From: Minisyncoccota bacterium | Lineage (GTDB): Bacteria; Patescibacteriota; Minisyncoccia; UBA6257; JAGOQP01 | Assembly (NCBI GenBank): GCA_041674185.1 | Contig: JBAYWE010000002.1 | Coordinates: forward strand, 2,233-66,232 | Direction of reading: 5' to 3' | DNA length: 64,000 nt | Notes under the pieces: generated by a model | What the model saw: only the letters and a program-made list of their open reading frames with translations | Database searches by the model: none | What the model was told of the DNA's origin: nothing | Part shown: in pieces, positions 1 through 64,000 of the stretch | Layout of the letters: each line of letters opens with the position of its first letter | How positions within the stretch are numbered: the stretch's first letter is position 1 | Made by a program: the position numbers and the translations under genes

Positions 1-384
1 GTGGAATATTCTCGACTGCTGCCACCCGTAGGTGTACGAGCCGTGTCTCAGTCTCGTCGTTGGGGATCAGCCTCTCAGCTCCCCTACCGGTCATAGCCTT
101 GGTGGTCCGTTACACCACCAACTAGCTGATCGGGCCTAGGCCACTCTCAAAGCGTCTTACGACTTTTCCCTCTCGGGAGTATGGAGTATTACCCAATCTT
201 TCGACTGGCTATGCTCCACTTCGAGGTATGTACCAAGGTGTTACTAACTCGTTCGCCACTAACCAAAAATCTTCATTGACTTGATGTAATCGCATCTCTG
301 TTAAAACTTGGTTCGTTCGACTTGCATGCCTTATCCACGCCGCCAGCGTTCATCCTGAGCTAGGATCAAACTCTCAATATAGAT
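1..384 (-). rRNA. rrs: 16S rRNA, 5' portion (gene continues beyond window start)
   Basis: The reverse complement of 350-384 is AGAGTTTGATCCTAGCTCAGGATG (the 16S 5' end). The reverse complement of 1-40 contains ACACCTACGGGTGGCAGCAG (the 338-357 region) and GCATGCAAGTCGAACG. Confidence 0.9.
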
Positions 385-788
385 GTATAGCTCCATGGTA
401 GGGAGCGAAGTGCGAATGACCACAATAATAAATTATAATAGTCAGTCGATCTTCGCTGAACCGGAATCTATACATTTTTTCGGGACAACCGAAAAAATTC
501 TTAAACTTTTTTACACTTCACTTAAATTTCTCAAACAGATGATTACGCTATTAACTTGTAGGGTTCAGGATTGCGTTCGTGTACCTTCCAGCCAGTGGAG
601 ATAAGTATATATAAAGTTATCACAAAGTCAAGAGGAAAAAGTAATGAGTAATGAATGGCTAGAAATTACAAAATAACCCCTCAATACCAATATAACGAAA
701 GTTGACCTAAGTCATATATCGTGGTATATTAAGGTCAGTAAAGATTGTGTAATCTTTTAACAAATCCAATAATAATTCGGAGCGAGAA

Positions 789-1247
789 ATGAAAATCACA
801 GTTAATCTTAACAACGGTCCAAATTCTTTTGAATTCCATGACTACAAAGAAAATCTTTCTATTTCTAACAGTACATATGCATTTAAGAAAGAAGAAGAAA
901 AAAAAATGTATAGTAAAATATCAGAAGTTGAATTCTTCTTAAAAAACCAAATCCCCACAGGGATTCTTCAAAAGATAGATGAGCATTATCACGAAGATAA
1001 TAAAGAGTTGCAAATGATAATATCTTTGTTTTATTTTTCCAACGAACCTCACCAGTGGTCCGCAGAAATTAAAATATGTGCACCTGAGGGATGTAATTAT
1101 TTCTCAAAAACTGGAAATAACGAAAATTACTCCTTGGAACCACATGATATACAAGAAGAGTTGGAAAAAATTTCCAAGGAATTTGAATTTTTCTGCGAAG
1201 ACAAACTTCTTGATGAACAGTTCGGATATTTCACAAAAAAGTTATAA
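789..1247 (+). CDS. hypothetical protein
   Basis: 152-aa ORF with GGAG 7 nt upstream. A rho-independent hairpin (GGCAGCaacacGCTGCC followed by a T-run) lies at ~1270-1292. Confidence 0.5.
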   Translation: MKITVNLNNGPNSFEFHDYKENLSISNSTYAFKKEEEKKMYSKISEVEFFLKNQIPTGILQKIDEHYHEDNKELQMIISLFYFSNEPHQWSAEIKICAPEGCNYFSKTGNNENYSLEPHDIQEELEKISKEFEFFCEDKLLDEQFGYFTKKL

Positions 1248-1416
1248 GGTAAAAATGAAGAAATAATTAGGCAGCAACACGCTGCCTTTTTTATTTTTCA
1301 TTCCTACTCACCCTTAATATCTACTGTTTACACCTTAATACTCACCAAAACTTGCAAAATAGACTCAAATGATGTAGTTTAATCGTACACAAATTTAGTA
1401 TCTATATCTCAATATT

Positions 1417-1692
1417 ATGAAGAAAAATATCCACCCAGAATATCACTCCCAAGCAAAAGTTTCTTGCTCATGCGGAAATGTGTTTTATGTTGGCTCAACC
1501 AAAAAAGAAATGGCAATTGAAATCTGTTATGCCTGCCACCCTTTCTTTACGGGTAACGAAAAACTCATTGATACCGCAGGACGCGTAGAGAAATTTAAAG
1601 CAAAAGTAGAGAAAGCAGCGAAAACGACAACGAAAAGCAAGGCGACTAAAAAAGCAGAAAAAAAAGAGAAAAAAGTAGCAAAAAAGAAATAG
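1417..1692 (+). CDS. rpmE: 50S ribosomal protein L31 with Lys-rich C-terminal extension
   Basis: MKKNIHPEY...CSCGN...CHPFFTG motif is typical of L31. The tail is K/A-rich. Confidence 0.85.
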
Positions 1693-1801
1693 CAAAAATT
1701 AGTAGAAAGTGATTAGTACCTAGCGTATAGTAGATTTTGATATACATCAAATCACTATCCCCCTACCAACTAATCACTTTTTTGTTTTAAAAAATAAAAC
1801 T

Positions 1802-2536
1802 ATGGAACAAAATGTAAACAAACTTATTATAGAGGTTCGTGCGGGTGCAGGAGGAGATGAAGCATCTATTTTTGCAGGAAATTTAGTGCATATGTATCAA
1901 CGCTATGCCATCAAAAAGGGGTGGCGCTTTACCGAACTTGATTCAAATCAAACAACACTTGATGGATACAAAAGCTTTATGGGACGCATCGAAGGGCAGG
2001 GAGTGTATACACTTCTCAAACAAGAATCAGGAGTGCATCGTGTACAAAGAATCCCCAAAACTGAAAAAGGAGGGCGTATTCATACCTCCACGGCATCAGT
2101 GGCAATTCTTCCAGTCGTTGATGAACGAGAAGTAGCTATTAATCCTTCAGATTTGGAAATCTCATTCTTCCGCGCTTCAGGACCCGGAGGACAAAACGTC
2201 AACAAAGTAGAAACAGCGGTACGCATTGTACACAAACCAACGGGCGTCGTCGTTGCGTCTCAAAGCGAGCGTTCACAAAACGCAAACAAAGAAAATGCCA
2301 TGGGTGTTTTACGTTCTCGTATTTTTGAAGCCATGCGTGAACAGCAAGTCGCTTCTATGAGCGCGCTGCGTAAAGAACAAATTGGATCCAACGAACGTTC
2401 AGAAAAAATCCGCACCTATAACTTTCCTGAAGATAGAATTACGGATCATCGATCAAACACAAAAGCGCATAATATTGAAAAAGTACTTGAGGGTGAACTT
2501 GATATCTTATTTGACAAAATGAACAAACAAAAATAG
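1802..2536 (+). CDS. prfA: peptide chain release factor 1-like, lacking N-terminal domain 1
   Basis: RAGAGGDEA, the PKT (PxT) tripeptide and the GGQ motif (SGPGGQNVNK) are present. An in-frame stop lies 27 codons upstream with no alternative start, so the protein is only 244 aa. Confidence 0.8.
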   Translation: MEQNVNKLIIEVRAGAGGDEASIFAGNLVHMYQRYAIKKGWRFTELDSNQTTLDGYKSFMGRIEGQGVYTLLKQESGVHRVQRIPKTEKGGRIHTSTASVAILPVVDEREVAINPSDLEISFFRASGPGGQNVNKVETAVRIVHKPTGVVVASQSERSQNANKENAMGVLRSRIFEAMREQQVASMSALRKEQIGSNERSEKIRTYNFPEDRITDHRSNTKAHNIEKVLEGELDILFDKMNKQK

Positions 2537-2552
2537 AAATAATATCCTTCAT

Positions 2553-2572
2553 AAAACCGCATACGCGGTTTT
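2553..2572 (+). terminator. rho-independent terminator after prfA
   Basis: AAAACCGCatacGCGGTTTT hairpin followed by a T-rich tract. Confidence 0.6.
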
Positions 2573-2847
2573 ATGATTGCGTGATGTTATGCATAAAGTC
2601 GTAAAATATTCTTATAAGATAGAATATTCTCACTATGAATAACTTTCCATATTTTTTCGCGATCGCGAAAAAATATGGAAACACATCAAAAGGAAAAAAA
2701 GACAAGAAAACAATATTCAAAATAAATTATATCCCTGCAAGAGATATACCCAAGATATAGAAATTGGATATTAACTTTAAACTAAAGACCTCGACATTTT
2801 TTCATTCGGAAAAAATCGGAGGTCCGACTAACCATCAGAATTAGAAC

Positions 2848-3999
2848 TTATACCTTACTCCCCCATCCCAATCTTATAATTTCTTGAGCTAAAACAAGTG
2901 CGGCATCAGGAGTTGCAAATGCATGCGCGGCCGTAGACATATGATGATATGAGGAAACATCGGTACTAATTTTTTTAAGCTGTGTGAGAAAAAGAACCGG
3001 CGTAAGATTATCTTCTTCAATAATAATACAAGCTCCTTTTTGTGAATATTCAAGTGCATCGTACCACTGGTGGTTATTTGCGGATTCTTTTAATGGAATA
3101 ACAATAGATGGTTTTGCGAATGTTGCAATTTCAAAAAGAAAACTTCCCGAGCGAGACACAATAATATCAGCAGCGATAAACGCGTCCTTAAGATTATCTC
3201 TAAAAAAATCTACCACTTTATATCGTTCTTGATAGGGATGTATTTGATTCTTAAATATAAGATTTAATTCTCGTGACACATCTGAGAAATTTTTCATACC
3301 TGTCTGATGTAACACTTGATAGTGAGGAACCAACTCCGTAGCCGTATCCAATAAGAACGTATTTAATCGCTGTGAACCCTGAGACCCCCCCATAACAAGG
3401 ATAAGAGGTACCTGTGGGTCAAATCCAAATATACGCTTTGCTTGTTCTTGAGTTACATCACTCGGTGTCAGAAGAAACGGACGGACAGGATTGCCCACCA
3501 GAGCTCCTTTATTTCCCTTCACAAACGTAAGTGCGCGTTCGAAGGCAACTCCGACACGAGATGCAAATGGAAAAGAAAGACGATTTGTAAGTCCCGGAAC
3601 AGCATCAGACTCATGAACTATGATCGGAATACGATATATCCACGCAGCAAGAATAACGGGAAGCGCCCCCGTCCCCCCTTTTGAAAACAGAACATCGGGC
3701 ATTATAAATAATAATTTCAATAACGCCTGGAGAAATGAAAACGGAAATTTTATTGCATCAAGTATATTCAGAAACGATGCGTATCGACGCAGCTTACTAC
3801 CCATAATATGACGAATGGTAATTTTCCGTTTCACAAATTCATCACTATACATACCTGGATCTCCAAAGTATGAATAAGAAACACGAACATCGGGATATCG
3901 ACGCATCCCCTTTGTAATTTCATCCGCAACAGCTAGAAGTGGATAAATATGTCCTCCTGTACCCCCTCCTGTATATGCGATTCTGATATGTTTTTGCAT
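2848..3999 (-). CDS. murG: UDP-N-acetylglucosamine--N-acetylmuramyl-(pentapeptide) pyrophosphoryl-undecaprenol GlcNAc transferase
   Basis: N-terminal GGTGGH motif. Size and dcw-cluster context fit MurG. Confidence 0.85.
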   Translation of the reverse strand: MQKHIRIAYTGGGTGGHIYPLLAVADEITKGMRRYPDVRVSYSYFGDPGMYSDEFVKRKITIRHIMGSKLRRYASFLNILDAIKFPFSFLQALLKLLFIMPDVLFSKGGTGALPVILAAWIYRIPIIVHESDAVPGLTNRLSFPFASRVGVAFERALTFVKGNKGALVGNPVRPFLLTPSDVTQEQAKRIFGFDPQVPLILVMGGSQGSQRLNTFLLDTATELVPHYQVLHQTGMKNFSDVSRELNLIFKNQIHPYQERYKVVDFFRDNLKDAFIAADIIVSRSGSFLFEIATFAKPSIVIPLKESANNHQWYDALEYSQKGACIIIEEDNLTPVLFLTQLKKISTDVSSYHHMSTAAHAFATPDAALVLAQEIIRLGWGSKV

Positions 4000-4047
4000 A
4001 AAAAATAAAAGTATTAAGAAATGAGTACTATATAATAAGAAATATAT

Positions 4048-5214
4048 TTAGACAGATTTCGAATGAGTAGTGTGTCTTGATATGTTAGCAATGATACCCA
4101 TCATCGTCAAAGAAACTGCAAGGGCTGTTCCTCCATAACTAATAAATGGAAGAGGGACTCCCGTAAAGGGCAGAATGCCCGAATTCGCAGCAATATGAAT
4201 AAATGTTTGAATCATGATGATTGAGGAAAATCCAAGTACGACTAATTTTGCAAAATCATCATGCATGTGAAGCATGATATCAGATGAACGCCAGAAAAAT
4301 ATAAGATAGAGTCCGATTACCACTAACGACCCAATAAAACCAAATTCTTCAGCTATAACAGAAAAAATAGAATCACCCATCGGTTCAGGAAGAACACTAT
4401 ATTTACTCGTTGATTTTCCAAACCCCACACCAGAGATCCCCCCCGTACCAATAGCTATACGTGACTGATCCACATGAAAAGAATCAGCAGAAGCACCCTG
4501 CAAGGAAAGAGATGGGGCGACCTGATCAGTAATTGCATTCAAAAAGGGAGCAACACGATGAAGACGATAGGGAGTAAAAATCGCCAAAAGTAATACAACA
4601 CTCAGAGCAAGACCCGCTGTCAGTGCAATATGTTTAAATGAGGCCCCGCTAAAGAAAAAAATAACCGCTCCTGCTCCAATAATAATGACAGCCATAGTAG
4701 TTGCGGGTTGAATAAAAATAAGCACACTCACCACACAGGATACAAACAAAAATAAACCATATGATGTCCACGATTGCTTTAATCGTTTCACCGAAATACT
4801 AGAGAAAAGAGATGCTAAATAAAGGATAAAAGTGATTTTGAGAAGCTCTGAGGGCTGAAAAGAGAAAGGACCTAAGTTTATCCATCGATAAGATCCTTTC
4901 GCAGCAAATCCAAAAGGAGTAAAAACTAATATCATTAAAATAATATTGAGAAGAAGCAGTAGAGGCGCAAATTTTTTCCATTTACGATAATACATAAAAT
5001 ACCCAAGACAGAAACCAATGAGTCCGGGAAGCAATCCTTTTAAAAACTGACTCGAAAGAAAAAAGAAACTATCATTATATTTAATCTTCGCAATATCAGA
5101 AGAAGCAGAAGCAAGAAATAAAAAACCAGCTAACACTAAAAATAAAATGACTCCGAGTAAGACATAATCAGCACGATGTCCAGCAAAAATAAATTTGTTC
5201 TTCAAAAATCTCAT
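4048..5214 (-). CDS. ftsW: SEDS-family cell division protein FtsW/RodA
   Basis: Polytopic membrane protein. C-terminal PFISYGGTA and related motifs match FtsW/RodA. Confidence 0.85.
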   Translation of the reverse strand: MRFLKNKFIFAGHRADYVLLGVILFLVLAGFLFLASASSDIAKIKYNDSFFFLSSQFLKGLLPGLIGFCLGYFMYYRKWKKFAPLLLLLNIILMILVFTPFGFAAKGSYRWINLGPFSFQPSELLKITFILYLASLFSSISVKRLKQSWTSYGLFLFVSCVVSVLIFIQPATTMAVIIIGAGAVIFFFSGASFKHIALTAGLALSVVLLLAIFTPYRLHRVAPFLNAITDQVAPSLSLQGASADSFHVDQSRIAIGTGGISGVGFGKSTSKYSVLPEPMGDSIFSVIAEEFGFIGSLVVIGLYLIFFWRSSDIMLHMHDDFAKLVVLGFSSIIMIQTFIHIAANSGILPFTGVPLPFISYGGTALAVSLTMMGIIANISRHTTHSKSV

Positions 5215-5238
5215 AGATAGATATCAAGACACATTATG

Positions 5239-6756
5239 TTATAAACGAGTATTTCTGAGAATCTGACCATACGCTGTTTGAGGACGTGCCGTAACAACTC
5301 CATCTTCCAAAACTCTCTGTCCATTTACCCACACCTGCAAAGGAACAAAATCATGAGACAATAAAACCATATCAGCATACGATCCTCCTTGCAGACGTCC
5401 CCGCTTTGAAAGTCCCATAACCCGAGCGGGAATACCCGTGAGTCGCGCAATTGCAGATTCAATAGAAAGAGACGCATGAGATGCTTTTTCTAAGAAGAGG
5501 GAGAATGTATGTTTCGCACGATCGGGATAAAATTTTGCAGATGTATCAATACTCGGACTATTACTTGCAATAAGAGCGCGATCAGACAAAAGAGCTGTAT
5601 CAATATACGACTGATTTAGATTTTCATAAAAAAGGAATCCGCGCGCATGCGTTGCTTGTAGTAATGAAATAACAGCTTGAGGAACAGTTACTTGTCTATT
5701 TTGTGCAAAATCATACACCGACATACCGTTCACAAACTCAATACCTGGCGCATGAACAATAGTAGCATGGCGTGCATCAATTTTAGGAAATGATTTAATT
5801 AATAAACGAACCACTGCTGGATCGTGGAGAGCATCTATGAGTTTACGACGATCCCATCCACGCATGTCATGCAACAAGAATGAATCAAGAGGAACAACAC
5901 TATATGAAAATGGATTTGTAGAAAAATGAACATCAGCAACCTTTCCTTTTTCACCAATAAAAGCAAGAGATTTTTCAAATTCAGATTCAAATCCAATAAA
6001 AGGACGTAAATGATTAATAAGTACACGAGCAGATACATCTTGTGCAAGACGAACAGCCTCTTGTACACTGGCAAGTAATCCAGCCTTTTCATCACGTACA
6101 TGGGTTGCATATAATCCTTTATAACGAGCGACTACCTCAACTAAGGCACGGAGTTCATGATACGTTGTTCCTTGATAGGGGTAATAACCAAGTCCTGTCG
6201 AAAATCCAAACGCTCCCTGTGCAAGAGAATCAGAGAGAATAGATCGAAACACGCGCAATTCATTCATCGTAAGAGCACGCCACACACGAGGATCTTTTAA
6301 TAAATCTTCTCGAATAACTTTATGCCCCACTAATGTTCCTATATTTACCCCAAATGAAAAAGATTGTGAAAATGAGTCGAGAAGTTCCTGCACCGTACGC
6401 CAATTACTGTTAATAGTGCTTGTCGGAGCCCAATCAGTAAAATGCTGTAAGGGACCATAGAGAGACGGTGCTAAAGAAAATCCACATTGTCCAATAAGAA
6501 TCGTAGTAACTCCCTGGGTAATAAAATTAGCGTGGAGCGGAGAAGAAAATAAAGTTAAATATCTATCCGATGAAGCATTAATATCAATGAATCCAGGACA
6601 AAGATATGCTTCGTTGCCATATATAATTTTATCCGCTTTATAGTTAGGGAAATTTCCTACCGCAATAATCATGGCATCACGAATTAATACATCGCCCTTA
6701 AAAGGAGGAATTCCTGTTCCATCAACAACTTGCACATTTTTAATCAACGTTGTCAT
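5239..6756 (-). CDS. amidohydrolase-family protein (D-aminoacylase-like)
   Basis: Resembles N-acyl-D-amino-acid deacylase / amidohydrolase_3 proteins. The likely start is MTTLIKN; the ORF extends to 6840. Confidence 0.6.
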   Translation of the reverse strand: MTTLIKNVQVVDGTGIPPFKGDVLIRDAMIIAVGNFPNYKADKIIYGNEAYLCPGFIDINASSDRYLTLFSSPLHANFITQGVTTILIGQCGFSLAPSLYGPLQHFTDWAPTSTINSNWRTVQELLDSFSQSFSFGVNIGTLVGHKVIREDLLKDPRVWRALTMNELRVFRSILSDSLAQGAFGFSTGLGYYPYQGTTYHELRALVEVVARYKGLYATHVRDEKAGLLASVQEAVRLAQDVSARVLINHLRPFIGFESEFEKSLAFIGEKGKVADVHFSTNPFSYSVVPLDSFLLHDMRGWDRRKLIDALHDPAVVRLLIKSFPKIDARHATIVHAPGIEFVNGMSVYDFAQNRQVTVPQAVISLLQATHARGFLFYENLNQSYIDTALLSDRALIASNSPSIDTSAKFYPDRAKHTFSLFLEKASHASLSIESAIARLTGIPARVMGLSKRGRLQGGSYADMVLLSHDFVPLQVWVNGQRVLEDGVVTARPQTAYGQILRNTRL

Positions 6757-6909
6757 AGTATATGTATTATAGTATACACTATTTGAGAAGGGTAATATAG
6801 AAAAGAAAACACGATACACCAATAGATAAGAGCTTATCAAAAAAGACCGTCTCTATTGTTCTTAATATGATGTATTTTATACTAAGGATAAAGAATATTC
6901 TAAATTCTT

Positions 6910-7956
6910 TTAGACAAACATACGTGAGAGAAAAAAGATAACCAAACCAAGTCCATTAGAGACCGCAGATATAATCCAAAATCGCATCGTCACCCGTGAC
7001 TCATGCCATCCCAATGCTTCAAAATGATGGTGAATCGGTGTAGACAAAAATATTTTTCGCTTAAAAACTTTTTTAGAGAACAACTGTACTATAACAGACA
7101 GTGATTCGAGTACCAGAATAGGAGCAAAAAACGGGAGGAGTAATGCGGTATTCGTAAGAAGAGCAATAATACCCATAGTAATTCCTAAAGCCATGGATCC
7201 CGTATCTCCCATGAAAAATCGTGCAGGATAAATATTAAACCACAAAAATGCAAGTAACGCCCCAACGATCATGGCAGTGAAAACAGCTAAATCAAATCTC
7301 CCCATAACAAAAGCGACTACAGTCAATGATGCAAATGAAAAGAGAGAGACGCCACCTAATAATCCATCGAGTCCATCAGTTTCATTCGCAGAAAAAGCAG
7401 AAGCAACGATAATAAAAAGAAAAATAGGAATATACCATCCATTTATTTGAAAGAATCCCGCGAATGGAATATATAACGTCGTCCATCCTAATTTGACAAA
7501 AAACCAATATGCCCCAATAAGTCCAATAATAAAATACACTGCTATTTTATGCTTCATAGATATTCCCCCGCCCTTGGGTCCAATACGCAAAATACCTAAA
7601 ATATCATCTAACAGTCCCAGGAGTGCGGCAATTAACATGGCGGCTATAGGAAGATATGTTTCTGCTCTATTGATAATATTAAAATATCCCCATGTATCTC
7701 CAAAAAAATAATTAATAAGGAAAAAAATAAGTGCGAGCGCAAGTACCGAAATCCAAATAATAATCCCTCCCATCGTAGGAGTCCCCTCTTTCCCTTTATG
7801 AAGACTTGAAAATATAGGAGCATCGACAGCAGATCGAATCTGTTTTCCAGCTTTATATTTAAAAAGTAACTTGGTTACCAATGGAGTAATGAGTAATGCA
7901 ATAACGAATGTGATACCCGTCAAAAGTAATAAACGAATCGCCTGAAATTGAAGCAT
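6910..7956 (-). CDS. mraY: phospho-N-acetylmuramoyl-pentapeptide transferase
   Basis: NETDGLDGL, FMGDTGS and HHHFE motifs. Confidence 0.9.
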   Translation of the reverse strand: MLQFQAIRLLLLTGITFVIALLITPLVTKLLFKYKAGKQIRSAVDAPIFSSLHKGKEGTPTMGGIIIWISVLALALIFFLINYFFGDTWGYFNIINRAETYLPIAAMLIAALLGLLDDILGILRIGPKGGGISMKHKIAVYFIIGLIGAYWFFVKLGWTTLYIPFAGFFQINGWYIPIFLFIIVASAFSANETDGLDGLLGGVSLFSFASLTVVAFVMGRFDLAVFTAMIVGALLAFLWFNIYPARFFMGDTGSMALGITMGIIALLTNTALLLPFFAPILVLESLSVIVQLFSKKVFKRKIFLSTPIHHHFEALGWHESRVTMRFWIISAVSNGLGLVIFFLSRMFV

Positions 7957-8033
7957 AAAAAAATAATTAAATAGTATATATATAATACCACGAGCTCATC
8001 TTTTTCTGCAATAACAAAAATAAAAAACAAAAC

Positions 8034-9047
8034 CTATTGTTTCATTTTTTGTGCACATAAAAGCAATCTACTTAAATCTGCAAAACGATCATCACTCCCC
8101 AAAACTTCAACCGCCCATACACTTGAATTTTCATGAAACAAGGCGACTAAATTTCCCCCCGACTCATTAATAAAACCCGTCTTCCCTCCAATAAAATTTT
8201 TTGTTCCGGCAAAATAATTAACATTCAATAAACGAATCGTACGTTGGCGAGTCTGATTCATAATCGGTACTATTTTTTCTCTCGTAATAGCAAGGAGGGT
8301 TGGTTGTGTTTGATATATATACGCAAGCAGAAGAGCTAAATCGGACACAGTAGATTGATTGAGATATGAAAGACCCGATGGTTCTGTAAAAATAGTTTGA
8401 CGCATACCTATCTCTTTTGCTTTCTCATTCATACGAGTAACAAAAGTATCAAATCCAAATGATTCTGCGAGTGCATACGTAGCATCATTACTCGAAACAA
8501 CCAAAGCGGCACGAATAAGATCTTGTACGGTATATGAGGCACCAACCTCAAGAGAGGCATACCCCTCCGCGAGAGCATGGGCATTTTCACTCACCGTAAT
8601 AACTGCCTCAGATTGCATAGACTCCATAGCAACAAGAGTAGTCATTAATTTACTCACCGAAGCAATAGGCCTACTCCCTGTTTCATTTTTTGAAACAATA
8701 ATTTTTCCATGGGTTATATCTTTTACCAGATACGCCGCTACCGATAACGAACAAGAAGAGGCTATAGATCCCACAGAAGGTTTTTCGACAACCGAAGTTT
8801 CTCCTTGAGGAGAGGGTTCTTGTAATGGAACATCAACGGGTAATTCCCGAAAAGAAGCAGTTTGAAATTTATTTTTTTGAGCTAATGACGGCACCGTATA
8901 GGTCCCCAAACGAGTAATTGATTCAGGAAGAGGAGGGGTGGATAAAACAGAACGCTCCTCTGCAACCAAGGCGTGTAACATAAGCGTCGAAAATAATATC
9001 GCAATAACAAGAATGAGAGCCTGGTATTTCATGAATAAGGAATACAA
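8034..9047 (-). CDS. D-alanyl-D-alanine carboxypeptidase (serine-type, PBP5/6 family)
   Basis: Signal peptide; SVSK (SxxK) active-site motif; size fits DacA-like low-MW PBPs. Confidence 0.75.
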   Translation of the reverse strand: MYSLFMKYQALILVIAILFSTLMLHALVAEERSVLSTPPLPESITRLGTYTVPSLAQKNKFQTASFRELPVDVPLQEPSPQGETSVVEKPSVGSIASSCSLSVAAYLVKDITHGKIIVSKNETGSRPIASVSKLMTTLVAMESMQSEAVITVSENAHALAEGYASLEVGASYTVQDLIRAALVVSSNDATYALAESFGFDTFVTRMNEKAKEIGMRQTIFTEPSGLSYLNQSTVSDLALLLAYIYQTQPTLLAITREKIVPIMNQTRQRTIRLLNVNYFAGTKNFIGGKTGFINESGGNLVALFHENSSVWAVEVLGSDDRFADLSRLLLCAQKMKQ

Positions 9048-9056
9048 AAATTATGA

Positions 9057-9692
9057 TTATATACAAGATGTATCAAGATGATCGTCTACTTTTTTTTCAG
9101 AATCAATCGTCACAGGAATAGATGCCGTCTCGTCTGATTCAAAAAAATTCTTCCGTGTTTCCTGATACTGTCCATACTGAGGTAAATCTTCAAGACGCGC
9201 AAGTCCAAGATGAGTGAGAAAATCAGTTGTGACTTCATACAAATACGTATTTCCCTTACTCGTACGTTCCACAAGTCCACGCACCAACAAATTACGCAAC
9301 ATAAAACTAGAATTAACTCCACGAATATAATCAATCTGCGCACGAGTAATAGGACCAAAATATGCCACCAACGATAACGTCTCCACCGCAGAAGGAGTAA
9401 GTTCTTCTTTTAAACTATCCTTTACAAATGATTCAAGAAACGGAGCGAATTGCGGTTTAGTAATAAGCATATAGGCATCCCCTTTTTCCAAGAGAAGTAA
9501 TCCCCTCTGTGAATCCATAAGTGTTTCTTGAAATGCACGAATAATTTCACTCACCTGCTCAGAAGAAACCTGTAATAATCGCATAATCATATCTCGCGAA
9601 ACAGGTTCTCCATATAAGAAAAGTATCGCTTCAAGAGCAGCTATGTGAGACGATGCCGACGATGTGGTTTGTGTATTGATTTCATTATCCAT
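9057..9692 (-). CDS. scpB: segregation and condensation protein B
   Basis: ScpB-like winged-helix sequence (IAALEAILFLYGEPVS...) adjacent to scpA. Confidence 0.8.
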   Translation of the reverse strand: MDNEINTQTTSSASSHIAALEAILFLYGEPVSRDMIMRLLQVSSEQVSEIIRAFQETLMDSQRGLLLLEKGDAYMLITKPQFAPFLESFVKDSLKEELTPSAVETLSLVAYFGPITRAQIDYIRGVNSSFMLRNLLVRGLVERTSKGNTYLYEVTTDFLTHLGLARLEDLPQYGQYQETRKNFFESDETASIPVTIDSEKKVDDHLDTSCI

Positions 9693-9718
9693 ATTATAAA
9701 TTCAAAAATAATTATTAT

Positions 9719-10450
9719 TTACTGCTCAGTAATTTTTTCCATACTAATCTCTCCAAATAATCCTTCTTGTTTTACCCGAATTGTTTGATCTCTCAATAAA
9801 TGCAATAACGCTAAAAATAAAACAATCAATTCTCCCTTTGGACTCGCCGAAGTTACCTGAGAAAAATGAGATATACCATGTGCAATCTTACTTGAAAGTT
9901 CACTAATTTTCTCTTCCAAGTTAATAAGTTGTTTCTCTATATGCTCAGTCTCAACTACAAGAGATCCAAGAGATTGTAATAAATTACCCAGAGCAGTTTC
10001 GAGATGAGACACCGCAAGAGTTGTGGGTGGATAAAAAATCGGAGGCAAGTCCTTCATAAATTCACGAGAGAAAGAAGGAGATGCGGTTTGCCACGATGTG
10101 CGCAAAAGTAAAAAGAGTGGTTTTAAAGCGCTATACATTTTGAGACGTCGCTCTAAATCAACGATATCTTCTTGTTCGTCTGGGGTAAAAGAAATATCGG
10201 GTAAAAGTTCTTTTGATTTAATTAAGACTAAGTGAGAAGCAACAATAAGAAAATCAGATAAAATACGAGGAGAAAGACCCTCCTCTTCTCCAGAAGACGG
10301 TATTTGATTCCGTAATATTTCTATATATGAGAGAAAATCGTTGGTAACTTCTGCTAAACTAATAGTCGTAATATCAAGCTTTTTTGCCTCAATAAGTTCT
10401 AATAGTTTTTCTAGAGGGCCAGAAAATTGCTGTGTTTGCACCTGATACAT
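9719..10450 (-). CDS. scpA: segregation and condensation protein A
   Basis: ScpA-like N-terminus (PLEKLLELIEAKKLDITTISLAEVTNDFL). Confidence 0.8.
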   Translation of the reverse strand: MYQVQTQQFSGPLEKLLELIEAKKLDITTISLAEVTNDFLSYIEILRNQIPSSGEEEGLSPRILSDFLIVASHLVLIKSKELLPDISFTPDEQEDIVDLERRLKMYSALKPLFLLLRTSWQTASPSFSREFMKDLPPIFYPPTTLAVSHLETALGNLLQSLGSLVVETEHIEKQLINLEEKISELSSKIAHGISHFSQVTSASPKGELIVLFLALLHLLRDQTIRVKQEGLFGEISMEKITEQ

Positions 10451-10602
10451 AGAAGTAGTATAGAGGAAAAAAGACGAAGGGTAAAGAAGAAAAAAGACGT
10501 AAATAGTAGGTAATAGAAAAAAGAAAGGTATTGGTAAAAATTTAAATATAAGATATAATCAAAAAATAAGGAGAGGCTTACAAGCCATAAACATCATTTT
10601 TT

Positions 10603-11721
10603 ATGTCCGCAATTTATCGCACGTATCGCCCCAAAAGAATAGAAGATATAGTAGGACAAGAGTCTATCACAACGATTCTACGCAACGCGTCTATACAAGA
10701 TAAATTTGCTCATGCATATTTATTCTATGGACCCCGAGGAACAGGAAAGACGAGCATGGCGCGTATTTTGGCGAAAATAATCAACTGTGAAAAACGCCAA
10801 ACTGATTTAGAATTTAGAAAACAAGGAGAACCGTGTGGAACATGCAGCGCATGTACACAAATAGAATCAGGAAACACACTCGACGTTATTGAAATCGACG
10901 CGGCCTCAAACCGCGGTATTGATGAAATTCGTAATTTAAAAGACAATATAAAAACCATGCCCACTCAATTTGGGCACAAAGTATTTATTATAGATGAAGT
11001 ACACATGCTCACCACACAAGCATTTAATGCCCTTTTGAAAACACTCGAAGAACCTCCTCAGCACGCTATCTTAATTCTTGCAACTACAGAATACGAAAAA
11101 GTTCCTGCAACCATTATCTCTCGAACGCAACGATTTCATTTTAGAAAACTGACTCTCAGTGAGATTATTTCTATGTTGAAAACTATTATCACAAAAGAAA
11201 AGATCACATGCGAACCATCAGCATTAGAAATGATAGCGTATCTCGCAGAAGGAAGTATGCGCGACGCACAATCATTACTTGATCAAATCATTGCCATGCA
11301 AGGATCATATATTACCACGGCCAATGTTGAATTATTACTAGGAAAAACAGATATTCTCAAAATTATAAGTTTATCGAACTCTCTTATTACAAAAGATGGA
11401 AAAAAAGCGCTCCAGTTATTACATGAAATCCATAATGACGGACATAATCTTCCGCAACTCAATAGGGATATAACTGAATATATTCGCCGTGCACTCGCCC
11501 TTCATTTAAACCCCGATTTAGAGAAATTATTTACTCGCGAATTAGCACAAACGGAACTTGCTTCATTACAAAAACATGCAGAACTCATTGAAACAGAATA
11601 TATTATAAAACTTCTCAAACTTCTCATAGAGGCGCAAACAAACATGAGATATAATTCTCTCCCCATTATTCCATTTGAAATTGCGCTGATTGAAGCAACA
11701 CAAAAAGAAACAAAAAAATAG
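10603..11721 (+). CDS. dnaX: DNA polymerase III subunit gamma/tau (short form)
   Basis: GPRGTGKTS Walker A; clamp-loader motifs DEVHML and SRTQRF. Confidence 0.9.
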   Translation: MSAIYRTYRPKRIEDIVGQESITTILRNASIQDKFAHAYLFYGPRGTGKTSMARILAKIINCEKRQTDLEFRKQGEPCGTCSACTQIESGNTLDVIEIDAASNRGIDEIRNLKDNIKTMPTQFGHKVFIIDEVHMLTTQAFNALLKTLEEPPQHAILILATTEYEKVPATIISRTQRFHFRKLTLSEIISMLKTIITKEKITCEPSALEMIAYLAEGSMRDAQSLLDQIIAMQGSYITTANVELLLGKTDILKIISLSNSLITKDGKKALQLLHEIHNDGHNLPQLNRDITEYIRRALALHLNPDLEKLFTRELAQTELASLQKHAELIETEYIIKLLKLLIEAQTNMRYNSLPIIPFEIALIEATQKETKK

Positions 11722-11765
11722 TTGAAAAAATACTATTTTTTTGATAGGGTTCAAACATATCATAT

Positions 11766-11839
11766 TCGGGGATCGTCTAATGGTAGGACAGTGGCCTTTG
11801 AAGCCATTAATTGGGGTTCGAATCCCTGTCCCCGAGCCA
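11766..11839 (+). tRNA. tRNA-Gln (anticodon TTG)
   Basis: Cloverleaf by hand-folding. Acceptor TCGGGGA pairs with TCCCCGA (U1:A72 as in bacterial tRNA-Gln). Anticodon loop is CTTTGAA, T-loop is TTCGAAT, and the 3' CCA is encoded. Confidence 0.85.
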
Positions 11840-13432
11840 GCGTGAACGAATAGATACGAGAGCTTCATTCTGTTCGCAATTTATAGGCAATTTATTTGGT
11901 TCTAACCTTAGATATTCCTCTTGAAGACGAGAGTAATTTTCTCTGATTGGAAAGAACCAAGGATGTGGAACTACACTTAAGATTCCATCGCGTATTTTAA
12001 TGTCATTACCGATTGTTAAAAGAAATTCTTTCCTTGGTTCTAACCTTTTTTTATTAAAAGAATCCATCAGATTTGACATGAAAATAAATGCATTTTTTAT
12101 AGTTTCAACATCCCTTCCTCCAACCTCTGAAGTATTTTTTAGAATGTCATTTAATCGCAATATTTTGCCCTCTATTTCGTTTTTTTCTTTCAAGTAGAAG
12201 GAATCATCAATTAAGCCCCGATACCTCATACGGGTCAATTCTTCGAGTTCCTTGTGCAATTTTATTTGGGTTTCCTCTTGTGTCATTTTAATCTTTTGGG
12301 ATTTTTCAGATGACTCTTTTTCAGTGTCCCCAATTGAGTCTAAAGCCCATGCATAAAATTGTGGGATTAAATCGTATTTTTTTAGTTCACTTGATATCAT
12401 CTGAATAAGACGATCTTCTCGAATTGCTTTTCTTTGAGAACAGATAACTTTATTTGTCTTACGCGTACAATGATAATAAGTATATTCCTTGATCGTTGAG
12501 TCACTCTTTATAATTTTGCGTTTTGTTTCTGCGGTGAACAAACATCCACATTCTCCACATCGAATTATTCCGGTAAAATCGAACGAGTGTTTTTGAGGAC
12601 GAGGTTTTCCTTTTCGTCCTAAAATTATTTGTACCTGATCATATTCTTTGAGGGTAATCATTGCCTCATGATTTCCTTGATAGTGTTTTCCAAAATATTC
12701 AATGTTTCCTGTATAGAAAATGCTCGTAAAAATTTTATATATACCACTACGAGATAATTCTTTATCACCTTGACGTTTACTTTTTCTTGTTCTAAATCCC
12801 CACTCTTTATTTACTATCGTTAATATTTGGGGTGGAGTGTAACAACCAGTAAGCATCATATCCCACATTTTGCGTATGAGAGGGAAACGGATAGGATCAG
12901 TTATAATAGTTTTGTCTTCCTTATTGTTGAGATAGCCGAGAGGAGCTACATTGGGAGCCCATCCTTTTGCTAACTTACTTTCAATTCCGCGTTTTACATT
13001 TTTTCTTAATTCAATGATATATTGATTTGCCATGCCACTTTCAACATTGAATAACAACACATTATCATCCGGCAAGTATTGCCGATCAATCGTTTGAATC
13101 GATTGAAGTATACCTGTTTGCAAAAGCCAGCTTATCTTACCACTATCAATTGGATTTCTTGATAATCGATTGAGCTGCCAACTGAGAATACCACCAGCTT
13201 CACCTGCTTCTATTCTTTTAATCATCTCATCAAATATGGGACGGTTATTTGGTTTCTTTGCTGATTTTGCCTCAGAAAATATTTCAATTACATCTAGATG
13301 TAATTCCTTTGATAGTTGGGTAAGTCTACTAATTTGATCATCTATTGACTGAACCTGACGATCTTCGTTTTCGGATGACTTACGGGCATAAAGGAAATAT
13401 TTGAGGTTTTTGGATGATTGTGTAGGAAACAT
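11807..13432 (-). CDS. large serine recombinase (integrase); 3' end overlaps tRNA-Gln
   Basis: N-terminal resolvase domain (YARKSS...SIDDQ, catalytic Ser) followed by a recombinase domain and a Cys-rich zinc-ribbon region. The C-terminal codons read through the tRNA 3' end. Confidence 0.85.
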   Translation of the reverse strand: MFPTQSSKNLKYFLYARKSSENEDRQVQSIDDQISRLTQLSKELHLDVIEIFSEAKSAKKPNNRPIFDEMIKRIEAGEAGGILSWQLNRLSRNPIDSGKISWLLQTGILQSIQTIDRQYLPDDNVLLFNVESGMANQYIIELRKNVKRGIESKLAKGWAPNVAPLGYLNNKEDKTIITDPIRFPLIRKMWDMMLTGCYTPPQILTIVNKEWGFRTRKSKRQGDKELSRSGIYKIFTSIFYTGNIEYFGKHYQGNHEAMITLKEYDQVQIILGRKGKPRPQKHSFDFTGIIRCGECGCLFTAETKRKIIKSDSTIKEYTYYHCTRKTNKVICSQRKAIREDRLIQMISSELKKYDLIPQFYAWALDSIGDTEKESSEKSQKIKMTQEETQIKLHKELEELTRMRYRGLIDDSFYLKEKNEIEGKILRLNDILKNTSEVGGRDVETIKNAFIFMSNLMDSFNKKRLEPRKEFLLTIGNDIKIRDGILSVVPHPWFFPIRENYSRLQEEYLRLEPNKLPINCEQNEALVSIRSRWLGDRDSNPN

Positions 13433-13472
13433 AATACGTCTGTTTACTTGGGTACAAATAATACCGTTTAAA

Positions 13473-13673
13473 CTATCGAGTGTGCAAGTCCCCACTTTTT
13501 TCTAGGGCATCTTTGAGAGCGCGAATTTTTTCTTTCGTAATCGGCTCATAGACTAACTCTACTAAGCGAATTACTTTAGATGCTTTCTCATACGCTTCGT
13601 TTTTATCTAGCTGTATTCCAAAATGTGTAAAATATAATTCTTGGAATTTTTTTATGTGTTCATCTGATATCAT
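13473..13673 (-). CDS. small hypothetical protein upstream of integrase (possible directionality factor)
   Basis: 66-aa ORF immediately 5' of the integrase on the same strand. No recognisable motif. Confidence 0.3.
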   Translation of the reverse strand: MISDEHIKKFQELYFTHFGIQLDKNEAYEKASKVIRLVELVYEPITKEKIRALKDALEKSGDLHTR

Positions 13674-13847
13674 GCAATCACCCTATATCTTAAGAGAGAA
13701 ATTAGTAGATACGAATATTCCACAATTTTGGGTAAAACACACTCTATAAAGATAATTTGAATGAATTTTACTTGCAGATGTAAATATTCTTACACTATAC
13801 GTAATAGATGAATGAGAATAGATATTTAGTTATTATTTAATAATAGT

Positions 13848-14681
13848 TCACTTAGATAATTGTACTATGGCTGCTTGTAATACTTGCCAACATATTTTTG
13901 CGGTATGTTCATCTGGATCGAAACTCGAGGCTAATTGCTGATATGGGTGTATATAATTTCTAAAGTCTCTGAGAGCATGGCTGAATTTTTTTACATCCTC
14001 ACCCAGAAAATTTAATTCTCTTGCAACATTGATAAAATCGCTCAGCGACCAATCCTGAAATTGCTTTACTTTCCCAGATTTATCTTTCGGGCTTGCAGAA
14101 GCAATGTTAAAATCTTTCGCGTTATTGCTTGCTATTCCAAGTAATATCCCTTCCATAGTACTTCCACAAAGAAAGATTACTGATAAGGATGCATTTATTT
14201 TTAAACACCTTTGGATCTCATCAATTCTCTGTTGAATTACTGTAAGCACCGTTCCATCCAGCTTCAACATGTTAACATCGAGACTCCTAAAATCTTTGCT
14301 TAAAAAATCATCTTCCCTAATTTCATTTGTTTGTGGTTGGGTGCCTTGAAGTTTATTCGATATCTGTTTCCCACGATCCATAATTTTTATAGAGAAGTCG
14401 ATCTCATTTAAATGACCAAGCAATATTTGGTTTTCGATATATTCGATAAGTTTTTGAATCGATTTCCCCACTAAAACATCACTCGCATTTTGCCAAAATC
14501 CTCTCATATAATTCGCCTTTGAACCCGAAGCATATTTATATTGTGGATTATAAATATCAATACCAACATCATCTCTAAAAAATTCTGACATTGTTCTATC
14601 TGAGAAATTTAGAACATATCCACTACCCATATTGAATAATTTTTCGAGCAATTGTTTTTCGTTTGTACTAAGATTTGCCAT
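13848..14681 (-). CDS. hypothetical protein with HEPN-like Rx4-6H motif (Abi-like)
   Basis: C-terminal RDFRNYIHP fits the HEPN R-X(4-6)-H signature. Sits in a defense-gene context. Confidence 0.4.
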   Translation of the reverse strand: MANLSTNEKQLLEKLFNMGSGYVLNFSDRTMSEFFRDDVGIDIYNPQYKYASGSKANYMRGFWQNASDVLVGKSIQKLIEYIENQILLGHLNEIDFSIKIMDRGKQISNKLQGTQPQTNEIREDDFLSKDFRSLDVNMLKLDGTVLTVIQQRIDEIQRCLKINASLSVIFLCGSTMEGILLGIASNNAKDFNIASASPKDKSGKVKQFQDWSLSDFINVARELNFLGEDVKKFSHALRDFRNYIHPYQQLASSFDPDEHTAKICWQVLQAAIVQLSK

Positions 14682-14790
14682 ATTACTTGTCCATAATGGT
14701 TATCAATTTTGAAAATTCTTAAGATTATAAAAACGTCTTATATGATTACATGTCTAAGATAAAATCGTCGTATGATTGACTATCAATTTA

Positions 14791-15627
14791 TTACTCTTCA
14801 TTATCTTCAGTTTCGCTTATTTCTTTCAGATCAGCAATTTTTATATGATGAGAATATACAGCTCCAACTGTAAGAGTATAAGAATGGTGTCGATGTAATT
14901 TTTTTTTACTTTCATGGTCGACGTAGAAATTAATCTTGTTTCCCTTAAAACGATCATCCAATATTTCACCAACAATTTCAATTTGGTCTTGGACATTCTC
15001 CCATGAAAACAATCGGATATTTAATTGATCATTTTCTTTCAGTGATGGATAATGAACATCGTTTCCAACAAACTTGCGTTTTGATACATGCCTGATTTTT
15101 TGATTAAGAATTTTCTTGCTTCTAATTTCTGATTTTCTTCCTACTCTTGAAAGTTTATCCGCAACTTTATTATACTTTTCTTTTTTGTAATGAATCTCAA
15201 CTCGGCCACCAACTTCTTTTGAAAGTTTCATTCTTGCTTTTTGTATACGACTAATCAAATCCTTGTCTTTAATTGGTTTTTCTTCAAAAGTTTTCCATTT
15301 ATTTTTTCGATAATTATCCACCCGATAGGGATTTAATAATCTTTCATCTGTCACACTCATCCTATCAGTATAGATCAGGACTCGTCCTGCTTTTCGTAAT
15401 ACACCTGGATTTTGCTTATTAAATACCAATAACTCATCAATCGCTTCTAGAATACTTATCATCTCAAGTCGTTGGATCCCTTGATGATCATTCCTATAAA
15501 ACTTTTGGATTGGGTCTTGTTGAATTGATTCTGGAAATTCGATAATAAAACCATTTCCACCAGTCTGGGCGGAATCGTAATTCATTGCACCATCACAATG
15601 CACAACAATAGCGCGAGGGTCATCCAT
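14791..15627 (-). CDS. RNase H-like domain protein with Lys-rich C-terminal region
   Basis: VHCDGA, EMISILEAI, IYTDR and NKVADKLS conserve the RNase HI D-E-D-D residue pattern. Confidence 0.55.
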   Translation of the reverse strand: MDDPRAIVVHCDGAMNYDSAQTGGNGFIIEFPESIQQDPIQKFYRNDHQGIQRLEMISILEAIDELLVFNKQNPGVLRKAGRVLIYTDRMSVTDERLLNPYRVDNYRKNKWKTFEEKPIKDKDLISRIQKARMKLSKEVGGRVEIHYKKEKYNKVADKLSRVGRKSEIRSKKILNQKIRHVSKRKFVGNDVHYPSLKENDQLNIRLFSWENVQDQIEIVGEILDDRFKGNKINFYVDHESKKKLHRHHSYTLTVGAVYSHHIKIADLKEISETEDNEE

Positions 15628-15707
15628 TGAATTTCATTTATTTTTATATATCGTTACTCTAAAACATCAAAACAATTGAATGCTCTGCAAAACATTGTAC
15701 CCGAGCT

Positions 15708-16214
15708 TTAAAATCCTGATGGTGGAATCAATGAATCATTATCAATAGCATTCTTTGATGAATTCCATTTCGCAACCTTGATATATCTGTTCTTATTGAA
15801 TTCCAAAATATCCAGTCTATTAAAATGAATGAGTAATTGTTTGAGAGGCTTAGATAATCCTTTGGGAGAGAGTAGAAATGCAAAATCAGGTTTTAATATC
15901 TTACAATACCCTAATAACTGGGATAGATTTATTAAGCTTAATTGTGTGTCCTTCACTTCAATGAATACTAATTTACACATTTCTTTTTCTATCATTACTC
16001 CTAAGAGATCAACTCGAATCTTATAGGTAGCATATTCAGGAAAGAATCTTGCATAATTATTCCGTTGTAAAAAATCGCTCAAATCTACTGAATGGACATC
16101 ATAAGTTTTAATTGAAGCTCGAGGATGTTTTGCTTCTAGATATGTTTGTAACCAAGTAAGCATACTTGGATAAAGTGATATTTCTTTTTTTGATTCGTAG
16201 TTATTCATATGCAC
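15708..16214 (-). CDS. putative restriction endonuclease small subunit (PD-(D/E)xK-like)
   Basis: A D...EVK motif (VDLLGVMIEKEMCKLVFIEVKD). Translationally coupled to the upstream ORF in the R-M operon. Confidence 0.4.
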   Translation of the reverse strand: MHMNNYESKKEISLYPSMLTWLQTYLEAKHPRASIKTYDVHSVDLSDFLQRNNYARFFPEYATYKIRVDLLGVMIEKEMCKLVFIEVKDTQLSLINLSQLLGYCKILKPDFAFLLSPKGLSKPLKQLLIHFNRLDILEFNKNRYIKVAKWNSSKNAIDNDSLIPPSGF

Positions 16215-17121
16215 GGATAGGATCAGTTTCTTCCAACCGATTAAGTAGTTCTGAATAATGATTAAAATGAAGATCTCTCAAAAAACCGGGTAACTTTTCC
16301 GAATGCTCTTCGGGATTTGACATTTTTTCTTTTATTCTAAGTCTTTTACTCTCAGCATTGTCTCCGAGTCCTAGTCTGTTCATAGATGCAAGATCAACTA
16401 GAACATCCTGTTTGTGCCTAAGGTATGACCCTATTGGTAAAAATTGGTTAGCAAACACTTTTACTTGATGTTCTTTTGCCCAGAAACCACTTGATTTTCT
16501 AAAATTCGGATCTCGAAAATTTGGATGACCAAAGTCAATGCTTTCTATTGGAATTTCCACACTTTGAAAAAGCTTGCATAAATCTAACACCAAATACCAA
16601 TTCCGATGATCTACCTCGAGATAGATTCTTTGTTGATCAATCTTACCAAATTGAGCATTTGAGGCACGAACATAACCAGTTACATCAAAGTAACCTCTTA
16701 TAAATTCTTTTTGTTTTTCCTGATCAGATTGAAAAATCACTTTTGGAATCCTAAAGGAATGATAATCACTGAAATCACCATTTAGTAAATAACTCAACAG
16801 TTGCCAAGTTAAATCAGTATTTCTCCAAACAATCACTAAACTAACCCCTCTATTATCCTCATCATTAATTTTATTAACATCAAGTCCAATCCTTTTGAGT
16901 CTTTCAACGATTCTATCCAAGCTATTAGATAGATAAATTTGAGTATTAAATCTTTTTGTAGGATCGATGGGGCTTACAGCTTCAAGATTTTTAAAAGGAA
17001 AGTCAATTACTAATTTTTGTAATTCAATTGACTTGATAATTGTTCCTCTTCCAATAATCAAACCAAGTAGATAAGCAGCATCCTCACTCAAAAAGGAAGA
17101 GAGTCTATTCGTTAGATCCAT
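16201..17121 (-). CDS. putative restriction endonuclease (large subunit)
   Basis: 306-aa ORF between the MTase and the small PD-(D/E)xK ORF, overlapping both. No clear motif; the call rests on position. Confidence 0.35.
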   Translation of the reverse strand: MDLTNRLSSFLSEDAAYLLGLIIGRGTIIKSIELQKLVIDFPFKNLEAVSPIDPTKRFNTQIYLSNSLDRIVERLKRIGLDVNKINDEDNRGVSLVIVWRNTDLTWQLLSYLLNGDFSDYHSFRIPKVIFQSDQEKQKEFIRGYFDVTGYVRASNAQFGKIDQQRIYLEVDHRNWYLVLDLCKLFQSVEIPIESIDFGHPNFRDPNFRKSSGFWAKEHQVKVFANQFLPIGSYLRHKQDVLVDLASMNRLGLGDNAESKRLRIKEKMSNPEEHSEKLPGFLRDLHFNHYSELLNRLEETDPIRAYE

Positions 17122-18958
17122 ATTTTTTAAAGATTAGAATGTATTCATGAACTTTGTTAATAATAAATTTATATGGGTAACCCAAAGGTTTACAATTGTT
17201 ATATTCTTTTTGCCTATCCCAAATAAGCAAATCTTCGAAAGAAAATCCAATTTCTTCCATCACTCTCACCACATCCATATGAAGAGGATATAATTTACTC
17301 CCTTTTCTAATATCCATCACATTGATCACACAATATCCACCAACGCGAATAGTAGTATATACCTCACTTAAAATAATTCTAAGTTCGTTAAGAAAAGCAT
17401 TATACTGTTCAATATTACCTATATCATTAGGGTCAGATGTATAATTTCTTCCGATTTTTAAATCTGCACTTCTTTTAGCATTTAGTATATTCCAGTAGGG
17501 TGGTGATGTGAGACATAAATCGATTGAGTTTGCTTCAATAAATTTTGAAATCTCACGAGAATCTTTTACAAAATATTTAATCTTCCCATTTTGTTTGTAT
17601 GTTGAGTATTCTTTCGAAAGTCGATCAAAGAATAAATTTTTAAATTCATCGCTAATATCTACTCCAAAAACATTCATGTTTTTTTTTAGACCAGCTATAA
17701 GGGTACTACCGCTCCCTGCAAAACAATCAAGAATATTTTTACCTGATCCGTTAGTAAGAATATCTATTATCTTTTCGGCTAATTGTATGGGAAAAATTGC
17801 AGGATGTTTTAATCCAGTTTCCTCTTGATTTTTTGTTACATTTCTCCAAATACTAAACGAATTTTGTAGCCAAGAGTTACCATCAAGTTTATTTGCTCTT
17901 TTCATTGCTGATTGAGTCTCGACGAAATGCAACCTCTCCTCAGTAATATTAGGATCATCTTCATCTTGGTTAATACTTTTATACCTCTTATGTGTCTTCT
18001 TGAATAAACTAACTTTTCCTTTTTTTGATAATATCTGTTCTATTTCGCCAATTGGAATGATTCCTTCATTATTATAACTCAGTAAGATATATTTTGCATT
18101 TACTTGCGTAATTAATTCATCTAATGCCTTGGATGCTCGTCCTTTGTAACAATATTCCGATAATTGATTTTTGTAATCACGAACGCCAGTTTTGCCAGTA
18201 ATAATTGGTTTTTTATCCTCGAACCATCCCTCAGCAATCAGTTCCAATAAAAAATAATTTGAAGCATATTGACGGCTATTATAAGGAGGATCAAGGTACA
18301 GAATATCAATGCTTTTCAATTCTTTGATAAGTTGATTAGCCTCAGACTTAAACGCCTTGTTTTTCCTTGAGCTATGGATTATTTCAGGTGCAGTAATTAT
18401 TAAAGGTTTTGTTGCTCTTTTATCCCAAGTTTTTAGATAGGCTCCATATGTTCCAGCAACATTAGAAACAAGATTAACAGCCTCAAGAAGTGATGTAATC
18501 AAATAGTAATATTCTAGTTCAGAGATCAGCTGATTTTGTTTCCATTCATGTATGATTTCTCTAACAGCATCTATCTTTTGACCATTCTCATTTGAAAAGT
18601 ATTTTCTTTTCCCATTTCCATCAGGACAATAATTATTATAAATAAATCCCTTCTTAATAGGAAGACTATTTAAATAGTTGATGACATAATTATTATCCAA
18701 ATCGGGAACTGCGAGATGTTTCCTTAACTTCAAGAATTTTGGTTCTTCATTTGTCTCTATATATGTTTTTGCGAGAGCAAATGAAAACTCAAGGAAATCA
18801 TTTGCGATGACCGTAAAACCTTGTCTCTTGAAATGTTTGGCAACCGTGGTAGTGCCACTAAATAAGTCAACAAACTTAGCTCCGTGATTCAATTCGGTTT
18901 TTTTTACACCGTTTTCAATTAAATCCAATAATTTTTCTTTACCGCCGTAATAACGCAT
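17105..18958 (-). CDS. fused double DNA methyltransferase (Dam-like D12 domain + gamma-class N6A/N4C domain)
   Basis: N-terminal half has RYYGGK, FVDLFSGTTT and DPPYN. C-terminal half has HPAIFP, FAGSGST and SPPYWN. Confidence 0.8.
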   Translation of the reverse strand: MRYYGGKEKLLDLIENGVKKTELNHGAKFVDLFSGTTTVAKHFKRQGFTVIANDFLEFSFALAKTYIETNEEPKFLKLRKHLAVPDLDNNYVINYLNSLPIKKGFIYNNYCPDGNGKRKYFSNENGQKIDAVREIIHEWKQNQLISELEYYYLITSLLEAVNLVSNVAGTYGAYLKTWDKRATKPLIITAPEIIHSSRKNKAFKSEANQLIKELKSIDILYLDPPYNSRQYASNYFLLELIAEGWFEDKKPIITGKTGVRDYKNQLSEYCYKGRASKALDELITQVNAKYILLSYNNEGIIPIGEIEQILSKKGKVSLFKKTHKRYKSINQDEDDPNITEERLHFVETQSAMKRANKLDGNSWLQNSFSIWRNVTKNQEETGLKHPAIFPIQLAEKIIDILTNGSGKNILDCFAGSGSTLIAGLKKNMNVFGVDISDEFKNLFFDRLSKEYSTYKQNGKIKYFVKDSREISKFIEANSIDLCLTSPPYWNILNAKRSADLKIGRNYTSDPNDIGNIEQYNAFLNELRIILSEVYTTIRVGGYCVINVMDIRKGSKLYPLHMDVVRVMEEIGFSFEDLLIWDRQKEYNNCKPLGYPYKFIINKVHEYILIFKKYGSNE

Positions 18959-18959
18959 A

Positions 18960-19166
18960 TTATGATTTTATCAATTCGTCTATACTTACATTGAGTGCTT
19001 TAGCAATTTTTGAAACTGTTTGAATGGTCGGATTCTGTACACAGCCAGATTCAATTTTTATTATAGTATTATACGCGACATTTGCTATCTTGGAAAGTTT
19101 ATCCTGCGAAAAGCCGCGTTTACTTCTCATTTTTTTTATATTTCGAGAAATGTCATTCATCAACAT
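18960..19166 (-). CDS. R-M controller (C) protein, XRE-family HTH
   Basis: 68-aa HTH (FSQDKLSKIANVAYNTIIKIESG) directly upstream of and co-oriented with the MTase. Confidence 0.75.
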   Translation of the reverse strand: MLMNDISRNIKKMRSKRGFSQDKLSKIANVAYNTIIKIESGCVQNPTIQTVSKIAKALNVSIDELIKS

Positions 19167-19271
19167 ACTTGTAAAAGATTACTATTATAAGTATACATTT
19201 ATTTTCATATAATTTCTATATTTATCATAGATAGATTAACCCTTATGAAAAAATGATAAATCCTTCCTGTA

Positions 19272-20519
19272 TTATTTGATTAGTAAGAATTTTTTTGTTT
19301 TGGTATAGTTATTCATTTGCAAGCTGTAAAAATAAACACCACTCGAAAGATTACTTCCATCAAATCGAACTACATACGTTCCCGGTTGTTTTATTTCATT
19401 CACGAGCACAACAACTTCGTTTCCCAATAAATCATATACACTAAGATGTACTACTTCAGTATGTGTTAGAGCGTAGGTAATATTCGTTACCGGATTAAAA
19501 GGATTAGGATAATTCTGAAACAGGTGAAACTCTGTCGGCTGAGAATATGAATCTTTGGCAACATCTGTAACGGTTTGATTTATTTTAAATACTGATCCGT
19601 TATCAACATAAAATATATCTCCGAAAGAATTCATTTGTATTTGCTTTACATACGCATGAGTGTTTACACCACTCAGTTCTCCAAGCAGATTCCATGTGGT
19701 TGTGCCATTAGTATTTTTATAAAGATAGCTTGAAGTATAATCACTTGTTTCTGCAAACAAATTTTCCTGCTGATCTTTAAAAATTTTTGTGGTAACAAAT
19801 GGAGTTTGAGTTATTGGGACAATACCTAAAGTAGTTCCATTATCCATAGTCGTTCTGATTTCGTTTGAAGTCGTAAAATAGATCAGTCCATTAGATCGTA
19901 TTGCGGTTGCATATACAGTCCCTGGTTCGCAATAACTCCATGATTCTCCGTCAGTAGATTTGTATAATCCTTGATACGTTCCAATGTAGATAGTTTTATT
20001 CGGATGGATAGCAATACCCAAACCAAGACTTTTACTAAACGAATTTTGTGAGGGAAGAGACTTCCATGTACTGCCATTATCTTTAGAAAGATAGAAGGTA
20101 TAGACACTGGAATATACCGCGTTATTATATGCAGAAATATGAAAGAGCAAATTCCCATTTGCATGTTCAAACATGCGATCAATCTCTACATCTTGAAATC
20201 CGACTAACTCCCAATTTCCTGTTTCGTTTTTACTTCGGTATAATCCATTATAAGATGCATCGACATATAGATCACCAGAATTCGTTTTATAGACCATTCC
20301 CGTTTGTTTATACGGGAAGCTCAGAGAAACCCAGGTTACGCCATTGTCAGGCGAATAATATAATCCATCACTTTCTGTCCCGACAAAAATTCTATTATCA
20401 GAAAGAATAGAAATAGTGCGGGCAGTACTAAACGGTGTCGTGATTTTTGTGCCGATTTTTTGAGACCACACAAAACTTGCAATCAATAAAAGAAAAATAA
20501 TAGTTACTGATTTTTTCAT
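19272..20519 (-). CDS. secreted BNR-repeat protein with T9SS (Por) C-terminal sorting domain
   Basis: Signal peptide; SxDxGxTW BNR repeats (SPDNGVTW, SKDNGSTW). C-terminal ~80 aa match the Por_Secre_tail consensus (YPNPFNP...VYDLLG...SGVYFY). Confidence 0.8.
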   Translation of the reverse strand: MKKSVTIIFLLLIASFVWSQKIGTKITTPFSTARTISILSDNRIFVGTESDGLYYSPDNGVTWVSLSFPYKQTGMVYKTNSGDLYVDASYNGLYRSKNETGNWELVGFQDVEIDRMFEHANGNLLFHISAYNNAVYSSVYTFYLSKDNGSTWKSLPSQNSFSKSLGLGIAIHPNKTIYIGTYQGLYKSTDGESWSYCEPGTVYATAIRSNGLIYFTTSNEIRTTMDNGTTLGIVPITQTPFVTTKIFKDQQENLFAETSDYTSSYLYKNTNGTTTWNLLGELSGVNTHAYVKQIQMNSFGDIFYVDNGSVFKINQTVTDVAKDSYSQPTEFHLFQNYPNPFNPVTNITYALTHTEVVHLSVYDLLGNEVVVLVNEIKQPGTYVVRFDGSNLSSGVYFYSLQMNNYTKTKKFLLIK

Positions 20520-20603
20520 AATTACCTCTTCATAATTTTATTCACCACTAGGTGAAAACCATGTAGGTGTGTTAGCCACACCCACACGCAGTTACGTTTA
20601 TTA

Positions 20604-21056
20604 CTATTTATGATTCTCAATTTTTTCATAGAGATAGTTTTCTAGATTCTGAACCTTCTCACTATTATCTTTCGATATATCGTGCCACTCGATTGACTTG
20701 GATGATGATTCAAGTGTTGCAAGTATGGTTATTGAGGTAGTGTTTTTGTTGGATGCATCAAATATGATGTTGTATTTGTATCGAGTTGTGAGTGCACCAC
20801 CAACCAAACCAACCTGTGTAGATCCCTGAATATAATCTGTTTGGATTTTTTTATTCGCTTTATCCTGAGTGGCTATGGTTATACGTTCAGCAAGCAACAC
20901 ATCCTGAACTGATTTCCATACCTCATCAAATGATTTCTCATATGTTTTTTTCGGTGTATATCCCTCAGTTGCGGAAGGGAGCGTTGCCGAACCAACAGTA
21001 AAACAAGAACACAACAAGACGCTCATGAGAGCGGAAGCTAACACTAATCGTTTCAT
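20604..21056 (-). CDS. lipoprotein, hypothetical
   Basis: Signal peptide with an LLCSC lipobox. Confidence 0.55.
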   Translation of the reverse strand: MKRLVLASALMSVLLCSCFTVGSATLPSATEGYTPKKTYEKSFDEVWKSVQDVLLAERITIATQDKANKKIQTDYIQGSTQVGLVGGALTTRYKYNIIFDASNKNTTSITILATLESSSKSIEWHDISKDNSEKVQNLENYLYEKIENHK

Positions 21057-21514
21057 AAAGACTCCTTTGTATTGAGCAATGCATAATCAAAGATGGGCCA
21101 CACATCTGGCATCGCTATTTGCAGACGTATAGCGTTCGTTATTTTCTTTCACACATAATTTTTAAAACAAAAAAAGGACGCAACTTTCATTACATCCTTC
21201 TTCGAGGCACTGGCATGCCTGTGCACAAAGACGTAAGAAAGCGCGTCCATCTCGGACGCACCTTACTTGCTTGTTCTTGTGCACGTTTAACTTGCCAGTT
21301 TTCGAAGAAGAACAACGCAGTAAATGCGTTAAAATATTATGTTAAAAAACTCTCTGAATTTCCTTGGATTAATTTTCGATTCACATTAAAAGTAACAAAT
21401 ATTTGAATAAGATATTAACAAAAATGTATCGCAATTGATTTTCACCACATGAGTTGCTCTTTCAAGCAAATTCTCATTCCTTTTTTTGCGATACAGGCAC
21501 TATAAAATTACATT

Positions 21515-21808
21515 ATGGAATATGACATATGTAAAAAAATTCCCAACCTCTTACGCAAATACCGTAAAGCTAACGGATATAAACAAAAAGATGTTGCGCG
21601 GATTTTAGGAATAAAAAGTTCGAGCAAAATTTCACGATGGGAGAAAGGAGAGTGCATTCCCAATCTGGTGAATGTTTTTAAAATATCCATTCTCTACCGT
21701 GTTATGGTCGATTCATTATTCATCGATCTGCTTCGTCAATTAAGAATTGATGTGAATAAGCAAGAACAAGAATATTCACACAAAAAGCAATTGACGATTC
21801 GGCGTTAA
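21515..21808 (+). CDS. XRE-family HTH transcriptional regulator
   Basis: KQKDVARILGIKSSSKISRWEKG helix-turn-helix. Confidence 0.7.
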   Translation: MEYDICKKIPNLLRKYRKANGYKQKDVARILGIKSSSKISRWEKGECIPNLVNVFKISILYRVMVDSLFIDLLRQLRIDVNKQEQEYSHKKQLTIRR

Positions 21809-21824
21809 TCGAAACAACTCCTCA

Positions 21825-22439
21825 ATGCACGATCTACGATCAATAAAATCAGGAGAGTGGTTTTGGATTGATAAATCTATTATTTGGAAACATGCCTCTA
21901 CAATTGGATTTTCTGCATTTGTAATCTATGCCTTTCTTGCAAGTATGGCAGATGAAAACCAAAGCTGTTATCCATCACAAAAATATATTGCTGATCATTT
22001 AGGGTGTTCACGAGCAACAGTCAATCGAGGAATACAAAAACTTGCTGATCATAAACTCATAACTATCGAAAAGAAAAATAAAATTCATCATCGTTATTAT
22101 CTTTTGCTCACTGAGCGTTTCACTGGTGATACACAGGTGTTGCATGGGTGCAACCAACCAGTATCAAAAGTTGACACTAACAAGACTAACAAACAAGAAA
22201 TAAATAACAACATAGTTGTTAGTGTGACAAAAGAGAACACCCTAGCAAACGAAATAGCAAATACGCTCAATAGTCATGAACACATAAAAATATATCAACA
22301 GTTGGTACATACCTATCCTGAAGCATTTTTAAGAAAGATACTAGCAGAAGTAAAACTAACCCCGCTCCATAAAATTAAGAAAAGTCGGCACGCATTATTT
22401 ATATATCTCATTCGTTATTATGCTCAATCACACACATAA
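21825..22439 (+). CDS. winged-helix DNA-binding protein (replication-initiator/regulator-like)
   Basis: LGCSRATVNRGIQKLADHKLI HTH with a hydrophobic N-terminus, as in phage/plasmid helix-turn-helix proteins. Confidence 0.45.
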   Translation: MHDLRSIKSGEWFWIDKSIIWKHASTIGFSAFVIYAFLASMADENQSCYPSQKYIADHLGCSRATVNRGIQKLADHKLITIEKKNKIHHRYYLLLTERFTGDTQVLHGCNQPVSKVDTNKTNKQEINNNIVVSVTKENTLANEIANTLNSHEHIKIYQQLVHTYPEAFLRKILAEVKLTPLHKIKKSRHALFIYLIRYYAQSHT

Positions 22440-22449
22440 TATTTTCTCG

Positions 22450-22935
22450 ATGGTATTAGGGACGCGATATATCGGAGTCGCAATCATGAAAGGATCAGAC
22501 CTACAAGATTGGTTTGTAAAATCCTTAAGTGGAAAATCAGTAAAAGAAAAAATCACATATCTCATAGATATTACAACAGATTATTTACAACGATTCAACA
22601 TTGACGCGTTCGCAATCAAAAAATTACATCCATCACGAAGTTCTCCAACGCTTAATAAACTCAGTGAATCGATAAAGTCAGTTGCCCGAAATGAACATCT
22701 TTCTATCATAGAATATCCGATCTCGACCATAGAACGATCACTCCTTATTGGTAAAACAAATAAAAAATTATTAATCGATGAAGTGCTGAGAATCTATCCA
22801 GTCATCTATCACGATTATGAACGAGAACAGAAAAATAAAAACAGATATCTCACGAGAATGTTTGAAGCAATTGCATTAGGAATCGTATGCAATCAAGCAC
22901 TTGATTCGAATAAAAGAGTCATCACCAATTCTTAA
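22450..22935 (+). CDS. RuvC-like Holliday-junction resolvase paralog (catalytically degenerate?)
   Basis: LGTRYIGVAIM and C-terminal FEAIALGI parallel the downstream RuvC. The first catalytic Asp is absent and a late Asp is replaced by Glu. Confidence 0.5.
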   Translation: MVLGTRYIGVAIMKGSDLQDWFVKSLSGKSVKEKITYLIDITTDYLQRFNIDAFAIKKLHPSRSSPTLNKLSESIKSVARNEHLSIIEYPISTIERSLLIGKTNKKLLIDEVLRIYPVIYHDYEREQKNKNRYLTRMFEAIALGIVCNQALDSNKRVITNS

Positions 22936-22947
22936 AAAATAATTACT

Positions 22948-23451
22948 ATGAAAAAGCAATCATTACAAAAAGTTCTCTCAATTGATCCGGGGACAAAACA
23001 TTTAGGGGTTGCGTTTTTTGAAGGGAAAAATCTTATCTATCATGGAGTAAAAATTATCAAGCATCTCAAATCTCCAGAAGAAACATTACAAGAAGGGAAG
23101 AAGCTTATTCTTCGATTAATTACTGATTATAAACCTGATGTGTTGGTTGTCGAAAAAACATTTTTCTCAAATAACAGAAACTCTGCTCTGCTCAATGTAT
23201 TCGCCGATGAAATACAATCCGTCGGAAAAAGAAAAGGATTGATCGTAAAATCTTTTGCCGCAAATACAGTTCGAAAACAAATTTGTGGAAATGGTTCTGC
23301 AAGTAAAGACGAAGTTGCAAAAGTAGTCGTCTCACTCTATCCCGAACTCAAACCCTATTTAACCTCTGATAGAAAATGGAAGGAAACATTCCATCGAAAT
23401 ATGTTTGATGCAGTCGCTTTAGGATTATTGATTGTAAATCAATCAGCATAA
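22948..23451 (+). CDS. RuvC-family crossover junction endodeoxyribonuclease
   Basis: SIDPGTKHLGVAF, VVEKTFF and DAVALGL match RuvC catalytic motifs. Confidence 0.7.
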   Translation: MKKQSLQKVLSIDPGTKHLGVAFFEGKNLIYHGVKIIKHLKSPEETLQEGKKLILRLITDYKPDVLVVEKTFFSNNRNSALLNVFADEIQSVGKRKGLIVKSFAANTVRKQICGNGSASKDEVAKVVVSLYPELKPYLTSDRKWKETFHRNMFDAVALGLLIVNQSA

Positions 23452-23453
23452 CT

Positions 23454-24248
23454 ATGATCCCCTACTTTGGTGGTAAATCATATTTGGCGGATTGGGTGAT
23501 TTCTCATTTCCCAGAGAACTATAAAAACTTATCCTATTGTGAAGTATTTGGAGGAGGAGGGTGGGTGCTCTATAAAAAAGAACCTAGTCGCATTGAAACA
23601 TATAATGATCTCAATAAAAATATTGTTAATCTGTTTCGAGTCATTCGAGATCGTTTTCCTGAATTTAATCATCGAGCGAATTGGTCGTTACACAGCAGAG
23701 AGTTATTTCAAGAAGCGAAAGCAAAATTACAAGATGATAAAACACTAAGTGATATTGAACGAGCAATTCATTACTCAATTCTACAAACACAATCATTCTC
23801 CGGAGATGGTCATTCATGGACATATCGTGTATCTCCCAGTCATGTGTTTTCTGGAAAATGGTTGCCTCTGTTGAAACGACTTGAGTTAATCAATATTCGA
23901 TTGAAGCGTGTGCAAATCGAATGTCTTGATTTTGAAAAAGTAATTCAAAAATATGATTCCAAAGACACACTCTTTTATCTTGATCCTCCATACTTCGGGA
24001 AAGAAAAATATTATCAGAAAGAAGAGGTCTATTTCGGAAATGAAGATCATATACGATTAGCAACTACGCTCCACAATATCAAAGGAAAATTTCTTCTCAG
24101 TTATTATGATCATCCCAAAATCAAAAAGCTATATCGTGGAAATCGTATTGTGCAAAAATGCATTCCTAAGTATGGATCTAAAAGTAAATTGGTAGAAGCG
24201 ATTGCTACAAAACCACGAGCGAAAGAAATACTTATTATGAATTACTAA
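23454..24248 (+). CDS. DNA adenine methyltransferase (Dam/D12 class, orphan)
   Basis: PYFGGKSYL, EVFGGGGWV and DPPY motifs. Confidence 0.8.
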   Translation: MIPYFGGKSYLADWVISHFPENYKNLSYCEVFGGGGWVLYKKEPSRIETYNDLNKNIVNLFRVIRDRFPEFNHRANWSLHSRELFQEAKAKLQDDKTLSDIERAIHYSILQTQSFSGDGHSWTYRVSPSHVFSGKWLPLLKRLELINIRLKRVQIECLDFEKVIQKYDSKDTLFYLDPPYFGKEKYYQKEEVYFGNEDHIRLATTLHNIKGKFLLSYYDHPKIKKLYRGNRIVQKCIPKYGSKSKLVEAIATKPRAKEILIMNY

Positions 24249-24392
24249 AACATATTCTGAATTGTATTTCGTGCAATGACGCTTTGGATAATTTATTGGT
24301 AAATACATATATTTAAGATATGCATGTATTGTTCTGGTTTTTGTTAGAATCTATTGGCTCTAGTAAGAAAAGAAGAAACTTAACGGGGGCGT

Positions 24393-25163
24393 ATGCGAAT
24401 TAAAATTTATGCCTGGTCTTGTGTAACATTCCTTTTGGTGATGACACCACTGCAATACATTGCACAACAGCATACGCTCGACACACTTCACTATGAACTT
24501 CCCGAAATATACAGTCATGATCAGATTGTAAAACATTTTGCATTCACGTTACGGTATAACGAAGCGCATGAACAATCTGATTGGGTTGCGTATCGATATA
24601 CTAAATCAATGACTAATAAGAAATATCCGCGCACGAATAAATTCCGCATCGACCCAATAGTAAAGACTGGATCAGCCACTCCGTCAGATTATAAAAATAC
24701 TAAGTATGATAAAGGGCATCTAGCACCATGCGATGATATGCGCTGGTCAAAGCAAGCGGAATTAGAATCGTTTCTCATGAGTAATATGAGTCCCCAATCA
24801 CATGCGTTTAATGCGGGTATTTGGAAACGACTCGAAGGAATGATACGGAAATATGCAATCGCATTAGATACCATTTATGTTGCAACGGGTCCCATACTTG
24901 AAAAAGGACTGCCATCAATTGGCAGTAATAAGGTTTCTGTTCCAAAATATTTTTATAAAGTAATACTTGTGTATCGTGAACATAGTAAAGGTGCAATTGG
25001 ATTTATTCTCCCTCATGCACAATCAAAGAAAGATCTATTATCATTTGCTGTCCCGGTTGATTCTGTTGAGAAACGAACGGGAATTAATTTTTTTGCTTCG
25101 TTGCCTGATAGTATTCAAAATAAATTGGAATCAACTTTTCAAAAAGATTTTTGGAGAAATTAA
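24393..25163 (+). CDS. secreted DNA/RNA non-specific endonuclease (Serratia nuclease/EndoG family)
   Basis: Signal peptide; DKGHLAP (the DRGH beta-beta-alpha-Me motif) and SNMSPQ. Confidence 0.8.
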   Translation: MRIKIYAWSCVTFLLVMTPLQYIAQQHTLDTLHYELPEIYSHDQIVKHFAFTLRYNEAHEQSDWVAYRYTKSMTNKKYPRTNKFRIDPIVKTGSATPSDYKNTKYDKGHLAPCDDMRWSKQAELESFLMSNMSPQSHAFNAGIWKRLEGMIRKYAIALDTIYVATGPILEKGLPSIGSNKVSVPKYFYKVILVYREHSKGAIGFILPHAQSKKDLLSFAVPVDSVEKRTGINFFASLPDSIQNKLESTFQKDFWRN

Positions 25164-25205
25164 TATCAGGTTAGGTATATATCATTAACAAATAATGAGG
25201 AAAGC

Positions 25206-25709
25206 ATGGCAGCAAAAGATAGTATTCCGTTTGCTCACTGGTCACATCTCAGTGAGGGCTTACAAGAATCTTCCATGAAGTTTTACCAAGCAACTGAAGA
25301 AGCAATTAAAAAGCGTCAGATACCAGATATCAAACTCTCACGCATTGATTATAGAGAAGGAGGATTATTCTCAGCGAAAAGAGAATATCTCCGAGTAAAA
25401 TGGAAATCATATATCTTTGATATTTGTGCCGCACCATTTGGAACTGGATTTTTTATATCATGGTGGCTAGGACAAAAACCATCCGCACTAATGGCGCTCG
25501 TCTATATGATTCCGTTCATTGGACCTTTAATGGTGCGTTCATTCAAACCGGAAACATATTATCAACTCGATACGACGCAGATGTTTCAAGAATCAATTCA
25601 TCTTGCCGTCTTAGAAGTATTAGATCAAACAACACAAGCAAGCGGACTTCGTTCTCTCTCCGAGATGGAACGAAAACCAATCATGCAAGATGTGTTAAAG
25701 AAATCGTGA
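25206..25709 (+). CDS. hypothetical protein
   Basis: 167-aa ORF with an internal hydrophobic segment. Confidence 0.4.
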   Translation: MAAKDSIPFAHWSHLSEGLQESSMKFYQATEEAIKKRQIPDIKLSRIDYREGGLFSAKREYLRVKWKSYIFDICAAPFGTGFFISWWLGQKPSALMALVYMIPFIGPLMVRSFKPETYYQLDTTQMFQESIHLAVLEVLDQTTQASGLRSLSEMERKPIMQDVLKKS

Positions 25710-25719
25710 GAGTTTCTGA

Positions 25720-28700
25720 ATGCAGTATGAATTGATTGAAGAATTAACAAAGCAATTTTACGAATGGGAACAACGGGGAAGAGGTTGGGATTTATGGAGC
25801 TTTCCCGTTGATCCTGAACCACCGTTTATTCCGTTCTATTATCACAGCGCAGAGAAAGTCGTGCAGATTGATGATGGACGAAAACCAACACTTCTCAGTT
25901 CATTTGCCGATACATTAAAACGTGTATTACTTCCAAGTGAATCTCAAGATGCTCATAAGAATCAAACAATTGAATATCGAAAAGAAATTTTACCACAACC
26001 ATTCACCCGCAGTGATGATATTCAGGAAATAAAAATTGTATTACCGCACGACTATAAGATGGATGCAGAATATCTTGAGCAGTGTATTCTTGGCATTACT
26101 CTTCATACATCTTTGATCAGTTTCGAAATAGTAGGATCGTATGAATCCATAACCATCCAGTTTGCTTGTTGTGCACATGACACAATACATCTTTCTCAAC
26201 AACTCAAAGCATACTTTCCTGAATACACACTCTCAGTATCTGAGAATTCATTTTATGATACATTTTTCCCAGATGAAAATGATGATGTTGCGGTAATCGA
26301 TTATGGATTGTCTGAAGAATTTATGAGACCAATTCGTGTGTATGATTCTTTTGACCCCGATCCTCTCACCGGAATAATTGGAGTATTAGATAATCTACAA
26401 GAAGGAGAAACTGCGCTCTTACAAATACTTTTTACTCCAGTAGAAGCTCCATGGTCTTCAAGTATCATGCGATCAGTTATGACCAGTTCAGGAGATTCTT
26501 TTTTTGCCGATGCCCCGGAAATGGTAAAACTTGCTCATGAAAAATGTAAGTCCCCTCTCTTTGCAGTTAACATGAGAGTATTAGGAAAAGGAATAAATCA
26601 ACATCGTTCATGGGAAATTGTTAAAGCTGTATCAAGTTGTTTGAGTTCATATACACTGCCGCAAAGCAATGAGTTAATTCCTCTCACAAATCAGGATTAT
26701 AATCCTATTGCGCACTATGAAGATGTTATCTTACGGCGAACGAGACGAAGTGGGATGATTCTCAATAGTGAAGAGTTGATATCACTCGCTCATTTTCCAT
26801 CTGCATCTATAGTTTCTAAAAAACTTCGAGGGCAAAATCAAAAAAGTATTCTCGCACCTAATACCTTAGCTGGACATGACTATATACTTGGTGAAAATAT
26901 TCATAGTGGAACGTCACATGAAGTATCACTGAGTCATGAGCAACGATTGCGACACATCCATATTATTGGAGCTACCGGCACCGGAAAATCGACTCTGTTA
27001 CGATCACTCATCACACAAGATATAGAACGTGGACTTGGCATAACGGTATTAGATCCTCATGGAGATTTAATAGAATCGATTCTTGAGCAGATACCAGAAG
27101 AGCGTTTTGAAGATGTGATTGTATTTGATCCTAGTGACGAAATGCATCCGATTGGATTTAACATTCTCGAAGCAAAAACTGAAGTTGAAAAAAATGTATT
27201 ATCATCTGATCTGGTTGAGATATTCAAAAGATTTTCTACCAGTTGGGGTGATCAAATGAGTGTGGTTTTAGGGAATGCTATTTCAGCATTTCTGGAAAAC
27301 TCACGTATTGGTTCATTGATGGATTTACGAAGATTCCTAATCGAGAAAGATTTTCGTGAGGAATTTTTGCGTGATGTTTCGGATGATCATGTCATCTACT
27401 TTTGGGAAAAAGAATATCCCCTCTTACGCGGATCGGCATTAAGCTCAATCCTCACACGACTTGATTTTTTCTTGCGCCCTAAGCTGATAAGAAATATTGT
27501 CTCTCAAACGAAAGGAATTGATCTTAAAGAAATTGTTGATCATAAAAAAATACTTTTAGTAAAACTTGCTCAAGGAATTATTGGTGATGAGAACGCCTAT
27601 CTGTTAGGATCATTGCTCGTATCAAAACTACACCAAGTCGTTATGCAACGGCAATTACAAAATAGCCATGAACGCACACCCTTTTATTTATACATAGATG
27701 AGTTTCAAAACTTTATTACGCCATCCATGAAAGCGATGTTATCCGGTGCAAGAAAATATCATATGGGACTAATCCTTGCGCATCAAGATTTACATCAGTT
27801 ATCGGAAACGGATACCGGGCTTGCTAATTCCATTATATCAAACGCAGGAACGCGCATTTGTTTTCGTGTCGGTGATTTTGATGCGCAGAAATTAGAAAGT
27901 GGATTTGCACATTTTGATTCAAACGATTTACAAAATCTGAGCATTGGTGAGGCAATCGTTCGTGTTGAGCGATCTGATTATGATTTTAATCTAAAAACAT
28001 TTTTACCAAGCTTGAAAAATACCGAAGAAGCGCACAGAACTAAGCAAGCAATCATCGATCTTTCCAGAAAAAAATATGGTGGAGTTCCTGCTGTAATTGA
28101 ACGAACAAAACAGGAACCACAAATATATTCCATACCGCAGACATCGATAAAGAAAGATGTCCCTAAAAAAGAACCTATTGAAATCCCGAAACGGAGTAAT
28201 GATACAATTCGAACTCAGAGCGAAGATCAAAAGAGCATCACCTATCATAGATATTTACAAACATTAATAAAACGATTAGCGGAACAGAGAGGATATAAAG
28301 CTGTTGTTGAAGAACAGACAATTGACAAACTTGGACGTGTTGATGTTGGACTTGAGCGAGATGATGAAAAAATCGCATGTGAAATTTCTGTAACCACAAA
28401 TGATGATCACGAGATAAAAAATATTGAAAAGTGTTTTCAATCAGGGTACCAGAAAGTATTATTCTGCTCACCAGAAAAGAAGCGTCTTGATTCAATAAGG
28501 AAATTGATAGTTGAAAAGTTAGAATCAGTATTATGTGAAAAGGTATTTTTCTTTTTGCCTGATGAATTGGTTTTGTTCTTTGAGAATGAAACTATAGGTA
28601 AGGTCAAACAGCAAAGTGAAAATATCGTGAAAGGATACAGAGTAAAGGTGGAATACAAAACTATTTCCGAAGCTCAAAAAAAAGAGAAACAGGAAGTAGT

Positions 28701-28749
28701 AAGTGGAGTTGTCGTTAATGCGCTGAGAAGATTGAAGGGAGAAAAATAA
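25720..28749 (+). CDS. large P-loop NTPase (DUF87/TraD-VirD4/HerA-like) with unknown N-terminal domain and C-terminal nuclease-like domain
   Basis: Walker A HIIGATGTGKST and a DPHGDL motif, with Walker B at LYIDEFQNF. Paralogous to the ORF at 38893-40227. The C-terminal GRVDVGLERDDEKIACEIS region is PD-(D/E)xK-like (weak). Confidence 0.6.
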   Translation: MQYELIEELTKQFYEWEQRGRGWDLWSFPVDPEPPFIPFYYHSAEKVVQIDDGRKPTLLSSFADTLKRVLLPSESQDAHKNQTIEYRKEILPQPFTRSDDIQEIKIVLPHDYKMDAEYLEQCILGITLHTSLISFEIVGSYESITIQFACCAHDTIHLSQQLKAYFPEYTLSVSENSFYDTFFPDENDDVAVIDYGLSEEFMRPIRVYDSFDPDPLTGIIGVLDNLQEGETALLQILFTPVEAPWSSSIMRSVMTSSGDSFFADAPEMVKLAHEKCKSPLFAVNMRVLGKGINQHRSWEIVKAVSSCLSSYTLPQSNELIPLTNQDYNPIAHYEDVILRRTRRSGMILNSEELISLAHFPSASIVSKKLRGQNQKSILAPNTLAGHDYILGENIHSGTSHEVSLSHEQRLRHIHIIGATGTGKSTLLRSLITQDIERGLGITVLDPHGDLIESILEQIPEERFEDVIVFDPSDEMHPIGFNILEAKTEVEKNVLSSDLVEIFKRFSTSWGDQMSVVLGNAISAFLENSRIGSLMDLRRFLIEKDFREEFLRDVSDDHVIYFWEKEYPLLRGSALSSILTRLDFFLRPKLIRNIVSQTKGIDLKEIVDHKKILLVKLAQGIIGDENAYLLGSLLVSKLHQVVMQRQLQNSHERTPFYLYIDEFQNFITPSMKAMLSGARKYHMGLILAHQDLHQLSETDTGLANSIISNAGTRICFRVGDFDAQKLESGFAHFDSNDLQNLSIGEAIVRVERSDYDFNLKTFLPSLKNTEEAHRTKQAIIDLSRKKYGGVPAVIERTKQEPQIYSIPQTSIKKDVPKKEPIEIPKRSNDTIRTQSEDQKSITYHRYLQTLIKRLAEQRGYKAVVEEQTIDKLGRVDVGLERDDEKIACEISVTTNDDHEIKNIEKCFQSGYQKVLFCSPEKKRLDSIRKLIVEKLESVLCEKVFFFLPDELVLFFENETIGKVKQQSENIVKGYRVKVEYKTISEAQKKEKQEVVSGVVVNALRRLKGEK

Positions 28750-28834
28750 AATATATTATTGTGTGGCTTTGCATCAGTAATTATGTATTTATTATAGACT
28801 AAACAATACAAAGTAATCAGGATTAATATGGTGA

Positions 28835-29407
28835 TTGAAGATGGCAAAAATTAAAAAAATAAAAAGAAATCAAATATTGATTAAGAACTATGGATTATTC
28901 TGGAAAAAAGATGATGTCTTTTGGGGAAAACAAAGAGCTACAGGTAGACTATTAGGAATACTTGCTGGAGCAAAAAGATCTGACACAGTTGATTTCAGAA
29001 ATCAGGTTGGAATTTATGTGCTCTATGCTGATTATAAGATTGTTTATATAGGTCAAGCAGGAAATGGAAATGCAAAACTTTTCGCTCGTTTAAAAAATCA
29101 TTCACGTGATGATCTTGCTGGTAGATGGAATCAATTTTCATGGTTTGGTTTAAACTGGGTTACAAAGCAGCATAAATTATCAAGTGATATAGCTCGTCTT
29201 TTCCCAAAAACGCTCTCCGTGCTCAATCATATAGAAGCAATATTAATTCATGCAAGTGAACCCCCTCTTAATCGGCAAGGGGGAAGATGGGGAAAGGAAG
29301 TTCAGAGATATCTTCAGTATAGAGATGCCGAATTACTTGGAAAATCAGAAACAGAACTGTTAAAAGAAATTCACAAGAAAATAAAAAATATTGGGACAGC
29401 ATCTTGA
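28835..29407 (+). CDS. GIY-YIG nuclease domain protein
   Basis: GIYVLYADYKIVYIGQAGN followed by R...H and N residues, a GIY-x10-YIG pattern. Its stop overlaps the next start (ATGA). Confidence 0.55.
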   Translation: MKMAKIKKIKRNQILIKNYGLFWKKDDVFWGKQRATGRLLGILAGAKRSDTVDFRNQVGIYVLYADYKIVYIGQAGNGNAKLFARLKNHSRDDLAGRWNQFSWFGLNWVTKQHKLSSDIARLFPKTLSVLNHIEAILIHASEPPLNRQGGRWGKEVQRYLQYRDAELLGKSETELLKEIHKKIKNIGTAS

Positions 29408-30330
29408 AAGAAATTATAATCGACATCGGCGACAGCACTAGAAATGAATTGAGATGGTTGGCGTTTTATCGTTCTCTAGAATCCAAATCTATCAAAAAAG
29501 GTAAGCAGGTAATTATTGATTTTGAAAACGTCACGTTTATTATACCTTTCTGTTTGCTTGGTCTGTTAGCATTTATTAAATCTACATTTGAGATCACTCA
29601 AAAAAAAGTTAAGCTAATAAATATTTCTTCAGATAAAACAATATACCAATACATGGAAAGGGTAGATTTTTTTAAGTACACAAAAAAATATTGTACCATT
29701 ATTGGTGATTATACTGATGTAAAATTGTGGGAACGAGATAATGAAGCTAAAAAGGTGCATGGAATTATTGAGGTAGAAAAAGATCCAAATAAGAGTGCTA
29801 AAAAAGTAGCACTAATCATTGATGACCTACAGAACAGATATAAACATATTCTTGATTTCTTTTCTACAAATCATAAAAACGCAAACATCTTCTTTACTAT
29901 ATTATCTGAGATTACTGCCAATATTCCCGATCATAGTAATTCAAATGGATACTTATTGATACAGAGATGGGAGAGTCAAGCTAAAGGAAAAATTTTCACT
30001 AGTCTTTCTATCATTGATACAGGTATTGGAATAAGAAGAAGTCTTCAAAAACAAATAAAGACTCGTAATAGGAAGCTTCCTAAAAATCTTGATGGTGATT
30101 CTGATTTTTTAAGATATGCTTTTAGTGAAGAAGGTACTCGAAGTGGAGCGGGACTACATAGTGTTGTCCGATCTCTTCACGAATGGAACGCAAACGATAC
30201 TGCCTTATTGGTTCTTTCTGGTAGTGGCATTATGTACAAACCCCAAGGATCTTGTGACATAACATTCATCGAAGAAGAACACTACTTTCAGGGTACCCAT
30301 GCAACAATTTGGTTTTATGGAGATATTTAA
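29404..30330 (+). CDS. STAS-like N-terminal domain fused to GHKL (histidine-kinase-like) ATPase
   Basis: N box EITANIPDH, D box IIDTGIGI and G2 box SGAGLH. The N-terminal IIDFENVTFIIPFCLL segment resembles STAS. Confidence 0.6.
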   Translation: MKEIIIDIGDSTRNELRWLAFYRSLESKSIKKGKQVIIDFENVTFIIPFCLLGLLAFIKSTFEITQKKVKLINISSDKTIYQYMERVDFFKYTKKYCTIIGDYTDVKLWERDNEAKKVHGIIEVEKDPNKSAKKVALIIDDLQNRYKHILDFFSTNHKNANIFFTILSEITANIPDHSNSNGYLLIQRWESQAKGKIFTSLSIIDTGIGIRRSLQKQIKTRNRKLPKNLDGDSDFLRYAFSEEGTRSGAGLHSVVRSLHEWNANDTALLVLSGSGIMYKPQGSCDITFIEEEHYFQGTHATIWFYGDI

Positions 30331-30371
30331 ACTTGACAATCATTTCTAGAATACCTACCTTTAAGTAGAAG

Positions 30372-30974
30372 ATGCTTAAGGGTATGTTAAAAAGACAAAA
30401 CAAAATAGAGATTTATCAGGTAGCCCAAAAAGCGGGATGGAAAACTCCAAACACTTTAATTTGGAGAGAGCCCGCACAAAAAATGAGACCTGAATTTGTA
30501 AAGCGATTATATAAAGAAAACGAGACAGTGTGCGAATTAGATTTTTCAGGAATTGAGACGGCAGATGGTTCTTTTATTGATGAGTTTCTTGTGACTGAAT
30601 TAAAAAGCATGGACGCTGGTAAGGTAAGTAAAAAAGCAATTTATCTTTCCAATCTGAATGATGTTGTTTTATACAACGTCGAATTAGTCTTTACAAAAAA
30701 GCGTCCAGCTGGAGAAAAATTTTATATGATGTTTCGTAAAGCAGATGGAACTTGGGAACTGTTTTCAGAAGGAATTGAAGCATCATTAAAAGAAACATTA
30801 GAGTATATAATGATAAAAAAAGAACTAACCTCTAACGATGTTTCTAAGAAATTTAACATCAGTGTTCCGGCTGCTTCGGTAAGATTGAAAAACTTATTTG
30901 ATATGAGAATCGTAGACAGGAAAGACGAAACAACATCGACAGGAAAGGAATTTGTGTATGAATCTCTCTTTTGA
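30372..30974 (+). CDS. STAS-like (DUF4325-type) domain fused to C-terminal winged HTH
   Basis: LDFSGIETADGSFIDEFL resembles the anti-sigma-antagonist STAS core. The C-terminal region is HTH-like. Confidence 0.5.
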   Translation: MLKGMLKRQNKIEIYQVAQKAGWKTPNTLIWREPAQKMRPEFVKRLYKENETVCELDFSGIETADGSFIDEFLVTELKSMDAGKVSKKAIYLSNLNDVVLYNVELVFTKKRPAGEKFYMMFRKADGTWELFSEGIEASLKETLEYIMIKKELTSNDVSKKFNISVPAASVRLKNLFDMRIVDRKDETTSTGKEFVYESLF

Positions 30975-31099
30975 TTTTTTTTGCCCTACTCTTAAGTATA
31001 ATTTGCTTAAGAGGTATTGGAAAATTTTTTACATAGCAGTTAAGCAAAAATAGCTTATAGGTAATTCACTTAATAATCATAAAAGAAAGGAGAAATCCG

Positions 31100-31627
31100 A
31101 TGAACGATTCAAATGAAGTAAACAAAAATCAAAATGAACAGAAAACTCATCCTGATCATTTGAAAAAAGAAATTGATGAGCTTGAACAAAAAGCTGAGAA
31201 GCTCGAAGAGGTAGCAGACCAATTTGAGAATGATGCTGAAAAACTTCATGAAGAAGCACACAAACTTGAAGAGAAGGCAGAGCAGCTTGAGAAAAAAGCA
31301 CATCAACTGGAAAAGGAAGCTGATAAACTTGAAGATAGAGCAGAAGAGCTCGAAGAAAAAGTTGAGCAGCTAGAGCATGAAGAAGAGCATAAGGAATTTA
31401 CTATTTCTGTGAATGGGAGAATGAAAACCGTTCAGGGTAAAACAATTTCGTATGATCAAATTGTTTTTCTTGCCTCTGGAAACCCAAATCCTGATCCAAA
31501 TATTATTTATACCATTAATTACAGTAAGGGTCCCAAACAAAATCCTAAGGGCTCAATGTCACAAGGCGATATTGTTAAACTAAAAGAAGGAATGATATTC
31601 AATGCTACCCCAAGTAATAAGTCTTAG
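31100..31627 (+). CDS. coiled-coil + multiubiquitin (Mub) beta-grasp domain protein
   Basis: N-terminal EKxEELE heptad-rich segment. The C-terminal ~80 aa (FTISVNGRMKTV...IVKLKEGMIFNATP) match the bacterial multiubiquitin domain pattern. Overlaps the downstream E1 gene. Confidence 0.6.
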   Translation: MNDSNEVNKNQNEQKTHPDHLKKEIDELEQKAEKLEEVADQFENDAEKLHEEAHKLEEKAEQLEKKAHQLEKEADKLEDRAEELEEKVEQLEHEEEHKEFTISVNGRMKTVQGKTISYDQIVFLASGNPNPDPNIIYTINYSKGPKQNPKGSMSQGDIVKLKEGMIFNATPSNKS

Positions 31628-32777
31628 TCCCGACCTTAAACAATTGTGGGATGAAGGTTTTGAATTAGAGGTCAAACATGGCTATCTATTAGTGCACAAT
31701 GTCCCCTATGTTACTTCCTCAAAACAAATTAAAAGTGGAACCCTCGTGTCAACACTTGATCTTGCGGGCGAAGTAACCAATAACCCTCAAACACACGTAA
31801 TCTATTTTATTGGAGAATACCCATGTCAAAAGGATGGTTCGCCCATCCTTGCGATTCAGCATCAAAACGGAGATCAGAATCTCGGGAACAAAATTGTCGT
31901 GAATTATTCGTTCTCGAATAAACCGGCGAATGGGTATCCAAACTATTATGAAAAAATAAAACGCTACTTCGAAATTATTTCGAACCACGCAAAATCACTT
32001 AATCCTGATGTTGAAGTAAAAAAATATGAGGTTCATCTTACTGAAGATGAGGAATCTGTATTTCATTACTCAGACACAAATTCGAGTAGAGCAAAGATTA
32101 ATGCGCTACAAGAAAAACTGGAATCACAAAAAATCGTTATTGTCGGTTTAGGAGGAACCGGATCGTATATTTTAGATTTGGTTGCAAAAACTCCTGTTAA
32201 AGAAATACATCTGTTTGACGGTGATGAATTTCTACAACATAATGCATTCCGTTCTCCTGGTGCACCATCACTCGAAAAACTTCGAGAGCGAAAAAAGAAA
32301 GTAGATTATTTTGCTGAGGTATACTCAAGGATGCACAAGGGAATCATTCCCCATGCAGAATTTATCAGCAGTGAAAACATCAATCAATTACTTGACAGTC
32401 ATTTTGTATTTCTTGCAATCGATGGTAGTCAGATAAAAAAGGAATTGATTGAATTTTGCATGAACAACAAAATTCCTTTTGTTGATGTGGGAATGGGTTT
32501 ACAGCTTGCAGATAATGAACTGGTAGGCATTGTGCGAGTCACCACAGGGCTACTCTCTAAAACAGATCATCTTGAAAAAAGAATTTCTTTTTCGGATGAA
32601 TCTGAAAACGCTTATGCAAGCAATATTCAAATAGCGGATTTGAATTCATTAAATGCGGCGTTGGCAGTCATCAAATGGAAAAAGATATTTTCTTACTATC
32701 AAGATTTAGGAAAGGAATGCAATAGTAACTATGCGATAAACACAGGAGAATTATTCAATGAAGACTTTGTCGTATGA
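31602..32777 (+). CDS. E2-like (UBC-fold) domain fused to E1-like ThiF/MoeB adenylyltransferase
   Basis: IVIVGLGGTGSYILD Rossmann motif of ThiF/E1. The N-terminal region has H-x9-C spacing (HVIYFIGEYPC) like UBC catalytic sites. Confidence 0.65.
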   Translation: MLPQVISLSPDLKQLWDEGFELEVKHGYLLVHNVPYVTSSKQIKSGTLVSTLDLAGEVTNNPQTHVIYFIGEYPCQKDGSPILAIQHQNGDQNLGNKIVVNYSFSNKPANGYPNYYEKIKRYFEIISNHAKSLNPDVEVKKYEVHLTEDEESVFHYSDTNSSRAKINALQEKLESQKIVIVGLGGTGSYILDLVAKTPVKEIHLFDGDEFLQHNAFRSPGAPSLEKLRERKKKVDYFAEVYSRMHKGIIPHAEFISSENINQLLDSHFVFLAIDGSQIKKELIEFCMNNKIPFVDVGMGLQLADNELVGIVRVTTGLLSKTDHLEKRISFSDESENAYASNIQIADLNSLNAALAVIKWKKIFSYYQDLGKECNSNYAINTGELFNEDFVV

Positions 32778-33120
32778 GTTTGTGGAATATATTCCAGACC
32801 AAATTGAAGAGGGTAAACTGTATGTTTCAATTCCTAATTGTGTGGCGATTCATAAATGTTGCTGTGGATGCCATACCGAAGTAGTTACTCCTCTATCCCC
32901 TGATGATTGGAGATTAATTTTTGATGGAGAATCTATTTCGTTATATCCCTCAATTGGTAATTGGCAATTTGCCTGTAAGTCCCACTACTGGATTAAGAAT
33001 AATACAGTTGAATGGGCTAAATCATGGGATGATACAATGGCTGAGAAGAATAGTAGTAAAAAATCTAATAAAAAAATGTTCTCGAAATTTTTAAAACATT
33101 TTTCTAAAAGAAAAAAATAA
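32758..33120 (+). CDS. DUF6527-like Cys/His-rich small protein
   Basis: CCCGCH...C...H cluster. This family recurs next to ThiF/multiubiquitin genes. Overlaps the E1 gene's 3' end. Confidence 0.5.
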   Translation: MKTLSYEFVEYIPDQIEEGKLYVSIPNCVAIHKCCCGCHTEVVTPLSPDDWRLIFDGESISLYPSIGNWQFACKSHYWIKNNTVEWAKSWDDTMAEKNSSKKSNKKMFSKFLKHFSKRKK

Positions 33121-33191
33121 AACAAACGTTCTTCACAATTAATTTAATTCATTTTACTAATCGGTTATACCATGATGAACAGTATAACCGA

Positions 33192-35147
33192 TTAAATATC
33201 ATCAGTTTTTGTAGAACTTGATTGTGGCTTGTTAGATAAATCACGTAGAGTCTTTCGCCAGAAAAACACTTGATCCTTCTTAACTCTTAAATACTTCGTA
33301 GAATTCTTTTCTATTCGACCCAAAGTTGATGGATCCACTCCTAATTTCAATGCCATTTCTTTCTGGCTTAAGCCACGAATCTTTCTATAAGAGATCAGTT
33401 TTTCACCCAGTGTCTTATTAGGAAAAACTTCTGGAGTATATCCTAAAAACTCTATGATTTTGGGTATGTACTTAACCGTAGGATTACTCAGATTCTTTTC
33501 CCAGTTATAGATACTGGTTTCTTCGACACCTATAATACAGGCAACATCCTTCTGAAATAGATTTTGCTCTAGTCTCCGTTTTCTTATATGTTCCCCTAAG
33601 GATTGTGGATTTTTAGGAATATTTGATGGTTTTTGAGCTGTTAGTACCAACTTGCAGATTGGCAACGCAGGTATGAAGTTGTGTTGCCTTTCTGTCATCA
33701 ATTTCTCCCCAGCGGAAGCATACTGAAGCTGTATAGAAACCTCATTTTGTCCAATATTGATTCTTTCTGTAATAGTCTCAATAATCTTACGTTTTTCATC
33801 AGAATTAAATGTTTCCCACCGATTATATAGATCCTTCGCTTCGCGAAGTATTTCATCACTAGAAAGAAACTGAATCTTGAGAAAGTCTATTTCAGCTTGT
33901 AACTCCGGAATCTGATTCTCCATTTGAGAGTACTGCTCATCAAGCGGTTTGTAGTAGGTACCAAATCCATCTTTGGGTAACTCCCCTGCCATATGGAGTT
34001 GTACCAATTTGTCCATATCAGATTTTATCTTGGATTGTTTTTTAAGCAGGGTGGAGAGTAGTTCTTCTTTCTCTCTAATAGATTGATCGGCGGTGTTGAG
34101 GTACTGCACCATCTCAGTTGGAGAAAGTAAAAAACTTTTTAGTTGTTCATGGAAAATTGATTCCAGATCAGACGTTCCAATTTTGTTATGACATTTCTGA
34201 CAAGTGTATTTGGGTGAGTTGGATGGAACATACATCTTCGTATCACATTCACAAAATACAAACCCGGTAAATAGATGGACTGCTTTTTTAGCTGGCTTAT
34301 GATTACTTTTTTGTTGCTCATCTAAAATCGCGTTGCATTGATTCCATATATCCTCAGAAACGATTGGTTCTATTTCTATAAATACCCAATCTGAGGGGGG
34401 CTTTAATTCCCATTTTTTATTTTCTCCTAAGCTCTTGGTATAGTTTGCACGCCTTACTCCTTTTGCACTTGGGTCTTGCAGTAAACGAGTTACGGTCGTA
34501 TCACTGAACTTAGAACCATTGCGTGTTCGATACCCTGATTCATTCAGAATACGGGCAACAGTTTTTTTACGTTGATGTTCAATGAATAATTCATAGAGCA
34601 GTTTTCTGATCGGAGCTTCTTTAAGATCGGGAATTAATTTTTTATCAAGCCACTGATATCCAAAGGGTGCTTGGCCTCCTAACGGCTTTCCCATTTTTGC
34701 TCGAACTGGAACTGATGCAGCAACTCGTTCAGCAATTTCTTCCCGTTCCCACTGAGCCATCGCCGCAATCATCGTATAAAATAATCTTCCCGCCGGAGTT
34801 GAGGTATCAATCGATTCTTGTAGAGAAATAAGATCGGCATTGTACTTTCTAAATATCTCTGCAAATTCTAAAAGTTCTTTTGTGTTTCTTGCTAAGCGAG
34901 CAAGTTTAGAAAATATAATTCCTGTAATTTTTCCTGACTTGATATCTGAAAGCATCCGTTGGGTTTCGGGATGTTCCATGACTGACTTACCACTAACGGC
35001 TTCAAGCTTATATACTTCTTTTATATCCCACTCTTTTGATTCTGCATAATAACGAGCGCGTCTCTCATGGTGTTCGGGGCTTTCTCCTTTAACCTGATCT
35101 TCAGTTGAAACACGAATCCAAATACCTATTGATTTATTTTCACCCAT
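33192..35147 (-). CDS. large serine recombinase with C-terminal tandem XRE-type HTH domains
   Basis: N-terminal IGIWIRVSTEDQ resolvase catalytic domain, then recombinase/zinc-ribbon domains. The C-terminal ~130 aa carry two XRE HTHs (LGEHIRKRRLEQNLFQKDVA and LGEKLISYRKIRGLSQKEMA). Confidence 0.85.
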   Translation of the reverse strand: MGENKSIGIWIRVSTEDQVKGESPEHHERRARYYAESKEWDIKEVYKLEAVSGKSVMEHPETQRMLSDIKSGKITGIIFSKLARLARNTKELLEFAEIFRKYNADLISLQESIDTSTPAGRLFYTMIAAMAQWEREEIAERVAASVPVRAKMGKPLGGQAPFGYQWLDKKLIPDLKEAPIRKLLYELFIEHQRKKTVARILNESGYRTRNGSKFSDTTVTRLLQDPSAKGVRRANYTKSLGENKKWELKPPSDWVFIEIEPIVSEDIWNQCNAILDEQQKSNHKPAKKAVHLFTGFVFCECDTKMYVPSNSPKYTCQKCHNKIGTSDLESIFHEQLKSFLLSPTEMVQYLNTADQSIREKEELLSTLLKKQSKIKSDMDKLVQLHMAGELPKDGFGTYYKPLDEQYSQMENQIPELQAEIDFLKIQFLSSDEILREAKDLYNRWETFNSDEKRKIIETITERINIGQNEVSIQLQYASAGEKLMTERQHNFIPALPICKLVLTAQKPSNIPKNPQSLGEHIRKRRLEQNLFQKDVACIIGVEETSIYNWEKNLSNPTVKYIPKIIEFLGYTPEVFPNKTLGEKLISYRKIRGLSQKEMALKLGVDPSTLGRIEKNSTKYLRVKKDQVFFWRKTLRDLSNKPQSSSTKTDDI

Positions 35148-35250
35148 TTCATTTCCTCATAATTCATTGCAACAAAAAATCTCGTTACATAATCAAGTTA
35201 TTATTTTTTTGTAAAACAAAAAAGGAGATGTTTAGCATCCCCCTTTTTCT

Positions 35251-35478
35251 TTACGCATTGCCGACACGCTTAAAAGATGAATTTGCTTTTTCTTTATAAT
35301 GAGAAGAGGAAACAAGATTAATCTCATGGAGAGAGTAATCAGATGGAATTTTATTCTCCATTTCTGAAATAGTTTTATGTAGCAATTGATTCACCAGTCG
35401 TGTCATCGGTATGCGTTTTTGTTTTGCGATTGGATAGAGTTTGGTAATCAACTCCTCCGAAATTTTTGGACTATACAT
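35251..35478 (-). CDS. small DNA-binding protein (RHH/antitoxin-like)
   Basis: 75 aa. KISEELITKLYPIAKQKRIPMTRLVNQLL resembles ribbon-helix-helix regulators. Confidence 0.35.
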   Translation of the reverse strand: MYSPKISEELITKLYPIAKQKRIPMTRLVNQLLHKTISEMENKIPSDYSLHEINLVSSSHYKEKANSSFKRVGNA

Positions 35479-35552
35479 AATGATGGTCCCTTATTCTGTT
35501 ATCAAAGAACTATCTAAAGCTTACGAGAGATAAAAAAATAAATAAGAAGTGA

Positions 35553-36605
35553 TTATTTGTCTAAGTCAGCAAAAACGTGTGAATATTTTTCCCAGATGTT
35601 TCTACTAATATGCCATGCATGTGCATGCTTTGCATATCCATACCATGAAGCACGTGATGTTTGTATTTTCTGAGCAGTAATTTTTTTCTTTAGTAGTTGT
35701 ATTACATATTTCTTAATACGCCGTTTGCATCGTTTGATCGTCGAGGTGCGTAATCGGATATAATGAGGAAAGAGTATATATCCCAAAAAGGGAACACCCG
35801 TCGTGATAGGTGATATAAATACTTTATGGGGATGTATCGTTAAAAGTAAGCGTTCTGTTAAAAATGTCTGCATGGCATCGCGTATATCATGTAATCTTTG
35901 TTTGTCCTCAGAGCAAATTACAATATCATCCATATAGCGGATATAGTACCGACAATACAATCGTTCTTTCGCATAGTGATCAAGTTCATTGAGGTAGATA
36001 TTAGCAAATAATTGACTGGTCAGATTGCCAATAGGTATACCCTTTTTTCTTCCCCCTTTGTTTGAATCATAACTACTATCAATAATGAGTCTCAGAAGAT
36101 TGCGTATATCCACATCATCAATTACGCGAATTAACAGTGCATATAAAATTTCATGATCAATACTTTGAAAATATTTAGAAATATCTAGTTTAAGAAAATA
36201 CGCCCTGCGCGTATATCCATGACTCACCCCATACATAAATTTTTTCAATCGTCGAATAGCACGGTGTGTTCCTTTTTGTTTTCTACACACATACGAATCA
36301 TAAATGAATCGCTTTTCAAAGAGAGGTTCAATATGTGCACACACCACATGATGCACAATACGATCACTAAAGGGAGCGGCACGAATTAATCGTTTCTTAG
36401 AATCACACACGATAAATTCTCGATACGTGCCGTGATAATATGTTTTGGTAGAAAGCGCATGTAATAAGTATCCCAAATTATATTCAAGACATTGTTCAAA
36501 TCTCACTACACAGCGTTTCTGTCGTCGCAATTTTCGCGCACGACAATACGCATAATAGAGTTCAGAAAAGGAACAAAGCGATTGATACATATCATAGATA
36601 TCCAC
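35553..36605 (-). CDS. diversity-generating retroelement reverse transcriptase
   Basis: RT motifs include YMDD (RYMDDIVI). The DGR-specific IGxxxSQ signature (IPIGNLTSQLFANIYL) replaces the group II intron QGxxSP. The 350-aa size is typical of DGR RTs. Confidence 0.9.
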   Translation of the reverse strand: MDIYDMYQSLCSFSELYYAYCRARKLRRQKRCVVRFEQCLEYNLGYLLHALSTKTYYHGTYREFIVCDSKKRLIRAAPFSDRIVHHVVCAHIEPLFEKRFIYDSYVCRKQKGTHRAIRRLKKFMYGVSHGYTRRAYFLKLDISKYFQSIDHEILYALLIRVIDDVDIRNLLRLIIDSSYDSNKGGRKKGIPIGNLTSQLFANIYLNELDHYAKERLYCRYYIRYMDDIVICSEDKQRLHDIRDAMQTFLTERLLLTIHPHKVFISPITTGVPFLGYILFPHYIRLRTSTIKRCKRRIKKYVIQLLKKKITAQKIQTSRASWYGYAKHAHAWHISRNIWEKYSHVFADLDK

Positions 36606-36775
36606 GGGCGCATGGCTTTCCTCGTACAGAGAATTCTATACGAGGAAATCTTATAGCAAACATGTTGCGATAAGTATATGCGCATATATTCCCTTGCGGG
36701 ACAGAACAAAGCCAGTAGTCATCATGACACAGTTGTATATTCCGTAGAATATATATTCGGGCCACTTATAAAAAT

Positions 36776-36900
36776 AATGATGTATACCGAGCGCACCGGA
36801 ATCCAATGTTGTTGTTCGTATTGCCTGGGGTATTGTTCAGATTGAGTGTCTCTACACCAGCGTTCGTGTCATTGTTCCAATTCCCACCACGAAGGAAGCC
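36776..36900 (-). repeat. DGR template repeat (TR)
   Basis: 125-bp near-copy of 37381-37505. About 22 of the mismatches fall where TR has A on the coding (minus) strand, i.e. T on the plus strand. Confidence 0.9.
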
Positions 36901-36973
36901 CGCCTTCATTCCGGTTTTAAATGCGGCATTATCCTGCTTCTGATAATAGATAATTCATACGATCAGAAGCATA

Positions 36974-37309
36974 TTATAAAAATCGTTTGGTAAGTCCTTG
37001 CCAGATACGTCCAAGTTCATTTAGTTTTTCCGCACTTACACCATACTGTCGTATAGAAATAAAACGTAAATCTTTTGCGAGGCGCATATATAATTGCAAC
37101 GTATCAAAATGTAAGCTGATAGATGCGATGCATTCTTTTTTTGTTTTTGATATTTGAAATCGCATCATGGTTTGTAATAACGCGAGGCATTCCGATTCAA
37201 TATGTTGTCCTAATACAAATCGCTGGTTTTTAGGAAACTTGCCGACGAGCGGAAATACCCACACAAAGTATGCATACGCTTTTTGAAACAACAATAAATC
37301 TTCAATCAT
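36974..37309 (-). CDS. avd: DGR accessory variability determinant (Avd, four-helix-bundle protein)
   Basis: 111 aa. FQKAYAYFVWVFPLVGKFPKNQRFVLGQ resembles Avd / 23S-IVS four-helix-bundle proteins. Lies between the target gene and the TR. Confidence 0.8.
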   Translation of the reverse strand: MIEDLLLFQKAYAYFVWVFPLVGKFPKNQRFVLGQHIESECLALLQTMMRFQISKTKKECIASISLHFDTLQLYMRLAKDLRFISIRQYGVSAEKLNELGRIWQGLTKRFL

Positions 37310-37380
37310 ATGATGATCGTAAAAAATGCGGGGATAGATTTTTAGATAGCTAGATTGCTACGGTTCATTTCGCTATGCGA

Positions 37381-37505
37381 AATGATGACTACCGAGCGCA
37401 CCGGAACCCAACGGCGTTGCCCGTACTGCCAGGGGCACCGTACAGAAGGAGTGTCTCTACACCAGCGTGCGTGCCATCGCCCCAACCCCCACCACGAAGG
37501 AAGCC
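37381..37505 (-). repeat. DGR variable repeat (VR) at 3' end of target gene
   Basis: Matches TR except at TR-adenine positions. Encodes the C-terminal ...VYGFLRGGGWGDGTHAGVETLLLYGAPGSTGNAVGFRCAR segment. Confidence 0.9.
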
Positions 37506-38804
37506 GTACACAGTGGCATTGCTTGATCCATCAGAATAGATACGACCGATTCCTTGAGTAGCACTCCATGCGCTATTATAGGGACCAGCAGTTTGTTGAG
37601 TCATAGTTCCCCATGTGGTAATAGCAGTAAATTCTCTCCAGTTAAAACCAGGAGTGGAACCCGTAGGTTGATTCGTTCCTGTAATAGTGTCATTCGTCCA
37701 CTCCCACACATTTCCTGCTATGTCCCATAACACACTGCCATTAGAAAGCGTGTGAGTGCGGAGATGGGTGAAATCGGTATAACCGGTGCCGTATTGAGAA
37801 GAACCATCCTGAGCAGCAGATGAGTTTGAGTTGCCTCTTCCTAGGTAATTGGTACCCACAACTCCGCCATACCAGTTGATGGGTTGTTGTTGTATGTTCC
37901 AAGCGATAGTTTGCCATTCTGCATTGGTAATGAGATGTGCGCCAATAGATGCGCAATATGTTGCGGCTGTAGTTTGAGAAATGTTTGCAATCGGATAGCC
38001 AGCAGACGTAGAGGCAGGGGTAAGCGGAGAAACACAGGGAGTCGTATTATTTGCGTAGGTGTTATATCCCGTGTTGGGTGTAGTTAGAGGCGTATTACCA
38101 GAAACACACTTGGCTTCGTATTGCATGACATAGAAATCTGAGGTACCAAAGGTTGTATTACCAGGAACTTTAGCCCAACCAGAGGGAAAGACACCTTGTG
38201 CTAACGTAAGATCAGTACCAGCTTCAAAGGCAGTAGCACTAGTACCTCCATCCGCTTGTGCTCTCGGTATGTATTTAACTGATTCTGCAACAGCAGTTAC
38301 TTCATAGGTTTGAGCTGAGGGATTGGGAACATACGTATAATATAATCCCGTGGATGAGGAGTTGGTCGGATCAATAGGAAGTTTGGAAAGATTTTGAATT
38401 CCCGAAGCAGTGAAGTCTATGGGAATCCACCCAGTCCCATTGGTGAGAGTGGATGATGCAGTAGGAACACATTTATATCCATATCCCGAAGGGAGTGCGG
38501 GAAGTCCCCAACTTGCACAGGTAGCAGAGGTATCAGGCAATGAAACATACACCGTTGAAGCAGTACCTAAAGAAACCTGAGGATTTTGGGTGAGTAATAA
38601 CTGTATAGTTTTATGCATAGATGCCACATCGGTCATACGAGTAGAATCTCTTCCTTGTCTGAGAAGTTCGGTAGGATTGAGAACAATGACTACTGCGGCA
38701 GTTAAAATAGCTAAGATACCAATGACGATAAGAAGCTCAATAAGTGTAAATGCTTTCTTCAAAGGAGAAGGCTTAAAACAAAAGCCGGTGCGTTTAGTAT
38801 TCAT
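37389..38804 (-). CDS. DGR target protein: type IV pilin-like N-terminus + C-type lectin/FGE-like C-terminal domain bearing VR
   Basis: N-terminal KAFTLIELLIVIGILAILTA is a prepilin-type methylation motif. C-terminal GNVWEWT...GFRCAR is CLec/FGE-like. Confidence 0.85.
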   Translation of the reverse strand: MNTKRTGFCFKPSPLKKAFTLIELLIVIGILAILTAAVVIVLNPTELLRQGRDSTRMTDVASMHKTIQLLLTQNPQVSLGTASTVYVSLPDTSATCASWGLPALPSGYGYKCVPTASSTLTNGTGWIPIDFTASGIQNLSKLPIDPTNSSSTGLYYTYVPNPSAQTYEVTAVAESVKYIPRAQADGGTSATAFEAGTDLTLAQGVFPSGWAKVPGNTTFGTSDFYVMQYEAKCVSGNTPLTTPNTGYNTYANNTTPCVSPLTPASTSAGYPIANISQTTAATYCASIGAHLITNAEWQTIAWNIQQQPINWYGGVVGTNYLGRGNSNSSAAQDGSSQYGTGYTDFTHLRTHTLSNGSVLWDIAGNVWEWTNDTITGTNQPTGSTPGFNWREFTAITTWGTMTQQTAGPYNSAWSATQGIGRIYSDGSSNATVYGFLRGGGWGDGTHAGVETLLLYGAPGSTGNAVGFRCAR

Positions 38805-38892
38805 AATGACAACTTGGTATCAGTATACACCTTTTTGAAAATCAGTAAAAGTGGATAAATGCACTCTCAAAGTCTCGCTCGATTTCTCACGA

Positions 38893-40227
38893 TTAGCAGA
38901 AAAGTTTTCTTTGGTGAGAATCGCTTTTAGCGGTGTGAATATTTTTTGTTTGAATTTCTGTCTCAATCTGTTTTAGGTGTTTCGCATATTGCATTCGAGA
39001 ATGATCAACAATTTCATCTTTACACGAATTGAGAATATGGGGCAACGGAAGTGTAACTCCACTAAAGGGGACAGATGTAATTCCATCAATCATGAGCTTG
39101 ATACAAATGTTGTAATTAGGAAGATTGATTAGATCATTGATGTTAAACGTAGGTTCAAATTCTTTCTCTAAGAAGTGTGCATCATCAACCCCAACTCGAA
39201 AAGAAATCATTGTGCCTACATTTCCAAATACCGCATCTCGTATTTGATCGGGAAGTTGTTTTACATATTGATGTGCTAAGACTAAATTGAGTCCATACTT
39301 TCGTGCTTCGGAAAGAATATTTGCAAAGGAGAGTGTCATAAAATTATGAAACTCATCAACATAAAAATAAAACGGTTTTCTCTGATCTTCTGAAACATTC
39401 GCTCGACTCATCGCTGCTAAAAATATCATCGTCGTTATCATCGATCCTAAGAGTGAGCTAGTATCTTCACCAACTTTTCCTTTTGATAAATTCACAATGA
39501 GAATTTTTCCCTGATCCATAATCTCCCGAAATCGGAAACTATTTTTTACCTGTCCTACAATATTTCGTAAGGGAAGATTGGTGAGAAACTGACTCATCTT
39601 ATTGAGTATCGGCGCTATTGCTTCAGCACGAAAGTGAGGTGAATATTTATCAAATTCATTTGTCCAAAAGGTGCGTATTTGATCTTGTGTGCAAAATGAT
39701 AACACATGCTTTCTAAACTCAGCATTGGTTAAGAGTGTGGGAACATCGAGTAACGTTCCGTGTGGATATTCTAATAAAGTATAAAAAGAATAACGTAAAA
39801 TATGTTCAAGTCGTGGGCCCCAAAATTCTGAATATATTTTTTTGAAAACAGAAATCAATCCAGACACCACGAGATAATGAGAGCCAAGAGAAACATGAGC
39901 GAGTGGATTAAACGCAATCGGATATTCACTATCACTTGGATTAAAATAAATTACATCATTGATTCTTTCTTTGGGTATATGTGATAACAACGTTTCTGCT
40001 AAATCTCCATGCGGATCAATGATTGCTAGACCATTACCTTGATTGATATCTGCAATTGCCATTTGAGCGAGTAAACTTGATTTACCTGTTCCGGTTTTTC
40101 CCACGATATACATATGACCGCGTCGATTCTTTTCTTTGATGCCAAACTTCTTCCTGATATCTCGCCAATTAGTTAAGGCAATGGGTGTGATTGATTGTGC
40201 TTCGTGTTGTGTGTGTTCCATATGCAT
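38893..40227 (-). CDS. P-loop NTPase (DUF87/TraD-VirD4/HerA-like), short paralog
   Basis: Walker A YIVGKTGTGKSS and a DPHGDL motif, with Walker B at FYFYVDEFHNF. Shares these motifs with 25720-28749. Confidence 0.65.
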   Translation of the reverse strand: MHMEHTQHEAQSITPIALTNWRDIRKKFGIKEKNRRGHMYIVGKTGTGKSSLLAQMAIADINQGNGLAIIDPHGDLAETLLSHIPKERINDVIYFNPSDSEYPIAFNPLAHVSLGSHYLVVSGLISVFKKIYSEFWGPRLEHILRYSFYTLLEYPHGTLLDVPTLLTNAEFRKHVLSFCTQDQIRTFWTNEFDKYSPHFRAEAIAPILNKMSQFLTNLPLRNIVGQVKNSFRFREIMDQGKILIVNLSKGKVGEDTSSLLGSMITTMIFLAAMSRANVSEDQRKPFYFYVDEFHNFMTLSFANILSEARKYGLNLVLAHQYVKQLPDQIRDAVFGNVGTMISFRVGVDDAHFLEKEFEPTFNINDLINLPNYNICIKLMIDGITSVPFSGVTLPLPHILNSCKDEIVDHSRMQYAKHLKQIETEIQTKNIHTAKSDSHQRKLFC

Positions 40228-40361
40228 CGATCATAGAGAAACAATATCGGTGAGTTAAGCAGTGTAGTTTTGTTTATATCAGCATAGTTTCCCCTCTTAT
40301 GCCGATCTGATTTTTGCATGAAGATGAACATAGCTCATCACAATTAAAAAAGGAGGCATAG

Positions 40362-40715
40362 ATGCAACAAGCAAAATCAATTGAAGTGTATACCCCAAAT
40401 GGCATTCTGCTTTTTAGAGCAGTGCTCACAGACATTGCGATATCTCTTGGTTCAAAAGATGAATCGCATATCCAACATTCGTCAAAGCCCGAAGGAAGGG
40501 GCAATGGCAGATCCAACGGAGAAGCAGTCACTGATCCACAGAAGCGGCTGCTCTTCCGGCTTATCGCCACAAACTATCAGCTTGCGGGAGATCAGGTTGT
40601 AGAAAAGTTCAAAGAACTCTTTGGCGTAAAAACGATCAAAGAAGTTTCCAAATTTGACGCAAGTAAAATGATTGAACGCTTACTCGAAGAAGAACGGGAG
40701 AGTGCGCATGATTAA
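40362..40715 (+). CDS. hypothetical protein
   Basis: 117-aa ORF with no motif. Confidence 0.35.
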   Translation: MQQAKSIEVYTPNGILLFRAVLTDIAISLGSKDESHIQHSSKPEGRGNGRSNGEAVTDPQKRLLFRLIATNYQLAGDQVVEKFKELFGVKTIKEVSKFDASKMIERLLEEERESAHD

Positions 40716-41511
40716 TCATTTATCGGCAAGTCAAATTAATCTCTATCTCCAATGTGGATTGAAGTATCGATATCAGTACATCGATCTGTTGCCAAAACCA
40801 TTTCGTCCATCGGCGTTGGTATTTGGCAGTGCGCTTCATTCTACACTGGAATGGTTTCACTCACAGCGGATGCAAGGGAAGTCCATAACTCTTGAAAAAC
40901 TCTACCAGATATTCGATGCAGATTGGTATAGCCAATGTGTCGAAGCAACGATTCATTTCAAAGAAGGTGAGAAAGAAATGAATCTGTTAAATCTGGGAAG
41001 AGAAATGCTCACCATCTTTTTTCAAGAACAACATCCAAATGTAAAAGGGTGTGAAATACCTTTTACCGTTCCCTTGCGATCCCCCATTGGTGGACCTGAT
41101 TTAGAGATTGCACTCGAAGGTTACTTCGATCTGATAGAGGAAGATGGAACTATTGTGGAATACAAAACATCAGCTACCACATTAAGCTCAAGTGATATTG
41201 ATGCGCGTCTTCAATTAACAGCTTACAGTTATGCATATCAACTCCTCTATCGCAAAGCACCCAAAGGAATCCGGGTTGTGGATTTTGTGAAAGGGAAGAA
41301 ACCCAAAATGGTTGTTATAGAAACGAAGCGTGATCACAATGATCATCTGGGATTTCTGCATACCGCACACGAAGTGTTGAAAGGAATCAAAGCAAATATC
41401 TTTGTTCCGAGACAAAGCTTCATGTGCAAAGAATGTGAGTATGCAGATATATGTCCCTTAATGAAAAACAAATCATCTGTTCCCAAAGCAGAATCTCTCT
41501 ACGCAGCATAA
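40672..41511 (+). CDS. PD-(D/E)xK exonuclease, Cas4/RecB-like with C-terminal Cys cluster
   Basis: SASQINLYLQCGLKY, GYFDLIEEDGTIVEYKTS and QLTAYSYA motifs; CKECEYADIC Cys cluster. The start may be at MINHLS (40708). Confidence 0.7.
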   Translation: MNAYSKKNGRVRMINHLSASQINLYLQCGLKYRYQYIDLLPKPFRPSALVFGSALHSTLEWFHSQRMQGKSITLEKLYQIFDADWYSQCVEATIHFKEGEKEMNLLNLGREMLTIFFQEQHPNVKGCEIPFTVPLRSPIGGPDLEIALEGYFDLIEEDGTIVEYKTSATTLSSSDIDARLQLTAYSYAYQLLYRKAPKGIRVVDFVKGKKPKMVVIETKRDHNDHLGFLHTAHEVLKGIKANIFVPRQSFMCKECEYADICPLMKNKSSVPKAESLYAA

Positions 41512-41583
41512 ATAGCTTCACTAAACACATGCCCTGTTTTACACAGGGCATTCATTTAACAAAATTGATAAGGAGAATAAATC

Positions 41584-42540
41584 ATGAGTCATAATATTAA
41601 TATCGTAAATGGAGTTGCCTCAATGATGTATGTAGGAGAAACTCCCTGGCATAATCTAGGAACAAAACTCGATACACCAGCTACCGCACACGAAGCAATC
41701 ACCTCAGCGCATCTGAATTTTCAAGTTGAGAAAATGCCGTTGCGTATTGCGTTGCATAACGTGCCGGTACCAGATCATTTTGCAACAGTGAGAACAGACA
41801 CGATGCAAGTACTAGGAGTTGTTGGTTCGCGATACACGCCAATACAAAATAAAGATGCATTCACGACGTTTGATTCTTTGGTTGGTGAAGGAAGTGCAAT
41901 TTATCATACAGCCGGAGCGTTGGGAAAAGGAGAACGGATTTGGATACTCGCTAAATTACCTGAGTATATCAAAGTAAATAAGCATGATATTGTCGAACCG
42001 TTTTTATTACTCACTAATACACACGATGGCTCAGGTGCAGTAACCGTAAAGCTCACGCCGATTCGTGTTGTGTGTGAAAATACATTATCGGTTGCGTTAC
42101 ACGGAACGGAACAAGAAGTGCATATTCGGCACACCACACAAGCTGAAGAGAAATTGAAACAAGCGCATGAGATTTTGGGATTGAGTAATAAACTCTTTGA
42201 AATCTTGGGACAATACTATGTTGGTATGAGTCAGAAGATGATCAATGCTACTATGTTCTCTCAATACCTCAATGAAATATTTCCTGAACCAATTTTTACC
42301 ATGCAGAAAACTCGTGTGAAAGATATTCATGAAAAAATCATTGAACTGAGTGAAGTAGGAGTTGGGGCAGAATTAACAAGAGGAACATTATGGGGCGCGT
42401 ATAATGCGGTGACTGAATATGTAGATCACTTTCGACTATCCACTAAGAATAATTCAACACGATTAAAATCTATGTGGTATGGATCGGGAGATGCACTTAA
42501 GAAAAAAGCTTTTACGAGTGCTGTTGCAATGTTGAATTAG
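41584..42540 (+). CDS. DUF932-family phage/plasmid-related protein
   Basis: N-terminal MMYVGETPWHNLG is characteristic of the DUF932/TIGR03299 family. Confidence 0.6.
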   Translation: MSHNINIVNGVASMMYVGETPWHNLGTKLDTPATAHEAITSAHLNFQVEKMPLRIALHNVPVPDHFATVRTDTMQVLGVVGSRYTPIQNKDAFTTFDSLVGEGSAIYHTAGALGKGERIWILAKLPEYIKVNKHDIVEPFLLLTNTHDGSGAVTVKLTPIRVVCENTLSVALHGTEQEVHIRHTTQAEEKLKQAHEILGLSNKLFEILGQYYVGMSQKMINATMFSQYLNEIFPEPIFTMQKTRVKDIHEKIIELSEVGVGAELTRGTLWGAYNAVTEYVDHFRLSTKNNSTRLKSMWYGSGDALKKKAFTSAVAMLN

Positions 42541-42575
42541 AATTTCGCGGAGAGTTATGAACTCTCCGTTTTTAA
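42453..42575 (+). repeat. ~123-bp direct repeat, copy 1 (3' end of DUF932 gene plus its terminator hairpin)
   Basis: Near-identical to 43454-43578. Includes the GCGGAGAGTtatgaACTCTCCG hairpin. Confidence 0.8.
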
Positions 42576-42631
42576 TAGTTATTTGACTATCAAGTTGGAT
42601 AGTGTGATAATTTATGTAATTAAATAAAAAT

Positions 42632-43468
42632 ATGGATACCGGTTTATTAAATATTCTTCAACTTGCTATGGCGCTACTTAGCATGGTTTCAAATAATACA
42701 AATATTTCTGATACGATGCGACAACAAGCAATTCAGATGGCAAATAATGCAATTCAGATGGCTAGATTATCAGAAAAACAAGATGTAACGAAGAGCAAGC
42801 AAGAAATTCCTTTATCACAAGAAAAAACAGCCAAAGAAAACGTCAAATTTACTTTCAATTGGAGCCCCAATAAATATCCCTCAAATTCCATTGGATACAT
42901 TGAGCTGACAAATACTGGAAATAGTTCAGCTATATATATAATCGATAATATCCCAAATACTGGTTCCTTATTATGGAATCCAGATAATCCTGAGAGTGGA
43001 TTTCCGTTACCAACTGGAACGTATGTAGCTAAAATTGTTATGAGTGGTAAAAGCGATATAATTGGAGAATGGCCTACGACATTTATACACTCATCTAAAC
43101 ATACAGAACAACCCATAATAATTTGTAACGATTTAAAAAATGGTAAAAAGTGGCAATCAGGAGAACCTCAGACGATATGGTGGTCAACTAATGATATTCC
43201 TAGTGGTGCTTCTGGATATATTCAACTTGATAAACAAAATACAAATGGAAGAGATTATCTTATCAGAATCACTAATTCTGGAAGTTATACATTCTCCAAA
43301 AATGAAATTGCTATAGGAAGCTATACAGCAAGGATCGTAATTGGAAATATTGGAGTTATTGCCGGATTACTGGAAGTTACTAAACCAGTTCCTTCTTCTG
43401 GAAATAATTATAATGCAGAAAACAGCGTCCCAATAGTAACTCGTTTAAGGATAATTCCACGAGATTAA
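42632..43468 (+). CDS. hypothetical protein (possible surface/adhesin-like) within repeat-flanked insert
   Basis: 278 aa with a hydrophobic N-terminus and an Asn/Ser/Thr/Gly-rich body. Confidence 0.4.
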   Translation: MDTGLLNILQLAMALLSMVSNNTNISDTMRQQAIQMANNAIQMARLSEKQDVTKSKQEIPLSQEKTAKENVKFTFNWSPNKYPSNSIGYIELTNTGNSSAIYIIDNIPNTGSLLWNPDNPESGFPLPTGTYVAKIVMSGKSDIIGEWPTTFIHSSKHTEQPIIICNDLKNGKKWQSGEPQTIWWSTNDIPSGASGYIQLDKQNTNGRDYLIRITNSGSYTFSKNEIAIGSYTARIVIGNIGVIAGLLEVTKPVPSSGNNYNAENSVPIVTRLRIIPRD

Positions 43469-43578
43469 AATCTATGTGGTATGGATCGGGAGATGCACTT
43501 AAGAAAAAAGCTTTTACAAGTGCTGTTGCTATATTGAATTAGAATTTCGCGGAGAGTTATACACTCTCCGTTTATATT
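43454..43578 (+). repeat. ~123-bp direct repeat, copy 2
   Basis: Duplicate of the DUF932 3' end and terminator, with a few substitutions. Confidence 0.8.
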
Positions 43579-43645
43579 TTCCATTGAATATATTTATAAT
43601 CTGAGTAAATTATAAGTAATGAACTTGATATGTGAGTAGGTTATT

Positions 43646-44731
43646 ATGAAACAAAATTTATTTGAAATACTTGGCATCGCTTCAATCGAAAGAATTCACT
43701 CTCAAATGATGTGTTGGTTATTTTCAGACTCACCACTTACACCTATTGAAAAATCACAGTTGTTGCAAATCATCAATCCAAAGGCAAAAATATATTCAAC
43801 TTTCCAATGTCTATCGGAATATAAAAATATTGACATAATAATTCGAGCAGATTCAGATGTGTATGTAATTGAAAATAAAATTAAATCCAGTGAACATGAC
43901 AATCAGTTGAGTAAGTATCTAGCCACTATCCAAAGCGATTCATCATCCTTCTTTCAAAACACTAACAGATATTTCGCATATCTAACTCTTGTACAAGAAA
44001 AAACCAAAGCGGTGAATGAATCATGGGTTAACATTACATATCAACAAATATTTTCTAACCTAAAGAATTATAAAAGAAAAAAACCTTCTTCATTTGATGA
44101 ATTTGTATTGAATGAATACATACACACTGTAGAACGATTAGTTGTTTGTGTTGAAGACTTTATCTCCAACCATTCTCAATACGCAAACGTATTTGAAGAT
44201 GGATGGAAAACAAAGGCACAAAAATTAGAAAACTTAGAACGCTGCTCTGACAAACAGAAATATATCGCACAAAATCAGCTTGAGACAATATTACAAAGAA
44301 GTTTTCTAGGTGTTATTGCTGATAGCATGGTATTAGATAAAGATAAACCGGAAATTGACGAAACACATGGTACTGCACTATTGCAAATCATGTATTCATT
44401 TCACGAATTGACCAAGTTGAATAAATATAATATCGGAATACAATACCAGGGAGATTCAATAAAGCTGAACATTGCCTCAAAGAATTATAAAAATTCTACT
44501 ATAAAAGATATTTCAAAAAGGTTGACTGAGTGTGTTCAGATAATTGCTCGACAAAATAAATATAGAATTAATAAGGGAAAGACAAGAGAATACATATCCA
44601 TTTCCAAACAATTAGATAAAGAGATATGGGAAATGAATCTAGATGAAATAATTGCAGTCTATCAAAGGGAATATGAGCATTTTAAAAAACTCGCGAAGGA
44701 AATCATTAGGAATGGTATTTTCCCAAAATGA
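43646..44731 (+). CDS. PD-(D/E)xK nuclease superfamily protein (PDDEXK_4-like)
   Basis: N-terminal NLFEILGIASIERIHSQMMCWLF and IDIIIRADSDVYVIENKIK (D...ExK) resemble the PF14281-type nuclease family. Confidence 0.5.
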   Translation: MKQNLFEILGIASIERIHSQMMCWLFSDSPLTPIEKSQLLQIINPKAKIYSTFQCLSEYKNIDIIIRADSDVYVIENKIKSSEHDNQLSKYLATIQSDSSSFFQNTNRYFAYLTLVQEKTKAVNESWVNITYQQIFSNLKNYKRKKPSSFDEFVLNEYIHTVERLVVCVEDFISNHSQYANVFEDGWKTKAQKLENLERCSDKQKYIAQNQLETILQRSFLGVIADSMVLDKDKPEIDETHGTALLQIMYSFHELTKLNKYNIGIQYQGDSIKLNIASKNYKNSTIKDISKRLTECVQIIARQNKYRINKGKTREYISISKQLDKEIWEMNLDEIIAVYQREYEHFKKLAKEIIRNGIFPK

Positions 44732-44769
44732 TTTTTATTGTAAAATGATCTTATTAATAAAATAAACAT

Positions 44770-45072
44770 ATGTCACTTATTAAATGTTCTGAGTGTAATA
44801 GTGAAATCTCAGAAAATGCTTCATCATGTCCTCACTGTGGAAATCCCATACAAAAAGAGAGAGTTTTCGTTTCAACAGAGAAGGAAAATCCAGTCGAAAT
44901 AGAATTGACAAGTAAAAGATGGAAGAGAGTTATCCTCTTCGCATGGATCGTTATTATTTTTTCTTTATTCCTTTGTAGTATTGCTAGAGTCAGCGAATGG
45001 CTAGGATTAACAATTTTGGGTGTTTTTATTTTGATTATTGGTAAGATTGGTGCTTGGTATAGTAACCGATAA
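44770..45072 (+). CDS. zinc-ribbon membrane protein
   Basis: CSECNSEI...CPHCGN zinc ribbon followed by two TM helices. Confidence 0.45.
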   Translation: MSLIKCSECNSEISENASSCPHCGNPIQKERVFVSTEKENPVEIELTSKRWKRVILFAWIVIIFSLFLCSIARVSEWLGLTILGVFILIIGKIGAWYSNR

Positions 45073-45278
45073 ATATACAAGAAGGATTAAAACAACATCT
45101 CTTTTTTAGAAAAACTTATTGTAGTAAATTAACTTGTGTGGGATTTAGATCAAGACCATGAATGTCCTTCCCATCAGATAGGTTTACTGAGATTTGGTTT
45201 CCAACATTGTCCACATCAATGTTACTAAACAATTTAGTATTCTGCTTATTTCTATGATCCTCAGTGGGATCGCTTAAC

Positions 45279-47003
45279 TTATGCTTCGATAATTTTCTTT
45301 ACAAACTCTACTATTTTCAAATAGTTTACTGACTCTGTACATTTATTTGTATTTTGTTCAAGGTTAACGTACATCTCAATATCTGCATTTACTCCTTTTG
45401 CGACACCAATGCTTTGTTCTAGGTCTGGATCTAACCTAAGAAAATCTATAATCGTTCCATCAGTCTTCATTTTCTCGATTATCTCGTTTAAGTATTTGTG
45501 TGAAATACCATTTGAACAAGCATCGTTATCTCCATCATGAATACACCAAACCTTAATACCGAATTTTGCAAGTAACTTCGCAAATTTATAAAAATGATAT
45601 TTACCAACAGTATCAACAATAGTGATTTTAGCCGTGTGACTCTCATTATAAAAAGTCCCCTTAGGGTTATTGAAGAGAAAAGAGAAAAAGGCTTTTTCTG
45701 TAGGACCCTCAACGAGGATGACTTTCTGAGAAAGAAAGGCATTAGCTCTAGTTGGATCAATCCAAAGGAGATATCTAAGATGGTCTGTTTTTGAGATTGT
45801 TCCAGATTCAATTTCCAAATCGTCTTTAGATAATTTTGGGTTTCGACACTCATTCTTTGCCAAAGCCATTAACTTTCCATTCTCTAGGCAGATATCTTCA
45901 ACATCTTTCTCGGTAACAATCGCAACCTTAGAAATAGTATCGTCCGCATAAACTCTTTTTATTTGAGAGAAATCTTCGACGTTGTTGAGAAAATATGGTG
46001 AGTGTGATGTTATGATCACCTGAGAATCTGCTGTCACAGAAATTTCTTCCAATTTGTTTCTAAAATAAGTTTGATGATTAGGATGTAGGAATAGTTCAGG
46101 TTCTTCAATTATATAAAAAGTGCAATCATTTTTTGCTGTCTTTTTTGAAGATTTTTGATCTTCCTTATTAAGTTCAGCAAGATTAGATATCAATGAAAAC
46201 ATCATAGAGCGTTGAAATCCATCACCTTGTGAACTCAAGGGTAATTTATCATCGGTTCCATCTATACTTGTATGTGGACGAAAACAAGATTTTATTAGAT
46301 CGTCTGCATCAGGAGGAACCAGATCAAAACCTATTTTGACCTTACCGTAATCCAACATCTTATTGGATATATCGGTTTTAAGTTTTTGAATAGCGCTACC
46401 TTCTCCTTCACTAATAAAAATCGAAAGGCCTGTAATAGAATCTATCACTTTGCTGTAGTATTGATTTTTCTCGTCCTCAATTTTTATTCTTGTGATTATA
46501 TTTTTTGTTACAAGTTGATTCAGTGATGAATTGGCGGTAAATTTTAATTCCTCACTAAGCGGCCTAACTGAAGGTATGTAAATAACATCACCAAAACTAG
46601 GTTTGGCCACTGTCTTCCAACCGAGTAATTTAGTGTCTTTTATTGTATCTTCAGTATTTCCTGTATAGCCGAAATACTCGCACGCTACAGCTTTTTCAAG
46701 CACCTTACTTTTACTTATTGTAGCCCTTACTCTAAATTTTTTGTCAACAAGATATTCAGCAGGATGACTGAATTCCTCATCTTCTTTTACCTCGAATTCA
46801 ACCTCAACATACGGATCATCTTTAACAGAGCTATTTAGATCCTTTGATGAAATTTTTTCTTTCCCAAAAAACCATAAGAAAGCAAATAATATATTACTCT
46901 TACCAGAATTATTCTCCCCAACAAAAACCGTATAGTCTGGCGTAGTTATTGTCGTATCTACATGAGATTTAATTCCGTGAATTTTAATTTCTCTTATTTT
47001 CAT
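45279..47003 (-). CDS. OLD-family ATP-dependent endonuclease (ABC-type ATPase + Toprim)
   Basis: N-terminal IREIKIHGIKSH...FVGENNSGKSNIL matches the OLD/GajA-type ATPase start. C-terminal ILVEGPTEKAFF is the Toprim signature. Confidence 0.7.
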   Translation of the reverse strand: MKIREIKIHGIKSHVDTTITTPDYTVFVGENNSGKSNILFAFLWFFGKEKISSKDLNSSVKDDPYVEVEFEVKEDEEFSHPAEYLVDKKFRVRATISKSKVLEKAVACEYFGYTGNTEDTIKDTKLLGWKTVAKPSFGDVIYIPSVRPLSEELKFTANSSLNQLVTKNIITRIKIEDEKNQYYSKVIDSITGLSIFISEGEGSAIQKLKTDISNKMLDYGKVKIGFDLVPPDADDLIKSCFRPHTSIDGTDDKLPLSSQGDGFQRSMMFSLISNLAELNKEDQKSSKKTAKNDCTFYIIEEPELFLHPNHQTYFRNKLEEISVTADSQVIITSHSPYFLNNVEDFSQIKRVYADDTISKVAIVTEKDVEDICLENGKLMALAKNECRNPKLSKDDLEIESGTISKTDHLRYLLWIDPTRANAFLSQKVILVEGPTEKAFFSFLFNNPKGTFYNESHTAKITIVDTVGKYHFYKFAKLLAKFGIKVWCIHDGDNDACSNGISHKYLNEIIEKMKTDGTIIDFLRLDPDLEQSIGVAKGVNADIEMYVNLEQNTNKCTESVNYLKIVEFVKKIIEA

Positions 47004-47131
47004 AATTTTTGAAACACAAAGAGATGTTCGTGTATTATCAATAAAAAATTAGTCTCTTTTGATATCGATTATATAACAATATAATAATATTATATATTAT
47101 ACGACAACTTAGATGTCTAGGCAATTAAATT

Positions 47132-47383
47132 TTATTCAATAGTAGCCGAAGTATTATCAGGAACCCTTAGAATATAGGAGAACAATATTTCTGCTGGAAC
47201 TTCATATAATGAAGAGAGTCGTAATGCATGCTCTAAACAAGGATAGGCGTGTTGTTTCTCCCATCGAGAAATCATCGTATTATTTTTTAGATGTAGATGA
47301 GCTGCAACCTGGAGTTGGCTGAGTTGTTTTGCAATACGTGCTGCTCGCAATGGTGTATCAATGATTTGATCGTAGTAAGACAT
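47132..47383 (-). CDS. XRE-family HTH regulator
   Basis: QLSQLQVAAHLHLKNNTMISRWEKQ HTH. Confidence 0.6.
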   Translation of the reverse strand: MSYYDQIIDTPLRAARIAKQLSQLQVAAHLHLKNNTMISRWEKQHAYPCLEHALRLSSLYEVPAEILFSYILRVPDNTSATIE

Positions 47384-47634
47384 AGATTTGTTTTTGTATT
47401 ATGGTGAATAAAGATAAGTATGATAAAATAATGATGTTAATCTAAGAGATGTGTCTTTGCTTTTTTAAGCACATACACACATCCATTATGGTGAATAGTA
47501 AACTAGCCATAATCTGATGGATTAATCGGAATATGAATATGTTTACCAAGAAGTGATGCTTCTGTAATAGAGTTGTCAACATCATCCACGATGGTGAGCA
47601 GAAAAAAATTTATTCAAAAAAGTAAAATAAATTT

Positions 47635-48057
47635 ATGAAAATTCTATTCCTTTGCAGAGGAAATGTAGGAAGGAGCCAAATGGCTGAAGCTTTATTCAGA
47701 AAAATGACTGATAATAGACACGAAGTAATCTCTGCGGGTATTAAATTAAGCGGGGCAGAACAACCAATTGAAGAATTGGGTTCGATTATAGACAATCTAA
47801 ACATAGTCATGAAAGAAGAAGGATTGGATATTTCTAAAAATATCCGCAAACAAGTTACTCAAGAAATGATTAATGACGCAGAAAAGATTATTCTAACAGT
47901 AGATGAACGAGATTTAATCCCCGACAATCTTAGAAATAACCAAAAAGTTGTTATATGGAATGTTGTAGACCCCAAAAATCAATCTCTTGAATTCACACGT
48001 CAAATAAAAGATCAAATAAAAGATCTTATTGAAAATTTTCTTAAAAGCTTGTTATAA
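47635..48057 (+). CDS. low-molecular-weight protein-tyrosine phosphatase / arsenate reductase family
   Basis: The P-loop sequence LCRGNVGRSQMAE fits the CX5R active-site motif. Confidence 0.75.
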   Translation: MKILFLCRGNVGRSQMAEALFRKMTDNRHEVISAGIKLSGAEQPIEELGSIIDNLNIVMKEEGLDISKNIRKQVTQEMINDAEKIILTVDERDLIPDNLRNNQKVVIWNVVDPKNQSLEFTRQIKDQIKDLIENFLKSLL

Positions 48058-48440
48058 ACATAAGTTTCTATATAACCAAATAACTACCAGCAGTTCCAAC
48101 TCGAGATAAGAAACACACACAAACACGTCTCTATGACGTTTTTGTTTTTTATTTGTAAAGAGGTGAAACAAATCTTGACATGGTTCGTTATAGTATATAT
48201 AAGAAAAATATGCACAGACATCATCATCACGTAAATATGAGCAATATTCAAAAACCACAAGTATGCGGTCTTTTCGCCGTTACCACTTATGGAACACAAA
48301 CGCTTATATTTAGTCGTGATACGCATAATTTTTAGAATCTATTTTTTTCAAATTAAGAAAATCTCGACTGAATAAAAGTCGAGATTTTTTGTTCAGTATT
48401 CGTTCTTTACAATTTCATAACAAACATAAGGAGAAAAGAA

Positions 48441-49634
48441 ATGAATCAGAAAGATATGAATCGTAATGTGTCTCTCTATAAGTGGTATGTTTTATTTAAT
48501 GAACCACTATTCTGGGGACCCGTTCTTATCATCTCGCTACAAAAATTAGGGCACATGACGCTTTCGGATATCTATTTTATGGAATCCGCAGTTGTTATTA
48601 TTTGTGTCTTGTTAGATATTCCCTCAGGAACACTCGCAGATATTATCGGAAAAAGAACAATGCTCATTTTCGGACGCATGCTATTATTTATAAGCATATG
48701 TTTATTTGCCTGTATGTCATCTCCCCTCCTTGCATGGACAGCAAACATAGCCTGGGCAATTGGATATTCATTTCAATCAGGAGCGGACGTCTCACTTCTA
48801 TATAGTAGCCTTAAAAATGGAGGACATCACACACAATTCAAAAAAGTGGAAGGACGTGCGGTGGGATCACGATTCTTACTCATGGCATGCTGCGCACTGA
48901 TAGTGAGCGCGTTGGTAACCATACACCCAAGACTCCCTCTCATCTTCTCTATTATTCCTATGGGAATACCTCTTATTATTTCTTTTCGATTCAAAGAGTC
49001 GACTCAAACAAAGAAATATAGCGCCTCAGAGCAAATACGTATTCTCAAGGCAGGAGTATTATGTGCGCTCAGAAATAAATACATACGATGGATTATCGGA
49101 TTTTCTGCATTCATCGCGGGAACATCAAAAATATGGTTTTTTACCTATAACCCATATTTCGAAAGAGTTGGTATTCACATTGCATATTATGGATTTATAT
49201 TTTTTCTCATCAATATTGTTGCGTGGGTATCAAGCCGCTATGCACATCAAATGGCAAACTTCACTACAGAACGGAATTCTATTCTATGGATGACTGCCTG
49301 TATCGCAATACCTATTCTACTTATGGGATTATTTCCTTTTTGGCCACTCGCATATCTCATATTATTTCAAAATTTAGTACGCGGATTTATGAGTCCCTTC
49401 TTAGGAGATTTTATTAATAAACACATTGACACAGAAGAAATACGAGCGACCGTACTTTCAGTAAGATCATCAACCACAAACACCGTCTCTATTTTTGCCC
49501 TTGCGTGGTTTGGATTTATGACAAGTCAATTTAGTTTATTATCTTCGCTCAGTATTCTCGGTATAATTGCCCTCGGTGTAGGAGCGCTGAGCATACAACG
49601 ATATCAAAAATTATTTCTCACACCAGGGAAATAA
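48441..49634 (+). CDS. MFS transporter
   Basis: ~12 predicted TM helices; MFS-like GKR-type loop (DIIGKRTM). Confidence 0.65.
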   Translation: MNQKDMNRNVSLYKWYVLFNEPLFWGPVLIISLQKLGHMTLSDIYFMESAVVIICVLLDIPSGTLADIIGKRTMLIFGRMLLFISICLFACMSSPLLAWTANIAWAIGYSFQSGADVSLLYSSLKNGGHHTQFKKVEGRAVGSRFLLMACCALIVSALVTIHPRLPLIFSIIPMGIPLIISFRFKESTQTKKYSASEQIRILKAGVLCALRNKYIRWIIGFSAFIAGTSKIWFFTYNPYFERVGIHIAYYGFIFFLINIVAWVSSRYAHQMANFTTERNSILWMTACIAIPILLMGLFPFWPLAYLILFQNLVRGFMSPFLGDFINKHIDTEEIRATVLSVRSSTTNTVSIFALAWFGFMTSQFSLLSSLSILGIIALGVGALSIQRYQKLFLTPGK

Positions 49635-49688
49635 GAAAAAAATCACCCTGATACACATCAAGGTGATTTTTATAAAAAGTATATACCC

Positions 49689-50027
49689 CTATTCACCAGA
49701 TGAAGAGGTGGTATTTAAAGTTGATTCCTGCGTAGGAACTACAAAACGATCCATTCCCCCACAACGCCCATCTTCAGAATAAATACTGGAACGATTTTGC
49801 ATGAAACGGCCATATCCATACTGATCATCATGTCCTCCTTGTCTAAACAAAAATGACATTTTACCAAACCAAACCCCCGCAAAAAAAACAAATGCAAAAA
49901 TCAACAAAGTTAAAATAATACGAACTAAGATATAATTTCCACAACACCCACTTTTTCCCATAGGTCTTTGTTGACACATAAAACAGACACATCCCTCAGG
50001 ACATCCTCCTTTTTTTATTTCTTCCAT
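49689..50027 (-). CDS. Cys-rich small membrane protein, hypothetical
   Basis: N-terminal CPEGCVCFMCQQ...CCG cluster followed by a TM helix. Confidence 0.4.
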   Translation of the reverse strand: MEEIKKGGCPEGCVCFMCQQRPMGKSGCCGNYILVRIILTLLIFAFVFFAGVWFGKMSFLFRQGGHDDQYGYGRFMQNRSSIYSEDGRCGGMDRFVVPTQESTLNTTSSSGE

Positions 50028-50173
50028 AAAATATATGTTCTTATTCTATTAATAATAAAATGACCGTTCTGTATAGTATAGCATACACACCACATGAAAC
50101 CATAACAGCTATATACTATAAACTAATTATAAGCCCTTGCGAAATAACGGAATATAAGGCAGTATAAGGCGAC

Positions 50174-51646
50174 ATGGCACAAGACGAAACAATTCTTCGA
50201 TTTAATGAAGTAACCTTTGAATTTGGACATAAGAAACCTATTTTACGAGAAGCGAGTTTTTCTATACGCCGAGGAAGCAAAATGACCCTCATGGGACAAA
50301 ATGGCGCAGGAAAAAGTACTATATTTAAACTCATTACTGGCACACTCAAACCAGAATCAGGTAGTATTACCACCATCCCCGGAATTACCATCGCGACATC
50401 GCGACAAGTCATTCCTCGCGAACAAATGAATTGGACCGTAAAAGAATTTTTTGAGAGTGTATTCCCTAAAAAAATATATGATATAGATCCACAAATAGAC
50501 ACGGTATTAGATGTGGTCCACCTTTCTACATCGCACGATAAAATACTCAATACATTTTCAGGAGGGCAACAGGCACGACTCCTCCTTGCACAAGCACTTA
50601 TTCAAAATCCAGATATTTTATTATTAGATGAGCCCACAAATAACCTCGATAAAGCAGGTATTGCGCATCTGAAAAAGTTTCTCGTTGAATATTCTAAAAC
50701 CTGTATTGTTATTTCTCATGACGCAGATTTCTTAAATGCATTCACACACGGCGTGTTTTATTTGGAAGCATTTTCACACATTATAGAACAATACACCGGA
50801 AACTATTTTAAGGTAGTCGCAGATATCCAAGCACGCCGAGAACGTGAACGTATGAAAAATGCGCGCCTAGAAAAAGACATTGAACATCGAAAAGAAAAAG
50901 CAAACTTCTTTGGGCAAAAAGGAGGACATTTGCGTGATGTGGCGCGTAAAATGAGAGAAAAAATTGAAGAACTAGAAGAAGACACCGTGGAAGTACGCCG
51001 AGAAGATAAAACAATTAGAAAATTCTCCATCCCTTGTCAAGAACACACCGGAGGCGTTCTTCTATCTCTTTCATCGGTTTCTATTATGCATCCGTATGAA
51101 CAAATTCCCGTTACTAAGAAAGTACATATAGAACTACGCAAGAAAGAACGCCTCTTACTTACGGGACCCAATGGAATAGGAAAAACAACACTTCTCCAAA
51201 CACTCGCCACTGGGCATGCACAGGGAGAAACAGTTGCGAAAGGAGTTCATATTGGATATTATCGTCAAGATTTTTCCGCACTTGATTTTGAAGAAACAAC
51301 ATACGAAGCGCTCCGGAAAGCAATGAAAGTAGGTGGTGAAGAAGAGCTTCGCTCATACGCCGCGGGATTTCTATTGGATAGTGAAATATTAAAGACAAAA
51401 ATAGGGTCTCTATCTGAAGGACAAAAAGGACTTGTGGCATTTGCTAAAATAGCCCTCGAACACCCAGGACTATTAATACTCGATGAACCCACGAATCATA
51501 TAAACTTCCGTCATCTCCCCATTATTGCAGAAGCCTTAAATGCATATGAAGGAGCTATGATTCTCGTAAGTCACTTCCCTGAATTTGTAAAAGAAATAAA
51601 AATTACCCACGAATTAAACCTAGGAGAACTCGTAGAAAAAGATTAA
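50174..51646 (+). CDS. ABC-F family ATPase (two tandem ABC domains, no TMD)
   Basis: GQNGAGKST with LSGGQQARL in the first domain; GPNGIGKTT with LSEGQKGL in the second. Confidence 0.85.
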   Translation: MAQDETILRFNEVTFEFGHKKPILREASFSIRRGSKMTLMGQNGAGKSTIFKLITGTLKPESGSITTIPGITIATSRQVIPREQMNWTVKEFFESVFPKKIYDIDPQIDTVLDVVHLSTSHDKILNTFSGGQQARLLLAQALIQNPDILLLDEPTNNLDKAGIAHLKKFLVEYSKTCIVISHDADFLNAFTHGVFYLEAFSHIIEQYTGNYFKVVADIQARRERERMKNARLEKDIEHRKEKANFFGQKGGHLRDVARKMREKIEELEEDTVEVRREDKTIRKFSIPCQEHTGGVLLSLSSVSIMHPYEQIPVTKKVHIELRKKERLLLTGPNGIGKTTLLQTLATGHAQGETVAKGVHIGYYRQDFSALDFEETTYEALRKAMKVGGEEELRSYAAGFLLDSEILKTKIGSLSEGQKGLVAFAKIALEHPGLLILDEPTNHINFRHLPIIAEALNAYEGAMILVSHFPEFVKEIKITHELNLGELVEKD

Positions 51647-51927
51647 ATAATTTCGTCTATTTTTTGAGCAAGCGCTCTATCTTTATCTGTTACCATTTCT
51701 GCGTCATGCGTAGTGAGAGTAACACGAACGTGTTTGTAATCATACAATAATATATCGGGATGATGTTGTATTTCTTCCGCAAGAACTCCTATTTTATTTA
51801 CAAAAACAAGAGCATCGTGAAATGAAGTAAATATGAATTCCCGATAGATGGTATTTTCTTTCTCTTTCCACATATATATTATATCTGTAGAAATCCAAGC
51901 GCGTGATATACCAGTATCGCGGGCCAT
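51643..51927 (-). CDS. phhB: pterin-4a-carbinolamine dehydratase
   Basis: EEIQHHPD...VRVTLTTHDAEMVTDKDRALAQKID matches the PCD/DCoH core. The ORF extends to 52044; the start at MARDTG is inferred. Confidence 0.7.
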   Translation of the reverse strand: MARDTGISRAWISTDIIYMWKEKENTIYREFIFTSFHDALVFVNKIGVLAEEIQHHPDILLYDYKHVRVTLTTHDAEMVTDKDRALAQKIDEII

Positions 51928-52168
51928 ACCAAAGCCTTTAAAATACCAAGAGCTCCCGCCCAAAAAAACGTATCTGCTTGTTGCACAAAATAAATAGCAG
52001 CACCAATAAACGCGACGCCATATATACAACTCGGAGTAGCACACGTATTTCCAGAATATTTTTTACGACAACTTGATTCAGGTGAAATTTTTTGTTCTTC
52101 AGTATTCATATACAGATAGAATAACACACAAAGAAAGAATACACGAATGGGGTTATAAAAGAATATCT

Positions 52169-52654
52169 TTAATTTCTCATCCGCCGAAACTCATCTTGGG
52201 GCATATCCTGTTGTATATAGGGCTTCATAAGTCCTCGTATAGGACCCCGACGAGCAAGGAAAGTCATTAATCCCAAGGTATCAATTATAAATCCCCCTAT
52301 AATAATCGCGACAATAAATCCCCCCGCAATGAGTTTAAAATTTTTCTTAAAAGAAAAATCGTACATACGCAATAACCAAATCCCCAAAACAAAACTTCCC
52401 AGAATAAGTATGGGAGCCCACCAAGGAAAAAGTTCCATCATTCGATCAAATCTATATCCTCCCATAGGACGATGGGTGCGTATAGAAAATCGTATAAATC
52501 CAACTAAGAAGACAGAGAGAACTACCGATCCCACAAGTCCGACAAAGGTACTTATGGATCCGACAACAAAATATATTTTTGAACGCATTTTTATTTTATT
52601 ATGCGAAATTTTCTCCATAACCACAGCGGAAATATTTTTTAATTCTTCTGACAT
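52169..52654 (-). CDS. membrane protein, putative anti-sigma factor
   Basis: Multi-TM protein immediately downstream of, and overlapping, the ECF sigma gene. Confidence 0.4.
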   Translation of the reverse strand: MSEELKNISAVVMEKISHNKIKMRSKIYFVVGSISTFVGLVGSVVLSVFLVGFIRFSIRTHRPMGGYRFDRMMELFPWWAPILILGSFVLGIWLLRMYDFSFKKNFKLIAGGFIVAIIIGGFIIDTLGLMTFLARRGPIRGLMKPYIQQDMPQDEFRRMRN

Positions 52655-53187
52655 ATTTTTTTTATTATTTTCTTCGCCCGACGTATACGAGTTGCAACTG
52701 TTCCCATGGGAATTCTTAAAATAGTACTAATTTCTTCATATGATTTATCATCTAAATAATACAGACTCAGGGGTTCAGAATAAAGAAGAGGAAGAGCACT
52801 GAGACATGTTTCCACCTGTGCCTGAATCTCTTTTTGTTCAAATTCTTCTTCAAGACTGTAATCGTCCTTCATATCAAAATCATCTATAAGAGGTATCTCT
52901 TTCTTATATTTTTTAACGACATTCATCGCTTCATTATGAACAATACGATACAGCCAACTTGAAAACTTCTTTTGAACATCAAATCCATGCAAATGAATAT
53001 AGGCATTTATAAAAGCATCTTGTACAATGTGCTGTGCGCCCCCCTCATCATGAACAAGATGATTTGCATATCTCAAAAGTTTGTCAGTATAGCGATCCAT
53101 AAGAACTGCAAAAAGTTCTCGATCATCTGAGCGAACTCTTTCTACAATTTCTTCATCAGTTAATACCGTACTATCGCTCATATACAA
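52639..53187 (-). CDS. ECF-type RNA polymerase sigma-70 family factor
   Basis: Region 2 (HIVQDAFINAYIHL) and region 4 (YEEISTILRIPMGTVATRIRRA) sigma-70 motifs. Confidence 0.8.
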   Translation of the reverse strand: MYMSDSTVLTDEEIVERVRSDDRELFAVLMDRYTDKLLRYANHLVHDEGGAQHIVQDAFINAYIHLHGFDVQKKFSSWLYRIVHNEAMNVVKKYKKEIPLIDDFDMKDDYSLEEEFEQKEIQAQVETCLSALPLLYSEPLSLYYLDDKSYEEISTILRIPMGTVATRIRRAKKIIKKICQKN

Positions 53188-53261
53188 TACTTTAAAAAAT
53201 ATGCGTGTATCCTACTCAATTCTAAATATACTGATTTGAATTGAGTAGGATACATAAATTA

Positions 53262-53635
53262 TTAACGGTTAAAACCTCTTCCCGTACCACCCATTCTCCC
53301 GAGTCCATTTTGTGTGCCAAGTCCAAGCTCTTGACGAATTTTCTGAGCTTCCACTGTTTTACCCTGTACCGCTAAATTACGAGCTTCTACAAATTTTGCA
53401 AAATTAGCTTGAGTAATAACCTGACTTGCTCTTCCTTTATTTTGCATAAGATTTTTCCACGCGGTGTAATCTTTATTCTCAAACGCCTGGGTCATTGCCG
53501 TATGACGTTCTACTGAATAATTTGGACCAACGCGTGTGGGATCTCCTTGATACGCGAGTGCAGTACCTGTTGAAATTGCAATAATCCCAACCATAAACAC
53601 CAACACTCCAAATCCTAATATGTTTTTTTTCATAA
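53262..53635 (-). CDS. secreted hypothetical protein
   Basis: Signal peptide MKKNILGFGVLVFMVG. The ORF extends to 53714. Confidence 0.45.
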
Positions 53636-53735
53636 CATTTTTTTGAATTAATATTATACGATAGAGAGCTAAAGTGACGTATATTTCAGCCCATCTACCT
53701 CTTATACAATCCAAAACTACTATTTCTTTCCTTTT

Positions 53736-54548
53736 TTATATATTTCTTTGTCTTTTAATTTCAGAGATGATAATTGACGTAGCAACAGCAACGTTTAATG
53801 AACTTGCGGACCCTTGTATGGGAATTGCAACCATTTCATCAGCTAATGCTTTATATCCAACGCTTAGTCCTAGTTTCTCATTGCCAACAAGTAAAATAGT
53901 AGGTTTATTGAAATCATGCGCATACACCGTATGACTTCCATGCTCATCAGTACCCACAATTTGTAAATGAGGAAATTTTTCTTTTAAATTCTTAATCCAT
54001 ACTTCAACTTCTGTTTGAGAAGGAATACGAACAATGGGCAGTAAGAATAATGAACCCGTCGTTGCGCTAATTGTTTCTGGATCGTATACATCAACCGCAT
54101 GCCCCGTAATAATGAGGCCGTCCACTCCAAACGCATCACACGATCGAATAAGAGTTCCTAAATTTCCTGGACTTGAAGGTCTATCAAAAACAACAACTAA
54201 TAAAGTATTATGTATTTTTATTTTATGTAAATCATCTTCGGGTATTTTAGCTACCATAAGTATTTCTGAAGTCTCTTCTTTATTGCTTAATTTTGCCAAA
54301 AGCTCTTTTGAAAGATCGTAGCACACCTCAGCTTTTGCATGTTCAATAATATGCTTCGCCCATGGAGAAAGTCCCCCATCTGATGAAAAAAGTACCGCCT
54401 GTATCTTCCACTTATAGGCAATGGCGTTATTGACATTTCGTACTCCCTCAAAAATAAACCCTTCTTTATTTCTTTTTTCTCTATTTGTTTTCAATGCATG
54501 AAATATCTGAAATTGAGCATTTTCTTTTGTGATCTTTAGAATTTTCAT
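53736..54548 (-). CDS. TrmH/SpoU-family RNA 2'-O-methyltransferase
   Basis: NLGTLIRSCDAFGV, LLVGNEKLGLS and IPIQGSASSLNVAVA motifs. Confidence 0.8.
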   Translation of the reverse strand: MKILKITKENAQFQIFHALKTNREKRNKEGFIFEGVRNVNNAIAYKWKIQAVLFSSDGGLSPWAKHIIEHAKAEVCYDLSKELLAKLSNKEETSEILMVAKIPEDDLHKIKIHNTLLVVVFDRPSSPGNLGTLIRSCDAFGVDGLIITGHAVDVYDPETISATTGSLFLLPIVRIPSQTEVEVWIKNLKEKFPHLQIVGTDEHGSHTVYAHDFNKPTILLVGNEKLGLSVGYKALADEMVAIPIQGSASSLNVAVATSIIISEIKRQRNI

Positions 54549-54880
54549 ATTTTTATCTTTTCTACTTTTTTACTAAACGATCCATGAATCATACGAAACG
54601 AAGGACGTTTTTCCTTTTCATATAAAAAAGGAATTCCCATAATCTCTTTGCATTTTGTACAGGTCAAAGGGGATATTTTTTCAAGTGGATAATTTCTTAA
54701 TTGAGTTAATTCCTCGGGAGCAGATATTCTATCGAGATACATTCGTTTTAACGATCCGATGCCATCTTTTTGATACAAGGCAACAAAAGTTCCACACTGC
54801 GAACAAGATATGTTCAAAAATTTTGAAGATCCTCCCCGAACCCTTCTGTAATTATCTTTTTTAAATTCTAACTTTTTCAT
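54545..54880 (-). CDS. zinc-finger hypothetical protein
   Basis: CSQCG...CTKC Cys pairs. Confidence 0.4.
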   Translation of the reverse strand: MKKLEFKKDNYRRVRGGSSKFLNISCSQCGTFVALYQKDGIGSLKRMYLDRISAPEELTQLRNYPLEKISPLTCTKCKEIMGIPFLYEKEKRPSFRMIHGSFSKKVEKIKI

Positions 54881-54952
54881 AGATTTTAGATCATCTAATT
54901 AAAAGTTCTTTTTGCGGACTGTGTCCGCCGTAGCTCGCTTCGGCGAGCGAAG

Positions 54953-55037
54953 GCGGAGAGGGGGAGATTCGAACTCCCGATACCTTTCGATATACTCGCT
55001 TTCCAAGCGAGCGCACTAGACCACTATGCGACCCCTC
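54953..55037 (-). tRNA. tRNA-Ser (anticodon GGA), type II with long variable arm
   Basis: Reverse complement reads GGAGGGG...CTCGCTTGGAAAGCGAG...GGGAGTTCGAATCTCCC...CCTCTCC. Two tandem hairpins (GCGGACtgtGTCCGC and GCTCGCttcgGCGAGC) follow the 3' end. Confidence 0.8.
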
Positions 55038-55120
55038 CAAATTATATATAAAATCTATCATTATTTTAGATAAATACAATCCCCTTTCTTAATGTAAAGA
55101 AAGTGATAAAATAGAGGTAT

Positions 55121-55345
55121 ATGAAAAAACTTATACAAGCAGAGTTTATTCTTCTTCTGGTCGGTACATTATTTGCATGGACTAATTTCGCCATCGAATT
55201 TATTGATTGGATAAACGGACGAGCCTGTAGCACAGGATGTGCAGTAGGACTCGTCAATCCATTCCTCACCCCCTGTTTCTATGGAGCACTCATGTTTCTC
55301 ACTACATTTATTATAAGTGCTATATTATATACAAAAAATAAATAA
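55121..55345 (+). CDS. small membrane protein, hypothetical
   Basis: Two TM helices; Cys-containing loop. Confidence 0.35.
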   Translation: MKKLIQAEFILLLVGTLFAWTNFAIEFIDWINGRACSTGCAVGLVNPFLTPCFYGALMFLTTFIISAILYTKNK

Positions 55346-55348
55346 CAT

Positions 55349-55711
55349 ATGGACTACATACCCACACTTACTTTTTTCATCGTCGGTATATTATTTGCGA
55401 TTATTTCACTCCCCTTAATATATAGAAAGATTCCTGTAAATATCGTATACGGATTTCGCATATCAAAATATGTTTTTATAGACAAAGATATTTGGTACAC
55501 AGTAAATGAATTAGGAGGAAAATACTTTTTTGGTATAGGTATTATATTGCTCCTCCTCTCTTTTGTTTCTATGTATGCGAGTCCCGAATTGCTATATCAA
55601 ATACTCATTCCTTTTGAAATAGCATTTATTATCACTGGTGTCTTTTATACATGGTATAAGACACTTATATGCACCTATAGTCTTGCTCGTAAAAAAGGAC
55701 ACAAAAAATAA
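55349..55711 (+). CDS. small membrane protein, hypothetical
   Basis: Three TM helices. Confidence 0.35.
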   Translation: MDYIPTLTFFIVGILFAIISLPLIYRKIPVNIVYGFRISKYVFIDKDIWYTVNELGGKYFFGIGIILLLLSFVSMYASPELLYQILIPFEIAFIITGVFYTWYKTLICTYSLARKKGHKK

Positions 55712-55819
55712 TTAAAATCCCCCTAGGGGGATTTTAATTATTTAATTTCAAATTTCTAATAAATTTTATTTCTTAAATTTAGATACTAGATGTTTTCTGT
55801 CTACCGATAGGCAGAAAAA

Positions 55820-56923
55820 TTAGACACTTCTCACATGGTCCGCTCCCACCGCTTCGGTAACAGAATGAAATCCATCCTTTTTTAAAAGTTTCACTAACCC
55901 TTTATTTATACGCTTAATCAAGAAAGGTCCTTCAAATATCATTCCCGTCATTAACTCAACAAGCGATGCTCCCGCACGAATCTTTTCATAAGCATCTTTG
56001 GCACTAAAAATTCCCCCCACACCAATAATAGGATACGCCCCACCCGTAAGAACATAAATACTTCGAATCATTTCGGTGGAGAGTTTTTGCATAGGTTTTC
56101 CAGATATCCCCCCTTTATACTGCTCAATATCAGCTAATTGAGTATGGGATAACAAATTCCTATTCCGAGTAAGATTAGAGACAATAAATCCAGTTACACA
56201 CGAATAGTTTTTTACGAGAGCAACAATAGCACGAACCATATCATTCGAAATATCAGGTTTTAGTTTTAAAAAAATAGGTTTCTGCGACTTCTCTGCCTGG
56301 AGAGCATCTAATAATTTTTTGAGTAATCCCATGTCTTCACAAAAAAGAATACCATCACCCGAATTCGGACAACTGATATTAATATTAATCAAATCAGCAA
56401 CGTGCTGTAATAACCGAAATGAAGCAATATAATCTGCAATAGAATCATCTCCTTTAATTTTTGCATCATTTGTTTTTGCAATATTAACCACCACAGGACA
56501 GGTGCGATGTTGTTTTTGAATATAGGGGGTCAACACAGTTGCCCCTTTATTCTTAAGTCCATAATTTACAATAAGAGATTCATCTTTTTTAAGACGAACA
56601 CTCCACGGATGTGGATTTCCCGCATACGCGTATCGAGTAATAGAACCAACCTCAGTAAATCCAAATCCTATACAGGGTATAGTCTGAATGAGCTGAGCAT
56701 CTTTATCAAACCCCCCCGCAAGTCCAATAGGATTTTTAAACGAAATACCACATACGTGAGTTTCTAAAGACGGATGGGTATATGAAAAAAGAAAGGTGAG
56801 TAAGCCTCGTGAAACACCCCAGGCCCCCAACCACGAACCAAATTGAACGGTGGTAAGATGTAACCAATCAGGAGAAAATAAAAATAAAATAGGTCTAATA
56901 ATTCGTTTATACAACATAGACAA
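55820..56923 (-). CDS. pyrD: dihydroorotate dehydrogenase (class 2, quinone-type)
   Basis: GLAGGFDKDAQ, NISCPN and GGIFSAKDAYEKIRAGASLVE motifs. The N-terminal extension is typical of class 2 enzymes. Confidence 0.85.
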   Translation of the reverse strand: MSMLYKRIIRPILFLFSPDWLHLTTVQFGSWLGAWGVSRGLLTFLFSYTHPSLETHVCGISFKNPIGLAGGFDKDAQLIQTIPCIGFGFTEVGSITRYAYAGNPHPWSVRLKKDESLIVNYGLKNKGATVLTPYIQKQHRTCPVVVNIAKTNDAKIKGDDSIADYIASFRLLQHVADLININISCPNSGDGILFCEDMGLLKKLLDALQAEKSQKPIFLKLKPDISNDMVRAIVALVKNYSCVTGFIVSNLTRNRNLLSHTQLADIEQYKGGISGKPMQKLSTEMIRSIYVLTGGAYPIIGVGGIFSAKDAYEKIRAGASLVELMTGMIFEGPFLIKRINKGLVKLLKKDGFHSVTEAVGADHVRSV

Positions 56924-56936
56924 GAAGCTATAAAAA

Positions 56937-57707
56937 TTATTCTTTTCTCATCGGGGCCTTTTTGACGATCTCTAATATTTCATCTTCATCATCAGTAATA
57001 GTGAATAAATTCATATCTTCCTTATTGATGGTCTGATGTGTTTTATACATCAGATTTTCTAGAAAATGTTTGAGTGGTGTCCAAAAATCAGTTCCCACAA
57101 GAATCATGGGTACTTGAGGAATTTTTCTTGTTTGTACGAGAGTAAGAATCTCAAAAAACTCATCCATCGTACCAAACCCACCCGGAAAATAAATGTACGC
57201 CTCAGCAGAAAAAGTGAGTGAAACTTTGCGCGTAAAGAAATATTGAAAATCAACATGTTCTTGAACATACGGATTCATAACTTGCTCCTTTGGTAATACA
57301 ATATTAAATCCAATAGAACTCCCATCAACATCAAATGCCCCCCTATTAGCCGCCTCCATAATACCTGGTCCCCCGCCACTCACCACAGCAAATCCTCGCT
57401 GAGCCAAAAGAGATGCAATACGTCGTGCTTGTATATAATAGGGATTATCTTCTTTAAATCGAGCTGATCCAAAAAAAGTAACTGATTTAGGGTATGAACC
57501 AATAAACTCCAATCCCTCTAACAACTCTTTATTAATAACGGAAACTTTCTGATGTACAAGATCTGTCATGTCTTTTTGAGACATAGGACAAACATTTAAA
57601 TGAACCGACGGAATATTAACACGTTTTCGATTAGTATGTGACATATAGGAATAGTATATCATAAAGCAGAAATCCTGGGGAGATATGTCTTGCGTCCTTT
57701 CTTCCAA
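56937..57707 (-). CDS. LOG-family (TIGR00730) protein
   Basis: VTFFGSAR, VVSGGGPGIMEAANRGA and GGFGTMDEFFE motifs. The likely true start is the internal MSQKDM (~57584). Confidence 0.75.
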   Translation of the reverse strand: MEERTQDISPQDFCFMIYYSYMSHTNRKRVNIPSVHLNVCPMSQKDMTDLVHQKVSVINKELLEGLEFIGSYPKSVTFFGSARFKEDNPYYIQARRIASLLAQRGFAVVSGGGPGIMEAANRGAFDVDGSSIGFNIVLPKEQVMNPYVQEHVDFQYFFTRKVSLTFSAEAYIYFPGGFGTMDEFFEILTLVQTRKIPQVPMILVGTDFWTPLKHFLENLMYKTHQTINKEDMNLFTITDDEDEILEIVKKAPMRKE

Positions 57708-57745
57708 TACGATACACTACAAACCATTATTACTAATTCATACGT

Positions 57746-57958
57746 ATGAAAACAAAGCAAGAGATATTGCAAGATTACTTAGATGATGCGCAAGAAACAC
57801 TTATTAAAATAGATATTACCTATACCTATTTACAAAATAAATATGCTGAAGATAATAACAAACATATTTTAGAAGAACTTGCAAAATTAGAGGCAAATAA
57901 GAAAGAAACAGAAAGTTGGTCTACATACATAACAGAGCAAATTTCAAAAGAAAAATAA
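57746..57958 (+). CDS. hypothetical small protein
   Basis: 70-aa ORF followed by a strong terminator (CCCGGataaaCCGGG plus T-run, 57968-57990). Confidence 0.4.
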   Translation: MKTKQEILQDYLDDAQETLIKIDITYTYLQNKYAEDNNKHILEELAKLEANKKETESWSTYITEQISKEK

Positions 57959-58010
57959 AAAAATAAAAACCCGGATAAACCGGGCTTTTTATAAAAACAA
58001 AAATTCTAAA

Positions 58011-58649
58011 CTAAACATATACTCGTTTTGCCATACCCAAGGAAACTCTACTGGGGTGGATCCCTGTATCAGCAAGACGTATAACATGGTCGCCCCCTCC
58101 CACAAGAACAGTGTTCTTATAGACAGAATTACATCGAACCATGTGATTACGATTGAGAAATTTATCAAAAAGATTCTTATGAACCGCTTCAGGGATTATC
58201 TGTAATCCCATAAAAGGCACAAATGAATCTTCTTCCAGATCCTGTTTTTGTTCTAAAGGTTTTTTACCGAGTGAAACGCCACTCGGCTTTGCAATATAAA
58301 CGCCCTCTTCAACACAAAATCCTACCTGAAGAAATTTATTAAAATCAAAATCATTGGAGGTAAGATCATTTTTAAAGGATACCCCTAATTTTTCCCAGAA
58401 AAGCCCATTAATCTGAACACTTCCCACCTTGTTCAAGCCAATGAGAACCATCTCTTCACTTGAGCGTTTAACGTTTTTTAAACTCTCTGTAGAAGGAATG
58501 GTGCTTAGAAAATTATCAGGAATAGAAATCTCCGCTTGTAGGAATAGAAGCTCCCATGTGTGCGGACCAATAATTCCCTCTTTAAACTCAAGTTGAGCTT
58601 TCTTCTTGAGTTGTAGAACTTTCTGAGTACAATTTTTTCCTTTGTTCAT
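58011..58649 (-). CDS. hypothetical protein
   Basis: 212-aa ORF with no confident motif. Confidence 0.4.
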   Translation of the reverse strand: MNKGKNCTQKVLQLKKKAQLEFKEGIIGPHTWELLFLQAEISIPDNFLSTIPSTESLKNVKRSSEEMVLIGLNKVGSVQINGLFWEKLGVSFKNDLTSNDFDFNKFLQVGFCVEEGVYIAKPSGVSLGKKPLEQKQDLEEDSFVPFMGLQIIPEAVHKNLFDKFLNRNHMVRCNSVYKNTVLVGGGDHVIRLADTGIHPSRVSLGMAKRVYV

Positions 58650-58771
58650 ATACTGACTCCCACTTTAAAAAATGAATAGAATTATAGAGTACAACAGACC
58701 ACGCCTTGTGGCCAGATAATAAATATATCACAAAATAAAAAAATGTCCATAGAACCGTATGAACATTTTTA

Positions 58772-59536
58772 TTATCTATCATCATCTGCAAAAAACTCAT
58801 ATCCTCCAATAAGCACGGGAGTTGAAACAAAATACCAAATAATAACATCATCAATAGGAAATACGTGGCCACACAACATAATGGGAAATACATATTCTCC
58901 TGGCCACCACCAACTTCCCACAACGAGAGAAACGACCTCATATATAAAAAATATAATCGCAAAAAATAAAGTGGGAATAAGTGTTTTTTTAATAAGGTGC
59001 GGACGATGACTAAAAATAAGCACCGCAGGAATAAATAAAACAATAACTGCAAGAATCATATACTGCAGTGAAACGGTGGTGGGATCATAAAAATAAAGTG
59101 AAAAAACCACTCCTGCAAAAACAACATATAACCCTACAAGAAACTTAAAATATTTTGATATGTGTCGTTGTTGATGATCTTTGTCTATAAAATATTCATA
59201 GAATGAAAGGGCCCAAAAAAAGTTCAGGAACGCGAATAACATATTCTCAAATGGAACCAATCCAAAAAGTCGAGGAAATACCGACTGTACATCCCATGCA
59301 TTTGCTAAACGAGCTGCAAGCTCAACGGGAGGAGCAAAAATAAGCGCAGATATAAGAGAGAAAATAAATACTCGCATACGAGCATGGCGCAACCACATGA
59401 AATTAACAACGGAAGGCACCAGAAGCACAAGACAAATTGAAAAAATATAAGAAGGACTCACCATTAAAACAACCGTACAGGCACACAACACATAGACAAA
59501 CAAAAATAACATCCGGTAGATATGATAACGAGACAT
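58772..59536 (-). CDS. polytopic membrane protein, hypothetical
   Basis: About 8 TM helices. The ORF extends to 59653, overlapping the next gene; an internal start is assumed. Confidence 0.4.
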   Translation of the reverse strand: MSRYHIYRMLFLFVYVLCACTVVLMVSPSYIFSICLVLLVPSVVNFMWLRHARMRVFIFSLISALIFAPPVELAARLANAWDVQSVFPRLFGLVPFENMLFAFLNFFWALSFYEYFIDKDHQQRHISKYFKFLVGLYVVFAGVVFSLYFYDPTTVSLQYMILAVIVLFIPAVLIFSHRPHLIKKTLIPTLFFAIIFFIYEVVSLVVGSWWWPGEYVFPIMLCGHVFPIDDVIIWYFVSTPVLIGGYEFFADDDR

Positions 59537-59540
59537 AAGA

Positions 59541-59948
59541 TTATTTTCTTTTACGCTTTTTGAGATGTATCTGTTTAGAGCTTTGTGTAATAGCAAAAAC
59601 CATGAGAACCATAATATATATAGAGGTGACATCAGGAGAAATAGTAAAAGCACTTCCCATCCAGAAAGAAGCTATCGCAAGTCCCATAAATAAAGCACTC
59701 CACACTGCAACAAATAATTCACCCGGATGACGCCCCCCATCATTTCGCTCAAACCACCTATTAAATTCCTTCGTTCCCACAAAAATACTCAGTAAAGAAC
59801 CGTAAATAACAGAAAAGGGAGTCACTAAATAATGATACTGATCGTTCCCAAAAAAATCCAATAATACCACAAGAATAGAGGCAAATGTCCAGATATTGGT
59901 GATATACCGCCAAAAATTTTCAAAAAAATAATCTCTCCTAGATTTCAT
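59541..59948 (-). CDS. membrane protein, hypothetical
   Basis: Four TM helices. Confidence 0.4.
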   Translation of the reverse strand: MKSRRDYFFENFWRYITNIWTFASILVVLLDFFGNDQYHYLVTPFSVIYGSLLSIFVGTKEFNRWFERNDGGRHPGELFVAVWSALFMGLAIASFWMGSAFTISPDVTSIYIMVLMVFAITQSSKQIHLKKRKRK

Positions 59949-60044
59949 CTCAGAATATCAACAGCGGTTTTTATCACCGATGTCATACTATATTAATAAT
60001 AAAAATTATATAAATATCGTACCACAAAGTACAAAAAAACAAAA

Positions 60045-60469
60045 CCGGCACGCATATAAGCCGGATTCTGTTCACTATATCGGTATATAATATAGATCGA
60101 TAACAATTTATCTGGGCCATCAATTACTCTCAGGCTCAAGCGACTCATCCAACCCCACCTTTAGAGTATAGAAATTTCTATTTTCTAAAGGTGGAGCTGG
60201 ATACGGTCTTGCACTCATGTAAGGATTTTGCCGTTTCACCTCTTATATTACTATAAGAGCTCATCCTCCTCCACATAAAGCTTCGGAGGATGTTGTATTG
60301 CTTTCGTAATACAACGTCTCTGTTCGCACCTCTAAGCTTACACTCGATGGGAATTACCCACTACACATACCTCGTGCATAGCACGAGATTGAGTGTCCGG
60401 ACTTTCCTCCCAACACCACTTTTAAACTCAATAAATTATAAAGTTAAAAAGTGATGTTGGGCTGTTATC
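60045..60469 (-). ncRNA. rnpB: RNase P RNA (bacterial type)
   Basis: Reverse complement contains GGAGGAAAGTCCGGACAC (P4 5' strand) and ACAGAATCCGGCTTAT (P4 3' strand). P1 pairs GGCACGCA with TGCGTGCC at the two ends. A P3 hairpin is CCAACACCACTTTT paired with AAAAGTGATGTTGG. Confidence 0.8.
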
Positions 60470-60532
60470 CTGCGTGCCAATATTAAAATATAATAAAATA
60501 AAGATTGTGTCAAATAACCTTATATACAAAGA

Positions 60533-61012
60533 TTATGCACTTTTAGAAAGAGGGTGTATTATTGTTCTATTTTCATCCTCATACGCAATGAAAAGAGCAA
60601 TTTGTATTGAACGTACACGAGAAATCTCTTGTATTTCAAATGGAATTTGTTTTCCTTTTTCAACCGCATGAGTATACAGCGTCGTAAGGGCATCTATAAA
60701 CTGTGTATGAGCTTCCTCCTGACGATCTAATAACCCTCGCATACCCTCGACAGATCCATCCTTAACGTCTGCTAATTCTTGGAGAAGAAGTACCTCTCCT
60801 GCATATATATGACTCCGCGTAATGAGTGTATCAACGTCTTGCATGAGCAGCTCATCTCCCTCTGTTAATAAAGAGAGCGCACGCATGGAAAAGATTTCTC
60901 CAAACTCAGCCTGATATTTTTCAAGAACAGCAGAATCCAACTGTATATGATATTCATTTTGATGCATCGTGTCATGTTCAAATTTTCCTTCAAAAGAATG
61001 GTGTGTATGCAT
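60533..61012 (-). CDS. hypothetical protein
   Basis: 159-aa ORF with a His-rich N-terminus. Confidence 0.4.
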   Translation of the reverse strand: MHTHHSFEGKFEHDTMHQNEYHIQLDSAVLEKYQAEFGEIFSMRALSLLTEGDELLMQDVDTLITRSHIYAGEVLLLQELADVKDGSVEGMRGLLDRQEEAHTQFIDALTTLYTHAVEKGKQIPFEIQEISRVRSIQIALFIAYEDENRTIIHPLSKSA

Positions 61013-61024
61013 ATAGAATAATAA

Positions 61025-61468
61025 TTAAAATAGAGATCTTTTTTGATGTTCATCAAGGGCTTCGTTTACCATTCGATCCGCAACACCATTCTGTTCTCGA
61101 GGAATATGTATAAACAAAACTTCCTTAAATTCCTGTTTTAGATTCCAAATAGAAACAAAATAAGAAAACAATTCTGGTTCTTTTAATTTAAATATTCCTG
61201 ATAATTGATTCACCACTAATTGACTATCTGAACGTATTTCAATACAAGTCTGTTGAGCAATATGAGATCCTAATAAACTCTTTGCCTTTTTTAAAGCAAA
61301 AACAATCGCTTGATATTCTGCGGTATTATTGGTTCCTTCTCCAATATATTCCCCATATCGTTTATCGCGGTCAGGAATAAAAACACCAATAGCACTCGGA
61401 CCAGGATTTCCCCGAGATCCTCCATCAGTATAGATAATAAAATGAGTCTGCGTAGACATATATAACAT
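61025..61468 (-). CDS. rnhA: ribonuclease HI
   Basis: IYTDGGSRGNPGPSA, TNNTAEYQA and NGVADRMVNEA conserve the RNase H D-E-D-D motifs. Confidence 0.85.
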   Translation of the reverse strand: MLYMSTQTHFIIYTDGGSRGNPGPSAIGVFIPDRDKRYGEYIGEGTNNTAEYQAIVFALKKAKSLLGSHIAQQTCIEIRSDSQLVVNQLSGIFKLKEPELFSYFVSIWNLKQEFKEVLFIHIPREQNGVADRMVNEALDEHQKRSLF

Positions 61469-61471
61469 GTA

Positions 61472-62335
61472 TTATACACTTTTTTTTGATTCTTTCATCC
61501 TCCGCCATGGAAATGGTTTACAAGAAGGAACTAGAAAACCAGCGGCAGCCGCATGTCCTCCCCCTCCATACCTCTGAGCTAATTTTGACACATCATAGGT
61601 ACCATTTGATCGTAATGATACATGAAATACATCCCCTTCTTGAGACCAAACGACAGAAAAGGGAGGATATTTTTTGTACAATGCATGAGCCACCTCAGAA
61701 CGAATAGCTTCCGTTGCTTCATTAACCGCGTATACAATACGTCCAGCAAATCGTATAGGATATGCGTTTTGAATAGATTGTTGAATGAGTGTTTTTCTAT
61801 ATCGTTCTATAATCTCTCCTTGTGCAATAATTTTTTTTCTCTGTTGTGGCTGTTCTAAGGCACGAGAAAATATGTCCCACTTTTTTAAATAAAATCCACC
61901 CAAAACAAGCATATTACGAACACGATCCGTGTGTGGAATTTTAAAATTCCATAAATCACCATCTTCAACATAGCGCACTAACCAAGGAACTCTTATATGA
62001 GGAAAGAAATGTTTCCATGTTAAGAAAGCACCAGAATGAGCTACATCAAACATATATTCATCAGCAAAATGTACATCGTTTTCACTACTTATGTGATGAT
62101 CAAGTATGACAACTCGACACCCCCTCTTCTGTAAGAAAGTTATATCACTTACTAATAAACTGTTATCAAGAACGTATATATCAGTATCTCGTACCGTACG
62201 CAAGTCACGCGGAAACTGACGCGGAGGAATCGCATAATAAGAAGCTTTCGCACCAAATTTTTTCCATGCGACCCAAAAAGCACAAAATCCATCCAAGCAA
62301 TCATTATGATACAAAACAATAATTTTTCTTTTCAT
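61472..62335 (-). CDS. DHH/DHHA1-family phosphoesterase (NrnA-like)
   Basis: DHH motif VVILDHHIS and DHHA1 motif GGGGHAAAAG. Confidence 0.75.
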   Translation of the reverse strand: MKRKIIVLYHNDCLDGFCAFWVAWKKFGAKASYYAIPPRQFPRDLRTVRDTDIYVLDNSLLVSDITFLQKRGCRVVILDHHISSENDVHFADEYMFDVAHSGAFLTWKHFFPHIRVPWLVRYVEDGDLWNFKIPHTDRVRNMLVLGGFYLKKWDIFSRALEQPQQRKKIIAQGEIIERYRKTLIQQSIQNAYPIRFAGRIVYAVNEATEAIRSEVAHALYKKYPPFSVVWSQEGDVFHVSLRSNGTYDVSKLAQRYGGGGHAAAAGFLVPSCKPFPWRRMKESKKSV

Positions 62336-62338
62336 ATA

Positions 62339-63481
62339 TTAACGCAAAGTTTCTAACGCGGGCATTTTTTTACCACTCATATAGGTAAGAAGGGCTCCCC
62401 CTCCTGTAGATAAAAATACGTTTTGAGGAATCTGTTTTGATTCCTTACAAATAAATGAAACCGTTTCTCCTCCGCCGATGATAACAGCAACTCGCGAGTT
62501 GCTTTTTGCTCTTTTTTCTATAGCGCGCCATATAGCGCGAGATCCTTTTTGGAACTGAGGAACATCAGTTAATCCCAGAGGACCATTCCATACAATCGTA
62601 TACGCACGAGATATTTCTTGACCATACCATCGCGCTGTTCGTGGGCCGATATCAAATATAGAGTTGTTTTTTATTTCTGTATCCCGAGGAACTTGGATCT
62701 TAGACTGTAACACAAATTTTTTAACTGTTGAAACGGCATCATGAACAGACGATCCAATATTATATCCGCACCACAAAAGAAATGTATTTGCCACCCCTCC
62801 TCCCGTAAGAATCGTATCAGCGTGTGAGACAAACCAATTTAATAATCCAATTTTATCAGACACCTTTACCCCTCCTACAAGCGCCACAAAGGGACGCTGA
62901 GGAGTTTTTAATACACGATTAAGAGCAACTAATTCTGCTTCAAGCGCAGGACCCACATATGAAGGAATAGATGCCGTAATAGCGCACATAGATGCGTGTG
63001 CTCTGTGCGAATTCGCAAATGCATCATTCACATATATATCTCCTAGTTGAGCCAATTTCTTTGCAAAGATTTTATTATTTTTCTGTTCTCCTTTATAAAA
63101 ACGAAGATTTTCACACAAAAATATATTTTTGTCTGACTGGGTAATAATATTTTTTCCGTTCACAATATCAGGAATAAAAACAACTCCTTCTTTTAGTTCT
63201 TTTTCTATGATTTTTACAAACGGTTTTAGTGAAAATTTTTTATTCTCCTCATTTGAAATTAGAAACTTGAAATTAGAAATTATTCTCTCGGATGCTGGTC
63301 TTCCTCTGTGAGTTAATATAACCACCCGAGATCCACGCGTACGAATAAAACGAATTGTTTCTATGGCACGTTTCACGCGTAGTGAATATTTAATATCATC
63401 ATCGTGTACATCAAAATCAACGCGTAATAATATCGTTTTTCCTTTTACTTCTGATTTTTTTAGTTGAGTGAAAAATTTCAT
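62339..63481 (-). CDS. pgk: phosphoglycerate kinase
   Basis: LLRVDFDVH N-terminus, and ALVGGVKVSDKIGLL and STGGGALL motifs. Confidence 0.85.
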   Translation of the reverse strand: MKFFTQLKKSEVKGKTILLRVDFDVHDDDIKYSLRVKRAIETIRFIRTRGSRVVILTHRGRPASERIISNFKFLISNEENKKFSLKPFVKIIEKELKEGVVFIPDIVNGKNIITQSDKNIFLCENLRFYKGEQKNNKIFAKKLAQLGDIYVNDAFANSHRAHASMCAITASIPSYVGPALEAELVALNRVLKTPQRPFVALVGGVKVSDKIGLLNWFVSHADTILTGGGVANTFLLWCGYNIGSSVHDAVSTVKKFVLQSKIQVPRDTEIKNNSIFDIGPRTARWYGQEISRAYTIVWNGPLGLTDVPQFQKGSRAIWRAIEKRAKSNSRVAVIIGGGETVSFICKESKQIPQNVFLSTGGGALLTYMSGKKMPALETLR

Positions 63482-63681
63482 AGATAATTTATTATGAGCG
63501 GGTAACGGGAATCCTTTTCACCCGTCGCTTCGCCGTGCTTACGCACATGCTTCGCTCCTCCTTTAAAGCCTGGGTTTCTCAAAAAGTGAAGCAGTTCACT
63601 TTTTTCGAATACCCTTCGATTCCCTAGCATTGGATTTTATAAATAAATTATTATCACGCAGGGTAATTATAATTTATTATG

Positions 63682-63752
63682 AGCGGGTAACGGGAATCGA
63701 ACCCGTGTCTAAACCTTGGGAAGGTCTCATTCTGCCACTAAACCATACCCGC
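63682..63752 (-). tRNA. tRNA-Gly (anticodon CCC)
   Basis: Reverse complement is GCGGGTATGGTTTAGTGGCAGAATGAGACCTTCCCAAGGTTTAGACACGGGTTCGATTCCCGTTACCCGC. It is closely similar to bacterial tRNA-Gly(CCC). Confidence 0.8.
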
Positions 63753-64000
63753 ATATCATGCGGTACATAGTACAGAGAAACAGTAAAAAACTCAACAAAA
63801 AAATGATCATTATTATGAATATCTTATTTTGTTGCGTTATATAACACTAGGATTTCTGACGCAGAAAGTGCACGATTATAAACACGAACATCGTCAATAA
63901 GACCATTTAGAACACTGTTATAATAATTACTTTTACCAATCCATAAATTATAACCCGTATTTGTAACATTATATGCGGTGCTCGTAATTAATGTTCTTGA

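Follow-up and report, generated by a model that had tools for sequence, protein, structure and literature searches.

The closest described relative of this locus is the CapK and CapS regulator of immune operons (Chambers et al., EMBO J 2026, PMC13373217; bioRxiv 10.64898/2026.02.02.703251). [quoted passage not shown] Bub follows 231 of 443 published capKS loci, and the pair also precedes 5 Bil, 7 MBL, and 75 CBASS systems; non-Ubl systems (Thoeris IV, CarolAnn, and yegP) follow it as well (PMC13373217). In reporter assays, regulation was kept with GFP in place of the immune operon, and deletion of the CapK N-terminal HTH was without effect (PMC13373217). The Type II Bub (6E.2 / DUF6527) operon has been described by Ye et al. 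(bioRxiv 10.1101/2024.11.21.623953). No phage protection by Bub operons has been demonstrated in the literature.

The locus has six genes (g1 to g6) and lies within the window, which is the whole 64-kb stretch of DNA that was analysed. Very probably, its capKS pair is the regulator of the adjoining Type II Bub operon, with g2 to g6 forming one regulator-plus-operon unit and g1 standing outside it.

Locus layout and the first gene

The six co-directional, dense open reading frames of the initial annotation are confirmed at the coordinates in Table 1. Genes g1 and g2 overlap by 4 nucleotides, g2 and g3 are 41 nucleotides apart, and g3 and g4 are 125 nucleotides apart. The last three genes overlap by 26 (g4/g5) and 20 (g5/g6) nucleotides. 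The bounding ATPase and recombinase genes are also borne out, as is the mobile setting of the locus, its surroundings being rich in mobile elements.

Table 1. Features of the locus, with positions in the window.
Feature	Position	Strand	Length	Description
TrwB/VirD4-like ATPase	25720-28749		1009 aa	Flank beside g1
g1	28835-29407	+	190 aa	GIY-YIG-like protein; accessory neighbour outside the conserved capKS-Bub unit
Exchangeable block	29377-33121	+		capK leader to bubE stop
g2, capK	29404-30330	+	308 aa	STAS-GHKL Ser kinase; variant without N-terminal HTH
Site A, predicted CapS operator	30356-30384	.		TACCtTTAAG-N9-CTTAAgGGTA (TTAA-N11-TTAA); overlaps capS RBS and start codon
g3, capS	30372-30974	+	200 aa	STAS-wHTH transcriptional repressor; predicted phospho-acceptor Ser67
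T8G tract (invariant), then site B, predicted CapS operator	30975-31016	.		CTACtCTTAAG-N9-CTTAAGaGGTA
Site C, third degenerate CapS-type site	31040-31058	.		TTAAG-N9-CTTAT; confined to the window and loci of the L001 type
g4, bubA	31100-31627	+	175 aa	Predicted Ubl; coiled coil and Multi_ubiq
g5, bubBD	31602-32777	+	391 aa	Predicted E2-E1 fusion; DUF6791 and ThiF
g6, bubE	32758-33120	+	120 aa	Predicted DUF6527 serine protease; basic/hydrophobic C-terminal tail
Large serine recombinase	33192-35147	-	651 aa	Flank beside g6

The match of g1 to Pfam GIY_YIG_2 is borderline (E 9.7e-5, 22.8 bits, cut-off 22.4), and a GIY...YIG motif is readable in its translation. The gene was sought at the other capKS loci, including L001/L013, and is absent from every one; the closest relative, with 83% CapK identity, is without it. 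Homologues of g1 are found on Ralstonia megaplasmids (52% identity) and on Solidesulfovibrio pDMC2, with no capKS or Bub near them. The conserved capK leader overlaps the final ~10 codons of g1. This gene is a variable neighbour, placed in a slot with the ATPase gene on its upstream side and capK on the other, and its earlier listing as the nuclease component of the island does not stand.

It is extremely unlikely that g1, capK, and capS form a toxin-antitoxin module like VapKSC, in which a GIY-YIG toxin is held by the STAS protein and freed by the kinase. CapK here is HTH-less, as is VapK, and the overlap between g1 and capK would make co-translation possible. An HNH nuclease also follows capS at L009, and a TIR protein precedes capK at L015. 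However, neither the 83%-identical relative nor any of the other loci has g1, homologues of g1 stand alone elsewhere, and the block boundary at 29377 leaves the gene out. Where VapS has a short C-terminal tail, the STAS partner here bears a complete wHTH and is accompanied by operator sites.

The regulator and Bub genes

Gene g2 is CapK, named through PMC13373217. A domain search returned weak DUF4325/STAS and HATPase_c matches, and hhalign comparison with annotated CapK-type proteins adjoining CapS gave 91-96% probability. At every locus reaching beyond capK, capS comes directly after it. The GHKL motifs are invariant over a 40-sequence family alignment and consist of an N-box (E169/N173/H177), a G1 box (D205xGxG209), and a G2 box (G248-A-G-L251). 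The AF2 model (pLDDT 91.2, pTM 0.91) has a STAS and a GHKL fold and opens straight on a STAS strand; the GHKL fold resembles those of CheA P4, GyrB, and WalK. Equivalents of the ssDNA-contacting CapK residues W68, K237, and K239 were not established at 20% identity.

The family profile of g3 matches the crystal structures of V. cholerae CapS (PDB 9Z72/9Z73, E 7e-14) and E. roggenkampii CapS (PDB 9Z71, E 7.5e-8). Pfam gives weak DUF4325 STAS-like and ArsR/MarR-type wHTH matches, all under the cut-offs. S67 is the sole invariant STAS residue among distant CapS proteins and is aligned to Ser58 of Vibrio CapS. The AF2 model has an overall pLDDT of 48, with a poor STAS domain; the wHTH alone is confident.

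Genes g4 to g6 (31100-33120) are assigned from their sequences to a Type II Bub operon with a predicted Ubl (BubA), E2-E1 fusion (BubBD), and DUF6527 protease (BubE). Family membership and the conserved residues were observed directly. BubA matches Pfam Multi_ubiq over residues 100-171 (E 3.7e-16) and the E. coli ZDHYS365 multi-ubiquitin protein (PDB 9cd2, E 2.3e-13). The latter alignment extends to the extreme C-terminus, where ...NKS is placed against ...DKS. The N-terminus is a coiled coil, as in the CC-Ubl1 class described in PMC11601603.

BubBD matches Pfam DUF6791 (E 2.6e-58) and ThiF (E 1.1e-17), and is over the cut-off for NCBIfam NF004805 (E 2.7e-172). Its invariant residues are F104-S105-x-K107-P108, R217, and Y338; the counterparts in E. 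coli BubBD are S106 (for S105), R219 (for R217), and Y342 (for Y338) (bioRxiv 10.1101/2024.11.21.623953). BubE matches Pfam DUF6527 (E 1.6e-24), with an invariant C4 zinc site (C34/C36/C38/C73) and a candidate dyad (S65/H76). The published counterparts are C57/C59/C61/C99 and S92/H102 (bioRxiv 10.1101/2024.11.21.623953).

Operator sites and linkage of the two halves

Exact TTAAG-N9-CTTAA palindromes occur twice in the window against 0.22 expected, and both flank capS. [quoted passage not shown] The site B palindrome is at 30992-31010. In 8 of 9 lineages this site begins 18 nucleotides past the stop codon of capS, regardless of the downstream operon, and it matches the published "wide palindrome" of ChIP-seq peak 2 (PMC13373217). 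These positions, too, were observed directly. For the published CapS, binding to palindromes in this arrangement has been established by ChIP-seq, FP, and EMSA (PMC13373217).

The palindromes might instead work at the RNA level, as hairpins that control capS translation or cause attenuation ahead of bubA, but this is very improbable. At site A, the capS start codon would be buried in a 10-bp stem, and both sites would be transcribed if the genes are one operon. Against this, the arms keep their sequence (TTAAG / CTTAA) and do not covary, with uncompensated mismatches at flanking arm positions in several lineages. The stem has no trailing T-run, terminator calling found none there, an Rfam search was without match, and in published experiments CapS bound TTAA palindromes in the two corresponding positions (PMC13373217).

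As DNA, the site B region probably serves as the promoter/operator of the Bub operon. A sigma-70-type consensus scan found no promoter on the + strand of the 125-bp gap, though the host, probably of Bacteroidota type, would use a different promoter consensus. The initial annotation would have taken a promoter/terminator pair between the halves as evidence against linkage. That reading was mis-specified: the gap holds a conserved CapS operator. The operator, with a promoter by homology, would be the functional link itself, so a promoter there would not separate the halves.

The order g2 to g6 is found again in several independent contigs, and the arrangement is therefore not due to chance. The block is 91.7% identical to L001/L013 (Bacteroidetes MAG JAJYXU010000117) over 3.7 kb, and the DNA just upstream is 68% identical. 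Homology to L004, L006, and L015 stops at 31009-31024, around site B. Type II Bub follows capKS in the window and at L001/L013, L004, L006, L014, and the Cytobacillus plasmid L021; BilABCD follows it at L015 and a NucC/CD-NTase/E2 CBASS at L008. Both halves occur together in at least five further lineages, besides the published loci. This linkage and the behaviour of the block were likewise seen directly.

The halves are most unlikely to be two unconnected cassettes, a nuclease/kinase/STAS system and a Bub operon, stacked in a defence island. They are 125 bp apart, capKS is known without Bub (L008, L009, L015), and clustering is general among defence genes. However, Bil or CBASS fills the exact place of Bub from the conserved operator onward, and the operator directly 3' of capS is kept whichever operon follows. 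The five genes move as one 92%-identical block, a capK/capS-only system has no PADLOC model, and homologous CapKS control of a downstream operon has been shown experimentally (PMC13373217). Co-occurrence in further lineages speaks against the stacked cassettes once proposed; the alternative proposal of a single multi-component system is upheld for g2 to g6, which travel as one block, and fails for g1.

A post-translational connection had also been proposed, in which a phospho-switch regulates or is regulated by Ubl conjugation. CapK would then phosphorylate a Bub protein, or CapS and CapK would be substrates of BubA conjugation. This is very unlikely. The pair favours Ubl systems, both here (Bub, Bil, E2-CBASS) and in the published counts, and the literature names no Bub targets. 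Yet non-Ubl systems also follow capKS, regulation was intact in the GFP reporter (PMC13373217), and no data suggest cross-talk. The link demonstrated in homologues is transcriptional, with CapS as the repressor and CapK inactivating it, and the halves here would be joined in the same way rather than by a phospho-switch on conjugation.

If the proteins behave like their characterised homologues from E. roggenkampii and V. cholerae, a CapS dimer would bind the TTAA-type palindromes at sites A and B, and more weakly at site C, repressing capS and bubA-bubBD-bubE. DNA damage or phage infection would yield single-stranded DNA that activates CapK, which would phosphorylate CapS Ser67; the dimer would dissociate and the Bub operon would be transcribed. 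BubBD may then adenylate the BubA C-terminus and pass BubA through E1-Tyr338 and E2-Ser105 oxyester intermediates to targets. The predicted Ser-His protease BubE, with its C4 zinc site, would strip the conjugates.

Comparison with described systems

The absence of g1 elsewhere, together with the capKS, operator, and block evidence, points to g2 to g6 as one regulator-plus-operon unit. Since this five-gene unit has been described before and g1 lies beside it without being related, the locus adds one more case of a known system. As in published capKS, a STAS-bearing GHKL kinase gene is directly followed by a STAS-wHTH gene with an invariant phospho-acceptor Ser, TTAA palindromes lie at the capK-capS junction and just 3' of capS, and the pair is upstream of Bub (in relatives also Bil or CBASS). 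The g3 profile matches the deposited CapS structures, and in relatives the pair is also found downstream of type I R-M.

The variations are minor. CapK lacks the N-terminal HTH and has 308 aa rather than ~360 aa. Both operators are wide (TTAA-N11-TTAA), whereas the published sites are narrow and wide (N1, N10), the narrow one (TTAAaTTAA) being at the capK-capS position of site A. The degenerate third site is extra, identity to characterised proteins is ~20-30%, and a VirD4/HerA-like ATPase and the GIY-YIG-like gene, not an R-M system, lie upstream.

The Bub half shares with Type II Bub its gene order, the lack of a JAB peptidase, the E2 Ser and Lys, the adenylation Arg, the crossover-loop Tyr, the BubE zinc site, Ser/His pair, and tail, and its carriage in a mobile element. 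It differs notably only in BubA, which has the rare coiled coil and a single beta-grasp, in contrast to the three-beta-grasp Ubl3 of E. coli.

VapKSC (PMC13373217) also has an HTH-less STAS-GHKL kinase adjoining a STAS-domain substrate; the STAS protein here has a full wHTH and operators, and a VapC/PIN gene is absent. In SpoIIAB-SpoIIAA and RsbW-RsbV, a GHKL Ser kinase likewise phosphorylates a conserved Ser where a STAS helix begins, but capKS is without a sigma factor, its STAS protein is itself a DNA-binding repressor, and CapK has its own non-phosphorylatable STAS domain. CapW/BrxR and CapH+CapP are also DNA-damage-responsive regulators beside Bub, CBASS, and other immune operons, but they are unrelated proteins with other mechanisms (a WYL ssDNA sensor and a repressor-cleaving protease).

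Gene layout and the regulator and Bub genes

ORF inspection of the window bears out the six tightly packed genes of the initial annotation, all on the + strand at 28835-33120. Neighboring ORFs overlap by 4, 26, and 20 nucleotides, with one 41-nucleotide spacer. The sole large gap (125 bp, 30975-31099) separates genes 3 and 4. The flanks are also as claimed, with a 1009-residue TrwB/VirD4-like ATPase upstream and a 651-residue large serine recombinase downstream on the opposite strand. Base composition is unremarkable throughout the six-gene region.

Genes 4 to 6 are assigned from their sequences to a Type II Bub operon (formerly 6E.2/DUF6527), which is composed of the Ubl BubA, the E2-E1 fusion BubBD, and the serine protease BubE (Ye et al., bioRxiv 10.1101/2024.11.21.623953). 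Gene 4 (bubA) encodes a single Multi_ubiq beta-grasp domain (PF14452, E 3.7e-16) preceded by a charged coiled coil, and its product aligns with the BubA of E. coli ZDHYS365 (PDB 9cd2, E 2.3e-13) through the last residue. This coiled coil with a single beta-grasp is the CC-Ubl1 form, which is rare and already catalogued (PMC11601603). Gene 5 (bubBD) encodes DUF6791 and ThiF domains and matches NCBIfam NF004805 above the cut-off. In Type II Bub the catalytic Cys is replaced by an E2 Ser (plus Lys/His), an adenylation Arg, and a crossover-loop Tyr (bioRxiv 10.1101/2024.11.21.623953). S105 and K107 (E2-like), R217 (adenylation site), and Y338 (crossover loop) of the window BubBD do not vary over the five divergent BubBD proteins compared; S105, R217, and Y338 sit 1-4 residues away from the E. 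coli positions S106/R219/Y342. Cys75 in the E2-like domain (31824-31826; motif GE(Y/H)PC) is likewise invariant in all five aligned proteins; the Bub E2 has been described without a catalytic Cys.

Gene 6 (bubE) encodes a DUF6527 protein (PF20137, E 1.6e-24). Its C4 zinc ligands C34/C36/C38/C73 and H76 are spaced like C57/C59/C61/C99/H102 in Citrobacter, a pattern from which the candidate Ser, S65, departs by one residue. A domain scan for a JAB/JAMM peptidase gave no JAB match in any of the six proteins, an absence that sets Type II apart from Type I.

Gene 3 encodes a STAS-like domain followed by a winged helix and is assigned, again by homology, to CapS. A profile of 10 homologues matches PDB 9Z72/9Z73 (E 7e-14) and 9Z71 (E 7.5e-8), the latter over residues 51-193, which comprise part of the STAS domain and the wHTH. 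Pfam gives weak matches to DUF4325 and HTH_5/MarR_2, and an AF2 model from the 10-sequence alignment is confident for the wHTH only, with the STAS part poor. When the protein is aligned with distant CapS proteins, among them those of Vibrio gigantis and Cytobacillus, S67 is the sole invariant STAS residue and pairs with residue 58 (TDA-S-F) of the Vibrio CapS. The motif around it, DFSGIETADG-S67-F, is akin to the SpoIIAA phosphorylation site. The conserved CapS phospho-acceptor is S54 in E. roggenkampii and S58 in V. cholerae (PMC13373217). A STAS-only query against the PDB, aimed at the S58A position in 9Z72, returned nothing relevant.

Gene 2 encodes, in this order, a STAS-like domain that cannot be phosphorylated and a GHKL ATP-binding domain whose N, G1, and G2 boxes are intact, and is assigned on this basis to an HTH-less form of CapK. 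The AF2 model (pLDDT 91) places the STAS domain first, followed by a fold matching GHKL kinase/ATPase domains. N173, D205xGxG209, and G250 are invariant among 40 diverse homologues. E169, H177, and L251 vary slightly in that set and not at all in the close 8-sequence subfamily. The published catalytic Asn is N218 in E. roggenkampii (PMC13373217). Alignment with CapK-type proteins of annotated capKS loci gave hhalign probabilities of 91-96%, and at every subfamily locus that extends past capK, capS comes directly after it, with an immune operon next.

No N-terminal HTH was found in the window CapK, which opens with the first STAS strand in the AF2 model. The Vibrio gigantis CapK has approximately 54 additional N-terminal residues, and the stop-to-stop ORF in the window has room for only 27 further codons. 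A CapK delta-HTH mutant is fully functional, with no phenotype in the published assay (PMC13373217), and the loss of the HTH therefore lowers strict architectural membership but not the functional assignment. Activation by ssDNA has been ascribed to W68/K237/K239-type residues (PMC13373217). W18 of the window CapK does not vary within the subfamily and gives way to Phe in its more distant relatives, and its placement against HTH-containing CapK (20% identity) is unreliable.

Close homologues of genes 2 and 3 are scarce (9-10 clusters in 5.8 billion proteins). Pattern-based contig searches with the capK alignment, which reach close relatives only, found one locus in genomes, three in metagenomes, and none in viral contigs. 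A tblastn search of plasmids with CapK gave no match; the CapS search of plasmids gave usable matches. The CapK also matches phrog_3364, a PHROG family of unknown function (E 2e-19), and CapK-like kinases are therefore carried by phage genomes too. The broader STAS-GHKL family has 451 cluster representatives at E<=1e-3 and is common in Nitrospirota and Thermodesulfobacteriota. Its distant members (23-28% identity) lie in housekeeping, non-defence contexts; they are uninformative on linkage to defence and show only the breadth of the fold family.

Two other identities were considered for these genes. PADLOC left genes 2 and 6 unmatched and gave gene 3 a marginal, likely spurious match, and this near-blank result had raised the possibility that the capKS half is a new system. 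That reading was dropped, as CapK and CapS are already in the literature (PMC13373217). A VapKSC toxin-antitoxin was also rejected: the STAS protein has a wHTH and not a short tail, and no PIN domain occurs in the six genes or the flanking genes scanned.

Operator sites and apparent exchange of the downstream operon

All 443 published capK genes are followed by capS (Chambers et al., EMBO J 2026, PMC13373217; preprint February 2026). After these 443 pairs come Bub in 231 loci, CBASS in 75, and Bil in five, and 88 pairs lie downstream of R-M (PMC13373217). The loci compared here are similarly varied. Type II Bub lies downstream of capKS, as in the window, in the Bacteroidetes MAG contig JAJYXU010000117 (L001/L013), in L004 and L006, in L014 (bubA, where the contig ends), and in L021, a Cytobacillus plasmid. 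An HNH gene follows in L009, and Bil and CBASS operons follow in L015 and L008, respectively (see table). Upstream are type I R-M, helicases, or an ATPase, depending on the locus. The published Bub dataset includes Type II (6E.2) operons from Bacteroidetes and CPR, a few of which come with two extra adjacent gene IDs, provisionally read here as the regulator pair. In L006, capS is called at 172 residues (8978-9662) and the missing C-terminal residues (…TTGKEFVYEAFF) can be read in another frame of the "intergenic" DNA, so that this capS is frameshifted or the assembly is at fault.

The varied downstream operons pointed to capKS as a regulatory cassette, and DNA palindromes confirmed it. A palindrome of about 30 bp, TACCnTTAAG-N9-CTTAAnGGTA, is present in two copies per lineage at fixed offsets in nine lineages, irrespective of the operon that follows. 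In the window the copies at the start (site A) and 3' of capS (site B) bracket gene 3, and the 64 kb contain two exact cores, where 0.22 would be expected. A degenerate third copy (site C) lies 30 bp beyond site B. The palindromes were also considered as an RNA hairpin or terminator; this was rejected on the terminator scan, the comparison of sites over lineages, and Rfam, in which no family matched at the palindromes. A sigma-70 scan found no promoter in the 125-bp gap, with a consensus that is not informative for this host type.

Published CapS is a dimeric repressor bound to TTAA palindromes; ssDNA-activated CapK phosphorylates the conserved STAS Ser, the dimer dissociates, and capS and the downstream operon are de-repressed (PMC13373217). 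By homology at every step, phosphorylation of the window CapS would likewise drive dimer dissociation and release from DNA.

The extent of nucleotide similarity was determined by blastn. Positions 29377-33121, from 27 nucleotides before capK to one nucleotide past the bubE stop, are 91.7% identical to the MAG contig, while the adjoining ATPase region is merely 68% identical. The five genes from capK to bubE move as one block. Homology to L004, L006, and L015 breaks off near the 3' end of site B (31009-31024); the downstream operon has therefore apparently been swapped at about the operator position. Past site B, homology resumes inside the Bub genes and is absent where Bil replaces Bub. This pattern suggests that the operator/promoter is the junction for the exchange of downstream immune operons.

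The initial annotation had left open whether the two halves form a single system or two stacked cassettes. They are one unit, a regulator plus its regulated operon, as indicated by the co-occurrence, the operators, and the shared block. The GIY-YIG-like gene 1 stands outside it. The earlier observation was thus correct and its interpretation right in part.

Gene 1 and the mobile-element surroundings

The Pfam match of gene 1 to GIY-YIG is barely above the cut-off and covers 37 residues, and a GIY...YIG motif is readable in the sequence. In GIY-YIG nucleases this motif is followed by catalytic Arg/Glu/Asn residues. There was no PHROG or NCBIfam match, and a GIY-YIG search in viral contigs found nothing. 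The gene had been included as the nuclease of the island. It lies outside the 29377-33121 block, is absent from all other capKS loci, and is missing from an 83%-identical relative, where 48 bp replace the 623 bp of the window. Neither capKS nor Bub is found near its homologues on Ralstonia megaplasmids and on Solidesulfovibrio pDMC2. Gene 1 is a variable neighbor and not a component of the system.

The slot between the ATPase gene and capK is empty in L001, holds the GIY-YIG gene in the window, and holds a TIR gene in L015. The shared VirD4/HerA-like ATPase matches Pfam DUF8128/TrwB_AAD_bind, PADLOC mad8, and phrog_5156. Together with the slot gene it may constitute an uncharacterised ATPase-plus-effector system. 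A further proposal, that this pair would be a front-line DNA-targeting system making the ssDNA that triggers the HTH-less CapK, is a long shot. Such a two-layer circuit would be analogous to R-M / capKS / CBASS sandwiches, except that its first layer would be new.

Coordinates of features discussed in the text (window positions unless a locus is named)
Feature	Position	Strand	Remarks
tRNA-Gln	11766-11839		overlaps 3' end of second large serine recombinase gene
Second large serine recombinase gene	11807-13495	minus	
Site A core, TTAAG-N9-CTTAA	30361-30379		overlaps capS start codon, 11 nt before ATG (offset in 7 of 9 lineages)
Site B core, TTAAG-N9-CTTAA	30992-31010		starts 18 nt after capS stop (offset in 8 of 9 lineages); preceded by invariant T8G tract
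Diversity-generating retroelement (DGR), complete	35553-38804	minus	directly downstream
DGR reverse transcriptase	35553-36605	minus	
DGR template repeat (TR)	36776-36900		
DGR accessory ORF	36974-37309	minus	111 aa, four-helix-bundle-like
DGR variable repeat (VR)	37381-37505		
Related elements sharing the ATPase gene	window 25720-29407; L001 4895-8000; L015 6457-9920		about 67-68% identical
L015, capKS locus	10001-14443		capKS precedes full BilABCD, which starts right after conserved operator; 272-kb Trout Bog contig
L008, capKS locus	8001-12544		capKS precedes NucC / CD-NTase / E2 CBASS, which starts right after conserved operator

The description of the island as cargo of a mobile element is plausible, as mobile-element genes are abundant around the locus. 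The overlap of tRNA-Gln with the second recombinase gene is a candidate for both the integration site and the left end of such an element. Methyltransferase genes and another TrwB-like ATPase gene also belong to this set. The ATPase and the recombinase both have matches among phage protein families, and the 651-residue recombinase (33192-35147) carries a pair of HTH_3 domains at its C-terminus. Within this C-terminal region, 247 bp (33437-33683) are 87% identical to L001 16260-16506, a stretch of intergenic DNA that extends into the beginning of a ComM-like Mg-chelatase gene. L001 also has insertions after bubE, namely a type II R-M and a DDE transposase.

The variable repeat of the DGR forms the C-terminus of a 471-residue protein that combines an FGE-sulfatase/C-type-lectin fold with a pilin-type N-methylation motif, and 22 of the 23 TR/VR mismatches fall at TR adenines. 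A T9SS C-terminal sorting domain (Por_Secre_tail) is recorded for a protein under the coordinates 19272-20519 and 37389-38804. It was taken to indicate a Bacteroidota host, in line with the MAG label of L013.

Comparison with the published systems

The locus opens no new question, and the targets of Bub and its role in phage defence are not advanced by sequence analysis. Its value for annotation arises because capK, capS, and bubE are without a PADLOC model and capK and capS have weak Pfam matches. It independently shows that the CapS operators are kept at fixed positions over divergent lineages, that the immune operon after capS has apparently been exchanged near the operator, and that five genes move as a block.

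The window locus is a further, metagenomic example, judged in the analysis to be probably from Bacteroidota, of a regulator/operon pairing published in 2024-2026. Published CapS sites are TTAA palindromes at the capK-capS junction and downstream of capS, with spacings of N1 and N10 (PMC13373217). That example thus combines a narrow and a wide operator, whereas both operators in the window are wide (N11) and an additional weak third site is present. The HTH-less CapK and the wide/wide operator arrangement are variants worth study. Along with the third site and the CC-Ubl1 BubA, they are variations within the known kind.

What the first reader, a model, noticed from the sequence alone, without database searches (positions are those of the whole stretch)
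31100..33120. Ubiquitin-like conjugation operon: multiubiquitin-domain protein, fused E2-like/E1 (ThiF) and DUF6527, with no JAB deubiquitinase
A 175-aa protein combines an N-terminal coiled coil with a C-terminal bacterial multiubiquitin beta-grasp domain. It overlaps a 391-aa protein whose C-terminal half is a ThiF/MoeB E1-like Rossmann domain (GLGGTGS). That protein's N-terminal half has H-x9-C spacing (HVIYFIGEYPC) like UBC E2 active sites. A small Cys/His-rich DUF6527-like ORF follows, also overlapping. Such operons were predicted computationally (Iyer, Burroughs and Aravind, 2006) and related Ubl/E1/E2 operons (Bil/Bub) were shown in 2024 to be antiphage. This instance differs in three ways. 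The Ubl does not end in Gly-Gly (it ends ...ATPSNKS). No JAB/DUB gene is present. It lies directly after the GHKL/STAS/nuclease trio and directly before a serine recombinase. The targets and the role of the Cys-rich partner are unknown.
Basis: partly seen in the sequence, partly recalled or inferred. Interest (0 to 1): 0.8.

Follow-up and report, generated by a model that had tools for sequence, protein, structure and literature searches.

The report
Type II Bub ubiquitin-like operon with CapK/CapS
This is an intact copy of an already described bacterial ubiquitin-like conjugation system (a Type II "Bub" operon) with its published DNA-damage-sensing regulator pair, so it is a new example of a known system.

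Summary
The three overlapping genes exist exactly as described, and the domain calls are right: Multi_ubiq, DUF6791+ThiF, DUF6527. Together they form a textbook Type II Bub (formerly "6E.2/DUF6527") operon as defined by Ye, Gong, Chambers and Corbett (bioRxiv 2024): bubA (Ubl), bubBD (E2-E1 fusion), bubE (DUF6527).

- Type II Bub has no JAB. BubE is the Zn-dependent Ser/His protease that removes conjugates.
- All 79 BubA orthologues I collected, plus the crystallised E. coli BubA, end in Ser and not Gly.
- The upstream GHKL and STAS genes are the published CapK/CapS regulators. TTAA-type operator palindromes sit at the two expected places.

C75 is replaced in 23 of 151 diverse relatives, while S105, H65 and the E1 residues R217 and Y338 are invariant. 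This fits the published oxyester (Tyr then Ser) relay.

The five-gene cassette capK-capS-bubA-bubBD-bubE recurs at 92% identity in another MAG, within a variable cargo slot of an integrative island.

Verdict: a new member of a known kind, of low to moderate interest.

The parts
29404..30330 (+). capK candidate: STAS + GHKL kinase (308 aa, TTG start)
   Evidence: Weak Pfam hits to HATPase_c (aa 163-263) and STAS-like DUF4325. The GHKL motifs are invariant in its family: E169/N173/H177, D205-x-G-x-G209 and G248-x-G250-L. It lies directly upstream of capS and is co-inherited with it in L002 and L017.
30360..30380 (.). Putative CapS operator 1 (TTTAAG-N9-CTTAAG) at the capK-capS junction, overlapping the capS ATG
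   Evidence: One of only two matches in 64 kb, with 0.2 expected by chance. The location corresponds to ChIP peak 1 of the CapS paper.
30372..30974 (+). capS: STAS-wHTH repressor (200 aa), with phospho-acceptor candidate S67
   Evidence: Matches PDB 9z72 (V. cholerae CapS) at 1.2e-11 and 9z71 (E. roggenkampii CapS) at 2.7e-4. S67 is invariant in the motif LDFSGIETADGSFIDE.
30989..31013 (.). Putative CapS operator 2 and bub promoter: CTCTTAAG-TATAATTTG-CTTAAGAG, with TATAAT at 30997-31002
   Evidence: Perfect 8-bp inverted repeat (I3). The TTAA half-sites wrap a -10-like box, as in the published wide palindrome. The sequence was read directly.
31100..31627 (+). bubA: CC-Ubl1 ubiquitin-like protein. 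Coiled coil at about aa 20-95 (nine A/L heptads), beta-grasp at aa 98-175, C-terminal Ser175. AAGGAG ribosome-binding site at 31087-31092.
   Evidence: Pfam Multi_ubiq 3.7e-16. End-to-end alignment to E. coli ZDHYS365 BubA, PDB 9cd2, at 2.3e-13. C-terminal Ser in 79/79 orthologues. Heptads shown.
31602..32096 (+). bubBD N-terminal E2 domain (DUF6791, aa 1-165). Catalytic candidates are S105 with H65 and K107/K118.
32097..32777 (+). bubBD C-terminal E1 adenylation domain (ThiF fold). GLGGTGS at aa 182-188, R217, and crossover-loop Y338. There is no Cys in the loop.
32758..33120 (+). bubE: DUF6527 Zn-binding Ser/His protease (120 aa). Zn ligands C34/C36/C38/C73, catalytic dyad S65/H76, and a basic amphipathic C-terminal tail.
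   Evidence: Pfam DUF6527 1.6e-24; a newer Pfam release labels PF20137 'BubE'. All six residues are conserved in 79/79 orthologues. Their spacing matches Citrobacter C57/C59/C61/C99 and S92/H102.

Best explanation
Window 29404-33120 holds a five-gene cassette, capK-capS-bubA-bubBD-bubE. [quoted passage not shown] The mechanism below is inferred by homology to the characterised E. coli, Citrobacter and Enterobacter systems.

1. **Repression.** In unstressed cells a CapS dimer sits on TTAA-type palindromes at the capK-capS junction and over the -10 box in front of bubA, and it represses transcription.
2. **Induction.** Single-stranded DNA from DNA damage or phage infection activates the GHKL kinase CapK. 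CapK phosphorylates CapS at S67, the dimer falls apart and the bub genes are expressed.
3. **Activation of BubA.** The E1 half of a BubBD dimer adenylates the C-terminal carboxylate of BubA (Ser175), using GLGGTGS and R217. It then takes BubA onto crossover-loop Tyr338 as an oxyester.
4. **Conjugation.** BubA passes to Ser105 of the E2 half, assisted by H65 and K107/K118, probably in the opposite protomer. From there it goes to lysines of targets that are still unknown.
5. **Deconjugation.** BubE, a C4-zinc Ser65/His76 protease, cleaves BubA conjugates. It fills the deubiquitinase role that JAB enzymes have in Bil, CBASS and Type I Bub.

The coiled-coil N-terminus of this BubA probably makes it a dimer or trimer.

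**Shown here:** gene architecture, folds, every catalytic residue, the operator-like sites, and cassette co-inheritance.
**Inferred:** all the chemistry, the induction signal, and the biological output (presumed antiphage or stress defence).
For: **Family definition.** The definitions of Type II Bub and of BubE function come from bioRxiv 10.1101/2024.11.21.623953.

**The three Bub proteins.**
- Pfam finds Multi_ubiq, DUF6791+ThiF and DUF6527.
- BubA aligns end to end with crystallised E. coli Type II BubA (9cd2), and both end in KS.
- 79/79 BubA orthologues end in Ser, and 66 of 79 keep the same 26-nt bubA/bubBD overlap.
- BubBD invariants are H65, S105, K118, R217 and Y338 in 81 loci. S105 is 150/150 and H65 151/151 in representatives clustered at 50% identity.
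- BubE invariants are C34/C36/C38/C73 and S65/H76.

**The regulators.**
- CapS matches the CapS crystal structures 9z72 and 9z71, and S67 is invariant.
- CapK keeps the GHKL motifs.
- The two operator-like palindromes are the only such sites in 64 kb, and they sit at the published positions.

**Cassette behaviour.**
- The five-gene block is 91.7% identical in L002, while the flanks are 69% identical or absent.
- An independent CapK/CapS+Bub pairing occurs in Evansella.
Against: - No biochemistry was done on this locus.
- CapK membership rests on weak Pfam hits (E about 3e-3), conserved motifs and position. No N-terminal HTH was detected, and there is no PDB sequence match.
- The operator half-site spacing here is TTAA-N11-TTAA at both sites. 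The published spacings are N1 (narrow) and N10 (wide).
- Equating S67 with CapS S54/S58 assumes a 1-2 residue tag offset in the crystal construct.
- An antiphage role has not been demonstrated for any Bub operon in the papers I read. It is inferred from the associated regulators.
- C75 is conserved in 85% of relatives, so a secondary role for it is not excluded.
Confidence: 0.85

Rival explanations
1. A canonical thioester cascade. The E2-like half would use C75 (H65-x9-C75, like the UBC HPN...C motif) as the catalytic cysteine, and the system would be a JAB-less variant outside the known Bub family.
For: H65 and C75 have the same spacing as HPN...Cys in UBC E2s. C75 is at least 90% conserved among the closest homologues.
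Against: - C75 is replaced by H, Y, S, F or R in 23 of 151 diverse relatives, while S105 is conserved in 150/150.
- E. coli BubBD S106A and Y342F abolish conjugation, and 6E/Bub E2s are described as lacking a conserved catalytic Cys.
- The E1 crossover loop (aa 320-345) has no Cys at all (sequence).
- The operon matches Type II Bub in every tested feature.
Confidence: 0.04
2. A sulfur-carrier or cofactor biosynthesis pair of the MoeB/ThiF-MoaD/ThiS type, or a TcdA-like tRNA modification enzyme.
Against: - NCBIfam ThiF, MoeB and TcdA models score 26-42 bits against cut-offs of 159-377. The full-length PRK06153.1-4 model scores 573 bits against a cut-off of 352.
- The partner protein is a Multi_ubiq Ubl ending in Ser, not a GG-ended MoaD or ThiS.
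- The protein is fused to an E2-fold domain and paired with BubE.
- It lies on a mobile island under a stress regulator.
Confidence: 0.01
3. The biochemistry is Bub-type conjugation, but the biological role is not antiphage defence. The operon could instead serve a DNA-damage or stress response, or the mobile element itself, for example in inter-element competition, modification of element or host proteins during excision or transfer, or addiction.
For: - No phage protection has been reported for Bub in the papers read. The companion paper itself says studies may need to look beyond antiphage immunity.
- The cassette sits in a cargo slot of an integrative island, between a TraD/VirD4-like ATPase and a serine recombinase.
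- 128 plasmids carry the triplet and no sequenced phage does.
- CapK senses ssDNA, which conjugation and excision also produce.
Against: - CapK/CapS, CapW and CapH/CapP are otherwise found with proven defence systems such as CBASS and Thoeris.
- The neighbours include an OLD-family nuclease, methyltransferases and, in L002, an R-M pair. This is typical of a defence island.
- The sister Bil system is antiphage.
Confidence: 0.2

Closest known systems
Type II Bub (6E.2 / DUF6527) operon, exemplified by E. coli ZDHYS365 BubA-BubBD-BubE (Ye, Gong, Chambers and Corbett, bioRxiv 10.1101/2024.11.21.623953; BubA structure PDB 9cd2)
   Same: - Same gene order and fusions.
- The BubA beta-grasp aligns end to end, and both proteins end in KS.
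- The E2 Ser/His/Lys, the E1 Arg and the crossover-loop Tyr are all present.
- BubE has the C4 zinc site and the Ser/His dyad.
- There is no JAB.
   Different: - BubA here is the rare CC-Ubl1 architecture (coiled coil plus one beta-grasp), not Ubl3. Only this cassette and its near-twin show it among 79 loci.
- BubBD is about 50% identical to enterobacterial and plasmid versions.
- The host is a MAG labelled Candidatus Paceibacterota.
CapK/CapS DNA-damage-responsive regulator pair (Chambers et al., EMBO J 2026, PMC13373217; CapS structures 9Z71-9Z73)
   Same: - A STAS-wHTH repressor homologous to the crystallised CapS proteins, with an invariant STAS serine.
- A STAS+GHKL kinase directly upstream of it.
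- Both genes precede a Bub operon on the same strand.
- TTAA-based palindromes lie at the capK-capS junction and over the -10 box of the downstream operon.
   Different: - The half-site spacing is N11 at both sites, not N1 and N10.
- No N-terminal HTH was detected in CapK.
- This CapK/CapS subfamily is rare: 9-10 homologues among 5.8 billion clusters by word-indexed search.
Type I Bub (Citrobacter BubAB-BubCD-BubE; PDB 9ea4, 9ea5, 9eav)
   Different: In Type I, the Ubl is fused to the E2 and is released by a JAB domain fused to the E1. Its BubA ends in Gly, and the residues that accompany the E2 serine are His+Asp rather than Lys+His.
[quoted passage not shown]
   Same: These are ubiquitin-like conjugation modules on defence islands. 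Cap2 is also an E2-E1 fusion.
   Different: Both use cysteine thioesters and a JAB peptidase. The Bil E1 has tandem adenylation domains plus a Cys domain. Cap2 conjugates a CD-NTase, not a Ubl. PADLOC E1-E2 (Cap2) models match only the E1 part here.

Membership tests
Type II Bub (6E.2) | Operon of bubA (Ubl), bubBD (E2-E1 fusion) and bubE (DUF6527), co-directional | tested here: met
   ORFs 31100-33120 overlap by 26 and 20 nt. Pfam finds Multi_ubiq, DUF6791+ThiF and DUF6527. The same triplet is present in 77 of the 80 related loci, with bubA and bubE each found in 78.
Type II Bub (6E.2) | BubA beta-grasp homologous to a characterised Type II BubA | tested here: met
   phmmer gives 2.3e-13 to PDB 9cd2 (E. 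coli ZDHYS365 BubA), aligned through to the last residue.
Type II Bub (6E.2) | E2-fold domain with an invariant Ser accompanied by invariant Lys and His, and no conserved catalytic Cys | tested here: met
Type II Bub (6E.2) | Single homodimer-type E1 adenylation domain with an ATP-site Arg and an invariant crossover-loop Tyr, with no Cys in the loop | tested here: met
Type II Bub (6E.2) | BubE with a C4 zinc site and a Ser/His dyad | tested here: met
   C34, C36, C38, C73, S65 and H76 are each 79/79. Their spacing is identical to Citrobacter C57/C59/C61/C99 and S92/H102.
Type II Bub (6E.2) | No JAB/JAMM peptidase in the operon | tested here: met
   No JAB/MPN Pfam hit in any scanned ORF of the window.
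Type II Bub (6E.2) | ATP-dependent BubA conjugation through Tyr and Ser oxyesters; BubE cleaves the conjugates | not testable with these tools
   This needs biochemistry. It is known only for the E. coli and Citrobacter proteins.
CapK/CapS regulators | CapS: STAS-wHTH protein homologous to characterised CapS, with a conserved STAS serine | tested here: met
   Matches 9z72 at 1.2e-11 and 9z71 at 2.7e-4. S67 is invariant in 11/11. Its exact equivalence to S54/S58 is inferred.
CapK/CapS regulators | CapK: HTH-STAS-GHKL kinase encoded directly upstream of capS | tested here: inconclusive
   The GHKL N, G1 and G2 motifs are invariant. Pfam hits to HATPase_c (3e-3) and STAS-like DUF4325 (6e-3) are weak. 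No HTH was detected and there is no PDB sequence match. Position and co-inheritance fit.
CapK/CapS regulators | TTAA-half-site palindromes at the capK-capS junction and over the -10 box of the downstream operon | tested here: met
   Sites at 30360-30380 and 30991-31011 are the only two matches in 64 kb, with 0.2 expected. The second wraps TATAAT. The spacing is N11, against the published N1 and N10. Binding was not tested.
Bil (Type I/II) | [quoted passage not shown] | tested here: not met
MoeB/ThiF sulfur-carrier activation | Equivalog-level match to ThiF or MoeB, with a GG-ended MoaD or ThiS partner | tested here: not met
   ThiF and MoeB NCBIfam models score 26-36 bits against cut-offs of 159-377. 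The partner is a Multi_ubiq protein ending in Ser.
Type II CBASS Cap2 | E2-E1 fusion with catalytic cysteines next to a CD-NTase and an effector | tested here: not met
   PADLOC E1-E2 models match only aa 139-294, the E1 part, with the best E-value 1.3e-8. No CD-NTase gene is nearby.

The most novel reading that the evidence does not exclude
The capK-capS-bub cassette, with its rare alanine-zipper coiled-coil BubA, is a recently exchanged cargo module that moves between integrative elements of very different hosts. One MAG is labelled Candidatus Paceibacterota (CPR) and another Bacteroidetes, and the cassettes are 92% identical. That would make this a functional ubiquitin-like conjugation system in an ultra-small CPR bacterium. 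The oligomeric coiled-coil BubA might then act as a multivalent cross-linker of its targets, instead of a simple tag.
Probability: 0.2. Interest if true: 0.45.

Novelty: new member of a known kind. Interest (0 to 1): 0.2.

Why it matters
The locus adds one intact and unusually compact example to the Bub family, whose targets and biological output are still unknown. Three points have some value for people working on Bub:
- **A natural CC-Ubl1 BubA with a very regular coiled coil.** Nine A/L heptads are fused to a single beta-grasp domain. It is handy for asking whether Ubl oligomerisation matters.
- **A clear family-wide rule.** In this clade, Type II BubA ends in Ser (T-D/N-K-S) and bubBD starts 26 nt before the bubA stop.
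- **A divergent CapK/CapS pair.** Its operators have N11 spacing at both sites, which broadens the known operator grammar.

None of this overturns the published picture, and it opens no new question beyond those already posed for Bub.

Tried and rejected
- **Supplementary tables of the Bub preprint**, to get the E. coli BubBD sequence: none are held as text. I used a Klebsiella plasmid BubBD and 230 homologues instead.
- **Sequence and profile searches of CapK against the PDB**: no meaningful hit.
- **Iterative HMM search for CapK/CapS in the 80 related loci**: only L002 and L017 were found. Other regulators such as CapW and CapH/CapP were not surveyed.
- **Tandem Repeats Finder on the coiled-coil coding region**: nothing found, so the heptads are not a recent DNA duplication.
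- **Search for an att-like repeat of tRNA-Gln** to define the island ends: none found.
- **First operator pattern with the wrong spacer (N11 between the hexamers)**: no hits. Corrected to N9.
- **PHROGs on eight unannotated island ORFs**: no hits, and no capsid, tail or portal genes seen. I therefore did not call the island a prophage.
- **tblastn of BubBD against 50,697 phage records**: no match.
- **Rejected readings**: MoeB/ThiF sulfur transfer, Cap2/CBASS, Bil, and a Cys75 thioester E2. Reasons are in the membership table.
Full report
**1. The observation**

All are on the + strand and overlap by 26 and 20 nt.

Pfam confirms every domain call:
- Multi_ubiq (3.7e-16, aa 100-171) sits behind an E/K-rich coiled coil.
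- DUF6791 (2.6e-58, aa 10-159) is fused to ThiF (1.1e-17).
- DUF6527 scores 1.6e-24.

The first protein ends ...ATPSNKS, and H65-x9-C75 exists as a string. No JAB/MPN domain appears in any of the 53 ORFs I scanned across the window. The description is therefore accurate.

**2. What it is**

The literature tool shows that this gene set has a name. Ye, Gong, Chambers and Corbett (bioRxiv 10.1101/2024.11.21.623953) renamed the "6E/DUF6527" operons Bub. They define Type II Bub (6E.2) as BubA (Ubl) + BubBD (E2-E1 fusion) + BubE (DUF6527), "typically" without a JAB peptidase. A newer Pfam release already labels PF20137 "BubE". I tested each defining feature here and did not rely on the resemblance alone.

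*BubA.*
- Its beta-grasp aligns end to end with the crystallised E. coli ZDHYS365 Type II BubA (PDB 9cd2, 2.3e-13). The two C-termini read MIFNATPSNKS and MIFYVTQTDKS.
- In 79 orthologues from 80 genomic loci found with BubBD, every BubA ends in Ser: 70 in KS, 5 in QS, 3 in RS and 1 in NS. In 66 of the 79, bubBD starts 26 nt before the bubA stop.
- A Klebsiella plasmid copy ends ...TIQS.
- The missing Gly-Gly is therefore a clade-wide rule and not a peculiarity of this locus. The preprint's main text stresses a terminal Gly only for Type I BubA.
- The coiled-coil N-terminus is nine clean heptads with Ala at position a and Leu at position d. It corresponds to the "CC-Ubl1" class that the companion paper reports in three Bub operons. 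Among my 79 loci, only this cassette and its near-twin L002 have it.

*BubBD.*
- NCBIfam places it full length in PRK06153.1-4 (573 bits, cut-off 352). ThiF, MoeB and TcdA models score far below their cut-offs.
Across 150 representatives clustered at 50% identity, C75 is present in 128 of 151 and is replaced by H, Y, S, F or R. S105 is 150/150, H65 151/151, K107 142/150 and K118 138/147.
- In the E1 half, R217 and Y338 are invariant in 81/81 loci, and the crossover loop has no Cys.
- These residues correspond to S106, R219 and Y342 of E. coli BubBD, whose mutation abolishes conjugation. They sit in the same motif contexts in a Klebsiella plasmid orthologue.

*BubE.* C34, C36, C38, C73, S65 and H76 are each conserved in 79/79 orthologues. 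Their spacing equals that of Citrobacter C57/C59/C61/C99 and S92/H102, the C4 zinc site and Ser/His dyad of a protease shown to remove BubA conjugates. The "Cys/His-rich partner of unknown role" is thus the deubiquitinase-equivalent of the system. This explains why no JAB is needed.

**3. The upstream genes are the regulator**

- The 200-aa STAS-wHTH protein (30372-30974) matches the crystal structures of V. cholerae CapS (9z72, 1.2e-11) and E. roggenkampii CapS (9z71, 2.7e-4).
- Its family has an invariant Ser67 in the motif LDFSGIETADGSFIDE. This serine aligns with the Ala-substituted stretch of the S58A crystal construct.
- The 308-aa protein before it (29404-30330) has weak STAS and HATPase_c Pfam hits and invariant GHKL N, G1 and G2 motifs. 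I call it CapK with less certainty, because no HTH was detected and the PDB gave no sequence match.
- Chambers et al. (EMBO J 2026, PMC13373217) report capK+capS upstream of 231 Bub operons. They show that ssDNA-activated CapK phosphorylates CapS, which dissociates the repressor dimer. They map CapS sites with TTAA half-sites to the capK-capS junction and to the -10 region in front of the downstream operon.
- In this window, CTTAAG-N9-CTTAAG (one mismatch allowed) occurs only twice in 64 kb, with 0.2 expected. One site is at 30360-30380 and overlaps the capS ATG. The other is at 30991-31011 inside the perfect inverted repeat CTCTTAAG-TATAATTTG-CTTAAGAG, which wraps a TATAAT box 90 nt upstream of bubA. 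The TTAA spacing is N11 at both sites, not N1 and N10.

**4. The unit of inheritance and its carrier**

- A MAG contig labelled Bacteroidetes (L002) shares window 29377-33121 at 91.7% identity. That block is exactly capK through bubE.
- The TraD/VirD4-like ATPase upstream is only 69% identical, and the GIY-YIG-like gene (28835-29407) is absent from L002.
- Downstream of bubE, L002 carries an Eco57I-like methylase, a BsuBI/PstI-type endonuclease and an IS630-like transposase before a serine-recombinase remnant. The slot is a variable cargo hotspot.
- An independent CapK/CapS+Bub pairing exists in Evansella, a Bacillota.
- In the window, housekeeping genes flank a roughly 35-kb island: RF, FtsW, MraY, MurG, ScpAB and DnaX on the left, and LMW phosphatase, MFS, ABC-F, DHODH and PGK on the right.
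- The island begins at tRNA-Gln with a serine recombinase. It carries methyltransferases, RuvC, two TraD-like ATPases, a DGR, PD-(D/E)XK nucleases and an OLD-family nuclease. I could not define att sites.
- BubBD relatives occur in the same triplet on 128 plasmids and on no sequenced phage.
- NCBI labels the source MAG Candidatus Paceibacterota. I could not verify that placement.

**5. Mechanism**

By homology, CapS represses the operon and ssDNA-activated CapK phosphorylates S67 to de-repress it. BubBD then adenylates BubA Ser175 and carries it as an oxyester on Y338, then on S105. BubA is transferred to target lysines, and BubE reverses the modification. Shown here are the architecture, the folds, all catalytic residues, the operator-like sites and cassette co-inheritance. 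The chemistry, the inducing signal and the biological role are inferred. The papers I read do not demonstrate phage protection by any Bub operon, so a non-defence stress or mobile-element role remains a live rival for the output (about 0.2). It is not a rival for the enzymology.

**6. Comparison and novelty**

The locus meets every testable defining feature of Type II Bub. It fails the defining features of Bil, of Cap2/CBASS and of MoeB/ThiF sulfur transfer. It is a new member of a known kind. Its mildly notable traits are the rare CC-Ubl1 BubA, a divergent and rare CapK/CapS subfamily (9-10 homologues by word-indexed search) with N11 operators, and a possible CPR host.

**7. Verdict**

However, the three claimed differences are family norms, the proposed Cys active site is wrong, and the roles of BubE and of the upstream genes are already published. 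Interest is 0.2.

Noticed in passing
window 35553-38804 (- strand): A complete diversity-generating retroelement lies next to the operon. It has a reverse transcriptase (35553-36605), bAvd (36974-37309) and a target gene (37389-38804) that encodes an N-terminal pilin-like N_methyl signal and a C-terminal FGE-sulfatase/CLec domain. The template repeat (36776-36900) and variable repeat (37381-37505) are 82% identical over 125 nt, and every mismatch in that repeat falls at a template adenine. That is the signature of active mutagenic retrohoming.
   Followed up: yes
window 28835-29407 (+): A 190-aa protein with a marginal GIY-YIG_2 Pfam hit (9.7e-5) and a weak PADLOC PDC-S14 hit. It sits between the TraD-like ATPase and capK, and its stop overlaps the capK start. 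It is absent from the otherwise 92%-identical cassette in L002, so it is separate cargo of unknown function.
   Followed up: partly
window 25720-28749 (+) and 38893-40227 (-): Two TrwB/TraD/VirD4/HerA-like ATPases. The 1009-aa one also matches PADLOC mad8 (4.8e-21) and phrog_5156 (5e-63), and it carries a roughly 250-aa C-terminal extension with no domain hit. No relaxase or mating-pair genes were seen, so it is unclear whether the island is conjugative or whether these are defence ATPases.
   Followed up: partly
window 11766-13495: tRNA-Gln (11766-11839, +) abuts a large serine recombinase whose longest ORF (11807-13495, -) overlaps the tRNA's 3' half. This is probably the left edge of a roughly 35-kb island with lower GC (0.31-0.34 from 12 to 20 kb). 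No direct repeat of the tRNA was found elsewhere, so the right edge, near the OLD nuclease at about 47 kb, is only inferred from gene content.
   Followed up: partly
window 33192-35147 (-): The large serine recombinase directly after bubE carries two extra C-terminal HTH_3/XRE domains (aa 516-620), which is unusual for this family. One of them also hits PADLOC capH (5.9e-9), though only as a generic XRE HTH.
   Followed up: no
whole window versus L002 (JAJYXU010000117.1): The taxonomic labels conflict. The window's MAG is labelled Candidatus Paceibacterota, while the 92%-identical cassette is in a MAG labelled Bacteroidetes. The island also encodes a T9SS Por_Secre_tail protein (19272-20519), which I recall as typical of Bacteroidota. 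On the other side, bubA has a strong AAGGAG ribosome-binding site, and a pilin-like DGR target is, by recollection, common in CPR. The cause is either cross-phylum transfer or mis-binning; I could not resolve it.
   Followed up: partly
window 45279-47003 (-), 43646-44731 (+), 40672-41511 (+), 17105-18958 (-), 23454-24248 (+): Other defence-like cargo on the island: an OLD-family AAA_15+TOPRIM nuclease, PDDEXK_4 and PDDEXK_1/Cas4-like nucleases, a fused D12+N6_N4 DNA methyltransferase, and a Dam-like methyltransferase next to an Endonuclease_NS protein.
   Followed up: no
L063 (Hymenobacter saemangeumensis) 4535-5026: The BubA of this locus has an 88-aa N/G/S-rich low-complexity N-terminal tail. 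It is the same odd architecture the companion paper reports for a Hymenobacter coccineus Type II Bil Ubl and for two Bub Ubls.
   Followed up: no

Follow-up and report, generated by a model that had tools for sequence, protein, structure and literature searches.

The locus at 35553-38804 of the window (the whole 64-kb stretch of DNA that was analysed) raises the question of whether an uncultured bacterium of the CPR (Patescibacteria), Candidatus Paceibacterota, carries a complete diversity-generating retroelement (DGR), and what kind of protein this element diversifies. DGRs are enriched in CPR bacteria (PMC8144416), where their targets usually have no recognisable transmembrane or other conserved domain and a function that is little known (PMC8144416, PMC5758913). 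The cassette described here is cellular and not phage-borne, and like the cellular CPR DGRs of those surveys, it comes from metagenomes of aquatic or engineered environments. We conclude, with a probability of about 0.88, that it is an intact and canonical CPR DGR whose target is a modular type IV pilin, most likely displayed as a hypervariable adhesin.

Organization of the cassette

On the minus strand, the parts follow one another in the order target (with the VR), avd, TR, spacer and RT (Table 1). The initial annotation had proposed a cassette ordered target-VR, avd, TR, RT, with IGxxxSQ and YMDD motifs in the RT and 125-bp repeats that differ at about 22 mostly adenine positions, and all of these parts were found at the places claimed for them.

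The RT matches Pfam RVT_1 (E = 4e-23). Its best solved relative is 8ub7_A (E = 4e-53, aa 13-336), a 328-aa RT from entries 8ub7-8ube, which we take to be the Bordetella phage bRT. The match to group II intron RTs is weaker (E = 7e-18), and defence-RT models also score below the DGR-type match. In the alignment with 8ub7_A, D141, IGNLTSQ (aa 192-198) and YMDD (aa 224-227) are the corresponding motifs, and the arginine aligned with R74 of the 8ub7 RT is kept. Judged by its sequence, the enzyme is an RT of the DGR type. The avd product matches Pfam bAvd (E = 3e-18; score 66.7 bits, cut-off 40) and NCBIfam DivGenRetAVD (E = 4e-22), the latter with 78.5 bits, 1.5 bits below the cut-off of 80.

Five of the features that place an element among the DGRs are present at this locus: an RT of the DGR clade, adenine-biased TR/VR differences, a VR at the 3' end of the target, Avd, and IMH-type ends with a hairpin at the VR only. 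Beyond its target, the element is an otherwise textbook DGR, and its mechanism is ordinary.

Table 1. Features of the cassette and its neighbourhood (window coordinates)
Feature	Position	Strand	Remarks
Large serine recombinase	33192-35147	-	Pfam Resolvase, Recombinase, HTH_3; two C-terminal HTH domains
75-aa ORF	35251-35478	-	RT side; conserved beside the cassette in L036
DGR RT	35553-36605	-	350 aa from GTG start; gene callers start at M6 (345 aa)
TR-RT spacer	36606-36775	-	probable structured part of the DGR RNA
14-bp hairpin in spacer	36617-36648	-	from predicted fold; directly before RT start
Spacer 5' domain	36724-36765	-	helix GUGGC/GUCAU around hairpin AUAUUC-UACG-GAAUAU
TR	36776-36900	-	intergenic; 37 adenines; 11 AAY codons read in the VR frame
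avd (accessory variability determinant)	36974-37309	-	111 aa
VR-flanking element	37336-37363	-	CCGTAGCA-ATCT-AGCT-ATCT-AAAA-ATCT: GTAG word, then ATCT array
Hairpin	37365-37385	-	TCATTTCGC-ATA-GCGAAATGA; 5 nt past the stop codon
VR	37381-37505	-	coding part 37392-37505 (aa 434-471 of 471)
IMH-like GC-rich VR 3' end	37390-37406	-	TTCCGGTGCGCTCGGTA; identical in TR at 36785-36801
Target gene	37389-38804	-	471 aa; MFA7201485.1, Candidatus Paceibacterota
C-type-lectin/FGE-like module	37392-38192	-	aa 205-471; carries the VR
Pilin module	38196-38750	-	aa 19 to ~203; 53-residue N-terminal helix, then beta domain
Target 5' segment ahead of pilin module	38751-38804	-	from 80-sequence alignment and sister-cassette nucleotide homology
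TrwB/VirD4-like coupling-protein ATPase	38893-40227	-	target side
117-aa ORF	40362-40715	+	target side
PD-(D/E)XK nuclease	40672-41511	+	target side
DUF932/TIGR03299 protein	41584-42540	+	target side

Adenine-specific differences between TR and VR

TR and VR form a gapless direct repeat of 125 nt with 82% identity, the sole repeat pair of this kind within the window. Of the 23 mismatches, 22 affect an adenine of the TR coding strand (A>G in 15 cases, A>T in 4 and A>C in 3), and at mismatched positions the VR base is never A. The remaining mismatch, a T in TR and a G in VR, falls on the last base of the target stop codon, which reads TAG in VR and TAT in TR, and lies outside the mutagenised coding part. 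That part comprises 114 nt with 33 adenines; each of its 21 mismatches is at an adenine (hypergeometric P = 8e-15), and codon positions 1-2 account for 18 of them. A change of A to any base yields a stop in none of the TR codons, and substitution at TR adenines can vary 18 codons, giving about 1e17 protein variants without a stop codon.

Immediately past TTCCGGTGCGCTCGGTA the two repeats part, with GT in VR and TA in TR. Sister loci have GGTGTGTCCGG instead of TTCCGGTGCGCTCGGTA in both the TR and the VR of each locus, and the 3'-end substitutions specific to the window are likewise common to its TR and VR. Hence, the two copies of the 3' end change together. By analogy with the Bordetella model (PMC5758913), this GC-rich end would act as an IMH-like element.

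Sequences downstream of the VR and the spacer RNA

The hairpin on the 3' side of the VR is not present after the TR. Folded as DNA, it has an energy of -13.1 kcal/mol (z = -4.8), and none of 200 shuffled sequences was equally stable. It recurs in the related locus L036 and in a subset of other related loci; inverted repeats downstream of the VR occur in only 34% of DGRs (PMC5758913).

The ATCT array lies next to it. The pattern ATCT-N3-4-ATCT-N3-4-ATCT occurs once in the window, where 0.17 occurrences are expected; since 17 of 100 shuffled sequences contain it too, its count in the window is not significant by itself. Across 117 fetched loci, the plus-strand matches to the array all directly follow, on the 3' side, either a target stop codon or a VR-like copy. 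Of 67 loci, 33 have the array no more than 100 nt from the stop, compared with a background rate of 0.0047 per 100 nt.

Conserved sequence blocks run through 18 related spacers. The outer helix covaries, appearing as GUGGC/GCCAC, UUGGC/GCCAA, AUGGC/GCCAU, GGGC/GCCC, UUUGC/GCGAA and GUGGU/ACCAC, and an Rfam search of the spacer matched no family. It is the position and the conservation of the hairpin, the array and the spacer that suggest a part for each of them in retrohoming.

By analogy with the Bordetella phage BPP-1, the avd-TR-spacer-RT region would be transcribed, and an RT-Avd complex would bind the structured spacer and reverse-transcribe the TR, incorporating random bases wherever the template has an adenine. 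The resulting cDNA would then replace the VR. The 3' boundary and the TR-to-VR direction would depend on the GC-rich end that both repeats share and on sequences that follow the VR only, namely the hairpin and possibly the GTAG/ATCT array.

The target is a probable modular type IV pilin

The initial annotation had described the target as a prepilin-type signal joined to a CLec/FGE-like domain that ends in GFRCAR, and had proposed modelling this domain on the Mtd/TvpA fold. Profile searches and fold comparison agree with that description. Pfam assigns N_methyl to aa 16-38 and FGE-sulfatase to aa 251-409 (E = 8e-13), and TIGR02532 reaches 25 bits, above its cut-off of 16.3. The N-terminus reads KKA/FTLIELLIVIGILAILTA (in longer form, ...LKKA/FTLIELLIVIGILAILTAAVVIV). 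In an alignment of 80 family members, FTL[IV]E is invariant, including E5, which together with the two profile scores gives the target the features of a class III signal. Its -1 residue, Ala, departs from the classical Gly; in the family, 40 of the 80 sequences have S at this position, 21 have A and 19 have G. Nucleotide homology with the sister cassettes begins at 38750-38752, the first codons of the mature protein.

The AF2 model of the target (pLDDT 90.5, pTM 0.83) has helices at 21-42 and 44-73, followed by strands between 84 and 196 (pLDDT 86-95 over this part), so that an N-terminal helix of about 50 residues is predicted to pack on a beta-sheet as in pilins. The family profile matches the solved pilins 7tgg (2.9e-8), PilA 6xxd and GspG 5wda. 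Paralogues combine the same pilin module (50-69% identity) with ConA-like lectin modules. The C-terminal module is closest in fold to TaqVP, Mtd and TvpA, with FGE, EgtB and PvdO also among its neighbours, and the VR makes up its last 38 codons. The same lectin-fold module terminates giant proteins of Ig/PKD repeats. The target is best described as a modular type IV pilin, in which a class III signal and a pilin module carry a variable lectin-fold module.

Modular pilins have been described as tip-exposed adhesins (PMC8179133). Most likely, a prepilin peptidase processes the target, which is then presented by a type IV filament, either on it or at its tip. There it would be a hypervariable adhesin with which this small-genome bacterium binds the host cell or surface that it needs. 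Filament incorporation, tip location and the ligand are things that we infer. The company kept by the two modules, ConA-like lectins in one case and Ig/PKD-repeat proteins in the other, supports an adhesin.

A somewhat unlikely alternative accepts the DGR but not the pilus-displayed adhesin. The target could be a pseudopilin, as in type II secretion or Com systems, or a membrane-anchored protein that its N-terminal helix holds at the cell surface; or diversification could serve to evade phages that use pili as receptors and not to bind new ligands. DGR lectin-fold targets with solved complexes, such as Mtd, are ligand binders, which speaks against this alternative. In its favour, a prepilin peptidase, assembly ATPase, platform protein or other pilus assembly gene was not found in the 64-kb window, nor was a second FTLIE-type ORF; most family members have A or S at position -1, 471 aa is too bulky for a major pilin, and Roux et al. 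note that a role as phage receptors may be why cellular targets of DGRs are diversified (PMC8144416). On the other hand, the class III signal, the invariant E5 and the lectin-bearing pilin module match those of filament-assembled proteins (PMC8179133), and type IV pilin genes and transcripts are reportedly common in CPR genomes (PMC9938205). The displayed adhesin is our preferred reading.

Genomic context

The initial annotation had also suggested that the cassette is carried on an integrated element, and this was borne out only in part. An 8.9-kb block (window 33674-42568) containing the DUF932, PD-(D/E)XK nuclease, coupling-protein ATPase, DGR, 75-aa ORF and serine recombinase genes is shared with L036 in another genome; it is 81-87% identical there and has different flanks. 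Cassettes whose targets are at least 90% identical, however, lie in plain chromosomal contexts, and a search for att repeats at the element borders found none.

Taken further, this context could mean that a small integrative, mobilisable element carries the cassette as cargo and that the hypervariable pilin serves this element by selecting recipients or hosts for DNA transfer. Such a pilin would be the DGR analogue of the shufflon-diversified PilV tip adhesin in the thin pili of IncI plasmids. In R64, the shufflon varies PilV by site-specific inversion among a handful of alternative segments; as here, a dedicated device near DNA-transfer genes varies the C-terminal end of a pilin-like adhesin, but the present device is reverse transcription with about 1e17 variants, and its link to DNA transfer is weak. 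Besides the shared block, such a role is favoured by a coupling-protein gene upstream of the more distant cassettes L067 and L072 and by the wealth of mobile and defence genes in the wider region (11.8-47 kb). Yet the cassettes of L118 and L121, which lie between copper-resistance genes and murB, and that of L119, upstream of ftsA-ftsZ, have neither a recombinase nor a coupling protein. Moreover, a coupling-protein homologue is near only 3 of the 82 surveyed loci (80 metagenome loci, L036 and L037), and 2.9 million viral contigs yielded a single relative. With no att repeats found either, we regard the cargo role as improbable.

Activity and distribution of the family

A fossil cassette, once active and with its VR now fixed, is similarly improbable. 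It would explain why the target protein of the window is identical in three assemblies, which indicates that the consensus VR is stable there, and why some relatives have lost the cassette, L056 retaining only an 11-codon avd remnant. Against it, the target, avd and RT ORFs are all intact with their catalytic motifs conserved, the TR has kept all its AAY codons, and TR and VR do not differ in their IMH-like end. A further counterargument comes from a sister cassette present in two MAGs (L118 and L121). Over 9,431 bp, their sequences differ at only 19 bases; every one of these lies in the VR, 18 coincide with TR adenines, and the TRs are identical. Change confined to the VR shows that the lineage is active. 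Similarly, proteins P0001 and P0122 differ at none of 415 residues outside the VR and at 14 of 38 inside it. Among the four sister cassettes, the TRs are conserved, with 2-13 differences over 114 nt, in contrast to 22-30 differing positions in the VRs.

The locus belongs to a large CPR family. The target family comprises 1,077 clusters at 50% identity (E <= 1e-30), a count that includes partial, single-module matches. Among loci with 3 kb or more of downstream sequence, 15 of 35 have the target-avd-TR-RT arrangement with adenine-biased mismatches, and among those with 700 nt or more, 27 of 58 do, i.e. about 40-45% of the assessable loci; for roughly half of the family members, there was no cassette within 7 kb. 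Column entropy in the family is 2.74 bits at codons with a TR adenine at position 1 or 2 and 0.79 bits elsewhere.

Finally, it is extremely improbable that the NCBI name of MFA7201485.1, 'SUMF1/EgtB/PvdO family nonheme iron enzyme', is right, i.e. that the target is an iron or copper enzyme of this type and the repeat a fortuitous partial duplication, because in spite of the name, the FGE-sulfatase match and the fold neighbours, the closely spaced cysteine pair that forms the FGE catalytic site is absent (residues 260-471 contain only C284 and C469) and the corresponding region is the hypervariable VR.

Discussion

The cassette has the same four parts in the same order as the BPP-1 DGR (mtd-avd-TR-brt), with which it also shares adenine-specific mutagenesis, a VR at the 3' end of a C-type-lectin-fold protein, a GC-rich end common to VR and TR, a hairpin after the VR only, and an RT homologous over nearly its whole length. 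It differs from BPP-1 in being cellular and not phage-borne and in diversifying a pilin-like and not a tail-fibre protein. Its hairpin is AT-rich with a 3-nt loop, a GTAG/ATCT array is added past the VR, and the spacer RNA has a conserved fold of its own.

The closest parallels in host and setting are the cellular DGRs of the CPR ('clade 2' of Roux et al. 2021, PMC8144416; the 'CPR set' of Wu et al. 2018, PMC5758913), which occur in the same host lineage and in aquatic or engineered metagenomes and have FGE-like lectin-fold targets. Unlike the usual targets in both surveys, the present family has a clear prepilin signal and a pilin module. A pilin module is also lacking in TaqVP (Thermus aquaticus, 5vf4), TvpA (Treponema denticola, 2y3c) and Mtd (1yu0), to which sequence identity is only 19-23%. 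The architecture is instead that of Streptococcus sanguinis PilB (vWA module) and PilC (ConA-like lectin module), in which a class III signal and a small pilin module bear a bulky binding module (PMC8179133, PMC9934059), although filament assembly of the present target is a prediction from sequence. The likeness to PilC extends to the paralogues with a ConA-like lectin, and the modular-pilin dataset includes eight proteins with a pilin + FGE-sulfatase architecture (PMC8179133, PMC9934059). In contrast to the S. sanguinis proteins, the grafted module here is DGR-hypervariable, and the -1 residue is S, A or G instead of G.

We tentatively propose, as a possibility that may well prove wrong, that many CPR DGR targets are modular type IV pilins with a DGR-rewritten tip lectin and that their VRs are marked by a previously undescribed GTAG/ATCT cis element. 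If this is true, the GTAG word and the ATCT array, with its period of 7-8 nt, would mark VRs for retrohoming, alongside the hairpin or in place of it, and would also flag targets distant from any cassette. The array and the covarying spacer RNA provide defined sequences for tests of DGR target recognition without a GC-rich hairpin.

In this target family, a variable lectin-fold module sits on a type IV pilin module that elsewhere bears ordinary lectins. The locus suggests a concrete and testable role for a hypervariable class of CPR proteins, our hypothesis being that hypervariable, pilus-displayed adhesins attach these ultra-small, host-dependent bacteria. Should the broader proposal hold, the pilus would be a programmable host-recognition organelle of episymbiotic bacteria.

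The DGR cassette

The locus is a real, complete and canonical diversity-generating retroelement (DGR) with a textbook mechanism. All three ORFs are on the minus strand: the target ORF (471 aa) comes first, then avd (111 aa), an intergenic stretch and the ORF of the reverse transcriptase (RT; 350 aa). An ORF list and a repeat finder exactly reproduced the map proposed in the initial annotation, including the cassette order and the coordinates of the two repeats, the template (TR) and the variable one (VR).

Positions of the cassette features in the window and of related features in compared loci (L numbers, from other genomes and metagenomes; L036 is a 770-kb contig carrying a sister of the 8.9-kb block around the DGR)
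Feature	Position	Strand	Remark
Target ORF, 471 aa	38804..37389	-	ORF list
VR	37381-37505	-	3' end of target; repeat finder
Hairpin, 9 bp	37365-37385		5 bases past target stop codon
VR-flanking array CCGTAGCA-ATCT-AGCT-ATCT-AAAA-ATCT	37336-37363	-	directly past hairpin
avd ORF, 111 aa	37309..36974	-	ORF list
TR	36776-36900	-	intergenic; repeat finder
TR-RT spacer, 170 nt	36606-36775	-	conserved blocks in 18 related cassettes
RT ORF, 350 aa	36605..35553	-	ORF list; GTG start, gene callers begin at M6
Homology start in sister cassettes	window 38750-38752; L118 6166; L119 617; L039 544
Array past target stops	L036 11429-11448; L063, L067, L068, L073-L075, L078, L079, L082, L087, L096-L098, L105, L108, L110 and others
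Spacers with conserved blocks and covarying helix	L041-L112
GIY-YIG ORFs	L119 2083-2337; L067, L072, L096		between target and avd in L067, L072 and L096; in L072 also in TR-RT spacer

TR and VR form a gapless direct repeat of 125 nt with 82% identity, and a sensitive blastn search revealed no third copy in the whole window. The earlier count of about 22 differences, nearly all at TR adenines, was borne out when the two repeats were aligned and the substitution classes tabulated, as had been suggested: 22 of the 23 coding-strand mismatches are at an A of TR (15 A>G, 4 A>T and 3 A>C), and A is never present in VR at a mismatched position. The remaining mismatch, a T>G, falls at the third position of the stop codon (TAT in TR but TAG in VR) and hence does not belong to the coding portion. 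In that portion, which is 114 nt long, all 21 mismatches fall on the 33 adenines (hypergeometric P = 8e-15), with 18 of them in codon positions 1 and 2. Read in the VR frame, TR contains 11 AAY codons, and an A-to-N change creates a stop from none of its codons. The theoretical protein repertoire computed from TR is about 1.4e17.

The RT matches Pfam RVT_1. Its closest relative among all solved structures is the 328-aa RT of entries 8ub7-8ube (E = 4e-53 over residues 13-336), which are labeled merely 'Reverse transcriptase' and which we take to be complexes of bRT, Avd and RNA from the Bordetella phage. The IGxxxSQ and YMDD motifs noted earlier align with this RT as IPIGNLTSQ (residues 190-198) and YMDD (224-227), and D141 and an arginine aligned with R74 are also kept. 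By comparison, the E-value for group II intron RTs is 7e-18, with weaker matches still to retron and defence RTs. The Avd protein scores 66.7 bits against Pfam bAvd (cut-off 40) and 78.5 bits against NCBIfam DivGenRetAVD, slightly below the cut-off of 80.

A modular pilin-like protein as the target

The prepilin-type N-terminus attributed to the target is confirmed by matches to Pfam N_methyl and, above cut-off, TIGR02532 (prepilin N-terminal domain); the target also matches FGE-sulfatase. The N-terminus of the family profile matches solved pilins (7tgg at 2.9e-8, PilA and GspG). An AlphaFold model built on 80 homologues (pLDDT 90.5, pTM 0.83) predicts a helix across residues 21-73, a beta domain extending to about residue 200 and a separate C-terminal domain comprising residues 205-471. 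An identical protein, MFA7201485.1 from a Candidatus Paceibacterota MAG, is called 'SUMF1/EgtB/PvdO family nonheme iron enzyme' at NCBI. As residues 260-471 contain only two cysteines and the same region is hypervariable, this name is almost certainly a fold-level misnomer. Among 80 aligned homologues, FTL[IV]E is invariant and the residue before the predicted cleavage site, just ahead of F19, is S in 40 (50%), A in 21 (26%) and G in 19 (24%), which hints at a prepilin peptidase of relaxed specificity in CPR bacteria (Patescibacteria).

A word-indexed search returned at least 887 homologues at E <= 1e-5. Among the 120 matches listed, nearly all carry N_methyl and/or FGE-sulfatase, the majority carry both, and every named organism belongs to the CPR. 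An exhaustive search at E <= 1e-30 gave 1,077 clusters at 50% identity, which form three classes: full-length relatives of the target; proteins that share the pilin module only (aa 16-203, 50-69% identical) and in which a ConA-like lectin (Laminin_G_3) replaces the variable module; and proteins that share the lectin-fold module only, where it forms the end of giant proteins (up to 3,761 aa) with Ig/PKD repeats. The module boundary near residue 204 that emerges from comparing these classes is consistent with the AlphaFold model. At L037 (5797-9548), a gene for a pilin with Laminin_G_3 adjoins a cassette-less gene for a pilin with FGE-sulfatase, and both module types are thus found as neighbours on the same pilin scaffold.

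The separate pieces, CPR DGRs and modular pilins, were already known. The modular pilin catalogue of Raynaud et al. (2021; PMC8179133) includes 8 proteins combining pilin and FGE-sulfatase, and the link to DGRs is absent from it. Paul et al. (2017) aside, we found no explicit statement in the literature searched that a large family of CPR DGR targets consists of modular pilins.

Occurrence and activity of related cassettes

We surveyed 80 metagenome loci with a query alignment of the C-terminal part only, because the generic pilin pattern FTLIELL[VI]V draws unrelated pilins. An avd gene was present at 27 of the 58 loci with at least 700 nt of downstream sequence, and the full target-avd-TR-RT cassette at 15 of the 35 with at least 3 kb; the remaining loci showed no cassette within 7 kb. 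TR/VR mismatches in the cassette-bearing loci are overwhelmingly on TR adenines. In L056, the region past the target stop (about 7850-7900) has the same GTAG/ATCT flank as L057, followed by an 11-codon avd remnant (MLEDLIVFQKM*), and no RT occurs within 7 kb; the cassette looks to have been lost through deletion. L036 carries a second bAvd/RT pair, divergently arranged (240-1655) and 10 kb from the sister block, and that genome therefore has two DGRs.

Within the 90%-identity cluster of the window protein, differences are concentrated in AAY-templated codons. Two homologues of the target, P0001 and P0122, show 0 differences in 415 residues outside VR and 14 in 38 inside it. When their loci, taken from two separate MAG assemblies, are compared over 9,431 bp, only 19 bases differ. 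All 19 are in VR and 18 are at TR adenines, and TR itself is identical. Such VR-only, A-biased change across an otherwise identical sequence is direct evidence of recent mutagenic retrohoming. It applies to this sister cassette and not to the window's own copy; the window target protein is identical in three assemblies.

Genomic context

The initial annotation suggested that the DGR is carried on an integrated element, and here, in an otherwise supported interpretation, the mobile context was over-read. Both flanks of the window are chromosomal (left: murG, ftsW, mraY, scpAB and dnaX; right: pgk, pyrD, a SpoU methylase and a sigma factor), and a patchwork of mobile and defence genes occupies roughly 11.8-47 kb, starting at a tRNA-Gln beside a serine recombinase. 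In favour of an element, a block of 8.9 kb (33674-42568) unites the DGR with DUF932, a PD-(D/E)XK nuclease, a 117-aa ORF, a coupling-protein ATPase, a 75-aa ORF and a serine recombinase, and this block is 81-87% identical to that in L036, where the flanks differ. However, cassettes with a target at least 90% identical are either flanked by copper-resistance genes on one side and murB on the other or situated upstream of ftsA-ftsZ, and the window sequence common to them runs only from about 35586-35592 to 38750-38752. A search for att sites found neither a repeat of the tRNA-Gln 3' end nor direct repeats bordering the 8.9-kb block, and only one relative was found among viral contigs. Hence, the window copy may be part of an integrated element, but the cassette as such is not tied to one. 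Between sister cassettes in differing genomic contexts, nucleotide homology sets in with the mature pilin's first codons, and the leaders are unrelated; this suggests exchange of cassettes by recombination within the conserved sequence that codes for the pilin N-terminus.

Several neighbouring gene sets are of note. Adjoining the serine recombinase, 31100-33120 (plus strand) encodes a coiled-coil and Multi_ubiq protein, a DUF6791-ThiF protein (E1-like) and a DUF6527 protein (labeled BubE in a precomputed Pfam table). This three-gene set resembles ubiquitination-like (Bub-type) systems of bacteria; PADLOC gave weak E1-E2 matches only. An OLD-family nuclease (AAA_15 and OLD TOPRIM; PADLOC Old, 6.6e-57) and a PDDEXK_4 protein (PADLOC candidate PDC-S26) at 43646-47003 suggest a putative defence islet beside the DGR block. 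At 11766-30974, where there is probably at least one integrated element, the tRNA-Gln lies directly against a second large serine recombinase (11807-13495). After it come two adenine methyltransferases, an RNase H, a RuvC-like protein, a non-specific endonuclease, an HTH_36 protein and a TrwB/VirD4-like ATPase of 1009 aa (25720-28749). A 415-aa protein at 19272-20519 (minus strand) matches Por_Secre_tail (type IX secretion sorting; E = 1.3e-11), a domain unexpected in a Paceibacterota genome, and has weak similarity to a 697-aa protein in L036.

A conserved array next to VR

VR and TR have the GC-rich end TTCCGGTGCGCTCGGTA in common and diverge directly after it. At sister loci the corresponding stretch is GGTGTGTCCGG, in TR and VR alike at each locus, and thus TR and VR change together. 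VR is followed by a hairpin (DNA -13.1 kcal/mol, z = -4.8) and an ATCT array, and both are absent after TR. Downstream inverted repeats were reported in merely 34% of DGRs (Wu et al. 2018; PMC5758913).

The triple-ATCT pattern occurs once in the window against 0.17 expected, and as 17 of 100 shuffles match too, the count alone is not significant. In the 117 fetched loci, every plus-strand match to this pattern is located just past the stop codon of a target or past a VR-like copy. ATCT-N3-4-ATCT lies within 100 nt of the stop at 33 of 67 non-redundant loci versus a background of 0.0047 per 100 nt, an enrichment of about 100-fold, and the consensus 3' of VR is (C)GTAG[CA]A-ATCT-N3-4-ATCT(-N3-4-ATCT). 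Loci with a cassette have the array more often (21 of 29, versus 5 of 20 loci with at least 3 kb of cassette-free downstream sequence; Fisher P = 0.0015). We propose the array as a candidate element for target recognition or regulation in this DGR lineage. A role as the avd promoter is unlikely to be the whole story, because the array keeps its position beside the VR stop codon where GIY-YIG ORFs sit before avd, and it is also found after targets lacking a cassette within 7 kb (L038, L056, L098, L110 and L116). Pairing of the spacer hairpin loop (CUACGG) with the VR-flanking CCGTAG was rejected, since the loop varies (UACG, UAAG, UAUG, CCAG) whereas the flank is a constant CGTAG.

Small GIY-YIG ORFs are repeatedly inserted in related cassettes, directly past the array or in the spacer. 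In L073 and L075, an inverted copy of the array flanks an additional Avd-like ORF.

A structured TR-RT spacer

The conserved blocks of the spacer are TGGCCCGAA, CTGYGCCA..CTACTG, and TTCCTTCTC and GGGAAAATA enclosing a hairpin. A helix between the first two covaries (GUGGC/GCCAC, UUGGC/GCCAA, AUGGC/GCCAU, GGGC/GCCC, UUUGC/GCGAA and GUGGU/ACCAC), as read from per-sequence folds and manual pairing rather than from a covariance model. The closing helix around the variable hairpins appears in the minimum-energy fold of nearly all 17 folded spacers; that of L097 pairs otherwise. MAFFT and RNAalifold applied to whole spacers gave only 8 pairs because of the variable inserted hairpins, and an Rfam scan of the cassette returned no family match and a single chance-level hit. 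By analogy with the Bordetella DGR RNA, the spacer is probably the part of this lineage's DGR RNA that RT-Avd binds and at which priming takes place. The L067 spacer contains a tandem repeat array with a unit of ~50 nt.

Target functions of CPR DGRs are little known (Wu et al. 2018). These DGRs are abundant, and handles on their targets and on target recognition are provided by the pilin scaffold, the structured spacer, the ATCT array and the evidence for activity in a sister cassette.
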